From contig CAZFHY010000009.1 in assembly GCA_964519305.1 (NCBI GenBank), positions 75,130-139,129 on the forward strand: 64,000 nucleotides of DNA. Reading direction: 5' to 3'. Made by a program: the position numbers and the translations under genes. The stretch comes from Candidatus Undinarchaeota archaeon (lineage in GTDB: Archaea > SpSt-1190 > JASMDC01). The notes beneath the pieces are model-generated. The model ran no database searches and was not told the DNA's origin. It saw nothing but the letters and a program-made list of their open reading frames with translations. This document shows positions 1 through 64,000 of the stretch, in pieces. How positions within the stretch are numbered: position 1 is the stretch's first letter; every line of letters starts with the position of its first letter.

Positions 1-225
1 ATCATAGTGACCCACGACACGGAGATGGCCGCCCTTGCTGACCGGCAGATCAAGCTCATTGATGGCCATGTCGTGTCGGACATACGGAACCACAAGCCTG
101 AAGTGAAAGCAAAAGGCAAGCAGTCGAAGAAGATCCCTAAGAAGAAGAAGAAGAAGACCGCTCCCAAGAAGAAAGTGACTGGAAAGAAAGGGACCGGTAA
201 GAAGAAGACCAAGAAACCTGCTTGA
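1..225 (+). CDS. ABC transporter ATP-binding protein (LolD/MacB-type), 3' fragment with Lys-rich tail
   Basis: Frame 1 reads IIVTHD..A..ADR.I.L.DG (H-loop end of an ABC ATPase), then a poly-Lys tail; the 5' part lies outside the window. Confidence 0.8.
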   Translation: MIVTHDTEMAALADRQIKLIDGHVVSDIRNHKPEVKAKGKQSKKIPKKKKKKTAPKKKVTGKKGTGKKKTKKPA

Positions 226-234
226 ATAACGGGC

Positions 235-651
235 TCACGACTGCATGAGCGCCCGCTCCACACTGTCCCGCAGTTCCCACTCGGTATCGTACTCCCATAC
301 CTTGAGATTGGGGTGAGCGTTCCCTGCCACCAGTGCCGAGAGCCGGGTGCCCTTCTGGCAGAAGCAGTGGACTGGCTTCCCCCACTCCAGGGCCAGCCCG
401 ATCTCCATCCCAACGCCCAGGCTCGGACGTGACACCTCGGCGATGAGCATCTCGCTCGTCCTCAGCCACTTCATGTCCCGGTCGAATATCTCCCGTTGCG
501 TGAGGGCGGCCTCCCGCTCCATCACATCAGGTGCTACGACATGCTCGGTGAGCACCGTGTGCCCGAGGTCCCTGATGGCATCGGCCATGGCGCGGGCGTT
601 CCCGATAGCAGCGCGGTCACCGGCGATGGGGGCGGCGAGATAGACGTCCAT
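235..651 (-). CDS. Nucleoside 2-deoxyribosyltransferase / DNPH1 (Rcl)-like N-glycosidase
   Basis: MDVYLAAPI...IFDRDMKWL...IAEVSRPSLGVGMEIG motif; start moved to ATG 651. Confidence 0.8.
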   Translation of the reverse strand: MDVYLAAPIAGDRAAIGNARAMADAIRDLGHTVLTEHVVAPDVMEREAALTQREIFDRDMKWLRTSEMLIAEVSRPSLGVGMEIGLALEWGKPVHCFCQKGTRLSALVAGNAHPNLKVWEYDTEWELRDSVERALMQS

Positions 652-702
652 GGGAGGCGATAATGGGACGCAGCCTTTTATTTCTTGGTCGGGAGGTGAA
701 CA

Positions 703-1482
703 ATGGTGGACATGGTGCCCCTGCCCCGTCGCATCCTTCTTGCCTGTGACCTGGACGACACGGTCGCAGGCGATACAGAGGGTGAGCGCCGGTTCACAAC
801 TGCCGTGAAGCTGGCACGTGACGCAGGCGTGCTTGTCCTTGCTTACGTCACCGGAAGATACCTTGCATCGGGCCAGCGACTGGTCGCCCAGCTCGGTCTT
901 CCGGAACCGGACTGGTGGGGATGCGACTCGGGAGCTTCGTTGTATCAGGTAGTGGATGGGGAAGCTATTGAACTGACCGGAGAGCTTTCTCAGGGACAAT
1001 GGGACGCTGAACAAGTACGCTCACGTCTGTCCGGGCACCCCGCGCTCGTCCCGCAGGACTTCGACAACGTCCGTCGTGTGAGCTATATCGTGACGAACGT
1101 GGAGCCACAATCTGTTGTCCAGGAAGTGAGAGGAGCGCTGGTAGGACTAGATGTCAGCGTCGCGCTCATCAAGGGCAACGGTCTGGACGTGCTCCCCGTA
1201 GGATGTGACAAGGGCGTGGCCGTAGCGTTCATAGCAGAGCACGAGGGTATCCCTGCAGGTAACGTCCTGGTGGTGGGTGACAGCGAGAACGATGTCCCCA
1301 TGCTCACGGGAGGATTCGGCCGGGCCGTTATAGTGGGGAACGCGGAGCCACATGTTAAAGAGGCGTTAAAGAATGAGGGCGTCATTGTAGAATCGGCCAC
1401 CCATGGGACTGCCGTGGCCGATGCTCTCGAATCGTTCATCTCAGAACGTGGATTTGCCCCTTCACCTACGAAAAGTTATTAA
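703..1482 (+). CDS. HAD-IIB family phosphatase, sucrose-phosphate phosphatase-like
   Basis: CDLDDT, YVTGR, LDVLP..CDKG.A and GDSEND motifs; GGAGGTGA RBS before ATG 703. Confidence 0.8.
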   Translation: MVDMVPLPRRILLACDLDDTVAGDTEGERRFTTAVKLARDAGVLVLAYVTGRYLASGQRLVAQLGLPEPDWWGCDSGASLYQVVDGEAIELTGELSQGQWDAEQVRSRLSGHPALVPQDFDNVRRVSYIVTNVEPQSVVQEVRGALVGLDVSVALIKGNGLDVLPVGCDKGVAVAFIAEHEGIPAGNVLVVGDSENDVPMLTGGFGRAVIVGNAEPHVKEALKNEGVIVESATHGTAVADALESFISERGFAPSPTKSY

Positions 1483-1519
1483 GCGACGACCCTCGCCCAT
1501 TCTTACCTGACGGGGTAAC

Positions 1520-2548
1520 TTGGACGTGTTGTCCGAACATCTTACTTTAGATGGGGAGAAGGATTCCCCCTCGCCCCAGGGCTGGGCACCCGAGGACAAG
1601 TACCTCTGGGACTTCTGGACCGTCGAGAAGGATGGCCAGCACCACATGTTCTACCTCCAGGCACCCCGTGACATCTCCGATCCCGAGATGCGCCACGGGA
1701 TGGCGACTGTGGGGCATGCCGTCTCCGACGACCTCGTCAACTGGGAGGAGATCGGTACTGCTTTGGGACCGGGACCGAAGGGCTCGTGGGACGACACCAG
1801 TATCTGGACCGGCTCCGTCATCGAGAAGGACGGGCGCTACTTCATGTTCTACACGTCCCGCTCCTCCGAGGATGACGGCCTGATCCAGCGCGTGGGTCTG
1901 GCGACCTCGGACGACCTCGTCAACTGGGAGAAGCAGCCCGGACCCGTCATGGAGGCCGACGCCAGGTGGTACGAGAAGCTCGGCGATCCCGGTGCGACAA
2001 CCGAGTCATGGCGCGATCCGCAAGTGGTGTACGACCCGTCAGATGGTTTCTACCACGCCTACGTGTGCGCCCGTACCAACGAGGGACCGCTCGATAGCAG
2101 AGGATGCATCGCCCATGCCCGCTCCAAGGACCTCTATGACTGGGAGGTGATGGCGCCCATCAGCGCCCCCGGGCACTTCTCGCAGATGGAGGTGCCCGTA
2201 ATGCACAAGCACGGGGACAAGTACCACCTATTCTTCGCCACAGACGAACGGTCGTACTCTTCGACGCACGAGAACGAGATAGAGGGCGCTCCGCAGACAG
2301 GAGTGTTCATGTACGTGTCCGACCGGCCAGACGGCGGGTTCCGACCTGCTGGCAACGAGGTGGTCATGGGCAGCGATACCAACGCCTACACATGTCGGAT
2401 CGTGCAGGGTGAGGACGGTCGCGACCGGCTGCTCACCTGGCTCTTCGAGGCCGAGGGCAGGGACGGGTTCGCGGGCGTCATCGACACGCCGTACATCGTC
2501 AGCTACAACGACGATGGTTCCATCGAACTGGAGCGCGAGGTCTACTAG
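1520..2548 (+). CDS. Clan GH-J glycoside hydrolase (GH32/GH68-like beta-fructofuranosidase)
   Basis: WDFW nucleophile motif, GHAVS.DLVNW, WTGS, WRDP, QMEVP; no signal peptide; start uncertain. Confidence 0.8.
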   Translation: MDVLSEHLTLDGEKDSPSPQGWAPEDKYLWDFWTVEKDGQHHMFYLQAPRDISDPEMRHGMATVGHAVSDDLVNWEEIGTALGPGPKGSWDDTSIWTGSVIEKDGRYFMFYTSRSSEDDGLIQRVGLATSDDLVNWEKQPGPVMEADARWYEKLGDPGATTESWRDPQVVYDPSDGFYHAYVCARTNEGPLDSRGCIAHARSKDLYDWEVMAPISAPGHFSQMEVPVMHKHGDKYHLFFATDERSYSSTHENEIEGAPQTGVFMYVSDRPDGGFRPAGNEVVMGSDTNAYTCRIVQGEDGRDRLLTWLFEAEGRDGFAGVIDTPYIVSYNDDGSIELEREVY

Positions 2549-2605
2549 CCCGCTCGTCCAAAAGGTAGTTAAATCGATATACCTCCTAGTCTGAGGAGGA
2601 TCATC

Positions 2606-3313
2606 ATGGAGAGAGCGTCACATGCAAAGAGGACGGGACCCATCATCGCCGTCCTTGCGACCATAATCCTTCTGTCCTTCATCCCGCTTGCGTTCGATAC
2701 CTACTCCGTAACGAGGGAGAAGGGAGAGGTCGGTGCTTTCAAGGAGGGTGTCCAGTTCGGGTACGAGATGGCCACCGAGATGCTGGCTCGCGAAGTGGGT
2801 TCTTGCCAGCCTATAGAGCTGTCGCTGGGAGACAAGATCGTGAACGTGACCGCCGTCGACTGTATCCGTGAGCGGGATGTCCAGGCGGGAGCACGCGTAG
2901 GGCATGACCAGGCGCTCATTCAGCTCATAAACCAGGCCGCGTCGTGCGAACCGGTCGCCGTCCATATGCAGGACCAGACCATCAACCTCACCATGGTCGA
3001 GTGCGTCCAGAACCGTGAGCTGCAGTTGGGTGCTCAGTACGGGTACGAGCGCGCCCTCACGCAGGTCGTCGCGCAGGCAGTTACGTGCGAGCCCGTCCCT
3101 ATCCAGCTACAGAACCAGACGGTCAATGTGACGGCGTCAGGTTGCGTGCAGCAGAAGGACGTCCAGGCCGGCGTCCAGTACGGCTACGAGATGGCGGTGA
3201 CACAGCTGATGACCGAAGCACAGAAGTGCCAGCCGGTCACAGCAAAGGTGCACAATAGGACGATCGACCTGATAGCCGTTGAATGCCTACAACCAATGAA
3301 CGTGACCACCTGA
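2606..3313 (+). CDS. Membrane-anchored hypothetical protein with four 47-aa two-Cys repeats
   Basis: N-terminal hydrophobic segment, GAGGAGG RBS, repeat G.Q.GYE.A...C(Q/E)P...NVT...C. Confidence 0.8.
   Translation: MERASHAKRTGPIIAVLATIILLSFIPLAFDTYSVTREKGEVGAFKEGVQFGYEMATEMLAREVGSCQPIELSLGDKIVNVTAVDCIRERDVQAGARVGHDQALIQLINQAASCEPVAVHMQDQTINLTMVECVQNRELQLGAQYGYERALTQVVAQAVTCEPVPIQLQNQTVNVTASGCVQQKDVQAGVQYGYEMAVTQLMTEAQKCQPVTAKVHNRTIDLIAVECLQPMNVTT
2735..3295 (+). repeat. Intragenic tandem repeat, 4 x 141 nt
   Basis: Equivalent Tyr/His codons at 2762, 2903, 3044 and 3185 (period 141 nt); boundaries approximate. Confidence 0.85.
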
Positions 3314-3400
3314 TACGTGATCAGTGATCCACACAAGTACTCCTTTCAGTAGTCACGAAAACATATCATCACCGGGGACCATCATTACTGATGGCCCCCT

Positions 3401-3465
3401 GGCGATGATGAGAGCCTTATGATGGTAGGGGAGCTATCTCCGATGACCGACCAGGGTACTGAGCC
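3401..3465 (+). ncRNA. Candidate box C/D guide sRNA
   Basis: GGC-G-ATGATGA (C box 3405-3411) ... CTGA (D box 3459-3462)-GCC; terminal stem, internal ATGA/ATGACCG D'/C'-like boxes and a hairpin; intergenic. Confidence 0.6.
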
Positions 3466-3504
3466 TGTGGGGCCACCAACCTTTTCAACCTTTCCCCGCG
3501 CGCC

Positions 3505-4539
3505 CTACTCCAGGTCACCGCGCAAGAGCTCCTTGATCTCGTTGCGCTCATGCCGTGCCTGCTGTAGCGATTCGGGAACCCTGAGAAGGTGGTCCATGGA
3601 CATACCCTTGTAGAAGTATCCGCCCACATCCTCGTCAGGAGCGAGCTTCTCCTTGTGGGAGACAGCATACGAGAGGTTGTGGAGGTAGTCCTTCCCGAGA
3701 CAGACCGCATACTTCGGGACGTTGAACAGTAGGCGCCATCGCATGCCACCCTTCACGTCGTTGTCCGTCAGCTTCCGCTTCGCGGCCAGTTGGGCAAGGT
3801 TGAAGAACCTCGTCGAGGCGATGCGGCCCAGGGAGTGCAGGACAGGTGAATCATACCACGAACCGCCCCGCTCTCCTGTGTACTCGTAGATCGGGTTCTC
3901 ACCGCCCCATACGTGCTTTATCCGCCCCTCTTCCTCGAGACGGTCGAAGGCGGACTGGTAGGAGCTCTTGATCTGCTGGAACATCTCACCGTACGTACCG
4001 GCCACCTCCATGCGCTCGATGCGTTCGGCCATCTCTGGCAGTGCCAGCACCTTCTTCACGATGGCGGTCTCGACGATGTCGTTGCGGGTCAGGTAGATGG
4101 GGACGTCCTCGTCGAGCCCCTTGGCCAGGTAAGCAACGTCGTCTAGCGCTTTTGTAGCGATCTCATACTTGTTCTCCACGTCAAGGGATTCAACGTACTC
4201 TCCGCCCACGGGCGCCTCGTAGTTGAACATAGTGGTCCCCACGTGCTCCAGGGACAGGCCACGCGCATCGGTGATGCCCCGCTCGAAACCGTCACGAGTG
4301 AGGGCGATCGCATGCACCTCCACGTCGTCGATGTAGAAGGATTCGAACCCGGCCTTGTCCTCGTACCCGTCCTCGAGAACAACGAAACAGTCGACGTCGG
4401 ATGCGGGCTTTGCGTATCCGTTGACCCGGGAGCCGTACACAAGGACCGCCTTGGCAGCGTCGCCGTAAAGCTCACCGATACCGTCAACTGCGCCCTCGAT
4501 GAGGTCCGCGTTCTCCTCAGGTGTGGCCAGCATGGTCAT
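3505..4539 (-). CDS. Nucleotidyltransferase-domain (Pol-beta/MNT-like) protein with long C-terminal extension
   Basis: VLVYGSRVNG...SDVDCFVV motif; GGAGG RBS before ATG 4539. Confidence 0.75.
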   Translation of the reverse strand: MTMLATPEENADLIEGAVDGIGELYGDAAKAVLVYGSRVNGYAKPASDVDCFVVLEDGYEDKAGFESFYIDDVEVHAIALTRDGFERGITDARGLSLEHVGTTMFNYEAPVGGEYVESLDVENKYEIATKALDDVAYLAKGLDEDVPIYLTRNDIVETAIVKKVLALPEMAERIERMEVAGTYGEMFQQIKSSYQSAFDRLEEEGRIKHVWGGENPIYEYTGERGGSWYDSPVLHSLGRIASTRFFNLAQLAAKRKLTDNDVKGGMRWRLLFNVPKYAVCLGKDYLHNLSYAVSHKEKLAPDEDVGGYFYKGMSMDHLLRVPESLQQARHERNEIKELLRGDLE

Positions 4540-4746
4540 CCGCAGGTCCTCCGTCCTACTAGACTGCATTTGGAGGCAGATCACCCCTATTTAAGTCGTA
4601 TCTTGGGGCGCAGGTGTGCTGTTTTGTGTCACGTTCCGCTGCGGCTCTTCCATGTGCCGCAAGGGGTCCAGAATTAGGTCCGGCCACTGGCCGGTTCGGT
4701 CCCATCATTACCGAGGGCGGGAGGCCGTCCACCTTCAGGTGGAGCC

Positions 4747-4962
4747 TCACTCCCGCCGCTCGCGTGCCCTACGGTTTATCGTCGTGTTGTGGATACGGGT
4801 GAGGTATCCGGCAACCTTATTGCGCAGCTTGGATGTCGGGAAGGTAAGAAGTTCTTCCGCCATCTGCTTGTTCTTGTAGAAGTCACTTGAGAACACTTCA
4901 GGGTGGTCCTCATAGAGCTTACCTGCTACGCGCTTTACGAGCGTTGTGCGAATTCGTCCCAG
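4747..4962 (-). CDS. rps17e: 30S ribosomal protein S17e (CTG start; not in ORF track)
   Basis: Manual translation (M)GRIRTTLVKRVAGKLYEDHPEVFSSDFYKNK...SKLRNKVAGYLTR; RBS GGAGGTGA at 4968-4975. Confidence 0.93.
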   Translation of the reverse strand: MGRIRTTLVKRVAGKLYEDHPEVFSSDFYKNKQMAEELLTFPTSKLRNKVAGYLTRIHNTTINRRARERRE

Positions 4963-4981
4963 TCATTTCACCTCCTTTTCA

Positions 4982-5482
4982 TCATATCGTGTCCAGCTCG
5001 ATGAGCTGAGGCTCCATGGAGCCAAGGTCGACTATCATTACCGTAGGGACACCCGTGAGGTACGGGCAGGTCTCTCCGGGATTGACCAGCAGGGTGTCGT
5101 CCCGCTGGATGATCTCATGCTTGTGGGTGTGGCCGCGCACGACCAGGTCGTAGTTACCGGATGAGAGCACGGCGGATACAAGCTTGGGGCTCTCGCCGTG
5201 GAGCATGGCGACCCGGCGGTTGGCCAGCTCTAGGTCGGCGAACCTCCCGTGGAAGGTGGCGATCCCATCGAACTTCTTGGTGAGGAAGGGTATGTCGCCG
5301 TCGTTGTTCCCGAACACCGCGGCCATGGGCGGTTTGAGCTCCCTGAAGGCGCGTGCGGTGAACGGGGAGACGAGGTCACCGGCGTGGAGCACGTACTCCA
5401 CGTCCTCCCGGTTGAAGGTGGCCACAGCGGACTCGATGAAGTCGATGTTATCATGCGAGTCGGACATCACTCCGATCCTCAT
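4982..5482 (-). CDS. Metallophosphoesterase, YfcE/MJ0936 family
   Basis: SDSHDN, HAGD, GNND, HG, GHTH and NPG motifs. Confidence 0.92.
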   Translation of the reverse strand: MRIGVMSDSHDNIDFIESAVATFNREDVEYVLHAGDLVSPFTARAFRELKPPMAAVFGNNDGDIPFLTKKFDGIATFHGRFADLELANRRVAMLHGESPKLVSAVLSSGNYDLVVRGHTHKHEIIQRDDTLLVNPGETCPYLTGVPTVMIVDLGSMEPQLIELDTI

Positions 5483-5511
5483 GCAATACACCTCCTGTCA
5501 TGTACCATGGT

Positions 5512-6759
5512 CTACACCGAGTTCTCCAGGATGCGGATGAAGGCGGGGCGAGATACGAGCACGCTGACGAGCACCCCGAGGATGGTCGTGATGGCGAAGC
5601 CCTTCACAGCGCCCAGACCGACGAAGGTCAATGGCACCATCGCGCAGATGGTAGTGGAGGCGGCGGCGAAGATGATGAAGAACGCACGCTTGATGCGCGC
5701 CCGCCAGCCGTACACACGCTTCGTGTCCACGTCGCCCCGAATCATGGTGTCAGCGATGATGACCTGGTGGTCCACACCGGTCCCCACCGCGGCGATGATG
5801 CCAGCGATGGCGGCCAGGTCGATCTGCCAGTGGATGAGCGAGGCCATCCCGAGGATGAGGATTATCTCCGAGGTGGAGGTGAAGAGGATGGAACCGACCA
5901 TGTAGGGCTCCCGGTACTTGACGATGAGGACGCACGCCACTCCGAGCAGTGCGACGAGGCCCGAGACCACGGATTGCTGCTTGAAGTCGGAACCGAGCTT
6001 GGGCGACACGTCGTTGATGGTCACGATGGATAGCTTGGTCGGTAACGCACCGGTAGACAGCACTGCCTGGAGGTAACGCATCTCGGAGAGCGCCTCCTCG
6101 CGGCTGGACGACGAGCCCTCGATACGGGCCTCGGTCGCTGGCTTGCACGCCATGCCCGACGCGATGCGGAGGTCTGACTTGACCACATCGTCCACCCTCA
6201 GGACCAGGTTGCACGCGGGCTCCAGGTACTCGCCTGTGGGATCGCGGGTGCAGTTGCACGTGGCGTCGGCGAACTTCCGCGCCTCATCGAAGTGCATCTC
6301 CACAGAGAACCAGAAGCGGAATACGTTCTCGCTCACCTGCGAGGTCCCGCTGCGCTGGGCATCGGTGAAAACGCGCTTGGTCTTTGTGAAGATTGTCTTG
6401 TTGCGGATCTGGCCCTCGAACTTGCCCTCTGCTTCGAGGTACCGTTCCGCCTCGGTGCGGTTCACACCGGCGAAGTCGATTATGATATACGAATTGCCCG
6501 AGAGCACATCGCTGACCACGCGGGTCGTCACGTCCTTAAGGGCGATGCGGTTGATACGCTGGTTGATGACGTTCCGTGCCGTCTCCAGGACGTCGGGGCC
6601 CACGGTGGCGTTGGGGGCCATGACGACGCGGACACCGCCCGAGATGTCGAGCCCGGTGTCGATACCACGGAACACGACGAGCGTGATGGACGCGATGAGG
6701 ATGATCACGAGCAGGAGCACTTGAGGCTCCTTCAGGATCTTCTCGAAGTCCGGTTTCAT
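5512..6759 (-). CDS. secD: Protein translocase subunit SecD (archaeal type)
   Basis: GLDISGG, L.TGALP..L, SPKLG..F, AGII..VGTGVDHQ..I.D, GFAITTILGVL...VSRP. Confidence 0.93.
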   Translation of the reverse strand: MKPDFEKILKEPQVLLLVIILIASITLVVFRGIDTGLDISGGVRVVMAPNATVGPDVLETARNVINQRINRIALKDVTTRVVSDVLSGNSYIIIDFAGVNRTEAERYLEAEGKFEGQIRNKTIFTKTKRVFTDAQRSGTSQVSENVFRFWFSVEMHFDEARKFADATCNCTRDPTGEYLEPACNLVLRVDDVVKSDLRIASGMACKPATEARIEGSSSSREEALSEMRYLQAVLSTGALPTKLSIVTINDVSPKLGSDFKQQSVVSGLVALLGVACVLIVKYREPYMVGSILFTSTSEIILILGMASLIHWQIDLAAIAGIIAAVGTGVDHQVIIADTMIRGDVDTKRVYGWRARIKRAFFIIFAAASTTICAMVPLTFVGLGAVKGFAITTILGVLVSVLVSRPAFIRILENSV

Positions 6760-7727
6760 TCGTCCACCCCCTCAAGTCGCCACTTGATGATGCCAGCGTT
6801 CTGGATCCAAGTGTTGATGACGTCGACGCTGATACCCAGAAGGAGCACTGTGGCGATCTCCTGTAGTACAGCGGCGTTGGATAGCAGGAGGATGGCGGTC
6901 ACTGCGGCGATGGTAGTGGCCTCCATGGTGAGTCCTGTCATCATGGCGTCGAATATCCGATCGACGATACGACCCTCGCGACGCTTGAGTATGCGGGTAG
7001 TAAGGAGGATGTCCGAGTCAACGGAATAACCGATGAGCATCAGAAGCGCGGCGATGGTGGGCATCGAAAGCTTGATGCCCAATAGAGACATGAGCGCGTA
7101 GCTCTCCACTATATCGGAGAAGGCCGCGAGCATCACTGCCCCGGAGATGACGGGCTCACGGAAGAGTAGCGCGATAACAGCCCCCATGAGGACGAATGCA
7201 ATCAATACTGCACGCTGTGCACCGGCGAAGGTGGACGCACTGATGGACGGATTGACCTGGTGGATGCTGTAGCTCCCGGTATCAATGTCTATGTTCAGCT
7301 GCTTCCCCAGTTCGGCCAGTATGGCATCCTTGTCGGGATCGCCCCCGACCTCGACCGCCACCTGGGTCTCGCCAGTGAGCGCGTTCTTGAGGACACGCAG
7401 CCGGATGTCCGAGCCGAAGCGACTTTGGAGCGCGCTCTCCAGCGTATTGGCGTTGACAGCAATATCGGTCTGGATGACTATCGAAAGTCCACCCTTGAGA
7501 TCTATGTCCTGCTCGGGCGGCATGGTGAATGCTATGACGAGAGCAATTGCGAGCATGGCGAAGGGGAGGATCATGAGCGTCTTGTAGTTCTTGTCGTAGT
7601 ATTCTCTGAATTCGGCGATCTTAGGATGGAGCTCCTCCTTGGTCGTCTCTTCCTCGACCTTCTTTTTTTGGACCTTCTTAGGGACTTTGTCCTTCTTCCG
7701 GCCCTTGCTCTTCTTCTTGTCCGCCAT
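6756..7727 (-). CDS. secF: Protein translocase subunit SecF (archaeal type)
   Basis: IDLKGG, AALLMLIGYSVDSDILLTTR, NTWIQNAGI; overlaps the secD start. Confidence 0.93.
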   Translation of the reverse strand: MADKKKSKGRKKDKVPKKVQKKKVEEETTKEELHPKIAEFREYYDKNYKTLMILPFAMLAIALVIAFTMPPEQDIDLKGGLSIVIQTDIAVNANTLESALQSRFGSDIRLRVLKNALTGETQVAVEVGGDPDKDAILAELGKQLNIDIDTGSYSIHQVNPSISASTFAGAQRAVLIAFVLMGAVIALLFREPVISGAVMLAAFSDIVESYALMSLLGIKLSMPTIAALLMLIGYSVDSDILLTTRILKRREGRIVDRIFDAMMTGLTMEATTIAAVTAILLLSNAAVLQEIATVLLLGISVDVINTWIQNAGIIKWRLEGVDE

Positions 7728-7793
7728 GCGCTCGCCGCCTTCCAAAATGCTTTTCAATCTGGCCCCCTAAGAGGGGACTAGGTGGGATGGCCG

Positions 7794-8390
7794 ATGCCTG
7801 ATATTTATAAAGCTAACCGAAACGTGTTCGCGCTCTCAAGAAGGTTCCGTCGGTCGGGTAATGTGGCCTCACCGATGGACTTCGGGATTATTGTCGCCGT
7901 CACAGGAGTCGGGCGCGGCTGGCGCGTGCTCGAGGCGGGATGCGGTTCCGGATTCCTGACCTCCTTCCTCTCGGACTATGTCGGTCCGGAAGGGTCCATT
8001 TTGACCTATGAGGTACGCGAGGAGGCCGTGCGCATCGCCCGATCCAACCTCGCGATAGCCGGCGCTGATAACGTGGAGCTCGTGGAGGGGCCCCTGAGCG
8101 TAGAAGGGCACGAGCAGCCCTTCGACCTTGTCTGCCTCGACATGCGTGACGCGGACGCGGTCCTCCCGGAAGTCACGGGAGTGGTGAAGAAAGGGGGCTG
8201 GGTGTTCGTGTACTCGCCCTTCATGGAACAGGTCGCTGCCGTTCATCGGGCGGCTGGTGACCTCCCCCTCAAGAACATCGTCACTTATGAGCCGCTCGTA
8301 CGCGAGATGCATGTTGACGACAGGGGTACTCGCGGTCGGACCCAGTTCCTCGGACAGGCCAGGTTCCTGACCTTCGCCCAAAAGGCATAG
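7794..8390 (+). CDS. trmI: tRNA (adenine-N1)-methyltransferase TrmI/Gcd14 family, N-terminally short
   Basis: P.D.G.I, VLEAGCGSG.LT, TYEVRE, LD, YSPFMEQV, R..HVD.RGTR; start uncertain (7782-7824). Confidence 0.8.
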   Translation: MPDIYKANRNVFALSRRFRRSGNVASPMDFGIIVAVTGVGRGWRVLEAGCGSGFLTSFLSDYVGPEGSILTYEVREEAVRIARSNLAIAGADNVELVEGPLSVEGHEQPFDLVCLDMRDADAVLPEVTGVVKKGGWVFVYSPFMEQVAAVHRAAGDLPLKNIVTYEPLVREMHVDDRGTRGRTQFLGQARFLTFAQKA

Positions 8391-8422
8391 GTTTTTTCAA
8401 GTTTGACGACATAGTTGCTAAC

Positions 8423-8833
8423 ATGCCGGGCAAAGGGAGCAAGAAGAAGAGTACTAAGGAGAAGGAGGAGAAGTCCGTGCGAAAGGAGAAGCTCGTCGAG
8501 AAAAAGGAAGAGACGGAGGCCGCTCCCGCCAAGAAAGAGGTCGAGGTAAAGGAAGCTGAGGTCGAGCTTCCGCCCGTCCCTCACCCAAAGAAGCGCAGGC
8601 CGATATCCACCTGGCAGAAGCCGGAGATCCTGGGTCTAGGATTCGGATTGTGCGCGCTTGGACTCGCTATCGTGATCGTGTACTATTCCTATATTATCGA
8701 GAAGGGCGTGGACTGGAGCATTGCCCACTTCGGTACCGAGTTCTACCACTTCTCCGTGCTGGGGATCTTCCTCATGGTCACAGGATCCATGTTCTTAGGA
8801 ATGTACTTCGCGACGCCCAAGGAGTTCATGTAG
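8423..8833 (+). CDS. Hypothetical membrane protein with Lys/Glu-rich N-terminus and 2 TM helices
   Basis: Host-like codon usage, two hydrophobic segments. Confidence 0.7.
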   Translation: MPGKGSKKKSTKEKEEKSVRKEKLVEKKEETEAAPAKKEVEVKEAEVELPPVPHPKKRRPISTWQKPEILGLGFGLCALGLAIVIVYYSYIIEKGVDWSIAHFGTEFYHFSVLGIFLMVTGSMFLGMYFATPKEFM

Positions 8834-8926
8834 ACAGATCCTCACAATTATGAGACATATCTCTCGTCAGCGTGAGCTGCATTTCTATCCGATCAATAAG
8901 TGACGATCGATAGAAGGCAGGTTATT

Positions 8927-8950
8927 GCGGGGGAGCGTAAGCCCCCCCGC
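8927..8950 (-). terminator. GC-rich hairpin directly 3' of tRNA-Lys
   Basis: Minus strand GCGGGGGGGC-TTAC-GCTCCCCCGC, 10-bp stem with one G-U pair. Confidence 0.5.
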
Positions 8951-8951
8951 A

Positions 8952-9083
8952 TGGGCCCGACGGGATTTGAACCCGCGACAAACAGGTGTCTCCATCTCAT
9001 TGCCAAGTGGCTCGAAACACCCGATTTCGGGATGCCGCAGTGGCTTAAGAGCCTGCCGCTCTGCCAGACTGAGCTACGGGCCC
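8952..9083 (-). tRNA. tRNA-Lys(CUU) with 58-nt intron at 37/38 (8988-9045)
   Basis: GGGCCCG acceptor stem, GCTC/GAGC D-stem, GCAGG-CT-CTT-A|intron|A-CCTGT, GGTTCAAATCC T-arm; CTCT/GGAG central helix of a relaxed BHB motif. Confidence 0.93.
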
Positions 9084-9110
9084 GCTGGATTACCTATGCG
9101 GGACCTGGCC

Positions 9111-9296
9111 CTACCAGAGCCGGATCCGGTTGAATTGCTTTCTTTGCCAGTTGTACCTTCGGATTCGCGAGGTGGCGCCATACCCGCAGGCCGAGCAGCG
9201 TTTCTTCACTCGATGGTACGAGTGCCTGCCGCAGCGCCTGCACGGGAGGTGCATCGCCTTCTGGTGCTTACCGAAGGATGGTGTACCTTTGCTCAT
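9111..9296 (-). CDS. rpl37e: 50S ribosomal protein L37e
   Basis: MSKGTPSFGK...CRRCGRHSYH....CSACGYG...RIRRYNW. Confidence 0.97.
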   Translation of the reverse strand: MSKGTPSFGKHQKAMHLPCRRCGRHSYHRVKKRCSACGYGATSRIRRYNWQRKQFNRIRLW

Positions 9297-9526
9297 GCTC
9301 CCACCTCAGGTGATACGATGAGGACATTATCCCCACGGATGAGGACCCGCCCCAGACGTCGTATCTTTTTTCCTTCGTTCTGTTCCTCGGTGTTATCGAG
9401 GACAAGGTTGATGTGAATATCGAACGCCTGCAACTCACCGACGTACGAGGTGCCATTCTTCAGCTCCACGAACACCCGTTTTCCCTTCGCGGCATTGAGT
9501 GCGTCCAAGGGTCGCTGTACGTTCAT
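9293..9526 (-). CDS. Sm-like archaeal protein (Lsm/SmAP1)
   Basis: RPLD.L...G.L..FD.HINLVL...IRGDNV..VSP; conserved linkage to L37e. Confidence 0.95.
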   Translation of the reverse strand: MNVQRPLDALNAAKGKRVFVELKNGTSYVGELQAFDIHINLVLDNTEEQNEGKKIRRLGRVLIRGDNVLIVSPEVGA

Positions 9527-9578
9527 AAATTCACCCTCTATTTCGTCCTCGACACGACCTGCTTTTTTTAAACCTATC

Positions 9579-9959
9579 CTATTGGACGAGCACGGCGTTC
9601 AGGATGCCGTGCTGGCCAGGTCGGCTGGTGACACGCGCCTTACCGGCCTCGGTCTCGATGATGGCGCCCTTCGTGATTATACCGCGTCGCACGTAGTGCG
9701 GGTTCGCGGTGTTCTCTACCACGCTGGTGACCTTGACATGCTTCTGGACCTTCTTCTTGGGATCGAACAGGTTCACGAGCTCGTCAGAGAGGAGCCGGAA
9801 CTTCTGGTTTCCCCCGAGACATTGGATCTTCTTAACGCGGCGGGATCCTATCTTGGTCTCGAGGTGTGCCCGCCCTAGGTCGAATTTGCGATGTTTGCGG
9901 GCTCGCACGATGCGTTTCCCCGTAATTTTCCTTCTTGAGAATCCCTGCCAGACAGCCAT
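9579..9959 (-). CDS. rps8e: 30S ribosomal protein S8e
   Basis: MAVWQG.S.RK.TG...GGN.K...N.AN.HYVRR.IITKGAII.T..G.ARVTSRPGQ.G..NA. Confidence 0.97.
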   Translation of the reverse strand: MAVWQGFSRRKITGKRIVRARKHRKFDLGRAHLETKIGSRRVKKIQCLGGNQKFRLLSDELVNLFDPKKKVQKHVKVTSVVENTANPHYVRRGIITKGAIIETEAGKARVTSRPGQHGILNAVLVQ

Positions 9960-10082
9960 TTGTGATGCCTCTGTTCTGCTACTCCAATAGAAGATGCTAA
10001 AAACCTTTCGACTTCCGGGCCGGCTTATTAAATATTTTGCGAACGATTTATAAACCATGAAAGCACCGTTCCCCCTAAGAAC

Positions 10083-11042
10083 ATGGCCGAAGAGGGCAAA
10101 CTCCGGAAGCAGGAGATAACCGAGTGCCCCGAGTGCGGGAGCAGGGACCTCTACCGCGACGAGGACCGTGGCGAAGTCGTCTGCGCCGGTTGCGGGCTGG
10201 TCATCGAGGAGTCCATGGTGGACACCTCACAAGAATGGCGCGAGTTCGACCATGAGCAAGCCTCCAAGCGCCGACGTACTGGAGCTCCACTATCGGCCGC
10301 ACGACACGACCGCGGGCTCACGACAGACATCGGTAAAGGCATCAGCGAGATCTACTCCGCTCTCCCAGCCGGCAAGCGTGCCCAGTACATGCGTCTGCGC
10401 AAGTGGCAGAGCCGCATGGTCAGCGCCACGGAGCGCAACCTCCGCTTCGCTTTATCGGAACTGAAGCGTTACTCTTCCTATCTCAATCTCCCGACGAACA
10501 TCGAGGAGACCACCGCTATCCTCTACCGTAAGGCCGTGAGCAAGGGTCTGGTGCGGGGAAGGTCCATGGAGAGCGTCATTGCTGGCGCCCTCTATGCCGC
10601 GTGCCGCCGCCATAACACTCCGCGCACTCTCGAAGAGATCGCTGAGGTCTCCAAGGTGAGCAAGCGTGACATCGGCCGTGCCTACAGGTACCTGGCCAGG
10701 GAGCTGGGCCTGCGTATCCTTCCTACCAAACCCGAGGACTATATCCCCCGGTTCGCTTCCGAGCTGGGCCTCTCGGGCGAGGTGCAGGCGACCGCCATAG
10801 AGATCATCAAGCAGGCGGAGGCAAACGAGCTAATCTCGGGCAAGGGTCCCACGGGCATCGCCGCCGCCACCCTCTATCTGGCATCCCAGATCGTCGGGGA
10901 GCGACGCACCCAGCGTCAGGTCGCAGAGGTCGCAGGTGTCACCGAGGTAACGATCCGGAACCGGTGCAAGGACCTTATCGAGCGCCTCACACTCGAGGTA
11001 CCCTCCGGCCGCCGAGGTCGACGGCGACGGAAGCGCGAGTAG
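10083..11042 (+). CDS. tfb: Transcription initiation factor IIB
   Basis: CPECG...C..CGLV Zn ribbon, EWR.F B-reader, ERNL..AL, RGRS.E, G..P.G.AAA.LY, VTEVTIRNR. Confidence 0.97.
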   Translation: MAEEGKLRKQEITECPECGSRDLYRDEDRGEVVCAGCGLVIEESMVDTSQEWREFDHEQASKRRRTGAPLSAARHDRGLTTDIGKGISEIYSALPAGKRAQYMRLRKWQSRMVSATERNLRFALSELKRYSSYLNLPTNIEETTAILYRKAVSKGLVRGRSMESVIAGALYAACRRHNTPRTLEEIAEVSKVSKRDIGRAYRYLARELGLRILPTKPEDYIPRFASELGLSGEVQATAIEIIKQAEANELISGKGPTGIAAATLYLASQIVGERRTQRQVAEVAGVTEVTIRNRCKDLIERLTLEVPSGRRGRRRRKRE

Positions 11043-11099
11043 CCCGTCACGGACAATCGAGAATCCCTTCTTCATGACCGATTTCTGTAGACGTGGTGA

Positions 11100-11121
11100 T
11101 TACTGAATTAAGATTCAGTAA
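11100..11121. terminator. Perfect 9-bp AT-rich inverted repeat between convergent genes
   Basis: TTACTGAAT-TAAG-ATTCAGTAA; terminator or protein-binding site, function not determined. Confidence 0.4.
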
Positions 11122-11153
11122 CGATTTCATTTCCCCTACAAGGGCGCACATCC

Positions 11154-11288
11154 CTACCCGAAGACGTTGTCCCTGTCGAGCTTTACCATGGCCTTGTTGA
11201 TGCGCGACAGCTCATACCAGACATAGAACCCGATAACGAAATAGATCCACTGTGTGTACAGCAGAGCATCGGCCGTTGTGTCGATCAC
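11154..11288 (-). CDS. 44-aa single-TM membrane peptide (not in ORF track)
   Basis: MIDTTADALLYTQWIYFVIGFYVWYELSRINKAMVKLDRDNVFG; GTG start overlaps the upstream stop (GTGA); paralog of 11285-11428. Confidence 0.75.
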   Translation of the reverse strand: MIDTTADALLYTQWIYFVIGFYVWYELSRINKAMVKLDRDNVFG

Positions 11289-11428
11289 TCGTCACCGCCA
11301 TCCTTTCCACTCTTCACTGCGAGCTCTTCGACCGCCTGGCGGAGCCGTCGCACCTCGTAGCATAGAAGGGCACCGAAGATGGCCAGTGGCACCTGACTGA
11401 TTATGACCGATTCCGGTGTCGTTAGCAT
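11285..11428 (-). CDS. 47-aa single-TM membrane peptide (not in ORF track)
   Basis: MLTTPESVIISQVPLAIFGALLCYEVRRLRQAVEELAVKSGKDGGDE; GGAGTGA RBS; 24 nt after the PP-loop gene stop. Confidence 0.75.
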   Translation of the reverse strand: MLTTPESVIISQVPLAIFGALLCYEVRRLRQAVEELAVKSGKDGGDE

Positions 11429-11452
11429 GTTCGTCACTCCGTTGGATTATCC

Positions 11453-12574
11453 TTATACGTCTTTTCCACCGCGGGCACCACCACCTAGACCCACGGCCTG
11501 TTTCGCCCGCAATCCCAGATAGCGGTAGATAGCTCCTGTCAGACGTCGCAGCTGCTTGTTCCAGAGGGATGCTGCCGAGAAGTACACCAGGCCCTCAACG
11601 AACATCGACGACAGCATGGAGAACCGCACTATATCACCAATGGCCCGGTTGGATGCACCGGCCTCATCGTAACGCTGCCGGATGGTCTTGGCGGTCTGCT
11701 CCTCGACCGAGAGTTCGCGACGATGGTCCATACTCTCGAGCACGTCTTCTGGTGGTATCGGCTGCTCACGCACACGCTCGATGAGCGCGTCGAGGTCCTC
11801 TCCCTTCTCCTCGAAGTAGGTACGGATGATCGACCGACCGTATTCGAGGTCCGACTCCAAGTGGCGCACGACCTCCTCATGGATGAGATTGTCCGAGTAG
11901 GGATTGGAGAGGAACACGCCCACGACGTTGGCGAGCACACAGTAGGGCTGACGGTGTATGTGGTAGCCCTTGAGGCCTGGTGCACGGACCCGGTTCCCCA
12001 TATCGATGCCCAGCTCGCCCAGGGCTGCGTCCTCCTTCCCTACTGTATAGAAATAGGATGGATGGATATGTCGGATTCCGAACTCACCGTAGAAGCGCTT
12101 GAGAGTATCGAGAACTCCGGGCATCTGCTCGGGATTATGCACCTCTTCCTGGATGGCCCCATCAGCCGCCAGCGGTATAGCGTTCTCGAGACAGTAGATG
12201 ACCGTCCGCACGTGCATGATGAACTTGCAAGTGATGCAGGCGAAGTGGAGGCAGTCCCAGTGACGTACCTGGTTGTCCATCCACCAGGGAGGGATCGGCA
12301 TGATCGAATGACGTACCTTTCCAGGGAAGGCCTTCTTCAGTGCATCGGACGACTTCTCCGAGAACTTCACGAAGATATCGACGTCCGTCTCGTAGGTGAC
12401 GAGATGGACCTCGTCAAGGAGCCGGGAGAGAATGCCCGAGGCCAGTGACGAGTCGCCGCCACCCGAGAACATCACCGCTGCCCGTAGAGGTGTGCCCTTC
12501 GTCACGTCCCCCGGGTCCGTGTCGGTTGATTTAAAGGTTTGCGCTCCGCCGCTGTCGGCGCGATCATCCTTCAT
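11453..12574 (-). CDS. PP-loop (adenine nucleotide alpha-hydrolase, QueC-like) ATPase with C-terminal extension
   Basis: AVMFSGGGDS, VHLVTY, CITCKFIMH...I.YC.E..I, PEQ, QPYC. Confidence 0.8.
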   Translation of the reverse strand: MKDDRADSGGAQTFKSTDTDPGDVTKGTPLRAAVMFSGGGDSSLASGILSRLLDEVHLVTYETDVDIFVKFSEKSSDALKKAFPGKVRHSIMPIPPWWMDNQVRHWDCLHFACITCKFIMHVRTVIYCLENAIPLAADGAIQEEVHNPEQMPGVLDTLKRFYGEFGIRHIHPSYFYTVGKEDAALGELGIDMGNRVRAPGLKGYHIHRQPYCVLANVVGVFLSNPYSDNLIHEEVVRHLESDLEYGRSIIRTYFEEKGEDLDALIERVREQPIPPEDVLESMDHRRELSVEEQTAKTIRQRYDEAGASNRAIGDIVRFSMLSSMFVEGLVYFSAASLWNKQLRRLTGAIYRYLGLRAKQAVGLGGGARGGKDV

Positions 12575-12586
12575 CTGCGAGCCACC

Positions 12587-12967
12587 TCACGCTATTGAGA
12601 GCTGTCCGATGGCCCCGAGAACGACAAGGACGAGCGCCAGCGTCATCACGACGCCCGATAGCGCGCACAGGGGAGCGAAGTTACGGTAAACGATACCGCC
12701 TACGCCGGGCGAGTGCCTGAGGAGGCGTCCTACGATCCGGCACCTCGCTCGCGGGCTCACGTCGGGTTCGGCAAGGAGTACGGGAGCTGTGTCGGCCAGA
12801 TAGGATAGGTAGAATCGAGCAGGTGCCCTGTACCGCGGGAGCACGAGGGCCGTGAGAACTAGCACGGGAACGAACACGATGTTGAACGCTGTCGTGACCG
12901 CGAGCGCCAAGAGGAAACCCACATACGAAACAGGTTCCCGTCCCTCGTTCCCACCACAGCAAACCAT
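12587..12967 (-). CDS. Membrane protein with N-terminal MVCCGG motif (126 aa)
   Basis: True start at ATG 12967 with GGAG RBS; two hydrophobic segments; paralog of 14148-14468. Confidence 0.75.
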   Translation of the reverse strand: MVCCGGNEGREPVSYVGFLLALAVTTAFNIVFVPVLVLTALVLPRYRAPARFYLSYLADTAPVLLAEPDVSPRARCRIVGRLLRHSPGVGGIVYRNFAPLCALSGVVMTLALVLVVLGAIGQLSIA

Positions 12968-12998
12968 TAAAGGTACTCTCCTGTATCGCTCAATAATA

Positions 12999-13036
12999 CT
13001 TAACGGGGTAAAATATATTAACTTAACGCCGTTAAG
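12999..13036. promoter_or_regulatory. Divergent promoter with two palindromic sites flanking a TATA-like element
   Basis: CTTAACG-C-CGTTAAG (13022-13036) and degenerate CTTAACGGGGTAAAA (12999-13013) around AAATATATTA. Confidence 0.6.
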
Positions 13037-13046
13037 GTAGTGTATT

Positions 13047-13391
13047 ATGAAACCACCATGCGAGATTGTGACAATGCACATTCTCCCCGCTGTCCGGTCA
13101 TCCTTGTCGCGTATGCTGGTCGAGAAGCACGGGATGACGCGCGCTGCCGTCGCCAAGCGACTGGGCGTCACCCAAGCGGCCGTGACCCAGTACTTCAAGG
13201 CGGTGAGGGGCACCCGGAACAAGGAGGTCATCGACGAGAACTTCAGTGACCTCATCGATGATATCGCCACCCGCATCGCGCGGGGTGAGGACGAGCTCGA
13301 GGGCATCTGTGGTCTCTGCAAGACCATCAGGAACGATGAGCGGTTCAAGCGGTACATCGAGCGGGGCAAGTGCGACGTCTGTACGGGATAG
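13047..13391 (+). CDS. HTH transcriptional regulator with Cys-rich C-terminus (COG2522-like)
   Basis: MKPPCE.....LPAVR...A.RLGVTQAAV.QY....RG; CxxC...CxxC tail. Confidence 0.85.
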   Translation: MKPPCEIVTMHILPAVRSSLSRMLVEKHGMTRAAVAKRLGVTQAAVTQYFKAVRGTRNKEVIDENFSDLIDDIATRIARGEDELEGICGLCKTIRNDERFKRYIERGKCDVCTG

Positions 13392-13394
13392 GTC

Positions 13395-14147
13395 ATGCCA
13401 AAGCGTGAAAAAGAGCGAGAGGAACCACCTGACGATCGCGGGGACGATGTTGCCGTCCTGTTCTCAGGGGGAGTCGACTCGACAACGGTCGCCGTGCTGG
13501 CCGCCGAGCGGTTCAAGCGGGTTCATCTCCTCACCTTCAACACAGGCTTCCTCTACAACATGGACCTATCGGGCAAGCACGTGGTCACCCTCAAAGAGCT
13601 CTTCGGTGATGATGCCATACGTCACGAGCTCATCGACATCCGTCGCGTCTGGCGCGCCGTCCAGCGCACGAACATCACCTCGGACCTGCTGCGCTACCGA
13701 TCATGGTTCATCCTGTGCATGGGATGCAAGCTGACCATGCACGCTGCCACCATCCGCTACTGTCGTGAGCACGGGATACACCATGCCTATGGCGGCGAGA
13801 ACGTATGCCAGGACCAGTATCCCGAGCAGAAGCAGGCCATTCTCGACGAACTCCAAGGTCTGTATAAAGAGTACGACATCACCTATGAGTCGCCGGTGTA
13901 CAACTTCACGAATATTGAGGAGGACACCAAGCTCCAGTCCCTCGGGTTCCGGCTCGGACATCACCTCAAGCTCTTCCCTAATACCAAGGGTTCCTATCAC
14001 GGCACCCAGCCTTTCTGTCTCTCCTTCCCGATCTATCCTTTCGCGAACATGTTCCCACCAAAGGACACGCCCGTAGTCGAGTATCTCCAAGAGCACCTTC
14101 CACGGGCACGTGCGTTCATCGAGGACGAGCATAGGGAGGATGACTGA
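13395..14147 (+). CDS. PP-loop (QueC-like) ATPase, paralog of 11453-12574
   Basis: AVLFSGGVDST, VHLLTF, CMGCKLTMH...I.YC.E.GI, PEQ, QPFC. Confidence 0.82.
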   Translation: MPKREKEREEPPDDRGDDVAVLFSGGVDSTTVAVLAAERFKRVHLLTFNTGFLYNMDLSGKHVVTLKELFGDDAIRHELIDIRRVWRAVQRTNITSDLLRYRSWFILCMGCKLTMHAATIRYCREHGIHHAYGGENVCQDQYPEQKQAILDELQGLYKEYDITYESPVYNFTNIEEDTKLQSLGFRLGHHLKLFPNTKGSYHGTQPFCLSFPIYPFANMFPPKDTPVVEYLQEHLPRARAFIEDEHREDD

Positions 14148-14468
14148 ATGCCGTGCTGTGGCGTGTCCCCGGACACTAACACTCCGTTCATGCGGCTCTT
14201 CGTCTTCGTGCTCGGCCTATTCCTCAGCTTCCTAGCGCTCGTGAGGCCCGGGTATAGTAAGCTGGCGAGGAACGCCTATGCTTACGTCTTCAAGGGCACG
14301 GACATGGAGCGGCGGGTGAAATGCAAGCTCACCGGCCAGCTCATGCCCCGATACCCGCGCCTGGCAAGCTATCTCTACAAGACCTTCGAAGTGAACTTCC
14401 TGCGTGTGTCGGTCGTCGGGATGATCGCTCTCGTCTTCCTGGTCCGCCAGGCAATAGTGACGTTCTAG
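14148..14468 (+). CDS. Membrane protein with N-terminal MPCCG motif
   Basis: Starts immediately after the upstream stop; two TM segments; paralog of 12587-12967. Confidence 0.78.
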   Translation: MPCCGVSPDTNTPFMRLFVFVLGLFLSFLALVRPGYSKLARNAYAYVFKGTDMERRVKCKLTGQLMPRYPRLASYLYKTFEVNFLRVSVVGMIALVFLVRQAIVTF

Positions 14469-14472
14469 CGGC

Positions 14473-15507
14473 TCATGCCCCTATGTAGCGGGCATAGAGC
14501 GAGCGTGCCACGCTCGGATCATCGGTCCCTCGTACTAGCGCACGACCATCCTTGAAGACGACAAGCTCGTTCTCGGCCAGCGAGAGTGTGAGCGTGTGCT
14601 CTGTCAGCTGCACCTCGCCAAGGCCCCGGAGACGCTCCGATAGCTCCGGAAGGGAGAGTTCTCCTGATTTGGCCGGTGTCACCTGCACCATCTCTCGACC
14701 GCACATGATAGTGGTCAGACCGGTCCGTCCACCCTCAAGGAACTCGTAACGCCCCTCTCCACAGCATCCGCATCGCGGGTCCCGTGCGACCTCCACTCGC
14801 CGCAGCTCGCGCCGCCAGGCATCGTAGACGACAAGGTCCCTGTCAATGTCCTCCCGGCCCAGGATGAGCTTGAGGGCTTCAGAGGTCTCCAGTGCCCCGA
14901 TCACAAGGGGGAGGGTGTTGAGCACGCCGACGCGATCGCACGTATCCAGCGATCCGGGCGGGGGCAGGGAGGGAAGACAGCACCGGAGGCATGGCGTATC
15001 CCCAGGTACTATCGTCAGGCTCATCCCCAAGGTGGACACGGCACCACCGTACACCCACGGCACACCATGTTTCACGCATGCGTCGTTGAGTAGGAACCTG
15101 CTCTCGAGGTTGTCGGTGCCATCTATGACGACGTCCATTCCGTCAAGGAGGTCCTCAACGGTCTTAGGGCCCACGTCCTTGACAACACCTTCCACGACCA
15201 CATCATGGTTGATGGCCTGGAGGCGCTCGACCGCAGCGATTGCCTTGGGCGAACCTACGTCGCCCTCGTCGAACAGCACCTGACGCTGTAGGTTGCTCAG
15301 TTCCACAAGGTCCCGGTCGACCAGCCTCACATGTCCCACGCCCGCCCGGACGAGAGCGGATGCCACGACCGTGCCCAGGGCCCCGACACCGATGACCAGT
15401 GCCGACCCACCAGCGAGCCGTTCCTGTCCCTCGGTACCGACCTCGGGAAGGATTACCTGCCTTCCATACCTGTCGTCGGAGGGTCTGGGACCATCGGTAG
15501 TCGCCAT
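14473..15507 (-). CDS. ThiF/MoeB/E1-like adenylyltransferase
   Basis: RY.RQ, G.GALG, DRD.VE.SNLQRQ, DGTDN..SR, PCLRC, TC...GV, C..CG. Confidence 0.92.
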   Translation of the reverse strand: MATTDGPRPSDDRYGRQVILPEVGTEGQERLAGGSALVIGVGALGTVVASALVRAGVGHVRLVDRDLVELSNLQRQVLFDEGDVGSPKAIAAVERLQAINHDVVVEGVVKDVGPKTVEDLLDGMDVVIDGTDNLESRFLLNDACVKHGVPWVYGGAVSTLGMSLTIVPGDTPCLRCCLPSLPPPGSLDTCDRVGVLNTLPLVIGALETSEALKLILGREDIDRDLVVYDAWRRELRRVEVARDPRCGCCGEGRYEFLEGGRTGLTTIMCGREMVQVTPAKSGELSLPELSERLRGLGEVQLTEHTLTLSLAENELVVFKDGRALVRGTDDPSVARSLYARYIGA

Positions 15508-15614
15508 GATGGTGATATGATGGAGGAACAGGGATAAAAACATGGCCTTTTGGGCCTTTCCACGCCCAGGCCCAAGCGAAAAGTCCTAAAACCTTCCCCT
15601 CCTGCGACGGGGTG

Positions 15615-16796
15615 ATGGCGCTACCGGGTACCGTGCTCGTGCGATATGGTGAGCTCGCACTGAAGAAGGGCACGATCCGCACAGGTTTCGAGCGGGAGCT
15701 CGTCCGTAATATCCAGCGCCTCCTTGAGCACAAGGGCATTCAAGGAAAGGTCACCCGGGACCGCGGACGCGTGTTCATCGCTACCGACGAGCCACGTGCT
15801 GCTGCCGAGGCGACCGCACGCGTGTTCGGTGTCACATCGTGTTCCGTCGTCGAGACCTGTGGCGTAGAGATGGATGTCATCGTAAACGCCGTCGCGTCCT
15901 TCGCAGCAGAGCACCTCCCCTCTGACACATCGTTCGCCGTCCGGGCCCGCCGCGCAGGCACCCACTCGTTCACCAGCATCGATGTCGGTAAGGCCGTCGG
16001 CCAGGGTATACGCGACGAACGGCCTGACCTCACCGTCGACCTGGATGCACCTGTGAGCGAGGTGTTCGTCGAAGTGCGACAGAAAGAAGCGTACTACTTC
16101 CTCGACCGTGTGGAGGGCACCGGCGGCCTCCCCCTCGCCACCCAGGGCAGGACCGCAGTGCTCATCTCGGGTGGTATCGACTCGCCCGTTGCCGCATGGC
16201 TCATGATGAAGCGCGGTTGTGTCCCCATCTTCATCCACTTCGTGCTCGATCCCTTCTCCGACATGGCCAACCGCGACCGCGCAGTGGACATGTGCCACCG
16301 GCTCAAGTGCTGGGCCATCGGCCGCAAGGTCAAGCTATACCTCGTCCCGCACGGTGAGAACCTAGCCGAGATCGCGCGATCGTGCCCGCACCACCTCCAG
16401 TGCGTCCTGTGTCGCAGGATGATGTACCGTATCGCCGACGTCATCGCAGAACGCGAGCGTGCTCTCTCGCTCACCACAGGGGAGAGCCTCGGACAGGTGG
16501 CATCACAGACCGCTGAGAACCTCTTCGTCGAGGACAGGGTGTCCACACGACCTGTGTTCCGCCCGCTCATCGGCCTGGACAAGCTCGAGATCACGCGTAT
16601 CGGTGAGCGCATCGGTACGTTCGAGGTTTCGGTCAAACCGGCCGGGTGCTGCACGATAACCCCTGACCGCCCCGAGAAGCGGGGGAAGCTCCCTATCGTC
16701 GAGGAGGCGGAGCAGGCGCTGGACATCGACGCCCTTGTGAAGGCTGCCCTGGAGGGCGCCAAGATCGTCGAGGTGGAGGCGAAAGGATGCGAGTGA
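15615..16796 (+). CDS. thiI: tRNA 4-thiouridine synthase ThiI (THUMP + PP-loop, CxxC-type, no rhodanese domain)
   Basis: VRYGEL.LK, G.GGLP..TQG, LISGGIDSPVAA, CVLCRR.M, TGESLGQVASQT, RPLIG.DK. Confidence 0.95.
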   Translation: MALPGTVLVRYGELALKKGTIRTGFERELVRNIQRLLEHKGIQGKVTRDRGRVFIATDEPRAAAEATARVFGVTSCSVVETCGVEMDVIVNAVASFAAEHLPSDTSFAVRARRAGTHSFTSIDVGKAVGQGIRDERPDLTVDLDAPVSEVFVEVRQKEAYYFLDRVEGTGGLPLATQGRTAVLISGGIDSPVAAWLMMKRGCVPIFIHFVLDPFSDMANRDRAVDMCHRLKCWAIGRKVKLYLVPHGENLAEIARSCPHHLQCVLCRRMMYRIADVIAERERALSLTTGESLGQVASQTAENLFVEDRVSTRPVFRPLIGLDKLEITRIGERIGTFEVSVKPAGCCTITPDRPEKRGKLPIVEEAEQALDIDALVKAALEGAKIVEVEAKGCE

Positions 16797-17050
16797 TCCG
16801 GCCCTGCACGTCCAAGGGAGGTTTCGTGCTCGAGTTCCCTAAAGGTCGGCGCCTGGGCATGGGCGATGTGAGCGACCTCCTCGCCCCTGTAGATGACGCA
16901 AAGGTGCTGTCAACGACGCCGGTCGTTGTGATGGCCGAGGTCAGTGGTGTACGCGTGAGCGTCCACCCGCGAAAGCTCCTTGTGCTGACACGCGAGAAGG
17001 ATACTGCCCAAGAGGTCGCGGAGCGTGTGTACGATGCGCTTTTCCCATGA
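16787..17050 (+). CDS. Small hypothetical protein coupled to thiI
   Basis: Overlaps the thiI stop; RPC motif; pattern resembles the C-terminal domain of the adjacent ThiF protein. Confidence 0.65.
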   Translation: MRVIRPCTSKGGFVLEFPKGRRLGMGDVSDLLAPVDDAKVLSTTPVVVMAEVSGVRVSVHPRKLLVLTREKDTAQEVAERVYDALFP

Positions 17051-17063
17051 GGGGCGACTTGAA

Positions 17064-18371
17064 CTATAACAGACCTGGCAGCCCGGTCACCAGCATCACG
17101 ACACCGATGAACAGGAAGAAGATGGTGGCGGCGATCTTGGTCCCTGCCACATGCTTCTTGAACAGGTCCTGCATGCTCTTTGACGTGGTCTCAAGGTAGG
17201 CGGCAACGAACACGATGACGAGCGGGGAGATGAACAGCAAGTTGTACAGGATCAGGTAGAACATGGCCTGTGAGCGCAGTTCGGGCACTCCGAGGATATA
17301 CACGATGGTCGGGAGATAGACCTGCCCCGTGCAGAGGAACTCGAAGAACGTGATGCCGAAGCCAACAAAGAAGGCGAAGGCCGCAAGGTACTCGGAGCGC
17401 GCTGCCGTCCGGACGATCGTATGGGTGGCCTTCTTGGCCCACTTGGGCATCTGAAGCGTCATCTCGTTCGGGTCACCGTCCCGGGCCCGGCAATAGTCGC
17501 GATAAGACAGGGCAGCGAACACGAGCGCTATGAATCCGGTGGCGGGATAGATAAGGGCCGACACAAGTGAGAAGCGCTCGACATAGACGAGCATACGCCT
17601 GAACCAGAGCCCCAGGAGAAGGTTGGCAGAGAAGACGCCAGCCGAGTAGAGGATTCCAATGAAGAGCACCTCCTTACCCTTCCGCTGGATGTAGGCAAGA
17701 TAGGATATGAAGAAGATGAGACCGGCGATAGCACAGGGATTGATGCTGTCGACAAGACCGGCTATGATCACAGCGGACGCAGAGAAGCTCGTGAAACGGT
17801 CGATGATTGAGTTACGTCCGGCCTCGACGCCTCCCGTATGGAAGACTTCGCACGAGCACGGGATCCCCTCTTCCGGTGCGGTGGATATGCTCTTCTCGAG
17901 CCCAGCGCGGACCTCCTCCTCACCTATGAAGTGGGTCTGGCCGACATAGAGGGCCGGGACGAAGGCACGTTTTTCCGGTGGGACGCCGAACTGTGCGTCC
18001 ATCGCCTCTTTGATCTCGGCGTTCTCAGGGAATAGGATGTTCATCTTATGGACATAGAGCCGAGGATGTCGGACCGCGAGCTCATCGAGGTAGGTCGACA
18101 CTCGTGCGCAAGAGCCACAGGTCGGAGAGTAGAAGTAGGCAACGCAAATGCCATTCGGTGGGCAGTCCATAGGCTCGTCGGCCACCAGCTCCTGTACAGT
18201 GGGAGTGGTGTCGGTCCCGCATGATTCGGCTACGATGGAGCATGCCTCGCCCTCAGCAGGCTCGGAAGTGCTCGTGCCAATATCTGAGGATGAGGCGATT
18301 GCCTCAAGACCCTGAGCGGCAGCTGCCGCGGGGACTAATATGAGAAGGAGCGCGATGATGAGCGCTCGCAC
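17064..18371 (-). CDS. Thioredoxin-fold + CcdA/DsbD-like transmembrane electron transporter fusion
   Basis: Signal peptide, YFYSPTCGSC, then GLVDSINPCA and FEFLCTGQVY in a multi-TM domain; GTG start inferred. Confidence 0.85.
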   Translation of the reverse strand: MRALIIALLLILVPAAAAAQGLEAIASSSDIGTSTSEPAEGEACSIVAESCGTDTTPTVQELVADEPMDCPPNGICVAYFYSPTCGSCARVSTYLDELAVRHPRLYVHKMNILFPENAEIKEAMDAQFGVPPEKRAFVPALYVGQTHFIGEEEVRAGLEKSISTAPEEGIPCSCEVFHTGGVEAGRNSIIDRFTSFSASAVIIAGLVDSINPCAIAGLIFFISYLAYIQRKGKEVLFIGILYSAGVFSANLLLGLWFRRMLVYVERFSLVSALIYPATGFIALVFAALSYRDYCRARDGDPNEMTLQMPKWAKKATHTIVRTAARSEYLAAFAFFVGFGITFFEFLCTGQVYLPTIVYILGVPELRSQAMFYLILYNLLFISPLVIVFVAAYLETTSKSMQDLFKKHVAGTKIAATIFFLFIGVVMLVTGLPGLL

Positions 18372-18378
18372 GACAGCG

Positions 18379-18915
18379 TCAGCAGCCCGCAATGCCCTCA
18401 CCGATCCCGCACACGATCCTGCGAAGCTCGTCGTAGGCAGTGAACCCGACCTTGACACGATCGCAGGCGAACACCAGAGTGGGTGTCGCCCGTATACTGT
18501 AGCCTCGGCTCATCCTCATGGCCTCGTCGAACGCTGTCTGTCCCACCTCGTCGACACACTTAGCACCGTCGTCATCCTTGAAGGCGATGCATTGCTTGTT
18601 GAGGTCGAATCCGTCACCGAGCTCCTCCTTCAGGCGCTCGAGGCCCGGTTTCGTCTTCACGCAAGCACCACACGATGGCGCATAGAAGTAGTCCAGGCGT
18701 ATCTTTCCCGGCTCAAGGCACTCGTCGATCCGGTCGAGGACCCGGAGCCCGAATCCATCCACAACGGGAGCACTGCCGCCACCAGGGCCCATAAGGAACA
18801 CACCTCCGACGACGACCGTCATGAACAGGCCGACCAGGAGGAGAGTGCGCGCGACAGGGATTTCGATATCCGTGTCCTTTCCCTTGTTCCGTTTCTTATG
18901 GGTCACTCTCCCCAT
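18379..18915 (-). CDS. Membrane-anchored thioredoxin-family protein
   Basis: TM helix, DYFYAPSCGAC, ATPTLVF cis-Pro loop; GGAGG RBS. Confidence 0.85.
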   Translation of the reverse strand: MGRVTHKKRNKGKDTDIEIPVARTLLLVGLFMTVVVGGVFLMGPGGGSAPVVDGFGLRVLDRIDECLEPGKIRLDYFYAPSCGACVKTKPGLERLKEELGDGFDLNKQCIAFKDDDGAKCVDEVGQTAFDEAMRMSRGYSIRATPTLVFACDRVKVGFTAYDELRRIVCGIGEGIAGC

Positions 18916-18940
18916 GGTCGTTGCCTCCAGTACGACTACT

Positions 18941-20818
18941 CTATGCAGCCTTGGCCAGCTCTTTATCGATGATGTCCTTGAAGACCGCGAACGGCTGGGC
19001 ACCGCTGATCGAGAATCCGTTCACGAAGAACGCCGGGGTTCCGGACACGCCGTACTCCTGACCATCATCCAGGTCCTTCTGGACCTCGTTGGCGTACTTG
19101 CCGCTGTCAAGGCACGTCTTGAACGCATCCATGTCGAGGCCGATGTCCTTGGCGAACTGCTCGAGCCCTGCTGCGTTTATGCCTGCTTGGTTCTCATAGA
19201 GGGCGTCATGGTACTCCCAGAACTTGCCCTGCTCCTCCGCACAGTGACTGGCCTCTGAGGCCTTCCGGGCGAAGGGGTGGAGCTGGTCGAGCGGGAAGTC
19301 GCGGTAGACGAAGCGCACCTTGTCACCGTACTCCTCGAGTATCTGCTTGATCGTGGGCTCGGCGCGCGAGCAGAAGGGGCACTGGTAATCTGAGAACTCG
19401 ATGATGGTCACCGGTGCGTCCTCAGGACCCAGGGCCGGATCGTCGTCCACGCCCGGCGGCTGCAGGTACTTGCCGGCACCGACCGCACCGGGGCTGACTA
19501 GATATTGATCGCCCTTCTGGATCAGCACTTGGGCGACCTTATCGTAGTTACCCGCCTGTAGCACGCTCGAATCGAATATGTACGCAGGTACTGCCTTGAT
19601 ATCCAGGTCCTCTATCATCTTCTTCCCCTCTGCAGAGGAGATATCTACATTGGTGACCTGGACCGTGGGGAACAGTTGCGTGCGGAAGATACCGATGAGC
19701 TCGGAAGGATCACAGGCATCACAGGCCTCGTCGTTCAGGACCGTGAGCTTCACGACCGGATCGTTGTCGCTGGGCCGCTCGCCGGTGAGTATCAACTCGA
19801 TGACCTCCTCGAAGGCCGGGTAGGGCTGTGCTCCGGAGATTGTCTCCTCCATGAGTCGTCCGTTCGCGTCCGTCCCCTGGATAATGAAGCCCGGCGTACC
19901 GGTGATGCCCTTGGCCTGACCTTCGGCCATGTCGTCCTTGACCTTCTGTGCCTTCTCATCCGAGTCCAGACAGTTATCGAAGGTCGCTGTGTCGAGGCCC
20001 AGGTTCTTAGCGTACCCCTTGAGTGAGGGGACAGTTAGAGCGTTCTGGTTTTCGAAGAGCATGTCATGGTACTCCCAGAACTTGCCCTGGTCACGAGCAC
20101 ATTCCGATGCTTCTGCGGCCTTCTGAGCGTTCTCGTGGAAGCCCAGCGGGAAGTGCTTGAAGATTATATTGACCTTATCCCCGTAGGTGGCCTTGATCTG
20201 TTCCATAATAGGAACGGCCCTCGAACAGAACGGGCACTGGAAGTCGCTGTACTCCAGGATCGTGATCTCTGCATCCGTCGCCCCTCCGCTTGGGCGTTGA
20301 GTGGCTGTAGGGGCCTTCGTCGGGGCCGCCGTGGGCGCTGCTGTCGGTTTAGCTGTCACCTTCGGGGTGCTATCCGTACCGGTCTCCTTCTGGATGATCG
20401 TGTCGACCGCTGCTCCTTGGACGCCCATGAGCTCTAGACTGGCCTTGACGTCCGCTGCCGCAACACCACGTGCGAGCTGGTACTGCACGAAGGCCTCGAC
20501 GTTCTTTGCAGGGATCCCTGCAGAGGTTTGAGTTGTGCCGGTGGCACCGATCCGTATGCTGCCCATGGACAGTCCCACCGCAGCGATCACCATCACGGCG
20601 GCCAGCACCATCGCAGCGACCATCCAGGCGTTCGTTCCGTTCTCTGCGTTATCCAAGCGCTCCTCGACCTCATCGAGTTCATCCGCTAGTTCTGTGAACC
20701 GACGGTTCATCTCGACGATACCGTCGTCCACTTCATCGAGACGCTCTTTGACGAGCTTGAGGGATACTCCTGATGTTCTCGCTTTCACCGGCCTTGCAGC
20801 CTTCTTCTTCTCTACCAT
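18941..20818 (-). CDS. Multi-domain DsbA/DsbG-family oxidoreductase (two CPFC domains plus a central CxxC domain)
   Basis: EYSDFQCPFC and EFSDYQCPFC, two GTP.F...ISGAQP motifs, central CDAC; N-terminal coiled coil, TM helix and Thr/Pro linker. Confidence 0.92.
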   Translation of the reverse strand: MVEKKKAARPVKARTSGVSLKLVKERLDEVDDGIVEMNRRFTELADELDEVEERLDNAENGTNAWMVAAMVLAAVMVIAAVGLSMGSIRIGATGTTQTSAGIPAKNVEAFVQYQLARGVAAADVKASLELMGVQGAAVDTIIQKETGTDSTPKVTAKPTAAPTAAPTKAPTATQRPSGGATDAEITILEYSDFQCPFCSRAVPIMEQIKATYGDKVNIIFKHFPLGFHENAQKAAEASECARDQGKFWEYHDMLFENQNALTVPSLKGYAKNLGLDTATFDNCLDSDEKAQKVKDDMAEGQAKGITGTPGFIIQGTDANGRLMEETISGAQPYPAFEEVIELILTGERPSDNDPVVKLTVLNDEACDACDPSELIGIFRTQLFPTVQVTNVDISSAEGKKMIEDLDIKAVPAYIFDSSVLQAGNYDKVAQVLIQKGDQYLVSPGAVGAGKYLQPPGVDDDPALGPEDAPVTIIEFSDYQCPFCSRAEPTIKQILEEYGDKVRFVYRDFPLDQLHPFARKASEASHCAEEQGKFWEYHDALYENQAGINAAGLEQFAKDIGLDMDAFKTCLDSGKYANEVQKDLDDGQEYGVSGTPAFFVNGFSISGAQPFAVFKDIIDKELAKAA

Positions 20819-20897
20819 TGATCATTCACCTTGTAACCGGGGCAACTCACGGAGCCCTTCCACCAATAGAATATGAAACCCTTTATAATTGGGGTGG

Positions 20898-20911
20898 TGA
20901 AACCAGTTTCA
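20898..20911. promoter_or_regulatory. Palindromic operator TGAAAC-CA-GTTTCA (copy 1)
   Basis: Lies in the divergent DsbA/regulator promoter next to TTTATAAT; identical copy at 21569. Confidence 0.7.
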
Positions 20912-20981
20912 AACGGACCAATTCGAAGCGTTTAATCAAATCCGAAAGATGGTTAAACCCCTCGTGTCCTAGCGTGGAACG

Positions 20982-21548
20982 ATGGACATCGGACGGCTTC
21001 TGTTCCGCCTTGGCGTCATCCTCCTCATAGTATCGTCCATCAACATCGTCCTTCTCAAGAACTTCACCGACATGGTACTCGAGAGCCGGAAGGAGGCGTG
21101 CGCGCTGGCCTGCGCAGCTGGGACCTGCCCGTTTGAAGAGACGGGAGATACCACACTCTCCCCTGCAGGCATCTCCCGACGCATACTCGCTTGCCAGCAT
21201 CCCGACCATGATCTGCGCACCCCTATAGAAACATACGTCGGTATCGCCATCGCGTGCATCACCGCCCTCGTTGGTGTCATGATGATCATGACGTCCCGCC
21301 AGCTGGGTACCGAGAGCATTGACGTGCGTAAGAAGATGGAACATGTCCTCGAAACACTCAAGGGCGAGGAGCGGGAAGTATATCGGTTCGTCACCGATGC
21401 CGACGGCTCGATCATGCAGAGCGACATCGTCGATAAGAGCAGTCTCTCAAAGGTGAAGGTGACCCGCATCCTCGACAAGCTCGAGGGCAAGGGTCTCGTA
21501 GAACGGCGCAGGCGGGGCATGGGGAACATCGTCGTGCTCAAGCACTGA
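20982..21548 (+). CDS. Membrane-anchored winged-HTH regulator (2 TM, Cys-rich loop; COG2512-like)
   Basis: TM-CALACAAGTCP..CQH-TM, then L...E..VY......G.I.QSDIV....LSKVKVTRILDKLE.KGLVERRRRGM.N. Confidence 0.85.
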   Translation: MDIGRLLFRLGVILLIVSSINIVLLKNFTDMVLESRKEACALACAAGTCPFEETGDTTLSPAGISRRILACQHPDHDLRTPIETYVGIAIACITALVGVMMIMTSRQLGTESIDVRKKMEHVLETLKGEEREVYRFVTDADGSIMQSDIVDKSSLSKVKVTRILDKLEGKGLVERRRRGMGNIVVLKH

Positions 21549-21568
21549 ACTGCCCTTCTTGCCCTTTT

Positions 21569-21582
21569 TGAAACCAGTTTCA
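21569..21582. promoter_or_regulatory. Palindromic operator TGAAAC-CA-GTTTCA (copy 2)
   Basis: Just upstream of the TTCTTAAG TATA-like element of the ABC operon. Confidence 0.7.
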
Positions 21583-21629
21583 CGCCCGAGTTCTTAAGGT
21601 GTTTCAGGTCAATCTATCCTTGAACGGAC

Positions 21630-22793
21630 ATGGACATACTCGGAATCGCACTCCGGAACCTCACCCGTAGACGACTGCGCACGGTGCTGCTCATCCTGGG
21701 CATCGCCGTCAGCTGTGCATCAGTGATAACCATGATCTCTATCACCTCTTCCATGGAGAAGAAAGTGAACCGTGAGCTTGAGACCTTCGGTGCCAACATT
21801 GTCGTGGTCCCCACAAGCCGCACCTTGGACCTGAGGTTCGGTGACCTGGACGTGGGTGGATTGTCATTTGGCGAACGTGATATCGACGCGACGGAGTTCG
21901 CTAACATATGGAATATAGAGGACAGCGGCAGCCTCGCACATGTGGCCCCTAAGGTGTACGGTGCTGTCACTTGGTCCAACGGCGGTGAGGGTGCGGTCAC
22001 TCTCGCAGGTATCGATATTGAGCAAGAGCCCCAAGTGAAGCGATGGTGGCAGGTCGACGGTCGATATCCGGCGTCAGAGAACGAGGTGCTCCTGGGTGCC
22101 GACGTCGCCGCGGCCAGCGGTGCTGCCATTGGTGATACCGTAGAGCTGGACGGGCGGGAGTTCGTGATAATAGGTGTGCTCCAGCCCACAGGTTCGGTGG
22201 ACGACGCGATGGTATACATCGAGCTGAGCACTGCGCAGACGATGCTTGGTAAAGAGGGCCGATACTCCATGGTGGACATCCGCGCGTGGTGCCACCTGTG
22301 TCCCGTGGAGGAGATGGTACGACAGATCATGGAGGCCGTACCCGGGGTTCGGGCCACACCGGTCAAGCAGGTGGCCATGGCCGAGATGGCTGTTCTGGAT
22401 AGCGTCCGTCGGTTCTCCACCTACATATCGGCAATCATCATCCTCCTCAGCATGCTCGGCCTCGGAGGGCTCATCCTCTCATCGGTCTCCGAGCGCACAC
22501 GCGAGCTAGGCATCCTCATGGCCCTAGGATTCAAGGAGCTACAGGTGGCCAGGCTCGTCATCACGGAGAACGCGCTCATAGGTGTCATTGGCGGTGCATC
22601 CGGGTTCGTGCTCGGGGCCGCGCTTACCGCCGTCATAGGTCCTGCGATTGCCGGTGACGCGATCGTCGCCACCGGTGTACGGTTCCTCCCCGCATCAATA
22701 GGCCTAGCGCTTGTGGTGACGCTTATGTCGTCCCTCTACCCGGCCCACCGCGCATCCCGGCTCCACCCAGCGGAGGCGCTCAGGTCGTTGTAA
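21630..22793 (+). CDS. ABC transporter permease, MacB/FtsX family, with extracytoplasmic CHLCP motif
   Basis: LRNL.RR.LRT.L..LGI, SV.ERTRELGIL.ALG, SLYPA.RASRL.PAEALR. Confidence 0.92.
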   Translation: MDILGIALRNLTRRRLRTVLLILGIAVSCASVITMISITSSMEKKVNRELETFGANIVVVPTSRTLDLRFGDLDVGGLSFGERDIDATEFANIWNIEDSGSLAHVAPKVYGAVTWSNGGEGAVTLAGIDIEQEPQVKRWWQVDGRYPASENEVLLGADVAAASGAAIGDTVELDGREFVIIGVLQPTGSVDDAMVYIELSTAQTMLGKEGRYSMVDIRAWCHLCPVEEMVRQIMEAVPGVRATPVKQVAMAEMAVLDSVRRFSTYISAIIILLSMLGLGGLILSSVSERTRELGILMALGFKELQVARLVITENALIGVIGGASGFVLGAALTAVIGPAIAGDAIVATGVRFLPASIGLALVVTLMSSLYPAHRASRLHPAEALRSL

Positions 22794-22816
22794 GATATCA
22801 TGGAATGGTGATAAGA

Positions 22817-23482
22817 ATGGCTTTTATTGAACTGGACGGTGTTCACAAGGAGTTCACGACCGGTGTGACGGTTGTAGCGCTACAGGATATAGAGTTCTCG
22901 GTGAAGGCGGGCGAGTTCGTCGCCATCATGGGCCCCAGCGGTAGTGGAAAGAGCACCATGCTCAACATCGTGGGAGGTCTCGACCGTCCCGATAGAGGTC
23001 GCGTCAAGGTGGATGATATGGATATCTACGACCTTCCAGGGACCAAGGTCGCCGACTACCGACGGGAGTACGTGGGTTTCATCTTCCAGCAGTTCCATCT
23101 TGTACCTACGCTCACCGCAGCAGAGAACGTGGCCGTCCCTCTGATGCTCGCGGGCCTGTCCTCAACCGAGCAGACTGTCCGGGCCGAGCGTGCGCTTACC
23201 TGGGTCGGTCTCAAGGACAAGGGTGACCGACTCCCCAACCAGCTCTCCGGCGGCGAACAGCAGCGTGTGGCCATCGCCCGGGCAACGGTGAACGAACCGG
23301 CTATCGTGCTGGCCGACGAGCCCACGGGGAACCTCGATTCCGCCACTGGTACCGAGATCATGGATATCCTATCCGAACTGAACGAGCGGGGCACCACAGT
23401 CCTGCTAGTCACCCACGACAAACAACTCGCCGAGATGGCAGACAGGATCATCACCATCAAGGACGGTGTCTCTCATGAGTAG
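22817..23482 (+). CDS. ABC transporter ATP-binding protein (LolD/MacB-type)
   Basis: GPSGSGKST, LSGGEQQRVAIARA, LADEPTGNLD, VTHD. Confidence 0.95.
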   Translation: MAFIELDGVHKEFTTGVTVVALQDIEFSVKAGEFVAIMGPSGSGKSTMLNIVGGLDRPDRGRVKVDDMDIYDLPGTKVADYRREYVGFIFQQFHLVPTLTAAENVAVPLMLAGLSSTEQTVRAERALTWVGLKDKGDRLPNQLSGGEQQRVAIARATVNEPAIVLADEPTGNLDSATGTEIMDILSELNERGTTVLLVTHDKQLAEMADRIITIKDGVSHE

Positions 23483-24077
23483 ACGACGATCGAGATCCAG
23501 CGAGGACACCCTCGAACGAAAGCGCCGGCTGGTCACAGGAGAACAGCCACGCAGACCTCGATATTCTAACTGGCTCGCCCCCGGGCTGCTGCTCTTGGTG
23601 GTGCTGGCCGTGGCCAGTGTATCCCTGAGAGGTACCGGGACGGACCCTGTCCAACCGGCATCCAAGGTACCGATCACTCTCAAGACCTCCAGTATTCCGA
23701 CAACCGAGAGCACCTCTCCGGTCGGGACATCGCCCTCATCTGTGCTTGACGGTCCTCCTGCGATCGAGCAGCCCACTGTGAGCGCAACGATGGAACCGGC
23801 CACACCGGTCCCGACAGAACGTACGCCCGAGCCGGTCGCTACTAATCAGAGAGTGCTCATCGCCATCCAAGGCATGACCTGTGGCGGATGTCAGGCAGGT
23901 GTCACCAGGGGCCTCTATGCAACCCCTGGTGTCGAGGAGGCAGACGTGTCCTTCCGGAAGGGACAGGCGGTAGTAGTGTACGACCCCGCGGTCATCTCAC
24001 CGGAGGGGCTCGTTGACGCCATCCATGCCATGGGTTCCAAGTATTCCGCCAGGGTTATGGAAGAGGATCCGGCCTAG
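23475..24077 (+). CDS. Membrane-tethered heavy-metal-associated (HMA) domain protein
   Basis: TM helix, Pro/Thr linker, GMTCGGC. Confidence 0.88.
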   Translation: MSRRRSRSSEDTLERKRRLVTGEQPRRPRYSNWLAPGLLLLVVLAVASVSLRGTGTDPVQPASKVPITLKTSSIPTTESTSPVGTSPSSVLDGPPAIEQPTVSATMEPATPVPTERTPEPVATNQRVLIAIQGMTCGGCQAGVTRGLYATPGVEEADVSFRKGQAVVVYDPAVISPEGLVDAIHAMGSKYSARVMEEDPA

Positions 24078-24628
24078 GCACACGCCGCCAGCCCCGGCTC
24101 GTAACCGCACACGATGCCCTTGAGCTGAGTGTAGGCAGGGATACCCACCTGCATCCGGTGACAGTTGAACACCAGCGTCGGAGTGGCGCGAACGCGGTAC
24201 TCCCTGCCCTTGGCGGTCGCTTCCTGAAAGCCTTCTTCGCCTATCTCTTCGGGGCACAGGACAGCGTCCTCCCCGTGGATTCGGATGCAGCGCTTGGCAA
24301 GGGTGATCGTATCGCCGAACTCAGCCTCAAGTCGGTCGATGGTGGGCTTGGCATTGATACAGGCAGGACAGGTCGGACTGTAGAAGTAGTCCACCTGGAC
24401 CGTACCCGGGACCGTGCAGCCTTCCTGGCCTGCCACGATCTCGAGGCCATGCTCGTCTTTTTCAGGGGCCGGTCCTCCGCCACCACCGGGGCCTGCCATG
24501 AGCAGGAGAGCAGCGAGCACACCACCCATCACGACAGCGAGCACAACCGTGAGGCTCTCACCTCCGCGGGCTGTAGTAGGCCTAGGTGGTTCTGGTACGT
24601 CCTCGATGTCGTCAGGTGGCGTTACCAT
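24074..24628 (-). CDS. Membrane-anchored thioredoxin-family protein, paralog of 18379-18915
   Basis: DYFYSPTCPAC, RATPTLVF, IVCG; start 24628 or 24652. Confidence 0.85.
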   Translation of the reverse strand: MVTPPDDIEDVPEPPRPTTARGGESLTVVLAVVMGGVLAALLLMAGPGGGGGPAPEKDEHGLEIVAGQEGCTVPGTVQVDYFYSPTCPACINAKPTIDRLEAEFGDTITLAKRCIRIHGEDAVLCPEEIGEEGFQEATAKGREYRVRATPTLVFNCHRMQVGIPAYTQLKGIVCGYEPGLAACA

Positions 24629-24690
24629 GGAGCTCACGCCGGTAAAGGACATCTGGCCTTAAAAGTCGATGCCCCACAGGTCACGATCGA

Positions 24691-24894
24691 TTACTCTACC
24701 TCGTACCCGGCCTCGACGATAGCTTTCTTCATCGTCGTATCGTCAACGGCCTCGGGATCGTACTTGACCTTGGCGGCGCCGATCACGACGTCCACATCGT
24801 CCACGCCCTCGAGCTCCGTCAGTGCCCGCCGGACGTGCATCACACAGTGGCTGCAGCTCATGCCACCTATCTTGATCTCTTTCTCTTCCTTCAT
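24691..24894 (-). CDS. copZ: Copper chaperone CopZ-like HMA protein
   Basis: GMSCSHC, AI.EAGY; GAGGTGA RBS. Confidence 0.9.
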   Translation of the reverse strand: MKEEKEIKIGGMSCSHCVMHVRRALTELEGVDDVDVVIGAAKVKYDPEAVDDTTMKKAIVEAGYEVE

Positions 24895-24925
24895 CTATCT
24901 CACCTCTTTCGCTCTCATGTAAGTA

Positions 24926-25681
24926 TCAAATACCTTCGCCCTGGAAGTCACGCTCAATCCGGTCGAGCTCGCTGTGGCTACCGTTATCGGTCCTGCACAC
25001 GGCTTTAGCGACGGGCGGCTCACTGTTCCCGTTCTTGGATAGGGTGTGCTCCATTGCTTGGAAGCGGCTCTCAAGGATACCTATCTCGTGACAGAGCACT
25101 TTCACGGCGTCCGCGATAGGATCGGGGAGGTTCCCGTGGTCCAGGTCACTGGCGCGCTTCGGACCATTGCTCACGATACGCCCCGGGACGCCTACGACCG
25201 TGCTCCCGGGAGGTACGTCCTTGATGACCACCGAACCCGCGCCGATGCGGGCATCGTCACCCACGGTAATGGCGCCGAGCACGGTCGCACCAGTACCGAT
25301 CACCACATGGTTGCCGATCGTGGGATGGCGTTTCTTTTTCTGAAGGCTCGTTCCACCGAGGACCGCACCCTTGTACATGAGCACGTCATCGCCGATCTCC
25401 GAGGTCTCTCCGATAACGACGCCCATCCCATGGTCGATGAAGAAACGGCGGCCGATGGTGGCCCCGGGATGTATCTCGATGCCCGTCAGGAACCTCCCGA
25501 TATGGGAGATGAACCGGGGGAGCACCACCCAGCCCCGCGTCCACAACACATGGACGAATCGGTGGATCCAGAGCGCGTGAAGACCAGGATAGCATGTGAC
25601 TACCTCCAACATGTTCCTTGCCGCAGGGTCCTCCCTGATGACGGTGTCCACGTCCTCGCGCAGGGTCTGGATGATGCTCAT
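24926..25681 (-). CDS. cysE: Serine O-acetyltransferase
   Basis: [46 protein letters not shown]. Confidence 0.96.
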
Positions 25682-25685
25682 TTCC

Positions 25686-26618
25686 CTACACCTCGATGTT
25701 CTCGAAGAGCCAGCCTGAAAGGTATCTCTCTCCCGTGTCTGGAAGTACGACCACGATGAGCTTGTCCTTGCTGGATGGTCGCTTCGCGACCTCCAGAGCA
25801 GCGGCCATGGCGGCCCCCGATGAGATCCCGACGAGCATCCCCTCCTTCTTCGCGAGCGCTTGGGCGGTGGCCCGTGCGTCCTCGTCGGCCACCTTGACTA
25901 CCTCGTCGATTATGTCCGTATTGAGCACCCTGGGCACGAAACCGGCCCCGATACCCTGGATCTTGTGAGGACCAGGACTACCTCCTGACAGAATGGGGGA
26001 TGCCTCCGGCTCTACAGCGATCGCCTGGAAGGATGGCTTCCGGGCCTTGATGGCCTCTGCGATACCTGTGATGGTACCGCCTGTACCAACGCCGGAAATG
26101 AGGATGTCCACCTCACCATCGGTGTCCCGCCATATCTCCTCGGCCGTCGTCCTGCGGTGGATGTCCGGATTAGCCGGGTTCTCGAACTGCTGCGGCATGA
26201 ACGACCCGGGAGTCTCTTTCACGAGCTCCTCGGCCTTTTCCACGGCACCCTTCATCCCACCTGATCCGGGCGTGAGCACGAGTTCGGCACCGAGTATCTT
26301 GAGGATCTTACGCCGCTCCATGCTCATAGTGTCCGGCATGGTTAGCACGAGCTTGTAGCCACGTGCCGCCGCCACGAACGCCAGCGCGATACCAGTGTTC
26401 CCGGAGGTAGGTTCGATGAGGGTCGTCCCCTCCTTGATGAGCCCTAGAGTCTCGGCCTTATCGATCATCGCTGAACCGATGCGGTCCTTGACACTGAATA
26501 GGGGATTTCTCGATTCTACCTTCGCGACCACTTTTCCTGGAAGTCCTTCTGCAAGTCGGTTGATACGCACGAGCGGCGTTCCACCGACCAGTCTCGTCAT
26601 GTCCTTTGCGATATTCAT
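25686..26618 (-). CDS. cysK: Cysteine synthase A
   Basis: [52 protein letters not shown]. Confidence 0.97.
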
Positions 26619-26857
26619 CGTAGTTCCACCTTGCCTTTGTCATTGAAGTCGTGTTCGCCCCCGGTCGTCCGGCCGTCCCTCACGTAGAGGAAAGGTGGGA
26701 GATTTGGAGCCAGGGCCCCGGAACCCAAGCGACATAGGGAAGGTGGCTGCCGCATAAGTCCGTGGTCAATAACATGTACCGACCTAGGCCCTGACCCCGA
26801 AAGGAGCACGCTGTAAGGACATGAATTGTCGGTGACAAAAACGATCCCTCCAGCGCA

Positions 26858-26873
26858 TATAACTATTGTTATA
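26858..26873. promoter_or_regulatory. Palindrome TATAAC-TATT-GTTATA just downstream of the minus-strand TATA box of the cysK operon
   Basis: Perfect 6-bp inverted repeat; related copies at 27084-27097 and 27151-27166. Confidence 0.65.
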
Positions 26874-26932
26874 GCTTCTGATTTAAATACCTTTTCTTTC
26901 GGGCGACAGCCTTCCCATTAGGGGGATAAAGA

Positions 26933-27021
26933 TGGAGCCGGGGCTAAGATTCGAACTTAGCTGTGCCGATGTCTGCCCTTCAGGACTGCAGTCGGCGGCA
27001 TGGCCACTCTGCCACCCCGGC
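26933..27021 (-). tRNA. tRNA-Cys(GCA) with 15-nt intron (26971-26985) and encoded CCA
   Basis: GCCGGGG/CCCCGGC-T-CCA acceptor stem, GCCGA-CT-GCA-G|TCCTGAAGGGCAGAC|A-TCGGC, CTAAG-TTCGAAT-CTTAG; BHB with CTGC/GCAG helix. Confidence 0.95.
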
Positions 27022-27083
27022 TCTCTTGATACATTCTAGATACCCTCATCTCATGCATCGTCGGTACGGGCGTACCGACACGC

Positions 27084-27166
27084 ATAACAATAGTTTTTGT
27101 TCTTGGTACAAAAACCTTTCGATTCACCCGCTGGACCAAAGGGAAACAAATATAACGATGGTTTTT
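27084..27166. promoter_or_regulatory. Two further ATAAC-N4-GTT(T/A)T sites upstream of the HTH-desulfurase operon
   Basis: ATAACAATAGTTTT (27084) shares 12 nt with the minus-strand reading of the 26858 site; TATAACGATGGTTTTT (27151). Confidence 0.55.
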
Positions 27167-27206
27167 TCGCTTAACACATTAAGAACTAAGAGGAGTCCGG
27201 TCGACC

Positions 27207-27608
27207 ATGAAGCTTCCTTGTGAGATCATCGTATGGTACCTTCTACCAAGCATCCGTGGCGAGCTCGCCAAGGAACTATCCCGAAGTGGCCTTCGACAGA
27301 AGGACATCGCTTCGCGGTTAGGTATCACTCAGCCTGCCGTTTCCCAGTACCTAAAGGACAAACGCGGCCAAGAGCTCAAGCTCTCGAAGGAGGCTCTCAC
27401 CAAGGTACATGCTCTGGCAAAGAAGATGGTCGATAAGGTGGACGAGTCGATCGTGCGTACTGAAGTGTGTGCCATCTGCGCTATCGCTAAGGAGGGGAAC
27501 CTCCTGTGCGACATCCACCGCAGCCTGGAAAAGGTCCCGGAGGACTGCTCCGTTTGTTCGAAGGAAGACGATTGTATGCTCATAGGCGGTGGAGGGGAGG
27601 GTATTTGA
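27207..27608 (+). CDS. HTH transcriptional regulator with Cys/His-rich C-terminus (COG2522-like), paralog of 13047-13391
   Basis: MKLPCE.....LPSIR...Q.DIA.RLGITQPAVSQYL..KRG; CAIC...C.IH...CSVC. Confidence 0.88.
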   Translation: MKLPCEIIVWYLLPSIRGELAKELSRSGLRQKDIASRLGITQPAVSQYLKDKRGQELKLSKEALTKVHALAKKMVDKVDESIVRTEVCAICAIAKEGNLLCDIHRSLEKVPEDCSVCSKEDDCMLIGGGGEGI

Positions 27609-28789
27609 AGCGGATCTATCTCGACCATGCCGCCACTACACCGGTCGATCCGGAGGTCCTCGCGGCCATGATGCCCTGCTTCGAGAGGGACTTCGGGAAC
27701 GCGTCCTCCATCCATTCGTTCGGCCAGGATGCGAAGCATCTGATAGAAGAGGCACGTGAGCACGTCGCCGCTCTCATGAACGCTGGTACTGAAGAGGTCA
27801 TCTTCACTGCTGGCGGTACGGAGAGCGACAACATGGCGCTCAAGGGTATCGCTGCCCTCAACCGTGACCGGGTGCGCGACCACCCCGAAGGCCCTCACAT
27901 CATCACATCCTCCATCGAGCACCCCGCGATCCTCAGGACCTGCGAATGGCTCGAGACCCGAGGATTCGTTGTCCGATACCTGCCCGTTGATCCCTTTGGG
28001 ATGATCGATGTGGGATTACTTGAGGACGCGATCGCCCCCGGGACGTTCCTCGTCTCTATCATGTTCGCCAACAACGAGATCGGGACCATCGAGCCCGTCA
28101 AGCAGCTCGGGGCCGTGTGCCGGGAGCGGGGAGTGCTCTTCCACACCGACGCAGTCCAGGCATGCGGAAAGGTCCCCGTCGATGTACGGGCCATGAACAT
28201 AGACCTGCTCTCCCTCTCCTCGCATAAGCTGCACGGCCCCAAGGGCATCGGTGCGCTCTACATGCGGGAAGGTATCGAACTGGAACCGATCGCCCACGGC
28301 GGCGGTCACGAGCGCGGGCTGCGTTCGAGCACTGAGAACGTACCAGGCATCATCGGTCTAGCAAAGGCCGCCGAGCTGGCCAAGGTGCGGATGGGCGAGG
28401 ACAGTGCGCGGCTGATGAGCATGCGCGACCGTCTGGTCAGCGGAGTGCTCGACACGGTCCCCGCGTCCCATCTCAACGGCCACCCGACCGAGCGGCTCCC
28501 CCATAACGCCCACTTCCGCTTCGATGCAGTGGAGGGCGAATCGCTCGTGCTTTCACTGGACCACGAGGGCATCGCCAGCTCCTCGGGCTCAGCATGCTCT
28601 TCAAAGAAGTCGGGACCGTCGCACGTGCTCACCGCCATCGGGATGGACGGCATCCAGGCCCAGGGCACGCTCAGGCTCACCCTCGGCCGTGGGAACACGG
28701 ACGATGAGATCGACAGGACTCTCGAGGTCGTCCCGCGCGTGGTGGCGAAGCTGCGTGAGCTCTCGCCGTTGTGGAACGGGGGTCCGTGA
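27605..28789 (+). CDS. iscS: Group I cysteine desulfurase (IscS/NifS)
   Basis: IYLDHAATTP, FGNASS.H, GGTESDN, HTDAVQ, SSHK.HGPKG, SSGSACSS; TTG start inferred. Confidence 0.93.
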   Translation: MKRIYLDHAATTPVDPEVLAAMMPCFERDFGNASSIHSFGQDAKHLIEEAREHVAALMNAGTEEVIFTAGGTESDNMALKGIAALNRDRVRDHPEGPHIITSSIEHPAILRTCEWLETRGFVVRYLPVDPFGMIDVGLLEDAIAPGTFLVSIMFANNEIGTIEPVKQLGAVCRERGVLFHTDAVQACGKVPVDVRAMNIDLLSLSSHKLHGPKGIGALYMREGIELEPIAHGGGHERGLRSSTENVPGIIGLAKAAELAKVRMGEDSARLMSMRDRLVSGVLDTVPASHLNGHPTERLPHNAHFRFDAVEGESLVLSLDHEGIASSSGSACSSKKSGPSHVLTAIGMDGIQAQGTLRLTLGRGNTDDEIDRTLEVVPRVVAKLRELSPLWNGGP

Positions 28790-28790
28790 T

Positions 28791-29996
28791 ATGGTCGACT
28801 GGAACAGATTGCGCGAGGACTTCCCAGTGCTGAAGGAGGTCGTATACCTCGACAGCGCGGCGAGCTGCTTGACCCCCATCCCCGTACTGGATGCTATTAG
28901 AGAATACTACATTAAGTACAGGGCCAACGTGCACCGCGGAGCCCATCGTCTCTCAGTAAAGGCCAGTGACAAGTACGATGAGGCACGTGCCAGCGTCACC
29001 CGGTTCATCGGGGCGGACGACCCGGTCGAGATCATCTTCACCAAGAACGCTACCGATGGCCTGAACATGGCGGCCAACGGGCTACGCCTGCGCTCTGACG
29101 ACAAGGTAGTCCTCACGACCCTGGAACACCACTCCAACCTCATGCCCTGGCAGGTCCTCCACCACAGGCATAATGTGGACCTGGCGTTCCTCGAGACCGA
29201 CGAACAGGGCGGTTTCGACCTGGAGAAGGCGGAAGAGGTCATCGATGACAAGACCGCTGTTGTGAGCCTCACACACGGGTCCAACGTGCTCGGGACATTC
29301 GGTCCGGTCAAGGATATCGCCAAGCTCGCTCACGACGTGGGCGCGCTGGTGTGCGTCGATGCCGCACAGACCGTGGGCCACATGCCCATCGACGTCGACG
29401 AGCTGGGTGTGGACATCATGTCGTTCTCGGGCCACAAGGGCGCACTGGGACCCACCGGGATCGGTGTGCTCTATGTGAGAGGTGAGCACCTGGACAAGCT
29501 CAATCCCGTCGCCCTCGGTGGCGGCACCGTCAAGGACGTGGAGACCGGAGGCTTCACCCTTCTGGGCCCCCCGGACAGGTTCGAGGCAGGAACACCCAAC
29601 ATCAGCGGTGCTATAGGCCTGGGAGCGTCGGTCGAGTACGTGTCCCGTATCGGGACCGAGAACATCGAACAACGTGAGCGCGCGCTCCTCACCACCATGC
29701 TCAAGGGCCTCCTCGACATCGACAAGCTCACCGTGTACGGACCTGAGGACCCTAAGCTCAAGACCGGTGTCGTGTCCTTCAACGTGGAGGGTATCAATCC
29801 CCACGACGTCGCGATCATCCTCGACGAGATGGACGCCATCGCTGTTCGCTCGGGCCACCACTGCGCCATCCCGCTGGTGAAGCGCATGGGAGCACCCGAC
29901 GGTACGGTGCGTGCGTCGCTCGGATGTTACAATAACGAGAAGGACGTGGACACGTTCCTTTCCCGGGTAAGCGATGTTGCACAGGGACTGACGTGA
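28791..29996 (+). CDS. sufS: Group II cysteine desulfurase (SufS/CsdA family)
   Basis: YLDSAA, ANVHRG, EHHSN..PWQ, DAAQ, FSGHK, FEAGTPN, RSGHHCA. Confidence 0.92.
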   Translation: MVDWNRLREDFPVLKEVVYLDSAASCLTPIPVLDAIREYYIKYRANVHRGAHRLSVKASDKYDEARASVTRFIGADDPVEIIFTKNATDGLNMAANGLRLRSDDKVVLTTLEHHSNLMPWQVLHHRHNVDLAFLETDEQGGFDLEKAEEVIDDKTAVVSLTHGSNVLGTFGPVKDIAKLAHDVGALVCVDAAQTVGHMPIDVDELGVDIMSFSGHKGALGPTGIGVLYVRGEHLDKLNPVALGGGTVKDVETGGFTLLGPPDRFEAGTPNISGAIGLGASVEYVSRIGTENIEQRERALLTTMLKGLLDIDKLTVYGPEDPKLKTGVVSFNVEGINPHDVAIILDEMDAIAVRSGHHCAIPLVKRMGAPDGTVRASLGCYNNEKDVDTFLSRVSDVAQGLT

Positions 29997-30009
29997 AGGG
30001 AGTGATGAC

Positions 30010-30471
30010 ATGTCAGCTTTGAACGGCACGGTTGTCTCTGTCAACACGAGCACTGAGAAGGGCGTCCCCAAGGTCCCACAGGATTCCATCACACTGGTCG
30101 AGGAACATGGCGTGGATGGCGACGCTCACGCCTCGTCGACCTGGCACCGCCAGGTTAGCTTGTTGTCCATGGCCTCCATCGAACGCATGATGGAACAGGG
30201 AGTCGAGGTCAAGCCCGGTGATCTTGCCGAGAACATCACGGTCGAGGGGTTCGACGTGCACACCATCCCTGTCGGTACCCGGCTCAAGATCGGTAGTGAC
30301 GTTCTGCTCGAGATCTCCCAGATTGGTAAGAAGTGCCATACCGGATGCGCCATCCAGAAGCGGACGGGAAAGTGCATCATGCCCACCGAGGGCGTTTTCG
30401 CCAGGGTGCTCGCGGGCGGTACGGTGCGGTCCGGGGACACCATCCTCGTCGTCGAGGGCACGGCGGAGTAA
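30010..30471 (+). CDS. MOSC domain protein
   Basis: G..GDAHA...HRQVSLL, PG..AENIT, LEISQIGK.CH.GCAI....G.CIMP.EGVFA.V. Confidence 0.9.
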   Translation: MSALNGTVVSVNTSTEKGVPKVPQDSITLVEEHGVDGDAHASSTWHRQVSLLSMASIERMMEQGVEVKPGDLAENITVEGFDVHTIPVGTRLKIGSDVLLEISQIGKKCHTGCAIQKRTGKCIMPTEGVFARVLAGGTVRSGDTILVVEGTAE

Positions 30472-30486
30472 GGTAGTGGATTGAGT

Positions 30487-30561
30487 AGGCCTCTGAGATC
30501 ACCTCCTTGACTTCATCTTCCTGGCGTAGGATCAGGTCAAGCCAATCTTCTTCATCGGCCC
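30487..30561 (-). ncRNA. Box C/D dual-guide sRNA with its own TATA promoter
   Basis: GGGCC-G-ATGAAGA(C)-AGATTGGCTTGAC-CTGA(D')-TCCT.ACGCC.AGGA-AG-ATGAAGT(C')-CAAGGAGGTGATCT-CAGA(D)-GGCCT; TTTATAA at 30586-30592. Confidence 0.82.
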
Positions 30562-30600
30562 AAGGAGAGGTAAGGGACCGCGAGGTTATAAACCCTTCCC

Positions 30601-30855
30601 CTAGGACTCATCATCAGCGCGCTTGTCCTTGATGGTCTGGTCCAGGAAGAGGCGGGCGGCGATTATATGATAGCACTCGCCCTGGGTGAGGGTATTGTAC
30701 CGGCATGTGCACGACCAGCGGCGCTTCCGCCGGTGGTAAACCACGGAATAATCCTTCACGTCGAGATGGACTCGCTCCGGACCGGTCGACCGGAGGCTCA
30801 CACGCCCGTCCCGGACGAGAGCGGCCGCCTTGTGCCGTCTGGCAACTGAACCCAC
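30601..30855 (-). CDS. Small SWIM zinc-finger protein
   Basis: WSCTC.......ECYHIIAA (CxC...CxH). Confidence 0.7.
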   Translation of the reverse strand: MGSVARRHKAAALVRDGRVSLRSTGPERVHLDVKDYSVVYHRRKRRWSCTCRYNTLTQGECYHIIAARLFLDQTIKDKRADDES

Positions 30856-30937
30856 GGTCCGGGAGGGTCACGGATAACCTTTATAATAATGGTCAGTTTT
30901 GCGGCCTCCGTCCCCACTGTGGGGGCGAGTGACGATC

Positions 30938-33900
30938 ATGACAGCCAAAGCCCAGGTCCGGCCGTATAATCCCCATACCGTAGAGGAGGAGGTCATCCAG
31001 TTCTGGAAGAAGAACGACACCTTCACCAGGGTAAGGGCACAGGTGAAGGACGGTAAACCGTTCTACTTCCTCGACGGCCCACCCTTCCCCTCGGGCGAAA
31101 CGCATCCTGGAACGGCGGCCAACAAGGTCTCAAAGGATTTCCTCATCCGCTACAAGCGCATGCGCGGGTTCAATGTCCGCGACCAGCCCGGCTGGGACAT
31201 GCACGGTCTTCCCATCGAGCAGAAGACCGAACTGCAGCTCGGGCTCAAGGACAAGCGCGACATCATCGACAAGGTGGGCATCGATAAGTTCATCGCTGAG
31301 TGCAAGAAGTTCGCACTGCGCCACATGGGCGCTATGGAGCGCGACTTCATGCGTCTGGGCGTCTGGATGACCTGGGAGAACGCTTACCGGACCATCACCC
31401 CCGAGTACATGGAGTCAGTATGGTACGCCCTGAAATGCGTGCATGAGCGCGAGCTCCTCTACAGGGGGAAGAAGGCCCTTTCCTGGTGCCCGCGGTGCGC
31501 CACCATCCTTGCTAAGAACGAGCTCGAGTACAGGACTGTGGAGGACGACTCCATCTTCGTGAAGATGCCCGTTGCTGACAAGGAGAAGGAGTTCCTCATC
31601 ATCTGGACCACCACACCCTGGACCATCCCCTTCAACATGGCCATCATGGCCAATCCCGACCTCGACTACCTCCGGTTCAAGGTGGAGGACGAGGTGTGGA
31701 TCATGGCCAAGCGCCTGGCGGGCGTGTTCATGGGCTCCATCGTGGAGAAGAAGTACGAGGCGATCGAGACCATCAAGGGGTCCGAGCTCGTGGGTATGAA
31801 GTACCGTCATCCGTTCTATGAGGAGATGCCCTACCACCAGGAGGATAAGAACGCCTACATGGTGGTGCCGTCCACCCAGTTCGTCTCCGCCACCGCAGGT
31901 TCTGGTCTGGTGCACTGTGCCCCCGGATGTGGTCCCGAGGACTTCCAGATCGGTCTCGACATGGGCATCCCCATATTCAACGAGGTCGACGAGAACGGCT
32001 TTCTCGCCGGCGAGAGCGGTGAGTTCTCCGGGCTCAAGGCCAAGGACGACGACCAACAGTTCGTCGACAAGCTCAAGGAGAAGGGCTACCTGTTGGCCGG
32101 CACGCCGGTGGAACACGAGTACGCCCACTGCTGGCGGTGCGACTCGCCAATCATCTATCGCGCAACGGACCAGTGGTTCATCGCCGTCTCCAAGATCCGC
32201 GAGGACATCCTCGAAGAGATCAAGCAGCTGTACACGGTCCCTGCCGAGGCCAAAGAGATATTCCTGGACTGGATCGGTAACTTCTCGGACTGGTGCATCA
32301 CCCTCCAGCGGTTCTGGAACATCCCGGCGCCCATCTGGGTGTGCGACCAGTGCGATAACTACGAGATCTTCGGCAGGATCAAGGAACTGGAGGAGCGGTC
32401 GGGCGTTAAGCTCGACGACATCCACCGGCCGAAGGTGGACCCGCTCACCTGGAAGTGTAAGTGCGGCGGCACCATGAGCCGCATCCCCGACGTGCTCACC
32501 GGATGGCTGGACTCGGGAGCGGCGCCATGGGCCTCGCTCGCCTATCCCCAGCGTCAGGACCTCTTTGAGCAGTACTTCCCCTCCGACTTCGTCATGGAGG
32601 GACGCGACCAGATCCGCGCGTGGTTCTCTGCCATGATGAACTTCTCCATGGCCGCGTTCGGACGTCGTCCGTACAACGCCGTGTACTGGCACGGGTTCTT
32701 CAACGACCAGGAGGGTCGCAAGATGTCCAAGAGCAAGGGCAACTTCGTGGCCGTCCAGCAGATCGCCGAGAAGATGGGCGGGGATCCAGTCCGCATGAAG
32801 TTCATCGAGTGGATCGCCCCCGGTCAGGACGTGCGCTTCAACATGCGCGACATCGAGGAGAACGCCAAGGCGCTCAACGTGCTCTGGAACATGCACAATC
32901 TCATCGTCCGCTCCGCGCGGGCCGCAGGGATCGATCCCACGAAGGCGACGTTCAAGGACGAGGACCTGGACTTCACCGACCGCTGGCTGCTGTCGGTGTA
33001 CAGCTCTCTCGCCGAAACGGTGACCGAGAAGTTCGAGAACTTCCACCTCTCCGACATCCCAACGCTCATGCGCCACTTCTGGCTCGAGGACCTCTCCCGG
33101 TGGTACGTGCAGAACAAGCGGCGTCAGATAGCCGCTGGCGACGAGACCACCATGGCAGTCCTATCTCACGTCTACCTGGGCCTTCTACGATTGGTGAGCC
33201 CCATGGTGCCCATGACGGCCGAGGGAATCTATCAGGACCTTCGCAAGGAGTACGGTCTCAAGGAGAGCTCGGTCCATCTCCAGGAGTGGATCGAGGCCGA
33301 TCCATCACGCATCGATGAGGACATCGAGCGGGACATGGAGATCCTCCGCGACGTGACCACCAACGTGCTGGCCGCTCGCGAGAAGGTGAACCGTGGAGTC
33401 CGCTGGCCGCTGAGGAACGTTGACGTCATCACCCGCGACAAGCGCGTGATCTCGGCCCTGGCCAAGCAGGGCGAGCTCGTCAAGCGCCTCACGAACGCTT
33501 GGGAGCTTGTTGTCAAGCAGCACGAGGAGAGCCTCACGCATATAGTGAAGCCCGACTTCGCTCGCATCGGCCCCAAGCACAAGGGTCTGGCCGGTGCAAT
33601 CACTAAGGCAATCCAGGCAGCGGATTCCGAGAAGGTCGTCGAGTCGCTCGACCGCAATGGGTCCTTCACCGTCACCGCGGGCGACCACGAGGTCGTCATC
33701 GAGCGGGACGAGGTGTTCATCGAAGAGACCGTCCCGGACACTGTATACTCGATCCCCGGTACGCGGTTCTCCATCTATGTTGACCTTGAGGAGAACGAGG
33801 ACATGCTCTCATCCGGGCTTGCGCGCGAGGTCGTCCGCCACGTGCAGTCGTTACGGAAGAAGGCCGAGCTCGTGCGGACCGACCGCATCAAGCTCACCAT

Positions 33901-34060
33901 CGCCAAGGACGTCGCCGACAAGCTCAAGCCTCACACGGACGAGATAACGTCCACCGTGGGCTCCGACGAGCTTGTGTTCGGTAAGGTCGATGGACGTGAG
34001 TTCACGACAACGTTCACCTCCCGCGAGACGAAGGTCGCTGTAGGATTCGACAAGGTATAG
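30938..34060 (+). CDS. ileS: Isoleucine--tRNA ligase
   Basis: FLDGPPF, HPGT (HIGH-like), GWDMHGLPIE, WTTTPWT, GLVH.APG.G, HCWRC, KMSKS. Confidence 0.97.
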   Translation: MTAKAQVRPYNPHTVEEEVIQFWKKNDTFTRVRAQVKDGKPFYFLDGPPFPSGETHPGTAANKVSKDFLIRYKRMRGFNVRDQPGWDMHGLPIEQKTELQLGLKDKRDIIDKVGIDKFIAECKKFALRHMGAMERDFMRLGVWMTWENAYRTITPEYMESVWYALKCVHERELLYRGKKALSWCPRCATILAKNELEYRTVEDDSIFVKMPVADKEKEFLIIWTTTPWTIPFNMAIMANPDLDYLRFKVEDEVWIMAKRLAGVFMGSIVEKKYEAIETIKGSELVGMKYRHPFYEEMPYHQEDKNAYMVVPSTQFVSATAGSGLVHCAPGCGPEDFQIGLDMGIPIFNEVDENGFLAGESGEFSGLKAKDDDQQFVDKLKEKGYLLAGTPVEHEYAHCWRCDSPIIYRATDQWFIAVSKIREDILEEIKQLYTVPAEAKEIFLDWIGNFSDWCITLQRFWNIPAPIWVCDQCDNYEIFGRIKELEERSGVKLDDIHRPKVDPLTWKCKCGGTMSRIPDVLTGWLDSGAAPWASLAYPQRQDLFEQYFPSDFVMEGRDQIRAWFSAMMNFSMAAFGRRPYNAVYWHGFFNDQEGRKMSKSKGNFVAVQQIAEKMGGDPVRMKFIEWIAPGQDVRFNMRDIEENAKALNVLWNMHNLIVRSARAAGIDPTKATFKDEDLDFTDRWLLSVYSSLAETVTEKFENFHLSDIPTLMRHFWLEDLSRWYVQNKRRQIAAGDETTMAVLSHVYLGLLRLVSPMVPMTAEGIYQDLRKEYGLKESSVHLQEWIEADPSRIDEDIERDMEILRDVTTNVLAAREKVNRGVRWPLRNVDVITRDKRVISALAKQGELVKRLTNAWELVVKQHEESLTHIVKPDFARIGPKHKGLAGAITKAIQAADSEKVVESLDRNGSFTVTAGDHEVVIERDEVFIEETVPDTVYSIPGTRFSIYVDLEENEDMLSSGLAREVVRHVQSLRKKAELVRTDRIKLTIAKDVADKLKPHTDEITSTVGSDELVFGKVDGREFTTTFTSRETKVAVGFDKV

Positions 34061-34077
34061 CCCCTACCGCCGGACCC

Positions 34078-37020
34078 TCAGAGGTTCCCGCCACAGTGGG
34101 GGCACTGTGCCATCCTGGTGATGAACGTAGCCCCGCAGTACGGGCACGCGCTCCCGCCCTGAGGTGCTGCGACCTGCGGTTCCGCTGGTTGAGGGGCGTA
34201 ATAGGCCGATGAGCTGTTGTAGCTCTGGTCCCAGTAGCCACCGTAATCCGCCCCCGGGTAAGCCTGCTGCTGTGCTGCGTTCCAGGCGGCAGGTGCGGCT
34301 GGAGACTGCTGCTGGGTGGCGTCCCAACCCTCCGCGGCCACCGGGGCCTGCTGTTGGACGAGCTCCGGTTGGTTTCCGCGTCGCCTGCGGAAGAACGCTG
34401 CCAGCGCGCCTATCCCCGCCATAACGAGGATCCCTACCTCGATTATCTCTTTGTAGCGGATGATCGTGTCAATGAAACCACGAGGCTCGGCGGTCACGGG
34501 CTCGCCCTCGGGGCCTACGCAGTAGAAGCGCTCGGTGTCGCAGCTGTCCTCTTCCGTGCAGTGGGCGTCGGACGTGCAGCAGACATGGCCCCCCAGACAA
34601 CACACCGTATTGCAGTTGCCCGTGGCGCACTCTGCGTGAGAGCCGCAGGACTTACCCACAACCTTCTTGACCGAGCTCAGCGCCCTCTCTACCCGTATCC
34701 GCGCGTCGAATGCGAGTCGGTAGGCCTGCACCACGTTCTCTGACACGAGCTCCCCTTCGGCTTCGGCTATGACGAGCTCGATATCAGCTGTGTCCAATCC
34801 CTTCTCCTCGGCAGTGACCAGGAGCGAGTTGGTGGTCGATATCTCGCTGGCCACGTCCTCCGGGGTCACCTGGCCCATGGGCTTCTCGGTGGGCAGGGGC
34901 GTCGCCTCGCTGTGCATACAGTACGACCGGCCAATGTCACACCTCTCCCCCTCACTACAGTGCTCGTCGCCCGAGCAGCACGTCTCACCCTCATTGCAGC
35001 AGACGTACCTGCAGTTGCCGGACATGCATTCCCCGCCCGAGCTGCACAGCTCGCCGGCATCGAGGAGCGTGTCGTCCGGAGCAGGGCCCCCACCGGTCGT
35101 TGGCGAGGCGATAGGACCGCTGGTGGGCATACCGGGAACGGCGGAAGGAGTGCTACCGGTACCCGCACCCGTCGATGCCTCGACCGCCACGTTGAAGACG
35201 TACTCACCCACGCCGTACAACTCGACCTCGATGTACCAGGTACCGGAGCCGGTCCCATCGGCAAGCGTGAGCGTGTCGCTCCCGATGGTACCCTGACTGG
35301 ATGAGATCTCGAGCTGTTGCTCTCTTTGGGGGTTGAACAGCCTCAGGTATAGGGCATATTCGGCTTGGGACGTGAAGCTGATCTCGACGACAGTGTTCGT
35401 GTCCAGGAAGAAGCTGTACATGTCCTTCTTATCAAGGTCCTCCAGATGTCCAGCAATCTCTTTCCCCGTCACGATCCCGAACGCATGATCATAGTCCGCG
35501 GCGACGTCAATGCCGCTCCCCCCATCGTTCTGTTCGTCCAGGGACACATTGAACCGGTAATCACCGGCTTCCGAGGACCCTATCTCGACATACCAGTAAT
35601 CCGACGCAGTCTCATTGGCAAGATAGAAGGTATCGCTCCCAATGGCACCGTTCTTCGAGTCGATACTGAAAGCCTTCTCCCTCCCGGGATCATAGAGAAC
35701 CAGTCTCTGATTGTATTTCGCCTCTGATGTGAACGTCACAGTCATAATGGAACCGCTTTCCACATAGACCTTGTACACGTCCATCTTGTCTAGGTCCTCC
35801 AGATGTCCGGCGATCTCTATTCCCGTCCCGATCTCAAGGGCACTAGCATAGTCCTCCGCAACATCTATGTCGCTCCCACCATCGTCCTGTTCCTCCACGG
35901 ACACGGTGAATCGGTAGTCGCCAGCGTTCGAGGATCCGATCTGGACGTACCAATAACCTGACGCGGTCTCATTGGCAAGATAGATCGTATCGGTCCCGAT
36001 GGCACCGTTCTTCGAGTCGATAGCAAGTGCCTTCTCCCTCCCGGTGTCATCGAGGATCAGGTTCTGGGTGTATACCGCTTCTGATGTGAATGATACGGTC
36101 ACTATGGAACCGCTTTCCACGTAGACCTTGTACATGTCCTTCTTATCGAGGCCTTCCAGATGTCCCGCGGTCTCTATTCCAGCCTCGACCTCGAGGGCAC
36201 TCGCATAGTCCTCGGCAAGATCCATTCCGCTCCCGCCATCGTCCTGGCTCCGGGTGGAGACGGTGAAGCTGTAGTCCCCGGCGTTGGTGGACTCCACCTC
36301 CACGTACCAGTAACCGGACGCGGTCTCGTTTGCCAGATAGGTGGTCTCGGTCCCGAGAGCTCCGGTATTCTTGTAGATGCTGAGGGCCTTCTCCCTCTTG
36401 GGATTGTAGAGGTAGATGTTCTGGTTGTAGTCCGCTTCCGAAGTGAACTCCAGCGTGACGATGGAACCGCTCTCGATATGCACCTTGTACATATCGCTCT
36501 TGTCGGCGTCATGCAGATGCCCCGCGACCTCCTTCCCAATCCCAAACTCCAGTGCAGTGGCATAGTCGGATGCAATATCGATGTCTGTCCCGCCATCGTC
36601 CTGATACTCCACAGTGACGGTGAAGCTATAGTCCCCGGCATTAGATGACGCGATCCCGACGTACCAATCGTCCGGTTCCGTCTCGTTCGCCAGATAGAAA
36701 GTGTCGCTCCCGATGGCACCGTTCTTCGAGGTTATGTAGAAGCTCTTCTCCCTAGACGGATCGTACAGGACCAGCTCCTGGTTGTATTCGGCCTCGGAGG
36801 CGAACTCCACCGTGATGATCGCGCCGCTCTCAAAGCGGATCTTGTACATGTCCTGCTCGTTGGCATCATCAAGGGTGCCTGTGTGTGTTCCGGTAGCTAT
36901 CTGAGCTGCGTTGTCGAAGTCCTCGGATGTGGCAGAGAGGGCCGTACACGAGAGGGTGAACAGGACGAGTCCAAGGAATACGAACGCATAACCGTTGGTC
37001 CTCGCCTTGTTAATGTCCAT
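34078..37020 (-). CDS. Large single-pass surface protein: 5 PPC-like beta repeats, 2 Cys-rich modules, TM helix, cytoplasmic double zinc ribbon
   Basis: Signal peptide after MDINKART; repeated D..DMYK.../WYV...S..AGDY.F.V; GNC...CC..G..CC; CPYCG...CPHCG. Confidence 0.85.
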   Translation of the reverse strand: MDINKARTNGYAFVFLGLVLFTLSCTALSATSEDFDNAAQIATGTHTGTLDDANEQDMYKIRFESGAIITVEFASEAEYNQELVLYDPSREKSFYITSKNGAIGSDTFYLANETEPDDWYVGIASSNAGDYSFTVTVEYQDDGGTDIDIASDYATALEFGIGKEVAGHLHDADKSDMYKVHIESGSIVTLEFTSEADYNQNIYLYNPKREKALSIYKNTGALGTETTYLANETASGYWYVEVESTNAGDYSFTVSTRSQDDGGSGMDLAEDYASALEVEAGIETAGHLEGLDKKDMYKVYVESGSIVTVSFTSEAVYTQNLILDDTGREKALAIDSKNGAIGTDTIYLANETASGYWYVQIGSSNAGDYRFTVSVEEQDDGGSDIDVAEDYASALEIGTGIEIAGHLEDLDKMDVYKVYVESGSIMTVTFTSEAKYNQRLVLYDPGREKAFSIDSKNGAIGSDTFYLANETASDYWYVEIGSSEAGDYRFNVSLDEQNDGGSGIDVAADYDHAFGIVTGKEIAGHLEDLDKKDMYSFFLDTNTVVEISFTSQAEYALYLRLFNPQREQQLEISSSQGTIGSDTLTLADGTGSGTWYIEVELYGVGEYVFNVAVEASTGAGTGSTPSAVPGMPTSGPIASPTTGGGPAPDDTLLDAGELCSSGGECMSGNCRYVCCNEGETCCSGDEHCSEGERCDIGRSYCMHSEATPLPTEKPMGQVTPEDVASEISTTNSLLVTAEEKGLDTADIELVIAEAEGELVSENVVQAYRLAFDARIRVERALSSVKKVVGKSCGSHAECATGNCNTVCCLGGHVCCTSDAHCTEEDSCDTERFYCVGPEGEPVTAEPRGFIDTIIRYKEIIEVGILVMAGIGALAAFFRRRRGNQPELVQQQAPVAAEGWDATQQQSPAAPAAWNAAQQQAYPGADYGGYWDQSYNSSSAYYAPQPAEPQVAAPQGGSACPYCGATFITRMAQCPHCGGNL
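35190..36930 (-). repeat. Intragenic tandem repeat, 5 x 357 nt (119 aa)
   Basis: Q(D/N)DGG linker codons at about 35522, 35879, 36236 and 36593 (period 357 nt); boundaries approximate. Confidence 0.85.
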
Positions 37021-37081
37021 CTCCCCCGGTATTGAAGGTCGCTGATACATAATAAAAAGACTTCCGATTCCGGTGCCCGCT

Positions 37082-38281
37082 TCACTGCGTAGCGAGCTGA
37101 TTGCCGCAGGAGGGGCAAACCGCCGCTCCCTGCTCGACAGCCCCACCGCAGTAGGGGCAGGCCAGGGCTGCAACGGGTGCAGCGGGAGCGGCAGCTTCGG
37201 CCGGTGCTACTGCTGCGGGCGGTGCTGCTGCGTACGGTGACGGTTGGGCAGCTTCCGTCGGGGCGGCTGCCGTCTCGGGGTAAGCCTGGGGGTAAGGTGA
37301 GGCTTCCTGAGCGTAACCGTAGTTGTAGCTGGCGGCGTAGTAGCCACCGTAGTCGGACACGGTGGATGGATGGGCCGCGCCCTCCTGCTCCTTGACGACA
37401 CCGCTCCGGCGAGCGAGGAAGAGGAGGATAGCACCGATACCGGCGGCGATGTACACAAGCGTCTCGATGATCTCGCGATAGTAGATCAGCGTGTTCATGA
37501 ATCCCTTTGGCCTTTCACCGCTCTCCTCGGGTCCCACGCAGAAGAAACGCTCAGTGTCGCAGGTCTCGCCCTGCTTGCACATCGCGGTCGTGGTGCAGCA
37601 GACGTTGCCCGCCATGCAGCACACGTCGTTGCAGTTGTTGGTATCACACTCTGCGTCGGCAGCGCAGGCCTCGCCCACCTCCTTCTTGATCGAGGCGACC
37701 ACTTTCTCCGCTTCGGTCTTTGCCTCCATGGCCAGCTTGAAGGCGTTGGCGGTGTTCCCGGCGGACAGTTCGGTCCGGGCCGTCTCGAGCTTGGTCTTGG
37801 CCGCGGATGCGTCCGCCTCCTTCCCCTCTGCCGTGGTTATGAGCCCGGCCGCCGCGTCTATCTCCTTCTGGACATCCTCGCTGGTCACCTGATCCTCGGC
37901 CGCGTCCGCCACGCAGTAGAACCGCTCAGTATCGCACCTCTGGCCCTCATCGCACTCGGCGTTCGACTTGCAGCATGCTTTCCCCTTGATGCAGCAGACG
38001 CCGTTCCGGCAGTTGCCGGTGGTGCAGTCATCGGCGTCATCGCAGCTCCCGCCCGCACTGGCATCCTCCCCGCCCAGTCCGCTGAGGTCGCCGATGTCTC
38101 CCAGGCCCCCTAGGTCGCCCACGTCACCGGCATCACCGGGAACGCCCGCGGGAGCGCCACCCGGGATCTTGAACGCTCCAGCTAGCACAGGTCCTGCAAA
38201 GGCGAGGCATATGAGGGCTACTGCGAGCAGGCGGGTCCGGGGGACAGCGGGCACCATTGGTAGGTGTGTGACCGTGTTCAT
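37082..38281 (-). CDS. Single-pass Cys-rich surface protein with C-terminal double zinc ribbon (short paralog of 34078-37020)
   Basis: Signal peptide, G/D-rich linker, two (G/N)NC...CC..G..CC...CDTERF(Y/F)C modules, TM, DYGGY, CPYCG...CPSCG. Confidence 0.85.
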   Translation of the reverse strand: MNTVTHLPMVPAVPRTRLLAVALICLAFAGPVLAGAFKIPGGAPAGVPGDAGDVGDLGGLGDIGDLSGLGGEDASAGGSCDDADDCTTGNCRNGVCCIKGKACCKSNAECDEGQRCDTERFYCVADAAEDQVTSEDVQKEIDAAAGLITTAEGKEADASAAKTKLETARTELSAGNTANAFKLAMEAKTEAEKVVASIKKEVGEACAADAECDTNNCNDVCCMAGNVCCTTTAMCKQGETCDTERFFCVGPEESGERPKGFMNTLIYYREIIETLVYIAAGIGAILLFLARRSGVVKEQEGAAHPSTVSDYGGYYAASYNYGYAQEASPYPQAYPETAAAPTEAAQPSPYAAAPPAAVAPAEAAAPAAPVAALACPYCGGAVEQGAAVCPSCGNQLATQ

Positions 38282-38385
38282 TTTTCAAGCTAACCCACCC
38301 CCCGCCGCCCGGCTTCCCAGGTAACTTTAAAAGAGATAAAATCCCCGCCTCGACAAATCGAGTGGTAGAGAAAGGGATGATACAC

Positions 38386-41088
38386 ATGGATCCACTAACT
38401 ATCTTCTGGTTCGCACCCGCGTGCGCCATCATCTCCCTCTTGTTCGCCTACCTATTCTACAGGGAGGTCATGAGCTATGACGAGGGGAACGAGACCATGC
38501 GCGAGATCGCCGATCACGTGCGGGAGGGCGCGTATGCCTACCTCAACCAGCAGTACCGGGTGGTGGCGTACTTCTTCGCCGCAGCGTTCGTGTTCCTGCT
38601 ATACCTGGCCTTCGTGCTCCAAGTGCAGTCCAAGTGGGTACCGTTCGCCTTCCTGACGGGAGGCTTCTTCTCGGCGCTGGCCGGCTTCATCGGTATGAAG
38701 ACTGCCACCAACGCCTCGGCCAGGACCACCGAGGGAACGCGCCACTCGCTCAACCGCGGCCTCACCGTGGCCTTCCGTGCGGGCTCTGTCATGGGTCTCT
38801 GCGTGGTCGGGCTAGCCCTCCTTTACATCGCCACCTGGTTCTACATCCTCTATCTCACCGACATCCCAGTGATGGTGTTCGGTGAGAAGCTCGACCTCTT
38901 CGAGGTCACCACCACCCTGCTCGCCACCGGTATGGGGGCGTCTGCCTACGCCCTCTTCGCGCGCGTGGGCGGGGGGATCTACACGAAAGCGGCAGACGTC
39001 GGCGCCGATCTCGTAGGCAAGGTGGAGGTGGGCATCCCCGAGGATGATCCGCGAAATCCCGCCACCATCGCCGACAACGTGGGCGACAACGTCGGCGACG
39101 TCGCTGGCATGGGCGCCGATCTCTACGAGTCCTACGCCGCGAGCATCCTCGCCACCGCTACCCTGGGCGTGGCCGCGGGGCTGGGCATCCATGGCGTCAT
39201 CCTCCCTATGGCGATCGCCGCCGTGGGCATCCTGTTCTCCATCATCGGGATCTACTTGGTCAGCACCAAGGAGGACGCCACCCAGGAGGAGCTCCTCCAC
39301 TCGCTTGCCAGGGGCATCAACAGCAGCTCAGTACTCATCATCATCGGCGCCACGGTCCTGGTCAAGCTGATCCTTGTGGATGCGACCGTACCTGGCGGTG
39401 CGCTTGCCGATGTGAAGTTCGGCGATATCGGCGCATGGGGCATATTGGGCTCGATTATTTCCGGATTGCTGACAGGCATCCTCATAGGTAAGTCAAGCGA
39501 GTACTTCACCTACTCGGCCTATCCGCCCACCCAGCGTATCGCAGAGCAAGCTGAGACCGGTCCCGCGACCGTGATCATAACGGGCATATCCGTCGGTATG
39601 GAGTCTACCACCATCCCTGTCCTGGCCGTGGGGCTCGGCACATTGCTCGCCTTCGGGCTTCCCGGAGGCTTCGGTAATCCTGCCCTGGGGCTCTATGGTG
39701 TGAGCATCGCCGCCGTGGGTATGCTCTCCACCCTGGGCATCACTCTTGCCACCGACGCCTACGGCCCTATTGCTGACAACGCTGGCGGCAACGCTGAGAT
39801 GAGCGGGCTGGGGAAGGAGATCAGGGACCGCACCGATGCTCTGGACTCCCTGGGGAACACCACCGCCGCCACGGGCAAGGGCTTCGCCATCGGGTCCGCC
39901 GCGCTGACGGGGCTGGCGCTCCTGGCCGCGTACATCGAGGCGGTGCGCGCCGGGCTCTTACAGAACGGCCTAGTGACCTTCCCAGGCACCGCTATTGCCA
40001 TAAAGACCGCAACGCTTGCCGACTTCATGACCGCGTACGACGTAACCCTCATGAATCCCGCGGTGCTCATCGGGCTGGTCTCGGGTGCCATGGTCTCCCT
40101 TTTGTTCTGTGCAATGACTATCCGGGCCGTGGGGCGGGCTGCTGGCCAAATGGTGGAAGAGGTCCGCCGCCAGTTCCACGAGATCGAGGGTATAATGGAG
40201 GGCGAGACCACGCCCGACTACGCCGCCTGCGTGCGCATCTCCACCGAGGCCGCCCAGCAGGAGGTATTAGAGCCTTCTCTCCTGGCCCTCATAACCCCAA
40301 TCGTCATCGGATACGTGCTTGGGGTGCCCGGAGTGATGGGTCTCCTCACCGGCACCCTGACCACGGGATTCGCATTTGCCGTCTTCATGGCGAACGCGGG
40401 AGGCGCCTGGGACAATGCCAAGAAATACATCGAGTCCCATGAAAACAGTTACATTGCCCTCTTCAACTGGGACCTGGTACCAGGGAAGGACGAGGACAAG
40501 CTTCGCGACTATCTTGTGGGGACCTTGAAGCTCGATTGGGCGGACGATGCGACTATTGAAAAGAAGGATGACAATCTGATTGCGATCACCTCAGGGGAAG
40601 AATCCCTCGAAATATCGATAGGTACTGTCTCCAGTATTGAAGGCATCGAATTGGGCGAGGGGGGTCAACTAGAGTTCGTACCGAGACACGAAAAGAAAGG
40701 CCTCATGATATACGTTCTTGATCCGGAAGGAGAGCCCCTTTTCGATGAGAATGGAAACCCGATCAGAGGGAAGCATTCCGACCTGCACAAGGCCGCGGTC
40801 GTGGGCGATACCGTGGGTGATCCCCTCAAGGACACCTCTGGCCCTTCGCTCAACATCCTCATCAAGCTCATGAGCATGGTGAGTGTGGTCGTTGCTGGTT
40901 TCATCGTGAAGAACAATATCTATCAGGATCTGTCAACGACAGGGATCGACCTGGGATTCCTTATCCTCTCGTTCGTAGTAGCCTTCGTGCTGATAATCTG
41001 GGATATGCCTCGATATTTCTTTGGTTTCAGAGGGATGCTAGGTACCTTCTGGACTGTCGAGAAGAGAATAACGATCAAGAAGTGTTGA
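38386..41088 (+). CDS. hppA: Membrane ion-translocating pyrophosphatase (K+-dependent signature), with insertion and extra C-terminal TM
   Basis: GGGIYTKAADVGADLVGKVE, EDDPRNPA.IADNVGDNVGD, GNTTAATGKG, GGAWDNAKK, DTVGDP.KDTSGP. Confidence 0.95.
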   Translation: MDPLTIFWFAPACAIISLLFAYLFYREVMSYDEGNETMREIADHVREGAYAYLNQQYRVVAYFFAAAFVFLLYLAFVLQVQSKWVPFAFLTGGFFSALAGFIGMKTATNASARTTEGTRHSLNRGLTVAFRAGSVMGLCVVGLALLYIATWFYILYLTDIPVMVFGEKLDLFEVTTTLLATGMGASAYALFARVGGGIYTKAADVGADLVGKVEVGIPEDDPRNPATIADNVGDNVGDVAGMGADLYESYAASILATATLGVAAGLGIHGVILPMAIAAVGILFSIIGIYLVSTKEDATQEELLHSLARGINSSSVLIIIGATVLVKLILVDATVPGGALADVKFGDIGAWGILGSIISGLLTGILIGKSSEYFTYSAYPPTQRIAEQAETGPATVIITGISVGMESTTIPVLAVGLGTLLAFGLPGGFGNPALGLYGVSIAAVGMLSTLGITLATDAYGPIADNAGGNAEMSGLGKEIRDRTDALDSLGNTTAATGKGFAIGSAALTGLALLAAYIEAVRAGLLQNGLVTFPGTAIAIKTATLADFMTAYDVTLMNPAVLIGLVSGAMVSLLFCAMTIRAVGRAAGQMVEEVRRQFHEIEGIMEGETTPDYAACVRISTEAAQQEVLEPSLLALITPIVIGYVLGVPGVMGLLTGTLTTGFAFAVFMANAGGAWDNAKKYIESHENSYIALFNWDLVPGKDEDKLRDYLVGTLKLDWADDATIEKKDDNLIAITSGEESLEISIGTVSSIEGIELGEGGQLEFVPRHEKKGLMIYVLDPEGEPLFDENGNPIRGKHSDLHKAAVVGDTVGDPLKDTSGPSLNILIKLMSMVSVVVAGFIVKNNIYQDLSTTGIDLGFLILSFVVAFVLIIWDMPRYFFGFRGMLGTFWTVEKRITIKKC

Positions 41089-41243
41089 ACCGGGCCGACT
41101 TCACTAGTGTCAGACCGGGCGTAGCACGGGACCGCAGATGCCAGTGGAAGCCATCCCGCGGATGCAATCCAACCCCACAGTAGATATAAAAGAGAGGGTT
41201 CTCTCGCAGAGACACATAGAAGGAAAGCTCAGAGCTGATATCC

Positions 41244-43541
41244 ATGGACCCGCTAACGATGTACTGGTTCGCGCCCGCGGGCGCCATCATCGCCCTCGTG
41301 TTCGCCTATATCTTCTACAAGGAGGTCATGGACTACGACGAGGGGAACGAGAAAATGCGCGAGATCGCCACCCACGTGCGCGAGGGAGCGTACGCCTACC
41401 TGCACCAGCAGTACCGTGTAGTGGCGTACTTCTTCGCAGGCGCGTTCGTGTTCCTGCTGTTCCTGGCCTTCGGGCTCCACGTCCAGTCCAAGTGGGTGCC
41501 CTTCGCCTTCCTCACGGGAGGGTTCTTCTCTGCGCTGGCCGGCTTCATCGGCATGAAGACCGCCACCGACGCCTCGGCACGCACCACCGAGGGTGCCCGA
41601 CACTCGCTCAACCGGGGGCTCACCGTGGCCTTCCGTGCAGGTTCCGTCATGGGGCTCACCGTGGTGGGGCTGGCCCTCATGGACATCGCCATCTGGTTCT
41701 ACGTCCTCTACCTTACCGACATCCCCATGATGTTGTTCGGAGAGAAGCTCGACCTCTTCGAGGTCACCACGACCATGCTCGCCTTCGGGATGGGGGCGTC
41801 GTCCTATGCGCTCTTCGCCCGCGTGGGCGGCGGTATCTACACCAAGGCGGCAGACGTTGGCGCCGACCTGGTGGGCAAGGTCGAGGCGGGGATACCCGAG
41901 GACGACCCGAGAAACCCGGCGACCATCGCCGACAACGTCGGCGACAACGTGGGGGACGTGGCTGGGATGGGGGCCGACCTCTACGAGTCCTACTGCGGGA
42001 GCATCCTGGCCACCGCCACCCTGGGGGTAGCCGCGGGGCTGGGCCTCCACGGCGTTATCCTCCCCATGGCCATCGCGTCGGCAGGGGTCATCTTCTCCAT
42101 CATCGGTATCTACTTAGTATCAACGAAGGAGGACGCGACACAGAAGGAGCTCCTCAGTGCCCTGGCCAAGGGCATCAACGGCTCTTCAGTGCTCATCGTC
42201 ATCGGCGCCGCCATCCTCGTGAAGCTGATCCTGGTGGACCCTGTGGCCGCCGGTGAGCTTGTCGGCGTCACATTCGGTCCCCTGGGGGCCTGGGGCATCC
42301 TTGGCTCCATCCTCGCCGGTCTCTTCGCTGGCATCATCATCGGCTGGTCCACCGAGCACTACACGAATCCGGCGTACCAGCCCACCCAGGACATCGCCGA
42401 GCAGGCCGAGACCGGCCCTGCCACGGTGCTCATAGCGGGGATTGCCACCGGCATGATGTCCACCGCGATCCCTGTACTGACCGTGTGTGCGGGGACGCTC
42501 GTGGCCTACGGGTGCGCCGGCGGGTTCACCGACCCCTCCCTTGGGCTCTATGGCGTGGGCATCGCCGCCGTGGGGATGCTCTCCACCCTGGGGATCACAC
42601 TCGCCACCGACGCCTATGGCCCCATCGCCGACAATGCCGGGGGCAACGCCGAGATGAGCGGACTCGGGGAGAAGGTCAGGGAACGAACCGACGCCCTCGA
42701 CTCGCTTGGCAACACAACCGCCGCCACGGGCAAGGGCTTTGCCATCGGATCGGCGGCGCTCACGGCGCTGGCGCTCCTGGCAGCGTACATCGAGGAAGTG
42801 CGCGCAGGGCTCCTGCGCATCGCGCTGGCCTCGGGTGCCACCGCTGAGACGGCCATCCTCCCCGGCAGCACCGACGTGCTCCTCATGAAGGCCACACTGG
42901 CCGACTTCATGGCCGTGTACAACGTCACCCTCATGAATCCCGCCGTGCTCATCGGCCTGTTCTTGGGTGCCATGCTCGCCTTCGTGTTCTGCGCCATGAC
43001 CATGATGGCCGTGGGCCGGGCCGCCTCGCTCATGGTGGACGAGGTGCGCCGCCAGTTCAAGGAGATTCCGGGCATCATGGAGGGCGAGGCCACGCCCGAC
43101 TACGCCGCGTGCGTGCGCATCTCAACGGAAGCCGCCCAGCAAGAGATGATCATGCCCTCGCTCATGGCCCTCATCGCCCCCATCGCCGTGGGGCTCGTCC
43201 TGGGCATCCCCGGGGTCATGGGCCTGCTCGCAGGCGGCCTGGCGTGCGGCTTCACCCTGGCGGTGTTCATGGCCAACGCCGGCGGTGCATGGGACAACGC
43301 CAAGAAGCACATCGAGGCCGAGGAGAATACCTACCACCCCGATGACGAGCACAAGAAGCGGCCGCTCACGGGCAAGGGTTCGGACCCGCACATGGCCGCG
43401 GTCGTTGCCGACACCGTGGGCGATCCCTTCAAAGACACCTCCGGCCCCTCGCTCAACATCCTCATCAAGCTGATGTCGATGGTGAGCGTCGTGGTCGCTG
43501 GCCTCGTGGTGAAGTACAACCTGATCAGCTACCTGCAGTAG
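41244..43541 (+). CDS. hppA: Membrane ion-translocating pyrophosphatase (K+-dependent signature, probably Na+-pumping)
   Basis: Same motifs; near-duplicate of the upstream gene without the insertion. Confidence 0.96.
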   Translation: MDPLTMYWFAPAGAIIALVFAYIFYKEVMDYDEGNEKMREIATHVREGAYAYLHQQYRVVAYFFAGAFVFLLFLAFGLHVQSKWVPFAFLTGGFFSALAGFIGMKTATDASARTTEGARHSLNRGLTVAFRAGSVMGLTVVGLALMDIAIWFYVLYLTDIPMMLFGEKLDLFEVTTTMLAFGMGASSYALFARVGGGIYTKAADVGADLVGKVEAGIPEDDPRNPATIADNVGDNVGDVAGMGADLYESYCGSILATATLGVAAGLGLHGVILPMAIASAGVIFSIIGIYLVSTKEDATQKELLSALAKGINGSSVLIVIGAAILVKLILVDPVAAGELVGVTFGPLGAWGILGSILAGLFAGIIIGWSTEHYTNPAYQPTQDIAEQAETGPATVLIAGIATGMMSTAIPVLTVCAGTLVAYGCAGGFTDPSLGLYGVGIAAVGMLSTLGITLATDAYGPIADNAGGNAEMSGLGEKVRERTDALDSLGNTTAATGKGFAIGSAALTALALLAAYIEEVRAGLLRIALASGATAETAILPGSTDVLLMKATLADFMAVYNVTLMNPAVLIGLFLGAMLAFVFCAMTMMAVGRAASLMVDEVRRQFKEIPGIMEGEATPDYAACVRISTEAAQQEMIMPSLMALIAPIAVGLVLGIPGVMGLLAGGLACGFTLAVFMANAGGAWDNAKKHIEAEENTYHPDDEHKKRPLTGKGSDPHMAAVVADTVGDPFKDTSGPSLNILIKLMSMVSVVVAGLVVKYNLISYLQ

Positions 43542-43621
43542 CTGTGTGGGAACCTGCCCGGTCCTCCGGGGCCGGGCGGGACCACTATCTTTTTCAGTCT
43601 TTCGACGCCCCGTATGTCCTC

Positions 43622-44371
43622 ATGGACGAGATGGAGATGCTCTTCGAGGCGTTCACCGGGCTCCCCCGTGCGGGCCCCGGCGACGACGCGTCCACCCGTC
43701 GCGCCTTCAACATGATTAAGGGGCTGCCCGAGGAACCGGCGGTCCTGGACGTCGGCTGCGGTCCGGGTATGCAGACCATCGAGCTCGCCCGCATCTCTAA
43801 TGGGACCATCACGGCCCTCGACATCCATCAACCCTTCCTTGACCAGCTCATTGCCAAGGCAAAGGACCTCGATATGGCCGGCCGGGTGCGAACGATTAAC
43901 CGCTCCATGACCGACATGGACTTCGCCCCAGGGACCTTCGACGTGGTTTGGTCGGAGGGTGCTTTGTACCTCATGGGCTTCATCAACGGCCTGAAGAGCT
44001 GTCGAACTCTCCTCAGACCGAAGGGCCACATAGCTGCCACCGAGATCGTGTGGCTGCGCAACGATCCTCCCGAGAAGCTCCAAGCGTTCTGGGACGCCGA
44101 GTACCCCGACATCAAGACTATCGAGGCGAACCTCGAGCGGATCGCAGGCCTTGGGTTCGACGTCGTGGGACACTTCGTCCTCCCGCAGTCGGCCTGGACC
44201 GAGAACCTCTACCCCCCGCTGATGGAGCGGGTGGCCATGCTCGAGAAGAAGTACGAGGGGAACACCGAGGCCCTGGAGCTGCTCGGGACACTGCGTGACG
44301 AGGTCGACATGTACGACCGTTACAAGGATTACTACGGGTACTGCTTCTTCGTGCTGCGCAGGATGGATTGA
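43622..44371 (+). CDS. Class I SAM-dependent methyltransferase
   Basis: LPR.GPG, VLDVGCGPG.QT, FDVVWSEGA, YYGY.FF. Confidence 0.9.
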   Translation: MDEMEMLFEAFTGLPRAGPGDDASTRRAFNMIKGLPEEPAVLDVGCGPGMQTIELARISNGTITALDIHQPFLDQLIAKAKDLDMAGRVRTINRSMTDMDFAPGTFDVVWSEGALYLMGFINGLKSCRTLLRPKGHIAATEIVWLRNDPPEKLQAFWDAEYPDIKTIEANLERIAGLGFDVVGHFVLPQSAWTENLYPPLMERVAMLEKKYEGNTEALELLGTLRDEVDMYDRYKDYYGYCFFVLRRMD

Positions 44372-44453
44372 GACCAGTTCCTCCATCCACCGTAGAGCTG
44401 AAGTATAAAACCAGCGATATGCTAGTATGCGCTGTATCAGGAGCACGATCATC

Positions 44454-44975
44454 ATGGAAATCGACGAACTCCACGCCGAGCTCGACTACCGGACGCACTT
44501 CGACCTAACGGTGCACACCGATCACGGCGACGACCGGTATCTGGCGATATTCCCCCAGCGGGACGAGTTGGCAGCGTACGTCGGAACCCTCGCCGAGGAC
44601 CTGCGCGATGAGGGGTACGAGGCCGACATCGTCGTCAGGGAGTACACAAAGGACCTTGAGGACCTGTACGAGGGCGAGGGCAGCGTGCCCACCAGTGGCG
44701 AGGAGCGTGGGTTCCGTGTCACCTACATCGGGGACCTTGCAGGCCTCGAGCAGCTCATCTCCCGGACCGCTGTTGCAGAGCACGGACGACCTTCACCGAA
44801 CTTCCCGCCCGAGGAGGGTGTGAGCCTAGAGGCGTACATCGGTTTCCGCGAGGCTCTCCACATTTCGTCCGAGCTCATAGAGAACATCGAGGAGATCTGG
44901 GACCGTGAGGAGTACACCGAGACGGATGGAACCCGTACCGAGGAGTCCGTCGTCACCTTCATCTGGAAGGAGTAG
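44454..44975 (+). CDS. Acidic hypothetical protein, paralog of 48902-49438
   Basis: Host-like codon usage, GTATAAAA TATA upstream; shared motifs PQR..GY..YxK..E.G(F/Y)RV. Confidence 0.75.
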   Translation: MEIDELHAELDYRTHFDLTVHTDHGDDRYLAIFPQRDELAAYVGTLAEDLRDEGYEADIVVREYTKDLEDLYEGEGSVPTSGEERGFRVTYIGDLAGLEQLISRTAVAEHGRPSPNFPPEEGVSLEAYIGFREALHISSELIENIEEIWDREEYTETDGTRTEESVVTFIWKE

Positions 44976-45223
44976 TCAGGCAGAGGGTACTACCAACGGT
45001 CGTCACAAAAGCAATTCACCCCCGGGGGACATCCATCATGATGGCCCCCGAAGGATAAGGAATGGATTCTGGAGGTAGCGACGCATCCCTTGTGGGCGCG
45101 CCCGATGACCGTACACTACGACCGATCCGAGGGATCACCATCCTTTTGAACCTTTCAGCAGCGGTATCGATATCCTGCCCGCCAGGGGTAGCCTTATAAA
45201 ATTCAATCCCGGCCGGACGTCCG

Positions 45224-45748
45224 GTGGCCAAGGAGAGCGATGACGAGGGGCTGGCAGGCAACACTGCGGTGCTCGGAGTATTGCTCGTGTGGCTCGTGGT
45301 CTCCAACGGCATCTACCGAGAGCTCGTATCGATCTTCCTGCGCATCTCTGCGGTCTTCACGGGGATGGCCGTGTCATCCTCGTCGACGGCCGCTTTCACG
45401 TTCAAGCTCATCTCTGTCCTCCTTATCGTGTTCGGTCTGAAGTTCGTTGGCTCGCTTCCTACCAAAGCGAAGCGCAAGATGCTGTTCCCTTTCGTGCTTC
45501 TGGACATATCGATCCTGGGGATGCTCGGCGCCCATCTAGCAGGCAAGAACGACTACCTGGTCGAGCTCTTCGACCTGGTGGTCATCATCCCGGTTAGCTC
45601 GACTGCCGCTCTTGCGCAGGCACCCGCCCTGATCCTCACAAACGCCATCGCCGTGGTCATGAAGGACCCCCTCATCTCCGCTGTGCTCATTTACCTGCGA
45701 CTTACGTGCTGGAAGGCCGTGCTCGCAAAGAGCCCCGAGAAGAAATAG
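45224..45748 (+). CDS. Hypothetical multi-TM membrane protein
   Basis: Several hydrophobic segments; TTATAAAA about 25 nt before the GTG (leaderless). Confidence 0.7.
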   Translation: MAKESDDEGLAGNTAVLGVLLVWLVVSNGIYRELVSIFLRISAVFTGMAVSSSSTAAFTFKLISVLLIVFGLKFVGSLPTKAKRKMLFPFVLLDISILGMLGAHLAGKNDYLVELFDLVVIIPVSSTAALAQAPALILTNAIAVVMKDPLISAVLIYLRLTCWKAVLAKSPEKK

Positions 45749-45772
45749 TCATCGTTCTGAGCCCGCGGATTA

Positions 45773-46948
45773 TCACTTCATCTGTTCGAGAAGTCTGTCG
45801 ATATCCTCGACGGACTTGGCCTCGGTAAGGGTGTTGTACACTTCCCGTGACCGGTACATGTCGATGAAAGAATGGTAGCTAAGGTCCCCCACCTCGGCCA
45901 GCTGATCAGGATTGATACCTTCCGGCTTGTCGGACTCACTGTGGTAGTTGGGGATCTTCCCGTTCTGGCGTCTGAGCATAGTGGTTGCGGGGATGTTATT
46001 GCTGATGAGCGGGTCATGGTCGCTGTTCCCATTGGACCAGTCCATCCGCTGGACCGGTATCCCAAGACGTTTGCCGGTCCCCTCGATGAGTTCGTTCACC
46101 CACTTTGTTGTGTAACCGGTGCCCACGTACGAGCTGTAGCCGTCGAAACCACTTTTCGCATGGGATATCAGTACGCTCAGCTGGTTCCCAGCGCCAACAC
46201 TGTCCAGGTTTATGGCCCCGATGCTTCTATCGCGTTCAGCATCAGGTAATGACCGTACGTATGCCTTTGAACCGTTCAGACCGGTCTCCTCGGCCCCGAA
46301 CGATATGAACCGAACGTTTACCTTCGGGCCGTTCTCCTTTGCAGCCCGTGCAAGTTCGAGGATGAGTGAAGATCCGGAAGCGTTGTCGTTGGCCCCGGGA
46401 CAGAAGTTCGATACCTTGTCAGCATGCGCCGTCACGAGTACGTAGCGGTCGCTCGACGGATCGCCTTTGTACTCGGCGATGACGTTTGCGCCCGGGTGAT
46501 AGCCACCTATGGACTGTTCCTTGACCTTGTATCCGAGCTCCTTGAATGCATCGGCCATGTAGGCCGAGCGACCGTCGTTGTCCCGGGAACTCAGCTCCTT
46601 GACGTGCCCGAACGCCAGGTCCTTATCGATGACACGGTCCTCGCCCCCTTGGGAATATGCGAGCTTGCGAGTGTTCGAATACAACTTGCCCCGCTGGCTG
46701 CTGATGGCGTATGGCTGGTCGTGCTTCTCTTGCCAGAGGGTGTTGATCTCCTGCCTTAGCTCCTTGCAGGTCCGGGACTTCTCCTTGTCGCCACCGAACA
46801 GGCCGCCCAGATGCTTCTCCCGGAAATTGCCCGCTTCCTTGTACTCTGCCTGCTTCGCCTCGTATAGCGATTCCAGTTCACCGAGTCGCTGGCGTCCCTC
46901 ATATAGAGCGACTGCGTCCTCGCGAATCGGTGCGTAGAGCTCGTTCAT
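45773..46948 (-). CDS. M28 family metallopeptidase with helical N-terminal extension
   Basis: NVIA, TAHAD, PGANDNASG, FGAEE.GL.GS, INLD.VG, SDH, YHS.SD. Confidence 0.9.
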   Translation of the reverse strand: MNELYAPIREDAVALYEGRQRLGELESLYEAKQAEYKEAGNFREKHLGGLFGGDKEKSRTCKELRQEINTLWQEKHDQPYAISSQRGKLYSNTRKLAYSQGGEDRVIDKDLAFGHVKELSSRDNDGRSAYMADAFKELGYKVKEQSIGGYHPGANVIAEYKGDPSSDRYVLVTAHADKVSNFCPGANDNASGSSLILELARAAKENGPKVNVRFISFGAEETGLNGSKAYVRSLPDAERDRSIGAINLDSVGAGNQLSVLISHAKSGFDGYSSYVGTGYTTKWVNELIEGTGKRLGIPVQRMDWSNGNSDHDPLISNNIPATTMLRRQNGKIPNYHSESDKPEGINPDQLAEVGDLSYHSFIDMYRSREVYNTLTEAKSVEDIDRLLEQMK

Positions 46949-47072
46949 TGAGAAGCTACCCGTTATTATGTAGTGTTCCAGGTTTATATATGTTACTATT
47001 CTGGAGTGGTAACATCAGTCTTGTGAGACTGTGATGCAGTTTTATTTCTTGGCCCTTACGAGATATACAACC

Positions 47073-48779
47073 ATGCAGCCTTCTGCGCCCAACTACTACG
47101 ACATCATCATCAAGAACGCCGTCGTAATCGACGGTACTGGCAGGAAGCGGTTCGTCTCGGACATCGGCATACTCAACGAGCGCGTGGCGTTCATCGGTGA
47201 TCTGAAGCAGGCCAAGGCGGTGCTCGAGTTCAAGTGCGAGGGCAGACTCGTCGCGAGCCCCGGATTCGTCGACATGCACAGCCACTCGGACCTCATGATC
47301 TTCTCGGATGATCCGACCTCCCACGTCAACCGGGGCGACCTCCCCAAGATCAAGCAGGGGGTGACCCTCCAAGTGGTGGGACAGGACGGGCTGAGCCTGG
47401 CCCCTGTACGCCCGGTAGCCCGCGAGGACCTGGCTACAAAGATGTCAGGTCTGTGCGGCGTAATCGATGATCCATGGGACTGGGAGCAGGTGTCCGACTA
47501 CCTCGCCAAGGCAGAGGGGCGACTGGCGGTGAACATGGCCTTCCTCGTAGGCCACTGCACTGTCCGCGAGTACGTCATGGGTGCAACGGACCGGGAGGCC
47601 AACATCCGTGACCGTCTCCAGATGGGAGAGGTCGTCAAGCGGGCCATGAATGAGGGCGCTTTCGGGTTCTCCACAGGCCTCATCTACGAGCCTGCGATAT
47701 TCGCCGATTTCAAGGAGCTGGACCATCTGGCCCGTATCGTCGCGCAGCACAACGGTTTCTTCGTGGCCCACATCCGCAACGAGACCGACCGGATCATCGA
47801 AGCGCTCAACGAGTTCCTTTCGATAGGGAAGACGACCGGAGTCCACCTCCATGTCTCCCACTTCAAGATAGCCGGGGACAACAACTTCAGTAAAATCGAT
47901 GAACTGGTCAAGGTATTCACAGAGTACAAGGGCGCCGGCAACGCCATCACCTTCGACCAGTACCCCTACATCGCAGGTAGCACCTACCTTCACGCGATCA
48001 TGCCGCCGTGGTCCCGGGCGGACGATGTCGACAAGACCATCATCAACCTACAGGTGGACATTGTGCGCGAACGAATGGCCACCGACATTTTCAACGAGGA
48101 TGAGAGCGAGTGGGACAACTTCTACAAGATGTCCGGTGGGTTCGAAGGCATCCAGATCGCAGCGGTCCGGCCCGACAGCCCCAACCAGGACCTCATCGGA
48201 AAACGTCTCTCCCAAGTGGCCGAGGAGAAGGGTTTCGATCTTTCCACAGAGGAAGGGCGCAAGCAGATGCTCTTCTGGACATTCGACCTTCTGGCCGAGG
48301 AGCGGCTCGGCGTATCTATGATCAGCTACAACCAGTCCGAGGAGAACGTGCGCCGGATCATGCAGCTGCCCGGGTACACGGTGTCCACCGATGGCCTTGT
48401 GAGCGGTAAGCCCCACCCCCGCGTGTACGGCACTTATCCGCGCGTGCTGGGCCTGTACACCCGCGAGCACGGACTCCACACCCTCGAGGACGTGATCCAC
48501 CACATGAGCCTGCTCCCTGCAGAGATCCTGGGCGTGGACGCCGACCGCGGCTCCATCGACGTGGGCAAGTTCGCCGACATCGTGCTCTTCGATCCTGAGA
48601 CGGTCATCGATCGTGCGACCTTCGAGGACTCCATCCAATACCCCACTGGAATCGAGGCGGTCATCGTCAACGGCCAGCTGTGCTACGACAACCGCGAGGG
48701 ACTTGATATGGTGGCCACCCTTCCGGGGAAGGTGCTGCGCCACGACGTGGCCAAACCACGCCAGGTCCTTAAGTGGTAG
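47073..48779 (+). CDS. N-acyl-D-amino-acid deacylase (D-aminoacylase, amidohydrolase superfamily)
   Basis: PGFVDMHSHSD, QGVT, GFSTGLIY.P, H.RNE, SH.K, DQYPY.AGST, HPR.YGTYPR. Confidence 0.92.
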   Translation: MQPSAPNYYDIIIKNAVVIDGTGRKRFVSDIGILNERVAFIGDLKQAKAVLEFKCEGRLVASPGFVDMHSHSDLMIFSDDPTSHVNRGDLPKIKQGVTLQVVGQDGLSLAPVRPVAREDLATKMSGLCGVIDDPWDWEQVSDYLAKAEGRLAVNMAFLVGHCTVREYVMGATDREANIRDRLQMGEVVKRAMNEGAFGFSTGLIYEPAIFADFKELDHLARIVAQHNGFFVAHIRNETDRIIEALNEFLSIGKTTGVHLHVSHFKIAGDNNFSKIDELVKVFTEYKGAGNAITFDQYPYIAGSTYLHAIMPPWSRADDVDKTIINLQVDIVRERMATDIFNEDESEWDNFYKMSGGFEGIQIAAVRPDSPNQDLIGKRLSQVAEEKGFDLSTEEGRKQMLFWTFDLLAEERLGVSMISYNQSEENVRRIMQLPGYTVSTDGLVSGKPHPRVYGTYPRVLGLYTREHGLHTLEDVIHHMSLLPAEILGVDADRGSIDVGKFADIVLFDPETVIDRATFEDSIQYPTGIEAVIVNGQLCYDNREGLDMVATLPGKVLRHDVAKPRQVLKW

Positions 48780-48901
48780 GCCCCTTCAGCGCTGAACGAC
48801 GTACTGAAGCCCATTTTCCAAATTCACCACCGTAGTGGTGCTATTTCTATTTAAATACTAACCACTATGTAGTAGTAACAGCATCCAAGAAGGTCGATAC
48901 T

Positions 48902-49438
48902 ATGTACCAGATCGATGATATTCAAATGGAAACCGACCGCGAGGCCCGTGCCTCGGTCGTGTACTTCACGGAAGAGAGCAGCTTGGTGATGCCGTCAGAG
49001 TCCTTCGACGGCTGGCATCATATAGAGACCGGATACCCCCAGCGAGAGGACGGCCTGACCGGCAGTCTCCTCGAACTGGTCCACACCAAAGGCTACGATA
49101 TCCAGGCAACGGTCAATCCCTACGAGAAGACCTGGAAGGACGACGACGGAGTGGCCCTGCAGGAGAAGGGCTATCGCGTGGACCTGAAAGGACCCGGGGC
49201 ACAAATCGAGGATTTCCTAGTGGAAGCGTGCAAGGCCGGCTACGGCGTACCCGAGCGCACCGAGTTCTCCTCGATGTTCCATCCCATCACGTCAACGCGC
49301 GGTTATCGGATCGCAGAGGAGACGACCGAGAAGCTCTCCCAGATAACTTCCAAGGACACGGTGAAGGTCGAGAATCTGGAGAAGGGGAAGTGGGCGTTCG
49401 TCAAGCAGGAGAGCACCTACAGCCTTGACACCGAGTAA
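48902..49438 (+). CDS. Hypothetical protein, paralog of 44454-44975
   Basis: Own AT-rich promoter (TTTAAATA); motifs shared with the 44454 protein. Confidence 0.75.
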   Translation: MYQIDDIQMETDREARASVVYFTEESSLVMPSESFDGWHHIETGYPQREDGLTGSLLELVHTKGYDIQATVNPYEKTWKDDDGVALQEKGYRVDLKGPGAQIEDFLVEACKAGYGVPERTEFSSMFHPITSTRGYRIAEETTEKLSQITSKDTVKVENLEKGKWAFVKQESTYSLDTE

Positions 49439-49441
49439 CGC

Positions 49442-50245
49442 CTAGCTCTGGAGAAGCACGTCCCGTAGCACCGGCCGCTTCTGCCTGTCCGCACGCACCT
49501 GTTCAACGTCCAGCTCGACCGCCTCGACACCCTCCTCGCCGACAGGAGCGACCACCAGTTCGTCGCCCAGCGGTGAGATCGCCCGGCTTCCGCCCCAGAA
49601 ACTAAGGTCACCGTCGTCGCCAACGTAGTTGACATATAGGTGGTAGCATGTCGTCTCGATGGCCCGGGCAGGAGCCATGCGCTCGAACAGCTTCCGGCTC
49701 TGACAGGGAGAAGCTGATATCGTGATAACGACGTCGGCGCCCTGGAGCGCCATGGCGCGGTACACCTCTGGGAAGAATATGTCGTAGCAGATGGCCACAC
49801 CGAACGTCATATCGCCCACGGTGAACATGGGTACCTCCTCACCGTGCGCGAACCATGCCTTCTCTTTGAAGATGCCGAAGTTGGGCAGATGGATCTTCCG
49901 GTAGGTCGACGGTCCATCATCCTCGAGCCCTGCCACCAGCGCTGTGTTGTAGATGACACCGCTCAGACCGCCTTCCTCCGGCATGCCACACACCACAACG
50001 CACCCTGCCTCCACGGCCGCTGCGTGGATGCGTCGGGCCGCGTCCTCCACGGCCGGGACGAGCTCAATGGCCCGCTCCCCCGCGGAGTAGCCGGTGAGGA
50101 ACAGCTCGGGGAATACGAGAAGGTCGGCCTTCCGCTGCTTGATGGTATCAAGGACACGTTGGCAGTTGGCCTCCACGTCCCCGGGTACAGGAGTGAACTG
50201 GCAGAGAGCCGCGGAGATGGTCATATCACCCGGGAACGGGCTCAT
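49442..50245 (-). CDS. Carbon-nitrogen hydrolase (nitrilase superfamily)
   Basis: VFPELFLTGY, YRKIHL, ICYD.FFPE (E-K-C triad), ARA.E. Confidence 0.92.
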   Translation of the reverse strand: MSPFPGDMTISAALCQFTPVPGDVEANCQRVLDTIKQRKADLLVFPELFLTGYSAGERAIELVPAVEDAARRIHAAAVEAGCVVVCGMPEEGGLSGVIYNTALVAGLEDDGPSTYRKIHLPNFGIFKEKAWFAHGEEVPMFTVGDMTFGVAICYDIFFPEVYRAMALQGADVVITISASPCQSRKLFERMAPARAIETTCYHLYVNYVGDDGDLSFWGGSRAISPLGDELVVAPVGEEGVEAVELDVEQVRADRQKRPVLRDVLLQS

Positions 50246-50350
50246 GTTGATAAGATTATTGCCCCGGGCCCCCTAGAGAAAGTATAAAAGGCGGTCCCTT
50301 GCGCCGAAAGTTCACGTTCCACAGTTCCCCGGGACGGGAACGGAGAAAAA

Positions 50351-51304
50351 ATGGTCCACTACGTCCTGAACGAGGTCGATCCGTCGGTCGAGGCTGCCTA
50401 TAGCTTCATCCAGGAGCTCGGGCTTGTCCAGGAGCACGACCGGGTGGACTGCCTGCCCTATACGCCGGAGGAAGCTGACATCGCTCGACGGATCCCTCTG
50501 AACGAGGTAGACGATTTCGTCCAGCGCTATGCCGCCATCGGCAGGGATGACGACCAGCTGATCGTGCTCAACGGCTCGGGCGACCACCATCACCACACCT
50601 ACGGAGTGTGCCGGGGCATCATCGAACAGGATGGTGAGGAGTACACCGTCGTCCACTTCGACCACCACGGTGACTCGCGTGTCCCGGAGGGGTTTCTGGA
50701 CTGTGGCGACTACCTGGGCGAGCTCGTCAAGTCCTCGGAGCTTGTCAGGAAGGGCATAATCATCGGCGCAGGGACCATGGTCGGCACGGATGGATGGAGC
50801 GATTGGAACTCCTTCTGGTTCGATCCGAAGGCCCTCGAGGCAGGGCTCGAGGTCTACCCCTACTCTTTTAGCACCGCGTCGCTCTATGGTGCGAGCTGCA
50901 AGCCCGACATCGACTGTGTCCACAGCCAGTACCTCGAGTCGTGCAGTTCGCTGGGTATCGAGTACCACACCGTCAAGGACCTCGGTATCGAAGCGATCGC
51001 GGCACGCGCAGTGGACCGGATAGAGACGGAGGACGTCCACATCACCGTAGACCTCGACGTCCTGACGGCCGAGTACGCCACGACAGACTGGGGGAACGGG
51101 AAATTGTCGCTCCCCGAGCTGCTCGAGGCCATTGCGTCCATCGGGGGCGAGAGGAACGTTGTAGGGCTTGATATAACCGGAACCGACGGAGAAGGCGACG
51201 AGCGCACGCTGTACACCATCGCTGCCATCGTCAACGAGGTCACCAGCGGTCCGTACGAGCGTAGATTCTTCTACGAGCATATCGCGGCCATTGAGCCGGA
51301 ATAG
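50351..51304 (+). CDS. Arginase/ureohydrolase-fold protein, copy 1 of 4
   Basis: GSGDHHH, HFDHHGD, DCG, ITVDLDVL, TDWGNG, GLDITG. Confidence 0.82.
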   Translation: MVHYVLNEVDPSVEAAYSFIQELGLVQEHDRVDCLPYTPEEADIARRIPLNEVDDFVQRYAAIGRDDDQLIVLNGSGDHHHHTYGVCRGIIEQDGEEYTVVHFDHHGDSRVPEGFLDCGDYLGELVKSSELVRKGIIIGAGTMVGTDGWSDWNSFWFDPKALEAGLEVYPYSFSTASLYGASCKPDIDCVHSQYLESCSSLGIEYHTVKDLGIEAIAARAVDRIETEDVHITVDLDVLTAEYATTDWGNGKLSLPELLEAIASIGGERNVVGLDITGTDGEGDERTLYTIAAIVNEVTSGPYERRFFYEHIAAIEPE

Positions 51305-51355
51305 CGTCCGCAGTTAGGGAAAGTATAAATAGCGGCTGTCCCGGCGGCATTTCTC

Positions 51356-52315
51356 GTGACGCAGTACGTACTGTCGGAGATCGATGACTCGGTGGACGCG
51401 GTCTACGGTGTCCTCCAGGAGCTCGACCTAGTTAATGAGGGCGACACGACGGACTACATCACGTTCGGCCGGGGCGACATGACTGACACCCCTATGGGAC
51501 CTGATTACGTCACCGATAAGTGCTCGGGCGTGAAGAAGCAGGATGACCTGCTGGTCGTGCTCAACGGCTCGGGAAACTACCATCATCTCACCTACGGCTT
51601 CTGCCGCGGGATTCTGGAGCAGGACGGGAACGACTACACCGTGCTCCACTTTGACCGACATGGTGATTCACGCGGTTACAGCTGGATGCTCGACTGCGGT
51701 AACTTTCTTGGTAAGCTGGTCCGTGACTCGGACCACGCGAAGAAGGGCATCATCATCGGTGCCGACGACATGGTCACCGATTCGAAGTGGATGGAACCGG
51801 CCTACCTGAGCAGGGACACCCTCGAGGTGTACCCCTTCAAGAAAGAGCACGGTCATTTCCATGATGTACAGAGCGAGCCAACCGTCGACTGTGTTGAGAA
51901 GGAGTACGACTCCAGCTGGCAGGAGCTCAACGTGAAGTGGCACACCATCAAGCGCGAGGGCATCGATGCTATCACGCACCGTGCTCTCGACCGGACCGAT
52001 ACCGAGAACGTCTACATCACCGTGGACCTGGACGCTCTCCAAGGTAAGTTCGTCCACACTGACTGGGGCAACGGCAAGATGTCGCTTGACCAGCTGCTGG
52101 ACTCCATCGCCCTCGTCAGGGAAGAGAAGAACATCATCGGTCTTGACGTCACCGGCACCGACGGGACCAATGAGAACGAGCGCACAGCGTACACCATCGC
52201 CGCCATCGTCAACGAGGTCACCGACGGGCCGTACGAGCGCAAGTTCTTCCAGGACAGGATCAAGAAGGCCCGACGTTCCGACTTCTGGAACGGCGTCAAG
52301 GAGTTCTTCTCCTGA
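51356..52315 (+). CDS. Arginase/ureohydrolase-fold protein, copy 2 of 4
   Basis: GSGNYHH, HFDRHGD, YITVDLD, TDWGNG. Confidence 0.82.
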   Translation: MTQYVLSEIDDSVDAVYGVLQELDLVNEGDTTDYITFGRGDMTDTPMGPDYVTDKCSGVKKQDDLLVVLNGSGNYHHLTYGFCRGILEQDGNDYTVLHFDRHGDSRGYSWMLDCGNFLGKLVRDSDHAKKGIIIGADDMVTDSKWMEPAYLSRDTLEVYPFKKEHGHFHDVQSEPTVDCVEKEYDSSWQELNVKWHTIKREGIDAITHRALDRTDTENVYITVDLDALQGKFVHTDWGNGKMSLDQLLDSIALVREEKNIIGLDVTGTDGTNENERTAYTIAAIVNEVTDGPYERKFFQDRIKKARRSDFWNGVKEFFS

Positions 52316-52419
52316 GGTAGTTCGGGACCACCATGGGAACGTTTATATAGCGGCCGTGGTTCGTTTCACTCACAAGTGGTGACACGTATTTCCGCTTCAA
52401 ATGATGGGAGGAACATCGT

Positions 52420-53397
52420 ATGACGCAGTACGTCCTCTCAGAGGTGGACCCCTCTGTAGGAGCGGCCTACGATACTCTCGAGGAGCTCGGGCTCGTGAAC
52501 AAGGGCGACCAAGTGGACCGCATCGAATTCTCCCAGTTCGACCAGGGCAAGCATATCTCCACTGAGGCCATCACCCAGCGGTATGGAGACGTCGAGAAGC
52601 AGGACGATCTGCTTGTCGTGCTCAACGGCTCGGGTACATTCCACCACCACACATACGGTTTCTGTCGCGGGATCCTGGAGCAGGGTGAGCGCGATTATTC
52701 AGTGATCCACTTCGACCAGCACGGGGACTCCCGTTACTGCAACGGTACCCTGGATTGCGGCAACTACCTCGGCAGACTGGTCCGCGATTCGGACCATGCG
52801 AAGAAGGGCATCATCATCGGTGCTGACGTTATGGTGACCGACAGCGACTGGATGGACCCCCGGTATCTCTCTGGTGATCTTGAGGTATACCCGTACCGCA
52901 AGGCTTCCGCCACTTTCGATGCGTGTCAGGACGGTGAGCTGGATGTCGATTGCGTTGAGCAGAGCTATAATGCTGATTACCAGGAGAATAATCTGACCTG
53001 GCACACGGTGGCCGAGGAAGGCATTACTGCCATCGCCCATAGGGCACTGGACCATACTCCGACCGAGGACGTGTACATCACAGTGGACCTTGACGCTCTC
53101 ACCGGTCGCTACGTCAACACGGACTGGGGCAACGGCAAGATGGACCTGGACCAAGTGCTGGACGCCATCGCCCTCGTCAAGGAGAATAAGAACATTATCG
53201 GTCTCGACATCACAGGCACCGATGGCACCGGCCGCGACAAGGAGACCTTCTACACCATCGCCGCCATAGTCAACGAGGTCACCGACGGACCTTACGAGCG
53301 ACAGTTCTTCGAGGAGCACATCGGCGGTAAGGGGCACTTCATCCGAAACGTACGGAACTTCTTCGGGCGGCTCGGTAAGGCTTTCGCCCCTCCTTGA
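52420..53397 (+). CDS. Arginase/ureohydrolase-fold protein, copy 3 of 4
   Basis: GSGTFHH, HFDQHGD, YITVDLD, TDWGNG. Confidence 0.82.
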   Translation: MTQYVLSEVDPSVGAAYDTLEELGLVNKGDQVDRIEFSQFDQGKHISTEAITQRYGDVEKQDDLLVVLNGSGTFHHHTYGFCRGILEQGERDYSVIHFDQHGDSRYCNGTLDCGNYLGRLVRDSDHAKKGIIIGADVMVTDSDWMDPRYLSGDLEVYPYRKASATFDACQDGELDVDCVEQSYNADYQENNLTWHTVAEEGITAIAHRALDHTPTEDVYITVDLDALTGRYVNTDWGNGKMDLDQVLDAIALVKENKNIIGLDITGTDGTGRDKETFYTIAAIVNEVTDGPYERQFFEEHIGGKGHFIRNVRNFFGRLGKAFAPP

Positions 53398-53492
53398 TCA
53401 ACCGGAGTTTAACCGGAACGTTTATATATAATAACTGACTTTTACTACTTTGAAGTGGTGACAGTTCAAGTCATTTCTTTGAGGTGCACTAG

Positions 53493-54494
53493 GTGACCCA
53501 GTACGTCCTATCCGAGATCGATCCGTCGGTGTCCGCCACCTACGGGAAGTTCGAGGAGCTCGGACTCGTGAACGAGGGCGACCGTGTCGACCGTGTTGCC
53601 TTCACAAATGGGGAACGCAGGGCCATGAAGGATGACGTGAGCCCCTATGAGCTGTGCCAGAAGTACACCGACCTTGAGCTGGAGGACGGTCTTCTTGTGA
53701 CACTCAACGGGTCGGGGGACTATCACCATCACACCTACGGATTCTGCCGCGGTATGGTCGAGAGACGCGAGGGTGACGAGTACACCGTGTTCCACTACGA
53801 CCAGCACGGCGACACCCGGCCGGACCACTCAGGGCAGCCCGGCCTGGATTGTGGTAACTATCTCAAGCACCTGACCAAGGACTCGTCGAAGGTGGCCAAG
53901 TCCATCATCATCGGCGCCACCACCATGGTCCACGATCCGGTATGGATGGACACCGAGGCGTTCAAGAACGGTGTGGAGGTCTACCCCTACAAGAACGCCG
54001 ACGCCCACTTCCCCTGCGTCATCTGGGAGCCGAAGGTGGACGCCAAGTCGATGACCTACGACAAGGAGTCCGGCAAGTGCGATATCTCCTGGCACACGAT
54101 CGAAGAGCAGGGCATCGATGCCATCACCCGCAGGGCTCTGGAACGCACGCCCACCGATGACGTGTACGTCACCGTGGACCTAGACGTGCTCAGCGGTATG
54201 TACGTGACCACTGACTGGGACAACGGCGAGATGCGGCTCGACGAGCTGCTAGACTCGATTAATCAGGTCCGGGAGAAGAAGAACATCATCGGGCTGGACG
54301 TGAACGGCACCGATGGTACCGATAACGATGTCCAGACCCAGTACACCATCGCTGCTATAATCAACGAAGTCACCGACGGACCGTACGAGCGACAGTTCTT
54401 CATGGACAAGATCAGAGACAGCTATGGTGCGCCGCGCCCACCGTCCCAAATGAAAGTGAGCCTCTGGGACAAGGTCTGCGGCCTATTCTCGTGA
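53493..54494 (+). CDS. Arginase/ureohydrolase-fold protein, copy 4 of 4
   Basis: GSGDYHH, HYDQHGD, YVTVDLD, TDWDNG. Confidence 0.82.
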   Translation: MTQYVLSEIDPSVSATYGKFEELGLVNEGDRVDRVAFTNGERRAMKDDVSPYELCQKYTDLELEDGLLVTLNGSGDYHHHTYGFCRGMVERREGDEYTVFHYDQHGDTRPDHSGQPGLDCGNYLKHLTKDSSKVAKSIIIGATTMVHDPVWMDTEAFKNGVEVYPYKNADAHFPCVIWEPKVDAKSMTYDKESGKCDISWHTIEEQGIDAITRRALERTPTDDVYVTVDLDVLSGMYVTTDWDNGEMRLDELLDSINQVREKKNIIGLDVNGTDGTDNDVQTQYTIAAIINEVTDGPYERQFFMDKIRDSYGAPRPPSQMKVSLWDKVCGLFS

Positions 54495-54503
54495 GAGTGC
54501 TCA

Positions 54504-55208
54504 CTATAGGTCGTTGTACGCTCGCTGCACCGCTGCAAGATAGGTGTCCAGCTCCGCAAGGAACCGGCCACGACCCAGGTCCATCCCGTTGCGAATGGCC
54601 AGTGCCCGGTGGGCCAGGTGCGCCCGGTCCTTCTCCCGTCTCGCGATCTCCCGGTAGTCGAGGGTAAAGGTGTGGCCGCGCAGTTCCTGCTCCGCCCCCA
54701 CCAGCATAAGGAAGGTCTTGAGGTAGTCGGTGAAGGCGAAGGGAAGATCGTCCCGTTCGGCCGCCTCACGGTGCTCAAGGAGACGGGCCAGGTCGTGCGC
54801 CAGTTCCTCCCGGGCCGTAGCAGGTCGCACGGTGATGTCATCAGGTGCGAGAGGTTCGCCGGCCAGGTGTCGCCAGGAGGAGAATCCGCGCAGGAGTACG
54901 GGGAGGGGGACATACCGTGTGAGAGTACCATGCTGTGGACCGCCTGCCAGCTCGCTCGCGGCGATACCGCGGAAGCGGACCGACACCCCAGCGGACTCGG
55001 ATACCGAGTCGTTGAGCGCTCCTTCGCCTGCGAAATCGTACGTATCCTCCACGATGCCGAAAAGGTCCCAGTCGGACGAGGGAATGCCTGCTCCGATGGC
55101 CCGGCTGCCACCTAAGTAGAGCGAGCGCAGTGAGGCCCCCACCTGCAGGACCGTATCTCGGGAAAGGCGCTCGAGGAACGCGTCGTCGTCCGTCATCTGG
55201 TGGGACAT
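54504..55208 (-). CDS. Nucleotidyltransferase-domain protein
   Basis: LYLGGSRAIG.....SDWDL motif followed by a helical C-terminal domain. Confidence 0.7.
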   Translation of the reverse strand: MSHQMTDDDAFLERLSRDTVLQVGASLRSLYLGGSRAIGAGIPSSDWDLFGIVEDTYDFAGEGALNDSVSESAGVSVRFRGIAASELAGGPQHGTLTRYVPLPVLLRGFSSWRHLAGEPLAPDDITVRPATAREELAHDLARLLEHREAAERDDLPFAFTDYLKTFLMLVGAEQELRGHTFTLDYREIARREKDRAHLAHRALAIRNGMDLGRGRFLAELDTYLAAVQRAYNDL

Positions 55209-55212
55209 ACTC

Positions 55213-56139
55213 CTATTCCTTCTCGGTCACCGCGAGACCGATGCATGTGTCCGCCGCACCGTAGTACACGTATACCCGTTCGCCGTCGTCCACCAGTCCT
55301 TCAGAGAAGGTCACGTTAGGTACCAGTCCACCGGTCTCCCAGGGCTCGGTGGGCTCGATTATGGGATCGTCCGTGCGCTTTATCACACGCCCGGGATCGT
55401 TGCGGTCGAACATCACAACCCCGGTCCGGTGGACCTTGTCGGTGTCCCAGCCGTTGTACACGAGGAGGATGCCTTCGTCTGTCACCACAGGCGTGGCCCC
55501 GGGCTCGACCCCCATGGAATCCCAGCTGCCCTCTCGGGTAACTAGCACCGGCTCGGGCGCCTCTTCCCAGTGTACGAGATCGTCGGAGTAGGCAACGCCG
55601 ATAGCGGTGTGCCATGGCTCGCTCTCTCCAAGGAAGTACATCACGTAGCGCCCGTCCACCTTCTCAGGTACTATGACCGCTGCCTTCTTGTTGCCTCGGT
55701 CCCAGTCCTCGGTACTCTCGGTGAGCACCGGGCCTAGCTTATCCCAGGAACGGAGGTCGGTCGACGTGGCCAGGCAGATGTGTGACGTCCCGTAGGTGGG
55801 ATTGATACCGACGTACGCGAGGACGTAGGTGTCGTCGATCTTGGCGATGCGCGGGTCCTCCACGCCCTGGAACTCGTAGGGCTGGTCCGGCCGTATCACG
55901 GGCTCCGTTTCCTTGGTGAAGTGCACGCCATCGTCGCTGGTGGCCAGCCCCAGCTGAGCGGTGTAGGGGGTGCGGTCGTCGTATGCACGATAGAGCATGT
56001 AGAAGGTGTCGCCCTCCTTGACAACGGACGGATTGAGCACACCATCACGGTCGAAACCGTCACCCTCCGGGCTCATTATCGGTTCCGCGTACTTCTCCAA
56101 GTGTTGGAGTCGTTCGTATAGTCCTTCGACATGTTCCAT
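55213..56139 (-). CDS. Glycoside hydrolase family 130 (PH1107-like glycosidase/phosphorylase)
   Basis: VLNP.V, MLYRA, GVEDPR, G.VPNV.F, YYGAADT. Confidence 0.88.
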   Translation of the reverse strand: MEHVEGLYERLQHLEKYAEPIMSPEGDGFDRDGVLNPSVVKEGDTFYMLYRAYDDRTPYTAQLGLATSDDGVHFTKETEPVIRPDQPYEFQGVEDPRIAKIDDTYVLAYVGINPTYGTSHICLATSTDLRSWDKLGPVLTESTEDWDRGNKKAAVIVPEKVDGRYVMYFLGESEPWHTAIGVAYSDDLVHWEEAPEPVLVTREGSWDSMGVEPGATPVVTDEGILLVYNGWDTDKVHRTGVVMFDRNDPGRVIKRTDDPIIEPTEPWETGGLVPNVTFSEGLVDDGERVYVYYGAADTCIGLAVTEKE

Positions 56140-56233
56140 CCGGTCCGCCCCAACCTGCCAAGGCAGGCGGGTTGGAGGCCCCGGGGCCGGTTTATATGCT
56201 TTGCCCCTCTCGTGGCCGAACCCGTGATAGTGT

Positions 56234-56662
56234 TCAGGCGGAGATCTCGACGACCTTGAGCTTGAAGTTCAGGGCCTTGCCTGCGAGCGGGTGGTTGAGG
56301 TCGATCTTGACCTGCTCCGTTCCTACCTCGAGGATCTTTGCAGGTAACTGGACGCCGTTGGGGAGACCGATCGCGATCATCATCCCGGGCTTCGGTTCCT
56401 CTTCCTTCGGGAACATGTCGCGCGGAACATCCCTGACCTTTTCGGGATCAGGATCACCGTAGGCGTCGTCAGACTTGATCTTGACGTCCTTCTCCTCGTC
56501 CTTCTCCATACCGACAACGGCCTTCTCGAAACCGGGGATGACCCGACCCTCACCGACCTTGAACTCGATAGGACCGTGACCTTCCGAACTGTCGAACACT
56601 GTCCCATCATCGAGGGTTCCTGTGTACTCGACCTTAATCGTGTCGCCTTCTTTGACTGGCAT
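56234..56662 (-). CDS. slyD: FKBP-type peptidyl-prolyl isomerase, SlyD-like
   Basis: YTGTLDDG.VFDSS, IPGFE.A, AYG, DLNHPLAGK.L.F. Confidence 0.92.
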   Translation of the reverse strand: MPVKEGDTIKVEYTGTLDDGTVFDSSEGHGPIEFKVGEGRVIPGFEKAVVGMEKDEEKDVKIKSDDAYGDPDPEKVRDVPRDMFPKEEEPKPGMMIAIGLPNGVQLPAKILEVGTEQVKIDLNHPLAGKALNFKLKVVEISA

Positions 56663-56793
56663 TGTATCAAATCCCACATCAGAAAGAAGAACGGCCCCAA
56701 GGGGACCGGATTCTTTGAAGATGTTGGGCCTCCCGTCAGGGTCATGTTATTAATGCCTTTGCCCGCTCTCGCCTCTTCGGAGGGTGAAAAGGG

Positions 56794-57912
56794 ATGATCG
56801 ATTTCGGCCGTGTAAGGTCCGCCAGGGTGTTCATGTTCGCCATCCTGATGGTGTTCTTCGTCTGGGCGACGTTCCTGCTCCTCCCCTTCTTCGAGCCCGT
56901 GTTCGTGGGCTCGGTCCTCGCCATAGTGTTCTACCCCGTCTTCAAGCGGCTCCATTTGGCCGTCAACTCTCGTCGTCTGGCTTCGTTCGGGACCATCCTC
57001 GTCATGCTCGCTATCTTCTTTTGCATAACCAGCGTGTTCCTCTCATCCCTAGGATCAGCGGTCACGGAGATCGTAAACAACGCGGACGAGAACATCTCCC
57101 TGCTCATGGAGAGGTACGTTAGCATCACCGGAGATCGCGCACTTCTCGAGAAGTACACAGGGGGAACGTTCAGCGAGGATGAGATCGCCAAGCGTGTTCA
57201 GGGCATAGTCGTGGGCAACAAGGGAGTTCTGATCAACTTCTTCGGTGGGATCGTCGGCGCGGTCGGCGACATCGTCCCCACACTCATCGTCATATTCTAC
57301 CTCATCTTCTATGTATACGTGGACGAGGAGAGCATCCTTGATGTCATCCACAACATCATCCCCCTCGATAAGACGAACACCGAGTCGTTCATCGATGAGA
57401 TCTCCAATAACGTTCGAGGTATAGTCATCGGCCAGGGGTTCACCTCGATCGTGTCAGGTCTTGCGGGTGGTCTTGGCCTGTGGCTCTTCGGGTTCAACGG
57501 TGCTGCGTTCTGGGGTTTCGTTATGATGTTCTGTGCCTTCCTCCCCATGGTCGGTACAAACCTGGTATGGATCCCTGCAGGCATAATCGCCCTTGTCTTC
57601 GGCGACTACTTCTCTGGCGGGGGCATCATCATCTGGGGCTTCAGCGTGCAGACCTATGTGGACAATATATTCACGCCTCAGGTCATCGGTCGTTACATGC
57701 GCTGCCACCCTGTGTTCGTTCTCCTCGGAGTGTTCGGTGGCGTCGTGTCATACGGCCTTATCGGTGTGTTCCTCGGTCCCCTGGTACTCGTGACCCTGAT
57801 GACATGCTTCACCTACTACCAGAAGCAATGGCTTGAGGTAGAAGAAGAGGAGGAGCTAGAGTCAGAGGACGAGAAAGAAGATGAAGCGGAGAACGAAGAT
57901 GACGAGGAATGA
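56794..57912 (+). CDS. AI-2E family transporter with acidic C-terminal tail
   Basis: LP.VG..LVWIP, DN...P..IG....HP..VLLGVFGG...G.IG.FLGP. Confidence 0.9.
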   Translation: MIDFGRVRSARVFMFAILMVFFVWATFLLLPFFEPVFVGSVLAIVFYPVFKRLHLAVNSRRLASFGTILVMLAIFFCITSVFLSSLGSAVTEIVNNADENISLLMERYVSITGDRALLEKYTGGTFSEDEIAKRVQGIVVGNKGVLINFFGGIVGAVGDIVPTLIVIFYLIFYVYVDEESILDVIHNIIPLDKTNTESFIDEISNNVRGIVIGQGFTSIVSGLAGGLGLWLFGFNGAAFWGFVMMFCAFLPMVGTNLVWIPAGIIALVFGDYFSGGGIIIWGFSVQTYVDNIFTPQVIGRYMRCHPVFVLLGVFGGVVSYGLIGVFLGPLVLVTLMTCFTYYQKQWLEVEEEEELESEDEKEDEAENEDDEE

Positions 57913-57934
57913 GGTTGTCCACTGACGTTCTTGG

Positions 57935-58034
57935 AGCGTACTATAGTAATATAACGTATACGTAACTCAGTATATGTTAGTATTTACTTTTAATATGAAA
58001 TATTTATTTAGATTCCCGGATATATACATAGTTG
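57935..58034. promoter_or_regulatory. Strongly AT-rich promoter region with palindrome ACGTATACGT
   Basis: About 100 nt far below background GC; several TATA-like words; palindrome at 57954-57963. Confidence 0.5.
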
Positions 58035-58604
58035 ATGTGCAATCGAGACGAAGCCGAACATCGGCTCCTCAGGTTCCTGGAGAAAAGGGGATGTGATGAC
58101 CACTTCAACGAGATCATCGACACCACCGACTCTCTTACCTGCGGTAACGGTTTCTACTCATACCTTCCTGCGGTCACCTATGTGATCCTCCGTGACCGGT
58201 ACGGCATGGTCGTTTCACCGGCCGAGGTCACGAGCGAGGGGCCAGGACAGGCGCGGTTCAAGTTCATACAGAAGGTAAGGCGGGCTTTGGACATATCGAG
58301 GGAGCAGTGCGTTGCATGCGACGCGGCGATCAACGAGACCATCGCGAGCATCTGCCGCGCGCTCTCCCTCACCCATCCGGTACAGAAGGAGGCAGGTCGC
58401 CTCAACGCCACGATCCCGCATTCACAGCGGGCCCAAGTGAGAGAGATGTTCTACTACTGTGCCACCCTGGTCTATCTTGCGGCTGCGAGCTTCGACCATG
58501 TCAGCTCGTCGCGCGAGCTTGCTCATGGTCTTGACATATCCCACAACTACCTGCGCAAGTACGAGCGGTTCATCAGACAGGGGATGGCCGGAGCCGGTAT
58601 CTAG
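58035..58604 (+). CDS. Divergent TFB-core (cyclin-fold)-like protein lacking the Zn ribbon
   Basis: A..Y...R...P.EV; I..IC..L.L...V...A; A..VYLAA; S.RELA..L.IS...LRK spacing mirrors the two TFIIB repeats. Confidence 0.55.
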   Translation: MCNRDEAEHRLLRFLEKRGCDDHFNEIIDTTDSLTCGNGFYSYLPAVTYVILRDRYGMVVSPAEVTSEGPGQARFKFIQKVRRALDISREQCVACDAAINETIASICRALSLTHPVQKEAGRLNATIPHSQRAQVREMFYYCATLVYLAAASFDHVSSSRELAHGLDISHNYLRKYERFIRQGMAGAGI

Positions 58605-61600
58605 TCAAGCAGTCTGACGCTGCAGGTACAGCCACAGTGATGGACGTCCACGCGACAGGCGTCCGTGTCCACCTTCAGCTCGCAAGAAGGTATGCACCCG
58701 TTGCATCTGATCGCTAGTGCGCAATCGCCTACCTCGATGTCCTGAGCGATGTCCACGCGGTCACCCTCCACCGCTTCGTAGCCACCTATGAGCTTGGCAC
58801 TGGGGTGTACGGACGGATCGATATCGCCCTCTGCCCAGACAAGGTCTGCCGTATCCGTTGCCTTCATCTGGAGGATGTAGGTCGCGCCCTCCTGCACCCG
58901 GAAGGGTATGGTATTCACGGTGATGTTCGCACCGGGAGCTACACGGCTCACAAGTTCGCTGCCGGTGGCCATCACTGCCTCACCCAGACCGGCCCCTGAA
59001 CCGATCACCTTAAGACCGAGGTTGCCGCTGAATGGGATGCGTGCCATGTTACGCATGACAACGCGCGCGAAAACACGGCCGCCCGGCTCCACGTTAACCA
59101 CCGAGGCATCCCCTGCCAGGAACCTTGCCCCGACGGCCTCCAGACGCGGGAGCACGACCTCGGCGTAGGCATCCGGATAGGAGCGACCGGTAGGTGTGGT
59201 CGCGTCCCGACAGGCATTGGTGAGATGCGGGAGGGCGCAGGCGTCCCTGCCGGTCCCATACACCGTAAGGGGTCCCTGGAACAGGGTGCCGCTCGAGGCC
59301 CGGGCGGTCGCATGGATCCCCAGTACGAGATCGGCCCAGTCGCTGCTGACGACGATCGGATCGGTCTTTAATGAGACTCCGTCCTCTTCGCTCCAAAGTG
59401 TATGGGTCCTGACCGTGCCCTGGAACCGGCCACCAGCGGTGAGGGCTAGCTCCACTTTCACCGGTGAGGTCCTGCTGGAAAGACGCACCTCGCCCACGAC
59501 GCTCATCCCCGGATAGACACGTGTGACCGGTCGACCGTCCACGAGCATCCGCGCCGATACGACCATGGCCTCAGGGGGATGGTCATATGCCCGGATGGGG
59601 CCCATTGCCTGAGCGACCATCACTCCGGTGCGGTCACGCACGGTGATCAGGGCACGAAGGTATGAGCCTACTTGGCCTGCCCCCAGACTTAGCGGCGCGG
59701 TCGTTAAGTCCTTGGAGTCACCAGGGTCCATGGTGGGGATCGCGAGGGTGGTCACGGTGCCTGTCCTGCGTTCTTTGCACGTGCACTCGCACGAGCGGTC
59801 AGAAAGACATTCTCCGCATCTGCACTCGGTCAGCATCAGGAGCGATAGTTCTGCAGTGCCCGACATGGTCGTGATCCCGACGTTCTGGACACGTAATGAG
59901 GCGGTCACGGCCTCTCCGACGATGAGCAGTTCGGCAGGCTCACCGGCCAGGAGCAGGTCAGGCACGAGCTCAACAACAGGAGCGCGTGCCCGGCACATGC
60001 GGGCGCACAGTTCCGGCAGGTCCTCGCCCCGACAGCCGAGAGTGCAGTCGAGCGCTGCAAGGGGAAGGGTGGCGCATGTCTCGATGCATCCCTTCCACAG
60101 GTCCGGGCTCCGGCGGAAGCACTCCCGTTCGCAGGAAATGTCAGCGGCCTCGCACTTCGTTGTACACCGGTCGACCAGGGCCCGGTCACCCCGCGCCATC
60201 TTCTGGCACTCGGTCAGACAGCTGTCCTCCCCGGCGAGGCAGCCCTCGTCAACAGGCACCTCCCTCAATCCCAGACGACAGCACAGACCGGAGGATGACG
60301 AGGTGGTCTGGCACCTGTCATAGGTGAGACCGTAGAGCTCGGCAAGGTCGCAGCTGGCACCACCACTGGCCGCTGCCTTGACACCTCCGAGCGCGTTCGT
60401 TGGGAAGAGCCTCATGCAGCACGCCTCGACGTCAGGACGCGGTCGAGGCACACACCTCTGGAGGGTCCTCCGCCACTCGTCCCCCATCTCACATACACAG
60501 GTCCCGGTCTGAGGATGACAGTGTGAGCGCCGTGTTCGATAGCAATCCATGCAGTGGGTCTCGCAAGGGGCAGCGGGAGGTGGTCGTACGAACGTGTCGT
60601 CCAGGCACTGTGTCTCGTTCACGAAGAGGCTGCGTCCAGAGGCCCTTGTGAACACCTCCAGAAGACGGATCAGGTTGGCCGACCAGGGGTCCACGTTGGC
60701 GTCCCGCACCTGCCGACCGTAGGTCTGCTCTTTGCACAGCTTGAAGGTCGTGCAGAACGCGCTCTCGGCCCGAGAGCTGCCCCCGGCACCGTCAGATGTG
60801 GCGGAGCATGCCTCCACACCGAACTCCTCGCAGCATTCACGAGCCCGCGCCAGTACGTCGTCGCATTCATCGATGCCCTGGTCCTTGCAGAACCGCCATA
60901 CCTTGACCTCGTCCACCACCAGGCGGACCATCGTGGCCGGTCGTGAGAAGTGGTGGGTGGTGACGTCGTCCCTAAGAACAGGGGATGCAAGGGTCGTCAC
61001 ATGTCTGGACACGGCCCGCTGGTATGCGTCGATGTCCATCCCGCCCACCGGCTCCGCAGAGCCGAGCACCATCCCGAGGATTATATCGAGCTCGGCCTGA
61101 GCTTCGCGAGCGGTGTCACCGTCCAGCGCTCCGGCCCGCATGGCCGCCTCCAGCTGCGCCCGCAGCACGCCAAGGCGCTCGAGCACGATAGGGTAGCGTT
61201 CGAGGACGTTCTTTTCCATGAACCTCAGCGCCAGCGCGAGCTCTGCAGCGCCAGCGCAGGGAGCCATCCCCGGATCCTCCGCAAGTAGACAGGCGTCCCG
61301 CAGGTCGATCGTCTTTAACGAGCACTCGTGTACGCCAGTGGGCGATCGATAGCGGTCCACACAGAAGGCGTCGGACGGACACGATGTGGCCACACTGGCA
61401 CATCCTGCCGGGAGCGCTTTCCCGCCGGCATCGGCCGAGCTTGTGCCCAGCGTCGCTACGCCGTATCCGCCACCACCTATGTCACCCACCGATGCCTCGC
61501 ACCTCACACAGTGGGCTGTCAGCGCCAGATGTTCGAGCTTCAGATCTGCGTACAGGTCGGTGTAGAATGCTATGTAGCGCTCGAACGCCCGCTCGACCTC

Positions 61601-61804
61601 GCTGATATAAGCCGCGATATTAGTATGGGTGGCCGGGGGACAGTGGAGTAGGGTCGTGTCCAGGTCCTCAGGCTCACCGGGAACGCTCACGGTACCGGTC
61701 TTCACACCGTGACCGCAGGGACCAGCAATGGCAGGAACGAGGAGGAGCGAGAGGACTAGGGCGATCGTGATCACCGAAGGTCCCCGTAGCCATCCCATTG
61801 ACAT
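58601..61804 (-). CDS. Large secreted Cys-rich protein with C-terminal CARDB/Ig-like beta domains
   Basis: Signal peptide, many CxxxC/CC clusters, V.NVG and V.MRN...FSG beta-sandwich patterns. Confidence 0.75.
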   Translation of the reverse strand: MSMGWLRGPSVITIALVLSLLLVPAIAGPCGHGVKTGTVSVPGEPEDLDTTLLHCPPATHTNIAAYISEVERAFERYIAFYTDLYADLKLEHLALTAHCVRCEASVGDIGGGGYGVATLGTSSADAGGKALPAGCASVATSCPSDAFCVDRYRSPTGVHECSLKTIDLRDACLLAEDPGMAPCAGAAELALALRFMEKNVLERYPIVLERLGVLRAQLEAAMRAGALDGDTAREAQAELDIILGMVLGSAEPVGGMDIDAYQRAVSRHVTTLASPVLRDDVTTHHFSRPATMVRLVVDEVKVWRFCKDQGIDECDDVLARARECCEEFGVEACSATSDGAGGSSRAESAFCTTFKLCKEQTYGRQVRDANVDPWSANLIRLLEVFTRASGRSLFVNETQCLDDTFVRPPPAAPCETHCMDCYRTRRSHCHPQTGTCVCEMGDEWRRTLQRCVPRPRPDVEACCMRLFPTNALGGVKAAASGGASCDLAELYGLTYDRCQTTSSSSGLCCRLGLREVPVDEGCLAGEDSCLTECQKMARGDRALVDRCTTKCEAADISCERECFRRSPDLWKGCIETCATLPLAALDCTLGCRGEDLPELCARMCRARAPVVELVPDLLLAGEPAELLIVGEAVTASLRVQNVGITTMSGTAELSLLMLTECRCGECLSDRSCECTCKERRTGTVTTLAIPTMDPGDSKDLTTAPLSLGAGQVGSYLRALITVRDRTGVMVAQAMGPIRAYDHPPEAMVVSARMLVDGRPVTRVYPGMSVVGEVRLSSRTSPVKVELALTAGGRFQGTVRTHTLWSEEDGVSLKTDPIVVSSDWADLVLGIHATARASSGTLFQGPLTVYGTGRDACALPHLTNACRDATTPTGRSYPDAYAEVVLPRLEAVGARFLAGDASVVNVEPGGRVFARVVMRNMARIPFSGNLGLKVIGSGAGLGEAVMATGSELVSRVAPGANITVNTIPFRVQEGATYILQMKATDTADLVWAEGDIDPSVHPSAKLIGGYEAVEGDRVDIAQDIEVGDCALAIRCNGCIPSCELKVDTDACRVDVHHCGCTCSVRLLD

Positions 61805-61913
61805 ACCACACACTATACCTCTCTGATGCCGTGGAAGTATTATCAAGGTTTCGCCGAGGGGAGGTCGGAAAGGTCACGCTATCAACCATCGTCCGTGTGT
61901 AAAAGAAGGGCTA

Positions 61914-61938
61914 GGCCCCCCGGAAGTACCGGAGGGCC
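61914..61938 (-). terminator. Hairpin followed by a pyrimidine/T tract after the carbamoyltransferase gene
   Basis: Minus strand GGCCCTCCGG-TACTT-CCGGGGGGCC then TAGCCCTTCTTTT. Confidence 0.55.
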
Positions 61939-61961
61939 TGTTTAACGCCTGTCTAACGAAT

Positions 61962-63065
61962 TTACTCTTTCTTGCCCATGATGGCCATCATGAGGGCCTT
62001 CTGGGCGTGGAGGCGGTTGCCGGCCTCGTCGAAGCAGATGGAGGCGGGTCCGTCAATGACCTCGTCGGTCACTTCCTGGCCGCGGTCGGCGGGCAGGCAG
62101 TGCATGTACTTGACGTTCTTGTTGGCAAGGTCCATCTTGGGCTGGTCGCAGATCCACCCGCGGGCACCATCGGCGAGCTTGGTGGCGAGCGCCTTGTCGG
62201 GCGCAGCGCGCGTGTTCCAGGGACCGGGCAGAGCGTCCCGCGGCGTCCAGGCCTTGGGGTAGACGACGTCGGCCCCCTCGAAGGCCTCCTCCATGTTGTC
62301 CGTCTCCTCGAAGGACCCACCGAACTTGTCAGCGTACTCCTTGCATCGGGCGATGATGTTGTCAGGCAGCTCGAAGCCCTTGGGCCGAGCGAACACGACG
62401 TCCATCCCCATCATGGTGGTGTGCAGTACGCACGAGGTGGGGACGGCAAGGGGCTTGAGGCCTCCGGAGAAGGCGTAGCTCATCACGTACTTCTTCTTCT
62501 CATAGTTGCCGTTAAGGTGCTCGTCGATGGCCTGCCAGTCAGCGAGCGCCTGGCACGGATGGAATAGGTCGTCCTCCATGTTGATGAGGGGGACCTTGGC
62601 CCATCGGGCGAACTCCTGGATGACCTTGTGGCCCTTGGCGTACTTCCACTCGATGGCGTCGCCGTAGATGCGGATTGAGATGGCGTTCCCCATCTCTGAG
62701 AGCACGCGCGCGACATCGGCGATGCGCTCGGTCTTATAGGGCACGTCCTCCCCGGGGAGCGCGGGCTTGTAGATGGCCGCGGGGTCCAAGAAGTGGGCAT
62801 GGGCCCCAAGCTGGGTCATCCCCGCCTCGAAGGAGTTGCGTGTCCTCAGCGAGTCGTTGAAGAACAGCATGAAGAGGGTCTGGCGGGTCATGTAGTCATG
62901 AGGGGTCCCGGCCTTGAACTTCTTCTTGATGTCCTTTGCGATCTCTACCAGCAGCTTCCAGTCGTCCACGCTCCAGTTATCATTGATGCGTGGGTCCTTG
63001 TTCTTACCGAGCATCTCCGGCTCAATCCAGTCACGTCCTTCGAAAACACCAACATTGTCAGCCAT
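61962..63065 (-). CDS. Ornithine carbamoyltransferase superfamily enzyme, knotted (YgeW / N-acylornithine type-like)
   Basis: SLRTR, HPCQ.LAD, KPLAVP, HCLP..RG.EV, A.NRLH.QKA. Confidence 0.88.
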   Translation of the reverse strand: MADNVGVFEGRDWIEPEMLGKNKDPRINDNWSVDDWKLLVEIAKDIKKKFKAGTPHDYMTRQTLFMLFFNDSLRTRNSFEAGMTQLGAHAHFLDPAAIYKPALPGEDVPYKTERIADVARVLSEMGNAISIRIYGDAIEWKYAKGHKVIQEFARWAKVPLINMEDDLFHPCQALADWQAIDEHLNGNYEKKKYVMSYAFSGGLKPLAVPTSCVLHTTMMGMDVVFARPKGFELPDNIIARCKEYADKFGGSFEETDNMEEAFEGADVVYPKAWTPRDALPGPWNTRAAPDKALATKLADGARGWICDQPKMDLANKNVKYMHCLPADRGQEVTDEVIDGPASICFDEAGNRLHAQKALMMAIMGKKE

Positions 63066-63178
63066 CTAAAATCACCTTTTGATAAACCCTTCAGAGCGGG
63101 CCAGAGAACTGACTGACATTTTTAAAGGCTTTGGTGATGGGAGCGGACTAATCACCCCATACAATGGGAGCGAGATAT

Positions 63179-63904
63179 TCACTCCATGTATGCACGGGTA
63201 ATGACCACGTCCTCTACGGGAACGTCCCCGTGACCACCCTTTGAGGCGGTCTTCACCGAAGCGATCACGTCAACGACATCCATGCCCTCGACGACCTTGC
63301 CGAACACGGCGTACCCGTGGCCATCGGGGCTCGGGTAGTCCAGCATGGCGTTGTCCTTGTGGTTGATGAAGAATTGGCTGCTTGCACTGTCAGGGGCGCT
63401 GGTACGTGCCATGGCGATGGTCCCCCGGTCGTTCTTGAGGCCGTTCTTCCCCTCGTTCTTGATGGATGCCCGACCAGGCTCCTTGCGCTGCATACCGGGA
63501 AGGAAACCGCCACCCTGTATCATGAAGTCCGGGATCACTCGGTGGAAGATAAGGCCGTCGTAGAATCCTCCCTCGACGTAGGCCACTATGTTCTCGACGG
63601 TGATGGGTGCCTTCTCTCGGTCGAGCTTCACCTTGATCGTGCCCTTGGAGGTATCCAGGACCATGACGTCCTGTGGGCCGGTGGGGACAACGGGGTCTGC
63701 TGTCACGACAGGTGCGGCAGAGGCTTCGGGTGCTACAGGCCCGGATGGCTTCTTTATTGAAGATGCGTCATCCTTTGCTGGAGGTGCGTCCACAGGTCCG
63801 GCCACGGCCCAGAACACGATGGCGAAGGCCACCATGCCGCACAAGGCCGCAAGCACGTTTATCGCATCGTCCGTGGGAGAACGTCGAGAAGTGTTTTCCA
63901 TCAT
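63179..63904 (-). CDS. Membrane-anchored cyclophilin-type peptidyl-prolyl isomerase
   Basis: AP.TVEN, FYDGLIFHRVI..FMIQGGG, GTIAMART..P.SA.SQFFIN, GYAVFGKV. Confidence 0.95.
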   Translation of the reverse strand: MMENTSRRSPTDDAINVLAALCGMVAFAIVFWAVAGPVDAPPAKDDASSIKKPSGPVAPEASAAPVVTADPVVPTGPQDVMVLDTSKGTIKVKLDREKAPITVENIVAYVEGGFYDGLIFHRVIPDFMIQGGGFLPGMQRKEPGRASIKNEGKNGLKNDRGTIAMARTSAPDSASSQFFINHKDNAMLDYPSPDGHGYAVFGKVVEGMDVVDVIASVKTASKGGHGDVPVEDVVITRAYME

Positions 63905-64000
63905 GACCGCCCCCTACCTGTGACGTTTGATTTAAAAAACTGGCCCCCGGGTTTGACAGTTCGTTCTTGAAAGGCTCGTTTTGATAAACGAAGATGAGAT

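Follow-up and report, generated by a model that had tools for sequence, protein, structure and literature searches.

Gene content and organization of the locus

The window analyzed here is a stretch of 64,000 nucleotides from a Candidatus Undinarchaeota archaeon. At positions 11154-14468 it carries two diverging gene arms, each with genes for a PP-loop ATPase and for a small, hydrophobic protein whose sequence opens with M-x-C-C-G (Table 1). An ORF check found all seven genes of the mirror-image cassette that a first-pass annotation had described. The memb1 gene starts with the ATG at 12967, not at 12970, and is preceded at a distance of 9-15 nt by AGGAGAG; the memb2 ATG comes immediately after the stop codon of ATPase2, and a Shine-Dalgarno-like GGGAGGA is present 8-14 nt upstream. 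The start of pep2 is overlapped by the stop of pep1, and ATPase1 is extended at its C-terminus by about 120 aa, including a hydrophobic or amphipathic segment. An imperfect palindrome sits within the 79-nt divergent intergenic region between the two arms; together with its AT-rich stretch, it is a candidate operator and promoter.

Table 1. Features of the cassette and of the adjoining genes (positions in the window).
Feature	Position	Strand	Length	Properties
pep2	11154-11288	minus	44 aa	single-TM micropeptide
pep1	11285-11437	minus	50 aa	single-TM micropeptide, GTG start
ATPase1	11453-12574	minus	373 aa	divergent paralog of ATPase2
memb1	12587-12967	minus	126 aa	N-terminus MVCCGG; partner protein, loop motif RARCRIVGRLLRHSPGVGGIVYRNF
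Imperfect palindrome	12999-13036			14-nt arms, 86% complementary, around AT-rich TATA-like stretch
HTH	13047-13391	plus	114 aa	HTH_3 (XRE-type) regulator; PF01381 E 1.2e-5
ATPase2	13395-14147	plus	250 aa	YcfA-like PP-loop (AANH) adenylating enzyme
memb2	14148-14468	plus	106 aa	MPCCG, two hydrophobic segments, basic loop with RVKCKLTGQLMPRYPRLASYLYKTF
ThiF/MoeB	14473-15543	minus		PF00899 E 3.5e-71
ThiI	15612-16796			TIGR00342 310 bits

ATPase1 and ATPase2 are 30% identical over 231 aa (E 2e-26), and memb1 and memb2 are 29% identical over 85 aa (E 3e-7); judged by these alignments, the paralogy of both pairs is beyond chance. All of the motifs that had been listed from the sequence can be seen in them: the ATPases have SGGxDS, CxxCKxxMH, YC, PEQ and QPxC, and the membrane proteins share ALVxPxY...AR and RxxCxxxGxLxxxxP....YxxF. 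The cassette is two copies of one conserved two-gene module that consists of a PP-loop enzyme and a Cys-Cys-tipped partner.

The conserved module includes neither the HTH regulator nor the two micropeptides, which are additions specific to this lineage. The C-terminal end of the HTH protein carries CxxC...CxxC, and a paralog is found in the window at about 27207-27488. The system had been placed under a Cys-rich regulator; the regulator is real, but tblastn detected no homolog of it in other family loci or in the loci of the ATPase paralogs of its own genome. Likewise, the micropeptides are present in the window and in the same-genus genome G001 (88% amino acid identity for pep1 and 91% for pep2), but are absent from the other family loci by tblastn. 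The ThiF and ThiI genes do lie next to the cassette, as had been observed; as a feature of the system, however, this adjacency is not upheld, since Pfam scans of the neighbors found neither gene beside other family loci. G001 has a ThiF-like ORF beside its cassette.

Relationship of the ATPases to YcfA and QueC

The closest solved relative of the two ATPases is YcfA from Erwinia amylovora (PDB accession codes 9kq6, 9kq7 and 9kq9), the enzyme that forms the thioamide of 6-thioguanine. A profile built from ten family members matched YcfA (9kq6) with an E-value of 1.2e-30 over profile positions 9-178; QueC was the next match (E 1e-7), restricted to the PP-loop region. YcfA (9kq7) was also the top Foldseek match of the AF2 model of ATPase2 (pLDDT 90), with a TMq of 0.75, a TMt of 0.85 and an E-value of 3e-16, and QueC, TtuA, NcsA, ThiI and LarE reached TM values of about 0.45-0.5 against the same model.

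In the YcfA reaction, O6 of guanine is adenylated and the thiol of a cysteine is added; D19, E134 and Q135 are described as catalytic, and Tyr128 and Gln129 as positioning and activating free L-Cys (PMC12494993). The conserved elements of ATPase2 are SGGVDS (residues 24-29), C108xxC111K, E144-Q145 and Q205-P-x-C208. D19, E134 and Q135 of YcfA align with the Asp of SGGxD and the Glu-Gln dyad, that is, with D28, E144 and Q145; Q145 is invariant across the ATPase family, and E144 is kept in at least 90% of its members. The columns of Tyr128 and Gln129 are variable across the family, with C-Q in ATPase2 and E-E in ATPase1. YcfA has Gly and Glu where the ATPase family has CxxC, and hence lacks the cysteine triad discussed below; it is a soluble tetradecamer, and its nucleophile on the adenylated amide carbonyl is the thiol of free L-Cys and not that of a protein partner. 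It shares an operon with its partner enzyme, the PLP-dependent C-S lyase YcfC of the Aminotran_5 family, a type of gene that recurs in 5/30 family loci and that a Pfam scan did not find in the window cassette. In the family tree, ATPase1 forms a long branch, and a YcfA-like clade (L043, L049, L051, L055) is separate with a support of 98/96; a NUDIX gene follows the ATPase gene at three of these four loci (L043, L049, L051), and a CC protein at none of the four.

As the first-pass annotation had surmised, the ATPases are PP-loop enzymes outside of bona fide QueC. The match of ATPase2 to TIGR00364 reaches 34.2 bits against a cut-off of 150.3 and covers residues 21-83 only, the PF06508 match is weak (33 bits, residues 20-85), and ATPase1 has no QueC match in Pfam and TIGRFAM-type profile scans. 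Canonical QueC proteins are defined by a C-terminal C(x)8CxxCxxC zinc motif, according to PMC13329287. This motif is absent from ATPase2, whose cysteines are found at positions 108, 111, 123, 138 and 208, with C138 (VCQ) not conserved in the family. A separate QueC gene on contig C12 (178.3 bits, above the cut-off) led us to reject the ATPases as the preQ0 synthase of this genome. No match to PF01171 (ATP_bind_3) was found in the cassette ATPases; the PF01171 protein of the genome is encoded on contig C1. The ATPases do not belong with the anti-phage proteins QatC and Cap9 either (NF041925, 13.1 bits against a cut-off of 280), and the likeness in the N-terminal tails of the partners is one of analogy. 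The reported lack of nearby defense genes was confirmed with PADLOC, which found no defense system at the locus and returned as its sole match a weak QueC hit (E 0.0048).

A cysteine triad of the type found in sulfur-inserting enzymes

Three conserved cysteines, CxxC...C, are present in the ATPase family, as in the AANH enzymes TtuA, TtcA, NcsA and CtaC. In a diverse set of 47 members chosen for having CxxC (A3) and in a set of 31 members (A5), C108, C111 and C208 are conserved without exception; CxxC[KR] occurs in 121 of 154 family proteins and Q[PA]xC in 99 of 154. An hhalign comparison of the ATPase family with the ThiI of the window aligned the two over the PP-loop only. In TtuA, TtcA and CtaC, a triad of this type coordinates a [4Fe-4S] cluster, and by analogy we infer that the ATPases may bind Fe-S as well; zinc could take its place.

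CtaC is described as a thioamide synthetase of the Fe-S AANH type that carries the three-Cys motif of TtuA, and clusters ligated by three cysteines as having an open iron site (PMC6772006). Like the ATPases studied here, CtaC and TtuA/TtcA/NcsA combine a PP-loop with CxxC...C; their reaction exchanges an adenylated oxygen for sulfur. For CtaC, this likeness to the cassette ATPases is taken from its published description. The substrates of CtaC are peptides tethered to a carrier protein, and thiotemplate genes are reported to adjoin about 75% of its homologs (PMC6772006); Pfam scans found no such genes at the 30 family loci. TtuA receives its sulfur from a C-terminal thiocarboxylate carrier and not from an N-terminal CC tail. 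In the PP-loop enzyme LarE, the sulfur comes from a cysteine of a protein or from a three-Cys cluster (sacrificial or [4Fe-4S]), but ATPase2 scores only 22 bits against TIGR00268 (cut-off 150), superimposes with a TM of about 0.47, and has no LarB or LarC context.

The pairing with Cys-Cys-tipped partners and its distribution

The pairing of the ATPase with a CC-tipped partner is also seen in bacteria and archaea that are only distantly related. Among 30 family loci from other phyla (the family has roughly 980 representatives), 12 have a gene beginning with M-x(1-6)-CC that starts on the same strand between -25 and +25 nt from an ATPase stop. ATPase and partner genes are matched in copy number (2:2 in the window, L030 and L036; 3:3 in L039), and P0056 is a partner-ATPase fusion, recognized by the partner HMM with an E-value of 2.3e-7, or 1.5e-5 when the CC columns are left out. 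Furthermore, six of six partner matches in five other genomes lie at most 1.4 kb from an ATPase gene. As background, 185 potential starts of the form start-x(1-2)-CC, each followed by 50 aa or more, were counted on both strands of the 3.63 Mb of the own genome, or about 2.5e-5 per position. Two outcomes had been named in advance as speaking against the system, QueC membership of the ATPases and a lack of linkage to the CC proteins; the ATPases lie outside of QueC and the linkage crosses phyla, so neither outcome was found. Literature searches returned no description of a pairing between a PP-loop ATPase and a CC-tipped partner.

The remaining 18 of the 30 loci, two of which end at a contig edge, have no partner, and neither do three of the five ATPase paralogs in the own genome; hence, the enzyme can function without it.

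An alignment of 18 partners shows no invariant element other than the CC pair, whose invariance is partly by construction since these sequences were picked by their CC motif. The N-terminus of memb2 is conserved in P0161 and P0162. Partners were reached with memb1 by tblastn in L047 (3e-7), L032 (1.6e-5), L039 (4e-4) and L042 (1e-3). Four partner ORFs to which tblastn led by way of nothing but their C-terminal motif all still start with CC. Partners with two hydrophobic segments have a loop rich in Arg and Lys. Under the positive-inside rule, basic loops face the cytoplasmic side of the membrane, so that the CC tail of these proteins would lie outside of the cell, beyond the reach of a cytoplasmic enzyme. 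Four partners, however, lack a hydrophobic segment (best 19-residue hydropathy at most 0.9) while keeping the CC pair and the adjacency to the ATPase, which places the CC pair in the cytoplasm in at least some partners. Distant look-alikes of the partner in small-genome relatives that have no ATPase adjoin DsbA and thioredoxin genes, and one of them is fused to DsbA.

The family loci differ widely in their neighbors (carbamoyltransferase, radical SAM, glycosyltransferases, DegT, GDSL lipase), which point to no single substrate. Genes of the Aminotran_5 family, to which the cysteine desulfurases and the C-S lyase YcfC belong, adjoin the ATPase gene in L028, L029, L035 and L042, and in L053 the two are fused, with QGGCC in the linker. 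With the thioamide-forming YcfA as the nearest relative, a sulfur-related role for the module, as originally proposed, is plausible.

A proposed mechanism and its alternatives

We tentatively favor, with confidence somewhat short of even, a reaction in which the enzyme adenylates its substrate and the N-terminal CC tail of the partner supplies a thiol or persulfide. SGGxDS would form the ATP-binding loop, and the Glu-Gln dyad would activate an amide-type carbonyl for adenylation, as in YcfA; the substrate is probably membrane-associated. The partner, a small and usually membrane-embedded protein with its Cys-Cys pair on a short tail at the extreme N-terminus, would then insert this tail into the active site of the ATPase, where one cysteine would attack as a thiol or persulfide and its neighbor would resolve the intermediate. 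Either oxygen would be replaced by sulfur to give a thioamide-type product, or the partner would be left S-linked to the substrate. The partner may also tether the enzyme to the membrane. The logic of this scheme has a precedent in Cap9-CdnD and QatC-QatB, described below. Counting against it are the partnerless loci, the basic loops of the two-segment partners, the look-alikes linked to DsbA and thioredoxin genes, the lack of an Aminotran_5 gene in the window cassette and the mixed neighborhoods elsewhere.

It is possible, but unlikely, that the partner is itself the end substrate, with the ATPase permanently conjugating an adenylated small-molecule carboxylate or carbonyl to the CC tail, or modifying the tail itself (for example, through thioamidation of its backbone or formation of a thiazoline). 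Precedents are Cap9-CdnD of type IV CBASS and QatC-QatB, in which QueC-family enzymes are described as taking the conserved, unstructured N-terminal tail (MGGS, MGTS) of a dedicated partner into their active site, where it serves as the nucleophile (10.1101/2025.09.03.674047). As in the module studied here, the reactive motif of these partners is at the extreme N-terminus, and their start sites are often mis-annotated; the 1:1 copy numbers, the translational coupling of the partner gene to the ATPase gene and the (partly selected) invariance of the CC pair are in keeping with such a role. The tails nevertheless differ, MG[GT]S with an amine nucleophile versus M-x-C-C, and Cap9 and QatC, which genuinely belong to the QueC family and have its zinc site, work in anti-phage defense. 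Moreover, YcfA yields a small-molecule thioamide and no protein adduct, the conserved loop motif and membrane segments of the partner are typical of a working subunit, the Aminotran_5 neighbors fit sulfur supply better, and PADLOC detected no defense context.

We consider it quite improbable that the partner is solely a membrane anchor or scaffold whose CC pair ligates a metal (as the fourth Fe-S ligand or through zinc) or is lipidated. An invariant vicinal cysteine pair at the extreme N-terminus is not needed by an anchor, and the four partners without a hydrophobic segment keep both this pair and the gene adjacency. The idea draws on the open iron site of three-Cys clusters (PMC6772006), and on about 10 of 23 longer representatives, in which a hydrophobic extension at the N- or C-terminus takes the place of a separate partner; such extensions are found in P0042, P0075, P0108, P0112, P0140, P0017, P0018, P0096, P0046 and P0126, and at the C-terminus of ATPase1.

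Carbamoyltransferase genes (Carbam_trans_N/C) beside L026, L028, L029, L033, L042, L044 and the C4 paralog of the own genome, four of which loci also have a CC partner, bring to mind the HypE/HypF carbamoyl route and the dehydration of an amide to a nitrile through adenylation by QueC. A NodU/CmcH-type enzyme might carbamoylate the tail cysteine and the PP-loop enzyme, again through adenylation, dehydrate the resulting thiocarbamate to a thiocyanate for the delivery of cyanide or thiocyanate. Such a route is very improbable: the window cassette and 8 of the 12 partner-bearing loci have no carbamoyltransferase, this gene also accompanies the partnerless members L033 and L044, and the enzyme is nearer to YcfA than to QueC. 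The notion that the ATPases are ordinary QueC proteins making preQ0, or anti-phage components of the QatC/Cap9 type, is hardly tenable, since the weak PF06508, QatC and PADLOC QueC matches that speak for it are below cut-off or confined to the PP-loop, the zinc motif is absent, a true QueC is encoded on contig C12, and PADLOC found no system.

Implications

With still more reserve than the favored thiol-donating mechanism itself, we suggest that the module may represent a new class of two-component PP-loop systems, scattered in bacteria and archaea, in which a dedicated, membrane-anchored and CC-tailed protein provides the thiol. If this is true, the thiol would come neither from free cysteine or sulfide nor from a carrier with a thiocarboxylate. 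The products would be membrane lipids or envelope glycans with a sulfur substitution of the thioamide or thiocarbamate type, or else a new conjugate in which a protein is S-linked to a metabolite.

The Cassette and Its Lineage-Specific Parts

The cassette is located in a 3.63-Mb archaeal genome, and genes for TFB, L37e, Sm and S8e are found just upstream of it in the ORF list. Its mirror-image layout was recovered as described in the first-pass annotation: all open reading frames are present, as is every one of the motifs listed as common to both ATPases or to both membrane proteins. The two PP-loop ATPases (ATPase1 and ATPase2; 30% identity, E 2e-26) and their small membrane partners (memb1 and memb2; 29% identity, E 3e-7) are encoded on two arms that diverge from a 79-nt intergenic region; this contains an AT-rich stretch enclosed by an imperfect palindrome that could, as a conjecture, represent an operator. 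Purine-rich, Shine-Dalgarno-like sequences precede both partner genes (AGGAGAG at 9-15 nt before memb1, GGGAGGA at 8-14 nt before memb2), and the stop codon of ATPase2 is directly abutted by the ATG of memb2.

Coordinates of the cassette genes and of further loci (G000, genome of this archaeon; C1, C4 and C9, its contigs)
Feature	Sequence	Position	Strand	Remark
pep2 (micropeptide)	window	11154-11288	minus	ORF list
pep1 (micropeptide)	window	11285-11437	minus	ORF list
ATPase1	window	11453-12574	minus	ORF list
memb1	window	12587-12967	minus	starts MVCCGG
HTH protein	window	13047-13391	plus	ORF list
ATPase2	window	13395-14147	plus	ORF list
memb2	window	14148-14468	plus	starts MPCCG
464-aa protein	window	17064-18458	minus	just beyond ThiI
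HTH regulator paralog	window	about 27207-27488	plus	G000:C9:102336-102617
Second divergent ATPase pair, with neighbour	L006 (G000:C1:265000-276000)	3582-6326
SepCysS/SepSecS-like enzyme	L006	3582-4763
ATPase	L006	4760-5473	minus
ATPase	L006	5583-6326	plus
Cluster of the fifth ATPase paralog	L007 (G000:C4:131000-141000)	125-5961
Fifth ATPase paralog	L007	5158-5961
ATPase-Aminotran_5 fusion	L053 (Omnitrophota)	3998-5935

The Cys-rich HTH regulator had been proposed as a part of the system, a view that gained no support from the other loci, where tblastn detected neither this gene nor either micropeptide. A same-genus genome retains both micropeptides (88-91% amino-acid identity vs 85.5% DNA identity). 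Elsewhere in the window lies the gene for a paralog 38% identical to the regulator across residues 1-91 (E 4.8e-11). ThiF/MoeB and ThiI do follow next after the cassette, as noted before and now seen in family-model matches, and a ThiF-like ORF also adjoins the cassette of the same-genus genome; beside the other family loci scanned, neither gene was found. Because this adjacency was observed in this genus alone, ThiF and ThiI were dropped as parts of the system. The 464-aa protein encoded beyond ThiI, judged by eye, combines an N-terminal thioredoxin-like CxxC region (SPTCGSC) with a CcdA/DsbD-like multi-pass membrane domain, and may be a thiol-disulfide electron transporter.

The ATPases Are Relatives of YcfA

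Pfam and NCBIfam models cover only the N-terminal PP-loop region of the ATPases, and no curated model from either collection covers the family to which they belong. The QueC model PF06508 matches residues 20-85 with 33 bits, and the scores against TIGR00364 (QueC; 34 bits vs a cut-off of 150), QatC (13 vs 280) and LarE (22 vs 150) remain far below the curated thresholds. Membership in QueC, QatC, Cap9 or LarE is rejected on these scores; the proviso of the first-pass annotation, that the ATPases might be bona fide QueC, can be set aside, and a true QueC (178 bits) is encoded on another contig of the same genome.

A ten-member family profile has one strong match among solved proteins, YcfA from Erwinia amylovora (E 1.2e-30). 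The AF2 model of ATPase2 (pLDDT 90) superimposes on YcfA with TM scores of 0.75/0.85, and QueC, TtuA, NcsA, ThiI and LarE follow behind with TM scores of about 0.45-0.5. YcfA adenylates the O6 of a guanine nucleotide and then adds the thiol of free L-cysteine, after which the C-S bond is cut by the PLP enzyme YcfC to give the thioamide (PMC12494993). Its catalytic residues Asp19, Glu134 and Gln135 (PMC12494993) align with the Asp of the family's SGGxD motif and with a conserved E-Q dyad (D28, E144 and Q145 in ATPase2). Three further residues, C108-x-x-C111 and C208, are invariant in family alignments of 47 and of 31 members, whereas YcfA has Gly and Glu in place of the CxxC and lacks the triad. 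Established for the family are an adenylating fold of the YcfA type, retention of its catalytic dyad, and an invariant cysteine triad.

In TtuA and TtcA, a [4Fe-4S] cluster is bound by a three-cysteine CxxC...C motif, and the Fe-S-dependent thioamide synthetase CtaC is reported to possess the same motif (PMC6772006). By analogy, we infer that the triad would bind a [4Fe-4S] cluster in the family; an hhalign comparison with the ThiI protein of the window aligned the PP-loop alone and gave no correspondence between the triad and known cluster ligands.

A sizeable family emerges from an exhaustive profile search, with 979 representative clusters at E <=1e-3 and 213 at 1e-30. Two members (P0064 and P0131) are extended at the C-terminus by a domain similar to 2-thiouracil desulfurase (PF04463; E 3e-7 and 8e-7, both under the curated cut-off), which links some of the family to thio-nucleobase chemistry. 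The ATPases belong to a known superfamily, next to a characterised branch; what is new is their dedicated Cys-Cys-tipped partner.

Pairing of the ATPases with a Cys-Cys-Tipped Protein

The association of ATPase and partner is conserved beyond this organism. Thirty loci with true family members (L026-L055) were taken from a one-genome-per-species scan, and in 12 of them (L026-L032, L035, L036, L039, L042 and L047, with L029 and L031 being near-duplicates) a same-strand gene beginning M-x(1-6)-CC starts between -25 and +25 nt of the ATPase stop codon. Since Cys-Cys starts occur in the genome of this archaeon at a background rate of only about 2.5e-5 per position, a chance occurrence at this site is negligible. 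Among the 18 partnerless loci, two end at a contig edge. Copy numbers of ATPases and partners co-vary (2:2 in the window, in L030 and in L036, 3:3 in L039), and in one protein (P0056) an MGSCC partner domain is fused to the ATPase (partner HMM E 2.3e-7; 1.5e-5 without the Cys-Cys columns). In five genomes carrying the module, none of the six partner matches is more than 1.4 kb away from an ATPase match, and five are directly adjacent to one.

Searches by tblastn with memb1 retrieved the partners of L047 (3e-7), L032 (1.6e-5), L039 (4e-4) and L042 (1e-3). The matches in L039, L035, L047 and L030 span the C-terminal RxxCxLxGxLxxxxPxLxGxxYRxF motif alone, and the ORFs concerned nonetheless start with Cys-Cys; judged by sequence, homology of the partners rests on more than the Cys-Cys motif. 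An ESM Atlas search with memb2 yielded scores <=0.83 and no family, and a search for partners in longer, fused form came up empty, which is weak evidence. Gene callers often begin the partner at an internal Met, so that the motif is missed; this is the case for four of 14 database entries (P0159, P0163, P0164 and P0166), including memb2 itself, in which the Cys-Cys N-terminus is lost.

Carriers of the pair are found among Myxococcota, Omnitrophota, MAGs labelled Pseudomonadota, a Methanosarcinales MAG, and this archaeon and its congener. In the ATPase tree, partners occur in two large clades; a YcfA-like partnerless clade (L043, L049, L051 and L055) is set apart with support of 98/96, and in three of its four loci (L043, L049 and L051) a NUDIX gene follows the ATPase. 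The genome of this archaeon encodes five ATPase paralogs and only two partners, both within the window; a search with the partner HMM added none in this genome or in the remaining loci among L033-L105. Where present, the partner is translationally coupled and obligate-looking, and its sole universal feature is the N-terminal Cys-Cys pair.

Genomic Neighbourhoods of the Family

Family genes are neighboured by NodU/CmcH-type carbamoyltransferases (L026, L028, L029, L033, L042, L044 and the C4 paralog of this archaeon), Aminotran_5 enzymes (L028, L029, L035 with two copies, L042; fused in L053), radical SAM proteins, often B12-binding (L027, L041, L045, L046, L047, L050, L052, L053 and the C4 locus), glycosyltransferases (L032, L041, L048, L050, L053), DegT aminotransferases (L033, L034, L044), GDSL lipases (L036, L046, L047), and LPG-synthase-type and PMT-type membrane proteins (C4 and C1 loci of this archaeon). 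Several family members also possess hydrophobic N- or C-terminal extensions of their own. Together, these neighbours and extensions point to a class of substrate, membrane-associated and part of envelope or lipid chemistry, and not to an individual compound.

Three loci deserve individual mention. In the L053 protein, a family ATPase and a NifS-like Aminotran_5 domain are fused through a linker containing QGGCC, and B12-radical SAM and glycosyltransferase genes lie on either side. L006 holds a second divergent ATPase pair without a Cys-Cys partner; one ATPase converges on and overlaps the gene for a SepCysS/SepSecS-like PLP enzyme, and two tandem 612-aa membrane proteins come next, with a PMT_2 match in the one scanned. 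The L007 cluster unites the fifth ATPase paralog with a radical SAM protein carrying an HMPTM zinc ribbon, a NodU/CmcH carbamoyltransferase and two LPG_synthase_TM proteins.

A Possible Role of the Cys-Cys Tail

For the QueC-family enzyme Cap9, a dedicated partner supplies the nucleophile with its N-terminal tail (MGGS), which is conserved and unstructured, a function likewise proposed for the MGTS tail of the QatC partner; the start sites of these partners are often mis-annotated (10.1101/2025.09.03.674047), as is also seen for the Cys-Cys partners. Framed by this precedent and by the attack of a cysteine thiol on an adenylated carbonyl in YcfA, the Cys-Cys tail of the partner may act in the active site of the ATPase, a reading that we put forward tentatively, at a little under an even chance. 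The vicinal pair would fit one persulfide-carrying and one resolving cysteine. Such a pattern has been described in both ThiI and MnmA; in MerA and in thioredoxin reductase, a vicinal Cys or Sec pair at the terminus has a shuttle function.

Several observations count against an active-site tail. The partner is absent from most family loci and from three of the five paralogs of this archaeon. The loop between its two hydrophobic segments is strongly basic, which by the positive-inside rule would place the Cys-Cys tail outside the cell; four partners without any hydrophobic segment and the P0056 fusion, which needs a cytoplasmic C-terminus, argue against such an orientation. Look-alikes of the partner hint at a thiol-redox ancestry and not at a carrier role. 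These are membrane proteins of 130-307 aa in small-genome relatives of the same class (L010-L014; genomes G013, G008, G005, G007 and G011) that start with MIC, MVAC or MVIC, end in a Cys-rich YGNCNG tail, and show weak similarity to the partner (E 1.9e-7 to 8e-3). Their neighbours are DsbA or thioredoxin genes and, in L010 and L011, also a cysteine desulfurase gene; one of the proteins is fused to DsbA, and no family ATPase was found in these genomes. They may constitute an undescribed membrane thiol-redox family.

That the partner is itself the final substrate would suit the matched copy numbers and is in our view unlikely. A partner serving as anchor or metal ligand only, against which its segment-less forms speak, is more doubtful still. 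The carbamoyltransferase neighbours would be in keeping with a HypE/HypF-like carbamoyl-to-thiocyanate route, which we hold to be very improbable. A QueC or phage-defence function has next to no probability given the curated scores.

Significance

Our literature searches turned up no account in which a PP-loop enzyme is teamed with a protein bearing Cys-Cys at its N-terminus. A 2026 survey of PF06508 leaves three archaeal clusters (7, 8 and 10) unexplored, and the pairing is not described in its section 8 or in the passages searched (PMC13329287). The family might be listed among these three clusters in the supplementary tables of that survey.

The cassette bears on a broader theme, namely how adenylating enzymes of this fold are supplied. 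PP-loop enzymes draw their nitrogen or sulfur from free ammonia or glutamine, from free cysteine (YcfA), from cluster-bound sulfide or thiocarboxylate carriers (TtuA, probably CtaC), from a cysteine of their own (LarE, ThiI), or from the N-terminal amine of a partner (Cap9; proposed for QatC). If our reading of the Cys-Cys tail is true, a dedicated N-terminal Cys-Cys partner would be a further solution to the sulfur-source problem, and it would join the thioamide-forming YcfA branch with the use of a partner's N-terminal tail as nucleophile recently found in phage defence. The wealth of radical SAM proteins, carbamoyltransferases, glycosyltransferases and lipid-related membrane proteins around the family points to a sulfur-containing envelope or lipid chemistry.

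Follow-up and report, generated by a model that had tools for sequence, protein, structure and literature searches.

Introduction

One-component regulators such as ToxR and CadC transmit an extracytoplasmic signal through the membrane to a wHTH domain that binds promoter DNA at the membrane. In these proteins, one TM helix joins an OmpR-type wHTH at the N-terminus to a folded domain in the periplasm, whose cysteines matter for activity. CusS/CopS-type two-component sensors need a histidine kinase and a response regulator to perceive copper beyond the cytoplasmic membrane and turn on copper defence in the envelope. In the bacterial Scs system, copper stress and envelope disulfide stress are mechanistically linked. 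The available part of the work on ArnR and ArnR1 of Sulfolobus acidocaldarius (PMC6396743) describes archaeal proteins with a DNA-binding domain and two TM helices in one polypeptide, which act on promoters directly, with no kinase involved. ArnR targets archaellum and pili genes; its HTH is N-terminal, its two TM helices are C-terminal, and it also contains a HAMP and cytoplasmic sensing domain. CopR of Pyrococcus furiosus (PF0739), as far as the available part of its description goes (PMC7830388), is encoded next to copper-export genes and binds beside the BRE/TATA of cop promoters. It is a soluble sensor of cytoplasmic copper that assembles into Lrp-like octamers, its HTH being N-terminal and its TRASH (plus His-rich) metal domain C-terminal. 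Here we describe a putative membrane-bound regulator from an archaeon; our literature search found no paper on its family.

Results

The window, i.e., the whole stretch of 64,000 nt analysed, originates from an uncultured marine archaeon and carries a gene for a 188-aa putative sensor-regulator between two copies of a 14-nt palindrome (Table 1). A hydropathy scan located hydrophobic segments at residues 6-24 (TM1) and 86-104 (TM2), which enclose a loop with C40-x3-C44-x4-C49-P50 and C71-Q-H73 in the translation; a linker helix and a C-terminal wHTH at residues 129-186 follow, the latter with Pfam matches over the cut-off to DUF7343 (E 9.3e-12) and MarR (E 5.9e-8). The Pfam search gave no match to HAMP or TRASH in the regulator, and its AF2 model has a mean pLDDT of 80.5. 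The protein is thus the one outlined in the preliminary description, with two TM segments, a C-x3-C-x4-C-P...C-x-H loop and a wHTH. The loop probably faces outward, as K+R residues follow a positive-inside pattern in the 62 family members that have two TM segments and no more, with densities of 0.25 for the N-tail, 0.05 for the loop and 0.275 past TM2. The short distance from the putative TATA box to the ATG of the regulator gene suggests a leaderless mRNA; the assignment of this box to the regulator's own promoter leans on the general geometry of archaeal promoters.

Table 1. Coordinates of genes and putative regulatory elements at the regulator locus in the window
Feature	Position	Strand	Remarks
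Trx/Grx-like domain (C-G-S-C) fused to multi-pass membrane domain	17064-18458	-	sub-threshold Glutaredoxin match
Membrane-anchored thioredoxin-like protein, C-G-A-C	18379-19002	-	sub-threshold Thioredoxin_2/Thioredoxin matches only
Membrane-anchored protein with two DsbA-like (Thioredoxin_4) domains	18941-20818	-	first gene of operon A
Putative DsbA-operon promoter	20874-20889	-	TATA 20882-20889, third half-site GTTTCA 20874-20879; both kept in G001
Operator 1, exact 14-nt palindrome	20898-20911	-	directed at DsbA operon; kept in G001
Putative TATA box of the regulator gene	20953-20958	+	centred ~27 nt upstream of ATG; block kept in G001
Sensor-regulator ORF, 188 aa	20982-21548	+	between both 14-mer copies
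Operator 2, exact 14-nt palindrome	21569-21582	+	20 nt past regulator stop codon; kept in G001
Putative ABC-operon promoter	21591-21606	+	TATA 21591-21598, third half-site GTTTCA 21601-21606; both kept in G001
MacB-type permease (MacB_PCD/FtsX), C-H-L-C-P	21630-22793	+	Pfam MacB_PCD 6.6e-24, FtsX 7.9e-17
ABC ATPase, MacB/LolD/FtsE type	22805-23482	+	Pfam ABC_tran 1.3e-37; NCBIfam matches
TM-anchored HMA protein, G-M-T-C-G-G-C	23466-24077	+	Pfam HMA 4.5e-14
Second membrane Trx-like protein	24074-24652	-	neighbour
CopZ	24691-24894	-	neighbour

By sequence, the regulator belongs to a large and widespread archaeal family, mostly from DPANN, with 579 proteins matching at E<=1e-3 and 423 loci confirmed in one-genome-per-species contigs. 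In a 24-row alignment, C40 is invariant, C49-P50 nearly so, and the block comprising the recognition helix and wing is near-invariant. At least two TM segments were found in 71 of 80 members and C-x(1-12)-C-[PSA] in 67; the 13 members lacking it by regular expression include some with start-codon errors. The family alignment identifies the loop of the window regulator as an atypical subtype with an insertion of ~35 aa, and C44 and C49 are absent from a relative that is 62% identical (P0006). The loop cysteines could also form a structural disulfide instead of a sensor.

The homodimer prediction gave a median score of 0.44 in three runs (0.42-0.48), and the best of three controls reached 0.00. 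Of 30 proteins whose solved structures are pairs of one chain, 20 reached the 0.44 mark, compared with 1 of 23 single-chain structures; these counts hold only roughly, because the dimer prediction used an alignment of our own. At least 70% of the contacts agree among the runs, with a partner pLDDT of at least 70, and the predicted interface comprises TM1/TM2 plus residues 35-49, i.e., the Cys segment.

The twin identical operators reported earlier to flank the regulator gene were confirmed as exact copies of TGAAACCAGTTTCA starting at 20898 and 21569, each within a composite promoter. With up to one mismatch, TGAAAC-N2-GTTTCA is expected by chance 0.06 times per window, and none of 100 shuffles contained two matches. 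At both window sites and at G000:C17:37504 (G000 being the 3.63-Mb genome under study), the palindrome is followed by 8 nt, TATA, 2 nt and GTTTC(A). The promoter with operator 1, which would be formed by the TATA and third half-site listed in Table 1, faces the DsbA/Trx/CcdA-like operon and that with operator 2 the MacB-type ABC/HMA operon. A run of five T (21565-21569) at the 5' edge of operator 2 is a possible terminator of the regulator gene.

On the minus side, the first product of operon A has two Pfam Thioredoxin_4 stretches (2.3e-62) and matches the NCBIfam Rcas_1661-family thioredoxin-like lipoprotein with 236.5 bits against a cut-off of 190. The next gene probably starts at an internal ATG near 18915, and its product appears by eye to be a paralogue of the second membrane Trx-like protein. 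In the membrane domain of the third product, two TM helices contain a single Cys each. This domain has no Pfam match at E<=1, a full-length sub-threshold NCBIfam match to the ArsG permease (E 0.0015), and language-model look-alikes in the CcdA/DsbD_TM/SfLAP clusters (0.91-0.93), and is a candidate CcdA/DsbD-like electron conduit. The gene labels given previously agree with Pfam and NCBIfam, except that the label CcdA is weaker than stated.

In the ABC operon, the permease carries C221-x2-C224-P225 in its extracytoplasmic domain, and both Cys and the Pro are invariant in the orthologue (57% identity) from a same-genus genome (G001). The HMA domain follows a TM helix and a Pro/Thr-rich linker and thus probably lies outside the cell; in G001, its gene is replaced by one for a protein judged by eye to be FtrD-like. 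CopZ and the second thioredoxin had been noted to converge on the locus. No palindrome with up to two mismatches was detected at 24074-24894 and the upstream sequences contain no half-sites, so their membership in the regulon is not supported.

A genome-wide scan, proposed along with the palindrome itself, found four copies of TGAAAC-N2-GTTTCA in G000, three of them in composite promoters, and none of the reversed control. Similarly, GTTTCA-N18-GTTTC had four matches in the 3.63 Mb, three of which are the composite promoters, and its scrambled control none; a relaxed scan (up to two mismatches, AT-rich box, third half-site) yielded the three exact sites and one with two mismatches. The only further composite promoter, on contig C17 at position 37504, lies upstream of a 51-aa Cys-rich ORF. 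G001 retains the palindromes, TATA boxes and third half-sites of the window with diverged spacers, and the C17-type promoter as well. The fourth exact palindrome (G000:C2:61480), situated between convergent genes without a TATA and also kept in G001, is unaccounted for by the promoter model. The sole CopA-type gene of G000, on contig C28, has no operator, and the regulon in this genus is without a Cu ATPase. The link to copper therefore rests on the wider family, the HMA/FtrD-like gene and Scs-like logic.

Homologous loci were scanned in two independently fetched sets of 80, the second from metagenome contigs. GAAAC-N2-GTTTC had 75 matches in 68 of 80 loci of set 1, with 0-1 matches for six control patterns, and 56 matches in 55 of 80 loci of set 2, with none for all six controls; in 44 loci of set 2, the site was composite. 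The motif is thus present near orthologous regulators. In 46 of the 80 loci of set 1, the operator falls between -10 and +150 nt relative to the regulator stop, the usual place in the family and also that of operator 2; at 14 of the 80, the first three bases of the operator are the TGA stop codon itself. The consensus of 104 oriented sites reads TGAAACTAGTTTCA, 9 nt, tATAaG, n, t, GTTTCa, with which the ABC-operon promoter of the window agrees, and GAAACTAGTTTC was confined to the regulator locus in the three whole genomes checked. Of 17 genomes from the class, 7 encode the regulator, and all but one of these 7 also have the motif; two regulator-less genomes have the motif, but in a GC-rich, TATA-less context.

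Pfam analysis of 150 of the 157 ORFs downstream of operators at 59 loci revealed HMA, E1-E2 ATPase with HMA, DsbD_2 (often with cupredoxin), and also Thioredoxin_4/DsbA, FtrD-like, DUF411 and PCYCGC. By profile count at the 104 sites, seeds included, HMA was found at 62, P1B ATPase at 46, the MerT-like membrane family at 41, DsbD_2 at 22 and DsbA at 13. All six ATPases tested passed the cut-off (397) of the Cu subfamily TIGR01511 with 544-670 bits. Eighteen of the 104 composite sites have none of eight gene categories downstream, four of these with less than 1 kb of sequence. Loop subtypes and target types vary together. Among the 47 sites with C-x-H/E-G-x2-C-P-M-W loops, HMA occurs at 41, an ATPase at 30 and the 'YGxELGVSYDDV' family at none; among the 10 sites with C-x-L-P-x3-C-P loops, HMA occurs at one and the 'YGxELGVSYDDV' family at nine. 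As related genomes are not independent, these co-variation counts overstate the evidence.

Discussion

The preliminary description of a membrane sensor-regulator with an identifiable operator, governing an envelope thiol/metal regulon, gains strong comparative support from the sequences. The best reading is a one-component sensor at the outer face that responds to thiol stress or to a soft metal (Cu(I)), with the signal and the sign of regulation inferred. The regulator would be a homodimer in which two TM helices per chain make a four-helix bundle; at the outer face, the Cys-rich loop would sit where the two chains meet, and the wHTH domains would project into the cytoplasm. Such a dimer would bind TGAAAC-N2-GTTTCA abutting BRE/TATA, with the third GTTTCA half-site just beyond the TATA, and control three promoters, i.e., those of the DsbA/Trx/CcdA-like thiol operon, the MacB-type ABC/HMA operon and the small Cys-rich gene on C17. 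A thiophilic metal, most likely Cu(I), could be bound by the outer-face cysteines; a close rival is that copper oxidises them. Either event would shift the TM helices and alter the seating of the wHTH pair on the palindrome and the TATA-proximal half-site. The apo form may occlude TBP/TFB/RNAP and the signal de-repress, which we slightly favour over activation. We consider this whole explanation, comprising membrane dimer, palindrome binding, three promoters and Cu(I) signal, moderately probable when its parts are taken jointly. Envelope genes for metal and thiol protection are probably turned on by the regulator.

The same cassette could respond here to the thiol-disulfide state of the envelope and not to metal binding as such, which we judge rather unlikely, though the strongest of the alternatives. 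The redox state of the loop cysteines would then set activity, and their possible exchange with the controlled DsbA-/Trx-like proteins would create a feedback loop. In favour of this, the DsbA/Trx/CcdA-like operon and the 51-aa ORF encode thiol-redox or Cys-rich proteins and make up two of the three target units; the window loop has four Cys and one His, where most members have two Cys; CopA does not belong to the regulon; and DsbA and AhpC-type redoxins are targets in subfamilies with other loops. However, HMA proteins and Cu-type ATPases are the commonest targets in the family, and the ABC operon ends in an HMA protein here and an FtrD-like one in G001. Envelope copper stress and disulfide stress are mechanistically linked according to the available part of one source (PMC10907172), and the metal and thiol readings are therefore hard to separate by sequence.

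Some kinases with no sensor domain of their own are informed by Bce-type ABC transporters. By analogy, the TM helices could serve as an anchor or docking site only, with the MacB-type ABC transporter or another membrane partner reading the signal and relaying it. The regulator directly precedes the permease/ATPase genes, the permease outer domain has the conserved C-x2-C-P, and other membrane-tethered wHTH genes in G000 adjoin MacB/FtsX operons. Such a relay is nevertheless improbable, since FtsX, MacB_PCD and ABC_tran matches were absent from all 150 ORFs behind operators at the 59 other loci, so that the family works without such a transporter; moreover, the loop Cys pair is conserved family-wide, its subtype tracks target type, and the modelled dimer has the Cys segment in its interface. 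It is very improbable that the palindrome is bound by another factor or is an RNA or termination element travelling with the gene. In favour of such a role, it often overlaps the stop codon, here follows a T-run, where terminators sit, and has an orphan copy between convergent genes. Against it, the palindrome keeps a fixed distance to TATA and the third half-site, is directed away from the regulator gene at operator 1, makes no stable hairpin (5-6 bp stem, 2-nt loop), has no Rfam match, lies in intergenic RNAs that fold no better than shuffles (z = +1.61, -0.87, +0.30), co-occurs in its composite form with the regulator gene and not in regulator-less class-mates, and, near-invariant itself, pairs with a near-invariant recognition helix.

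The preferred sensor-regulator reading can be set against the known systems. We propose a likeness to ToxR and CadC in the one-component design, which relays an extracytoplasmic signal to a promoter-binding wHTH, although the archaeal protein has two TM helices instead of one, its loop measures 25-60 aa, and its wHTH, of the MarR/DUF7343 type, is C-terminal. Copper would be sensed outside the membrane as in CusS/CopS-type systems, but sensing and DNA binding would share one chain of 160-190 aa. With ArnR, the regulator has in common the archaeal origin and the union of a DNA-binding domain with two TM helices in a single chain, and it would likewise act at promoters with no kinase. The order of domains is reversed relative to ArnR (TM-loop-TM, then wHTH), the HAMP match is missing, the outward Cys loop is the candidate sensor, and the targets are metal/thiol genes, in contrast to those described in the available part of PMC6396743. 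Like CopR, the regulator is archaeal, has copper-related genes nearby and would bind beside BRE/TATA; unlike CopR, it is without a TRASH match, membrane-embedded, modelled as a dimer and paired with a sharp 14-nt palindrome operator. Scs-type systems link envelope copper and redox homeostasis (PMC10907172, in its available part, and others), and operon A has the parts list of ScsB/ScsC/ScsD, in which a Trx-like domain fused to a DsbD/CcdA-like membrane domain stands beside a DsbA-like oxidoreductase and a Trx-like protein anchored in the membrane. This is a likeness in parts and not orthology, with the Trx-like and membrane-domain assignments being sub-threshold; the archaeal host has no outer-membrane-bounded periplasm, and its regulator is entirely different.

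Regulator and flanking operators

The preliminary description placed a two-TM protein with a cysteine loop and a winged helix-turn-helix (wHTH) between two exact operator copies, which is borne out by the coordinates, hydropathy and Pfam matches. The hydropathy scan assigns the strongly hydrophobic segments of the sensor-regulator to residues 6-24 and 86-104, and the translated stretch between them carries C40-x3-C44-x4-C49-P50 and C71-Q-H73. Its C-terminus matches DUF7343 in Pfam (E 9.3e-12, 45.1 bits vs. a cut-off of 27.6), MarR (PF01047) is matched over residues 142-177 only (32.9 bits vs. a cut-off of 24.6), and the closest relative in the PDB profile search is a MarR protein (8xt8, E 1.7e-4). 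The regulator has the architecture of the Cys-loop membrane wHTH family, i.e., TM1, a short, predicted outward loop, TM2 and a C-terminal wHTH, with a loop that is about 35 aa longer in the alignment than is typical for the family.

Both operators are the 14-mer TGAAACCAGTTTCA. TGAAAC-N2-GTTTCA with one mismatch or fewer is expected 0.06 times in the window, and two matches were reached in 0/100 shuffles; N2 is CA at the regulator operators, where the family usually has TA. When each is read toward its target gene, site 1, site 2 and a site on contig C17 of the same genome share one promoter layout (see the table). From this orientation, site 1 would serve the divergent DsbA operon, which has a Shine-Dalgarno-like GGTGA box ahead of its ATG (20818), and site 2 the ABC operon (ATG at 21630). 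Some 27 nt upstream of the regulator ATG lies the centre of a TTAAAC box; judged from this position and archaeal promoter geometry, the regulator appears to be transcribed from a promoter of its own, and a leaderless mRNA is suggested. The five-T run preceding operator 2 may be the terminator of the regulator transcript. Scans for sigma-70 promoters and bacterial terminators gave chance-level counts, the models being bacterial and inapplicable to an archaeon.

Features of the regulator locus and further sites in the same genome (positions without a contig name refer to the window; L-numbers are fetched loci)
Feature	Position	Strand	Composition
Operon A, Trx/Grx-like and membrane domain ("CcdA")	17064-18458	-	Trx/Grx-like domain fused to multi-pass membrane domain
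Operon A, Trx-like	18379-19002	-	
Operon A, DsbA-like	18941-20818	-	membrane-anchored, double DsbA-like
Site 1 and its promoter	20898-20911	-	palindrome, CCACCCCA, ATTATAAA, GG, GTTTCA
Regulator ORF	20982-21548	+	188 aa, between both 14-mer copies
Site 2 and its promoter	21569-21582	+	palindrome, CGCCCGAG, TTCTTAAG, GT, GTTTCA
Operon B, MacB-type permease	21630-22793	+	
Operon B, ABC ATPase	22805-23482	+	
Operon B, TM-anchored HMA protein	23466-24077	+	
Trx2	24074-24652	-	
CopZ	24691-24894	-	
cysE	24926-25681	-	
cysK	25686-26618	-	
C17 site promoter	C17:37504		palindrome, CCGTCCTG, TTTTTAAG, CT, GTTTCT
C17 site and Cys-rich ORF	C17:37504-37740 (L004 1501-1736)		ORF of 51 aa, five cysteines
Orphan exact palindrome	C2:61480-61493 (L001 1501-1514)		
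C6 repeat	C6:7751, 7800, 9542		TGAAATATGTTTCA core
C19 paralogue and divergent ORF	L008 1468-2950		186 aa; 253 aa
C19 direct half-sites	L008 2125-2152		two GTTTCA around TATA box
Counterpart of C19 half-sites	C1:405850		

In the 3.63-Mb genome, GTTTCA-N18-GTTTC occurs four times, three of them at these promoters, with none for the scrambled control, and a relaxed composite scan returned the three known promoters and a single poor match with two mismatches on C29. TGAAAC-N2-GTTTCA likewise occurs four times, with none for the reversed control; with one mismatch allowed there are eight matches, i.e., the four exact ones, three in a repeat on C6 and one on C3. The C6 repeat is a different, longer palindrome with conserved flanks, present in three copies within 2 kb, and is unrelated to the regulator operator. 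The orphan exact palindrome sits where convergent HAD-like and M14-peptidase genes are 39 nt apart and has neither a TATA box nor a third half-site. The C17 promoter precedes a Cys-rich ORF that has no signal peptide and only noise-level Pfam matches (NifZ, 0.012); about 160 nt past it, two further genes encode a Cys-rich AbrB/MazE-like protein and a Cys-rich SAM methyltransferase.

A paralogous two-TM wHTH protein that lacks the loop cysteines is encoded on C19, divergent from a secreted Cys-rich ORF, with two direct GTTTCA half-sites around a TATA box between the two genes; a near-identical counterpart of the half-site arrangement occurs on C1. The C19 paralogue looks like a second membrane regulator that uses the same half-site in a different arrangement.

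Neighbouring genes

The DsbA-like and Trx-like genes announced for operon A are present. The first encodes two domains (Thioredoxin_4 2.3e-62, DSBA 1.4e-48 in Pfam) and would supply the DsbA/ScsC-like component of an Scs-like or DsbD-CcdA module. The "CcdA" label of the third gene is weak: its membrane domain has no Pfam match at E<=1, an ArsG-like match (E 0.0015) falls far below the cut-off, and its language-model look-alikes, which are leads only, include CcdA/DsbD_TM/SfLAP clusters (0.91-0.93). DsbD/CcdA-type membrane domains carry a Cys in each of two TM helices and are expected to have motifs of the N-P-C and F-L-C-T-G type; both motifs can be read in the translation of this candidate domain.

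Operon B is as claimed: the permease gene, whose product has C-H-L-C-P, is followed by genes for an ABC ATPase and for a TM-anchored HMA protein. The permease matches MacB_PCD (PF12704, 6.6e-24) and FtsX (PF02687, 7.9e-17) and is accompanied by a separate ATPase (PF00005, 1.3e-37), the composition of a MacB-type ABC exporter. Its predicted outward C-x2-C-P is conserved in the same-genus genome G001, where the third gene of the ABC operon (L014 4586-5164) is FtrD-like by eye and takes the place of the TM-HMA protein; the two close relatives seem to differ by a swap of this metal-related accessory gene.

Trx2, a second membrane Trx-like protein, and CopZ do converge on the locus, and no operator with two or fewer mismatches lies near them, nor are half-sites visible upstream. 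They run head to tail with genes that we read by eye from their translations as cysE and cysK, with gaps of 4-38 nt across 24074-26618. The four genes may form their own cysteine-synthesis/copper-chaperone/thioredoxin transcription unit, which lacks the operator.

The family and its operator across archaea

The search for relatives of the regulator returned 579 proteins at E<=1e-3, mostly of 150-175 aa; those that are named are "uncharacterized membrane protein" or "MarR family" entries from DPANN and methanogen MAGs. On contigs from one genome per species, 423 family loci were confirmed, and the hosts include Aenigmat-, Woese-, Nano-, Pace-, Micr- and Altiarchaeota, Methanosarcinales, Methanofastidiosum, Thermococci and Methanospirillum. 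Across the 24 rows of a family alignment C40 never varies, and C49-P50 and the recognition helix and wing (…KVKVTRILDKLE-x-KG…ERRRRGM-x-N…) hardly do; the regulator's own clade (P0001-P0006; P0002-P0006 are 62-81% identical to the regulator) has a loop insertion of about 35 aa bearing extra Cys and His. At least two TM segments are predicted in 71/80 locus-encoded members and C-x(1-12)-C-[PSA] is present in 67/80. Among those with exactly two TM segments (62 members), K+R makes up 0.25 of the N-tail, 0.05 of the loop and 0.275 of the part after TM2, values that fit an N-in, loop-out, wHTH-in topology, with the family loop probably on the outer face.

For the operator counts, loci were picked on protein similarity alone. 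The 80 genome loci (669,261 nt) contain 75 copies of GAAAC-N2-GTTTC, spread over 68/80 loci, with 0-1 matches for each of six controls; the operator lies -10 to +150 nt from the regulator stop in 46/80 loci, and in 14/80 the stop codon TGA is the operator start. A further, independent set of 80 metagenome loci (492,388 nt) yields 56 matches in 55/80 loci, with 0 for all six controls, and the composite form is present in 44. The scan of the genome and of homologous loci proposed in the preliminary description thus finds the motif beside orthologous regulators. The consensus from 104 oriented sites reads TGAAACTAGTTTCA, 9 nt, tATAaG, n, t, GTTTCa; the outer T is present in 97/104 and the outer A in 102/104 sites, neither having been included in the search pattern. 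In three other whole genomes GAAACTAGTTTC is confined to the regulator locus. At five loci (L046, L057, L061, L068 and L085) a further operator overlaps the regulator ATG, so that the first regulator codons are encoded by the operator; autoregulation in this subgroup is suggested by the overlap.

Target genes and loop subtypes

The first three reading frames behind the operators of 59 loci were searched with Pfam (150/157 ORFs). Many of the 150 had no match; those that did were HMA chaperones, E1-E2 ATPases with HMA, HMA-DsbD_2 fusions (often with cupredoxin), Thioredoxin_4/DsbA, FtrD-like proteins, AhpC-type redoxin with DsbD_TM, DUF411, PCYCGC and YHS. Target profiles built from example ORFs were then applied to all frames within 4 kb behind the 104 oriented sites, seeds counted. 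At least one target category was found at 86/104 sites: HMA at 62, P1B ATPase at 46, a Cys-Cys…G-L-I-P-H-x-G-C membrane family at 41, DsbD_2 at 22, a "YG-x-ELGVSYDDV" family at 18, DsbA at 13 and FtrD-like at 10. All six ATPases tested exceeded the cut-off of the copper subfamily TIGR01511 (544-670 bits vs. 397).

Several recurrent operator-linked families (L015-L182) have no Pfam or NCBIfam name. They include the membrane-anchored "YG-x-ELGVSYDDV" proteins of about 210 aa, small proteins with "SSYEEMMQAHHG" and a C-terminal GGC, and the weakly MerT-like Cys-Cys…G-L-I-P-H-x-G-C membrane proteins, one member of which weakly resembles MerTP (E 6e-6).

The target type appears to follow the loop subtype. 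Behind the 47 sites of regulators with C-x-H/E-G-x2-C-P-M-W loops, HMA was found at 41, the ATPase at 30 and "YG-x-ELGVSYDDV" at none, and behind the 10 sites of those with C-x-L-P-x3-C-P loops HMA was found at one and "YG-x-ELGVSYDDV" at nine, a co-variation to be read as a pattern and not as a test because related genomes are not independent.

Structural model

The AF2 model of the regulator (mean pLDDT 80.5) has helices at 3-45 and 82-125 that cross the membrane and project beyond it, a low-confidence loop between them and a minimal wHTH at 129-186. Foldseek returned nothing from the PDB at E<=1e-3; its top rows (MftR 8ylg, CodY, SqrR and CadC) align the wHTH only (TMq ~0.3), and neither the PDB profile search nor Foldseek found a solved relative outside the wHTH. 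The two-copy model has a median score of 0.44 (runs 0.42-0.48), with 0.00 for the best of three controls; this mark is attained by 20/30 proteins solved as same-chain pairs and by 1/23 solved as single chains, counts that are only approximate for this score since our own alignment was supplied. The runs share at least 70% of contacts, with partner pLDDT of at least 70, and the confident contacts involve TM1/TM2 and residues 35-49, i.e., the Cys segment. The model favours a dimer and falls short of proof.

In MarR proteins, which are soluble dimers, the wHTH lies between N- and C-terminal helices that build the dimer and the ligand pocket. Although its wHTH scores as MarR/DUF7343, the regulator is without such dimerisation helices. 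Strict MarR-family membership was rejected, since the wHTH is the final part of the chain, the TM helices precede it, and the modelled dimer contacts lie elsewhere.

Conservation in the genus and class

G001 is the sole close genome examined, and among genome contigs and metagenome loci only G001 has a close locus. Its regulator is 77% identical and both palindromes are present at the regulator locus; alignment with the window shows conserved palindromes, TATA boxes and third half-sites, separated by spacers of 7-8 nt that have diverged. G001 also has the C17-type promoter and its small ORF (L094), and the orphan palindrome is kept with changed flanks (L096). The long-loop subtype was not found among the 80 metagenome loci, where the best identity is 33-46% over long matches. 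The regulator occurs in 7/17 genomes of the class and the motif in 6/7 of those, the exception being a genome that is 72% complete; in two regulator-less class-mates the 12-mer is found only in a GC-rich, TATA-less context. The genomes of this genus measure 3.6-3.8 Mb, those of the other 15 same-class genomes (G007-G021) 0.6-1.2 Mb, and contamination is 4.3-6%; either genomes of this size are exceptional in the class, or the genus has been misplaced or misbinned.

Proposed mechanism and alternatives

From sequence and models we infer binding, topology, signal and sign of regulation as follows. A membrane-embedded regulator dimer would bind the palindrome adjoining BRE/TATA, with the conserved third half-site just beyond the TATA box. 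In archaea, binding upstream of BRE is an activator position and binding just downstream of TATA a repressor position. The unliganded regulator would repress and the signal would relieve repression, a sign that we favour only slightly over activation. The signal would most likely be a thiophilic metal, Cu(I) foremost, as judged from the family regulon and the Cys/His/Met/Trp loops of the commonest subtype; in CusF, Met, His and Trp serve as Cu(I) ligands. The genus regulon would comprise an Scs-like thiol-repair set, a MacB-type exporter with outward C-x2-C-P, a predicted outward HMA protein and a Cys-rich mini-protein.

We tentatively hypothesize that the family is a self-contained transmembrane transcription switch used across many archaeal phyla. 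A homodimer of 160-190-aa subunits may directly sense Cu(I), some other soft metal or the oxidation of thiols, using a cluster of outer-face cysteines at the TM dimer interface. Helix movement may then carry the signal to the wHTH domains, which would grip a 14-nt palindrome joined to the core promoter, without kinase, proteolysis or partner. Loop subtypes may have diversified for different envelope signals, and in this genus the switch may have given up copper efflux for the control of an Scs-like thiol-repair operon, a MacB-type exporter and a Cys-rich mini-protein, with twin operators around its own gene.

A serious, if rather improbable, rival is that in this lineage the regulator reads the thiol/disulfide state rather than a metal. 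It is to be taken seriously because the single CopA-type ATPase of the genome lies on C28 without an operator and the predicted genus regulon is largely of the thiol type; the copper-rich targets of the wider family speak for the metal. Sensing of the signal via the ABC transporter, which lies behind site 2 here, is less likely than a thiol/disulfide signal and in our view improbable; among the 150 ORFs searched with Pfam at the other 59 loci no MacB-type ABC was seen. That the palindrome is not the operator of this regulator is also less likely than a thiol/disulfide signal and would be quite surprising given its recurrence in both locus sets; an orphan copy exists on C2. An RNA element is disfavoured, as there is no Rfam match at E<=0.1 and folding is no better than in shuffles.

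Significance

Sensing of metal and envelope stress in archaea, notably in host-dependent DPANN lineages, is largely uncharted. The family is a minimal, directly testable candidate sensor with one small protein, one sharp operator fused to the core promoter and few targets. Its members are found in hundreds of genomes, their loop subtypes appear to follow target type, and experiments on them would show how a signal crosses the membrane to reach the archaeal basal transcription machinery. The operator would mark metal and thiol defence operons in uncultured archaea, several unknown protein families included. The locus in the window is a divergent form of the family: the operator is doubled, the loop has four Cys, and the predicted regulon consists of envelope thiol-redox and ABC export genes instead of CopA. 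New here are this long-loop four-Cys subtype in a 3.6-Mb genome with twin operators, a CopA-less regulon, a third promoter and an orphan site, as well as the metagenome replication set, the loop-to-target co-variation and the dimer model.

Comparison with known systems

In the full-text literature searched, with subscription journals outside it, we found no published work on the regulator family or its operator, and no membrane-bound archaeal transcription factors in that literature other than ArnR/ArnR1. PMC7830388 describes the archaeal copper regulator CopR as a soluble, cytoplasmic octamer with an N-terminal HTH and a C-terminal metal-binding TRASH domain. Identity with CopR was rejected, as the regulator has two TM segments and no TRASH match in Pfam at E<=0.01. 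ArnR and ArnR1 are characterized in PMC6396743 as archaeal membrane-bound one-component regulators with an N-terminal HTH, HAMP and a sensing domain, and two C-terminal TM segments. In the regulator, by contrast, the domain order is reversed and Pfam finds no HAMP match.

ToxR and CadC have an N-terminal OmpR-type wHTH, one TM segment and a folded periplasmic sensor domain. The regulator shares their membrane-bound one-component mode, but its wHTH is C-terminal and of the MarR/DUF7343 type, its TM segments are two and it has no separate outer domain. CusRS is a copper system that senses outside, a mode that the regulator, as its sequence suggests, would share. Because domain order, domain types and sensor differ, the regulator is a member of none of ToxR/CadC, ArnR/ArnR1 and CusRS.

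Follow-up and report, generated by a model that had tools for sequence, protein, structure and literature searches.

We report a candidate dual-guide archaeal box C/D sRNA of the type of Neq sR13 from N. equitans, with a TATA promoter of its own that would drive minus-strand transcription, at about 30561-30487 of the window (the whole stretch of 64,000 nucleotides analysed here, positions 75130-139129 of contig C9 in the Undinarchaeota genome G000); we give this assignment a probability of roughly 80%. Very probably the locus encodes a real C/D sRNA that pairs with two sites of the 16S rRNA, one in h44 and one in the 3' tail, and it is somewhat more likely than not that at least one of the two predicted nucleotides is methylated. 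The dual-guide design of sR13 was already known. What is new is its reach into another phylum, including a genome of 3.6 Mb, together with the retention of RsmA/Dim1 in all 17 genomes of that phylum and a D' register that switches between 1408 and 1409 among the members.

Organization of the locus

The sRNA is 75 nt long and lies in a spacer (30472-30600) that, according to the list of open reading frames, separates two convergent ORFs: one of 153 aa on the plus strand (30010..30471), which bounds the spacer on one side, and one of 84 aa on the minus strand (30601..30855; stop codon 30603-30601), upstream of the sRNA. Reading of the minus strand revealed the dedicated TATA box that the sequence-only reading had claimed, TTTATAA (30592-30586), which is preceded by a purine-rich stretch and starts 8 nt past the stop codon of the 84-aa ORF. 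A distance of 24 nt (30585-30562) separates it from the 5' half of the terminal stem, GGGCC (30561-30557), the partner of which is GGCCU (30491-30487). Within this stem, and on the same strand, follow the C box AUGAAGA (30555-30549; consensus RUGAUGA, with A and not U at position 5), the D' guide AGAUUGGCUUGAC of 13 nt (30548-30536), the D' box CUGA (30535-30532), recognized by sequence and by alignment with relatives, a D'-C' linker of 15 nt (30531-30517) with a possible small hairpin UCCU-ACGCC-AGGA, the C' box AUGAAGU (30516-30510), which aligns with xUGAUGA/UGAAGA/UGAGGA in relatives, the D guide CAAGGAGGUGAUCU of 14 nt (30509-30496) and the D box (30495-30492). The complete C/D'/C'/D architecture and its coordinates were confirmed in this way, except that no CUGA stands at D; the variant CAGA is called as the D box since it occupies the alignment columns that hold CUGA in relatives (CCGA in G003).

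Three of the four boxes depart from consensus (C, C' and D), and only D' is a plain CUGA. In CAGA the GA of the sheared pairs is retained and the U is replaced, so that A faces A in the C/D k-turn, a position where C/D k-turns usually have U opposite U. The guide spacers are of 13 nt for D' and 14 nt for D, the second exceeding the ~12 nt typical of C/D guides.

Two other features were noted at this locus. The CUUGAC of the D' guide (30536-30541) has its complement in GUCAAG, where the C' box meets the D guide (30506-30511, minus strand); both strings are paired in the MFE fold of the sRNA, in its own genus only, and may form a self-masking helix or match by chance. The 84-aa ORF (30601-30855, minus strand) shows by eye a C-x-C ... 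C-x-H spacing resembling that of SWIM-type zinc fingers, and is kept in the same-genus genome G001 and in environmental relatives.

Pairing with the host 16S rRNA

A single copy of the host 16S gene was detected (contig C14, 33511-34979, of genome G000). Its h44 reads CCGCCCGUCAAGCCAUCCGAG and its 3' end GGAUCACCUCCU, followed by UAGAAC. Both guides were scanned against this 16S with 30 nt of trailer and against the 23S. The D guide forms 13 bp (12 Watson-Crick and one G-U) with GGAUCACCUCCUU, 16S 1529-1541, which is the sole match of at least 12 in the two rRNAs and bears out the complementarity to the 16S 3' end claimed before. The best all-Watson-Crick match of the D' guide covers 9 bp of h44 (GUCAAGCCA, 1405-1413). 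Here the sequence-only reading was right about the pairing with h44 and overestimated its length, which is 9 contiguous bases and not 12 because the host reads GUCAAGCCAUCC. An alternative site of the D' guide elsewhere in 16S has 10 bp, 3 of them G-U, and is thus rich in wobbles. Duplex energies were -22.3 kcal/mol for D and -15.4 kcal/mol for D', neither of which was attained by any of 1000 shuffled guides.

In C/D RNPs, the target nucleotide opposite guide position five is the one that fibrillarin methylates. Applied to the host sequence, this rule points to C1533 when counted upstream of CAGA and to A1409 upstream of the D' box, reproducing the two targets that had been named before the host 16S was read. 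The E. coli numbering used here was anchored on the fragments U1528-U1532, A1534-C1535 and U1406-G1410 of PMC5389701.

Three genome-wide scans for C/D sRNAs were made. A relaxed regular expression for the full architecture matched this locus alone in 3.63 Mb on both strands, and nothing in the reversed genome; this uniqueness, the 13-bp match, the duplex energies and the conservation described below indicate that the locus is more than chance. A guide-first scan was noisier: it listed 28 rows, compared with 6 for the reversed control, and most of them fell in GC-rich, coding-like sequence. A second C/D scorer run over the whole genome returned one unrelated candidate without rRNA target; two deviations in the C' box made it pass over the present locus. 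Rfam reported nothing at the locus at gathering thresholds; in E-value mode, archaeal C/D families alone aligned there, at a sub-threshold 13-15 bits.

Conservation in the phylum

A DNA search of 61 genomes gave a 97%-identical copy in the sole genome of the same genus and partial matches in small genomes of the same class. Complete homologues share the order GCC - C box - xxGUGGCUUGAC(N) - CUGA - linker - UGAUGA - xAAGGAGGUGAUNN - CUGA - GGC. A covariance model of them (R1) scored 73 bits at our locus and matched exactly once in each of 12 genomes out of the 17 in the class; these 17 make up the whole phylum as sampled. By family, matches were present in 1/1 genome of f1 besides our own, 9/10 of f2, 1/1 of f3 and 0/4 of f4; the E-values lay between 1e-15 and 1e-19 in 11 other genomes, and G003 gave 4e-8. 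As the 16S of our genome is 76.9-77.7% identical to that of f2, the sRNA is conserved over a deep split. For the five class genomes without an R1 match, a broader model (R2) gave weak or unrelated matches alone. A weak R2 match in G011 (C57:13187-13248, 21.2 bits) carries an h44-type guide, AAUGGCUUGACG, followed by CUGA and lacks an anti-Shine-Dalgarno (anti-SD) guide; family f4 may thus contain a relative with a single guide.

Contigs of environmental relatives offer a closer comparison. Their flanking ORF region (30593-30800) has accumulated 29 (X9) and 21 (X16) substitutions, and they show 0 differences in 30488-30592 (30504-30592 for X16); synteny with these contigs ends exactly at 30488. 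The C' and D boxes are kept in differing genomic contexts, and AT-rich TATA-like motifs occur ~20-30 nt upstream of the homologues in relatives. In the 14-sequence alignment described below, the 3-bp core GCC/GGC of the terminal stem is paired in 88% of cells. A 159-nt metatranscriptome contig from a relative (1 substitution, 1 insertion) spans just 30482-30561; it is a single contig, with possible DNA carry-over, and such contigs show neither ends nor strand, so it lends weak support to expression of the sRNA.

The host genome measures 3.63 Mb with 59.6% GC, yet falls in the same class and phylum as Undinarchaeota genomes of 0.6-1.2 Mb, with 16S ~77% identical.

Variation among the members

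The alignment comprised 14 members: our own genome, G001, G002, G003, G004, G006, G008, G010, G012, G013, G014, G015, G047 and N. equitans. Within the D guide, AGGAGGUGA is invariant in all of them, and the D' core is GGCUUGAC in 10 of the 14, GACUUGAC in two, GGUUUGAC in one and GGCUUGAU in one. Position 5 of the C box is U, A or G among members, with the UGA and the final GA kept except in Neq sR13, where the C box ends in GU. The D box is CUGA in 11/14, CCGA in G003 and CAGA in our genome and G001, and the CAGA is also identical in the contigs of relatives. The k-turn position opposite the second nucleotide of the D box reads U-U, G-U, A-U or U-C, and A-A in our genus; in this alignment it is free to vary. 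Linkers in relatives are short or have other hairpins (CCCCG/CGGGG in G010, CUCUCC/GAGGGG in G015, GC-UUCG-GC in G003).

The register of the two guides behaves differently. Before the D' box no spacer nucleotide is present in 6/14 members (our own, G001, G002, G008, G010 and G015), for which the N+5 position is 1409, and one spacer nucleotide is present in the other 8/14 (G003, G004, G006, G012, G013, G014, G047 and N. equitans), for which it is 1408. This switch fits the unexplained double mark Am1408 and Am1409 of N. equitans. The D register is constant, with C1533 in 13/14 members and A1534 in N. equitans alone. As to the strength of the D' pairing, the guide of G003 has a C-A mismatch at 1411, and the D' duplex of G001 would have 8 bp provided that its 16S, which is unassembled, matches.

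No 16S gene was found in G001, G008, G012, G013, G014, G015, G047 and G260, and the comparison of guide and target was limited to five organisms: our genome, G002, G006, G003 and N. equitans. At 1541 the guide forms an A-U pair in our genome, G002 and G006 and a compensatory U-A pair in G003, and in N. equitans pairing ends at 1540. At 1542 one extra A-U pair is formed in G006, and no pair in our genome, G002, G003 or N. equitans. The sequences of these five organisms alone indicate that guide and rRNA co-vary beyond CCUCCU. Covariation in relatives had been proposed as a check, and it is seen at 1541 in this set; in the terminal stem it is weak, with 1 pair changed on both sides. Either the paired nucleotides 1541/1542 are part of the mature 16S, or the sRNA engages the precursor.

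Distribution outside the phylum

A pattern scan over the genomes of 185,579 species returned 23 loci: 8 in DPANN MAGs labelled Undinarchaeota, Undinarchaeales or Altiarchaeota, 14 in bacteria, about the chance expectation by our own estimate, and one in N. equitans (AE017199.1:318777-319115), where the locus reads AUGAUGU - AGGUGGCUUGACU - CUGA - UUA - GUGAUGA - GAGGAGGUGAUA - CUGA. The combination of C' box, anti-SD guide and D box was found in 10 of 401 archaeal genomes (seven of f2, G047, G260 and G034), compared with 1 in the backwards control. G047, an archaeon outside the phylum, carries the full dual-guide design. In G260 (C256, about 1500-1580) a C/D sRNA has its anti-SD guide at D' (AGGAGGUGAUCA; N+5 = C1533) and a different D guide; as this genome belongs to an unrelated archaeal family, anti-SD guides occur outside the sR13 design. 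The match in G034 lacks an upstream C box and was discarded as coding sequence or chance. When two other phyla were searched with R2, G047 alone (1/17) and N. equitans alone (1/151 sampled, under stricter filters) were recovered, both being sequences already used to build the model. Outside the phylum the dual-guide design is rare and patchy among the genomes searched.

Comparison with known systems

Seistrup et al. (2017, NAR 45:2007; PMC5389701) describe Neq sR13 as an sRNA with complementarity to 1405-1415 in its D' guide, for Am1408, and to 1531-1540 in its D guide, for Am1534 within the anti-SD. In the same paper, Am1408, Am1409 and Am1534 were detected in N. equitans by MALDI-MS and RiboMeth-seq, and the sites that correspond to ours are stoichiometrically methylated there. 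The authors proposed that sR13 delays the folding of h44/h45 and replaces the RsmA/Dim1 checkpoint that is missing in N. equitans, and named Dennis et al. (2015; PMC4644070) as the source of the sRNA sequences; that earlier study had predicted modification of the residue equivalent to A1408 in S. acidocaldarius and in N. equitans. The N. equitans locus of our pattern scan matches the published description of Neq sR13 (PMC5389701).

Both sRNAs have the same guides in the same order, with GGCUUGAC as D' against h44 from 1405 and AGGAGGUGAU as D against the 3' tail; they are of similar size, each has its own TATA box, and the loci align box for box. The 16S ranges are 1405-1413 and 1529-1541 in our case, and 1405-1415 and 1531-1540 for N. 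equitans (PMC5389701). However, the D guide points to A1534 in N. equitans, with 1 nt between GGUGAU and CUGA, and to C1533 here and in 12 other members, with 2 nt, whereas the D' guide points to 1408 there and to 1409 here. The boxes of N. equitans are nearer to consensus and its D spacer is of 12 nt, compared with 14 nt. In addition, N. equitans is without RsmA/Dim1, which is present in our genome and in all 17 genomes sampled from its phylum. This likeness may reflect either common descent or convergence on the same conserved rRNA strings.

In Ignicoccus hospitalis, Gm1408, Cm1409 and Cm1533 were found experimentally, the last one with no known sRNA (PMC5389701). This Cm1533 is the very position predicted for the D guide here. 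The Iho sR56 of that organism joins a 1408 guide with a guide for U1380 (PMC5389701).

The Rfam families sR53 (RF01276), sR1 (RF01152) and snoPyro_CD (RF00095) resemble our sRNA in box order, guide spacing and terminal stem, and their models align over the full length, but scores of 13-15 bits compared with gathering thresholds of 45-49 place the sRNA in none of them. Bacterial TlyA 2'-O-methylates C1409 of 16S and C1920 of 23S. The ribose position marked in the decoding site would be the same; however, TlyA is a stand-alone protein enzyme, not RNA-guided, and its target base is C and not A, so the likeness is one of analogy alone.

Our literature search returned no paper that joins fibrillarin, archaea, anti-Shine-Dalgarno and sRNA, and none on sRNA methylation in Undinarchaeota. 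In the literature considered here, ribose methylation of both the decoding site and the anti-SD tail is shown in two hyperthermophiles alone, and an RNA is known for both in N. equitans alone. A guide that marks 1408/1409 and covers the anti-SD during 30S maturation, which is what the sequence-only reading had in essence suggested, is plausible, having already been shown in part and proposed in part for Neq sR13 (PMC5389701); as the mechanism is already in print, the advance is modest. Taken as a whole, that interpretation was partly supported.

Proposed role and alternatives

In archaeal C/D RNPs, L7Ae recognizes both the C/D k-turn and the C'/D' k-loop, and a Nop5 dimer bridges them. Genes for fibrillarin (283.5 bits) and Nop5 (208.1 bits) adjoin each other on contig C12 of the host genome, which also encodes L7Ae (98.2 bits); each score exceeds its Pfam cut-off. 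Two of the observations that the sequence-only reading had named as fatal to it, an h44 unable to pair with the D' guide and a genome without fibrillarin or Nop5, turned out the other way. RsmA/Dim1 (RrnaAD) is also present, at 170.6 bits, and is over the cut-off in 17/17 genomes of the class, that is, of the whole phylum sampled; the sRNA is therefore no substitute of RsmA in this phylum.

We propose that the sRNA would assemble with L7Ae, Nop5 and fibrillarin and that the RNP would contact the nascent pre-16S twice within the 3' minor domain. The D' guide, on the 5' strand of h44 (1405-1413), would bring A1409, and possibly A1408, into the active site of fibrillarin, presumably acting before the 3' strand of h44 is made or paired. 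The D guide, on the 3' tail (1529-1541, including the anti-SD CCUCC), would bring C1533 into a fibrillarin active site and would cover the anti-SD until release. Since the bound RNP would keep h44 open and the anti-SD unused, it would, besides methylating, probably time the late folding of the 30S, as has been proposed for N. equitans. Weighing against this reading are the deviating boxes with A facing A in the k-turn, the D spacer of 14 nt, the D' duplex of just 9 bp, the mismatch in G003, the alternative D' site in 16S, the Rfam scores below gathering thresholds and the patchy occurrence outside the phylum.

A further-reaching view of the same RNP, which we consider tentative and on balance unlikely, is that the sR13 type is an old, RsmA-independent checkpoint of late small-subunit assembly that works alongside RsmA/Dim1 in archaea related to Undinarchaeota, a 3.6-Mb lineage among them. 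The simultaneous hold on the 5' strand of h44 and on the 3' tail would then be what is selected, the methyl marks at 1408/1409 and 1533/1534 would either arise as a by-product or signal release, and the pairing to 1541/1542 would perhaps reach into the uncleaved precursor. If true, this would overturn the origin of the sRNA as a replacement of RsmA in reduced nanoarchaeal genomes.

The strongest rival, although improbable in our judgement, is an assembly chaperone or checkpoint RNP that acts by pairing only, in which masking and timing of folding are selected and there is little or no methylation, at least from the D guide. The D' register, unfixed between 1409 (6/14) and 1408 (8/14), would suit it, as would the D boxes CAGA here and CCGA in G003, the 14 nt from C' to D, and a pairing that extends to 1541/1542, where CCUCCU ends or has already ended, and that shows a compensatory change. 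Moreover, a role in delaying folding is the one put forward by Seistrup et al. (PMC5389701). However, the GA shared without variation by all boxes and the fixed offset of 2 nt, by which C1533 stays at N+5 in 13/14 members, look like selection for a catalytically competent RNP, and both the stoichiometric methylation of the N. equitans equivalents and the Cm1533 of I. hospitalis (PMC5389701) argue in the same direction.

Far less probable is that the SD-like sequence works on mature ribosomes or on mRNA, either by serving a gene downstream as its ribosome binding site or by titrating 30S subunits as a decoy, the latter having been offered as an option by the sequence-only reading. The string AAGGAGGUGAU is indeed a perfect SD, but no start codon follows at SD distance, the sole minus-strand ORF has a GUG within the SD as its start and continues, antisense, across the end of the convergent gene, and the flanking C' and D boxes are conserved across different genomic contexts; nothing in our analysis supports the decoy. 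Finally, a chance arrangement of box-like motifs beside an SD-like string in a convergent intergenic spacer, which short, non-consensus boxes and sub-threshold Rfam matches could suggest, is for practical purposes refuted by the conservation data, namely the R1 E-values and the perfect conservation beside a diverged ORF, along with one match in the genome and none in the reversed control.

The interest of the locus lies in the conservation of the same dual-guide design across a second phylum, mesophilic and marine, that keeps RsmA/Dim1; this retention is evidence against the published idea of an RNA that bypasses a missing RsmA. The family also provides 13 natural variants with which to test position versus pairing, among them the 1408/1409 registers, the CAGA and CCGA D boxes and the hairpin inserts.

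Other observations

Some minor features came up along the way. A tRNA match of 132 nt (54.8 bits) on the minus strand of the window at 8952-9083 is long enough for an intron, and the stretch just downstream of the 16S on contig C14 resembles, by eye, a tRNA with an insert. As by-catch of the similarity searches, canonical double-guide C/D sRNAs unrelated to ours were found in G039 (L010) and G005 (L101).
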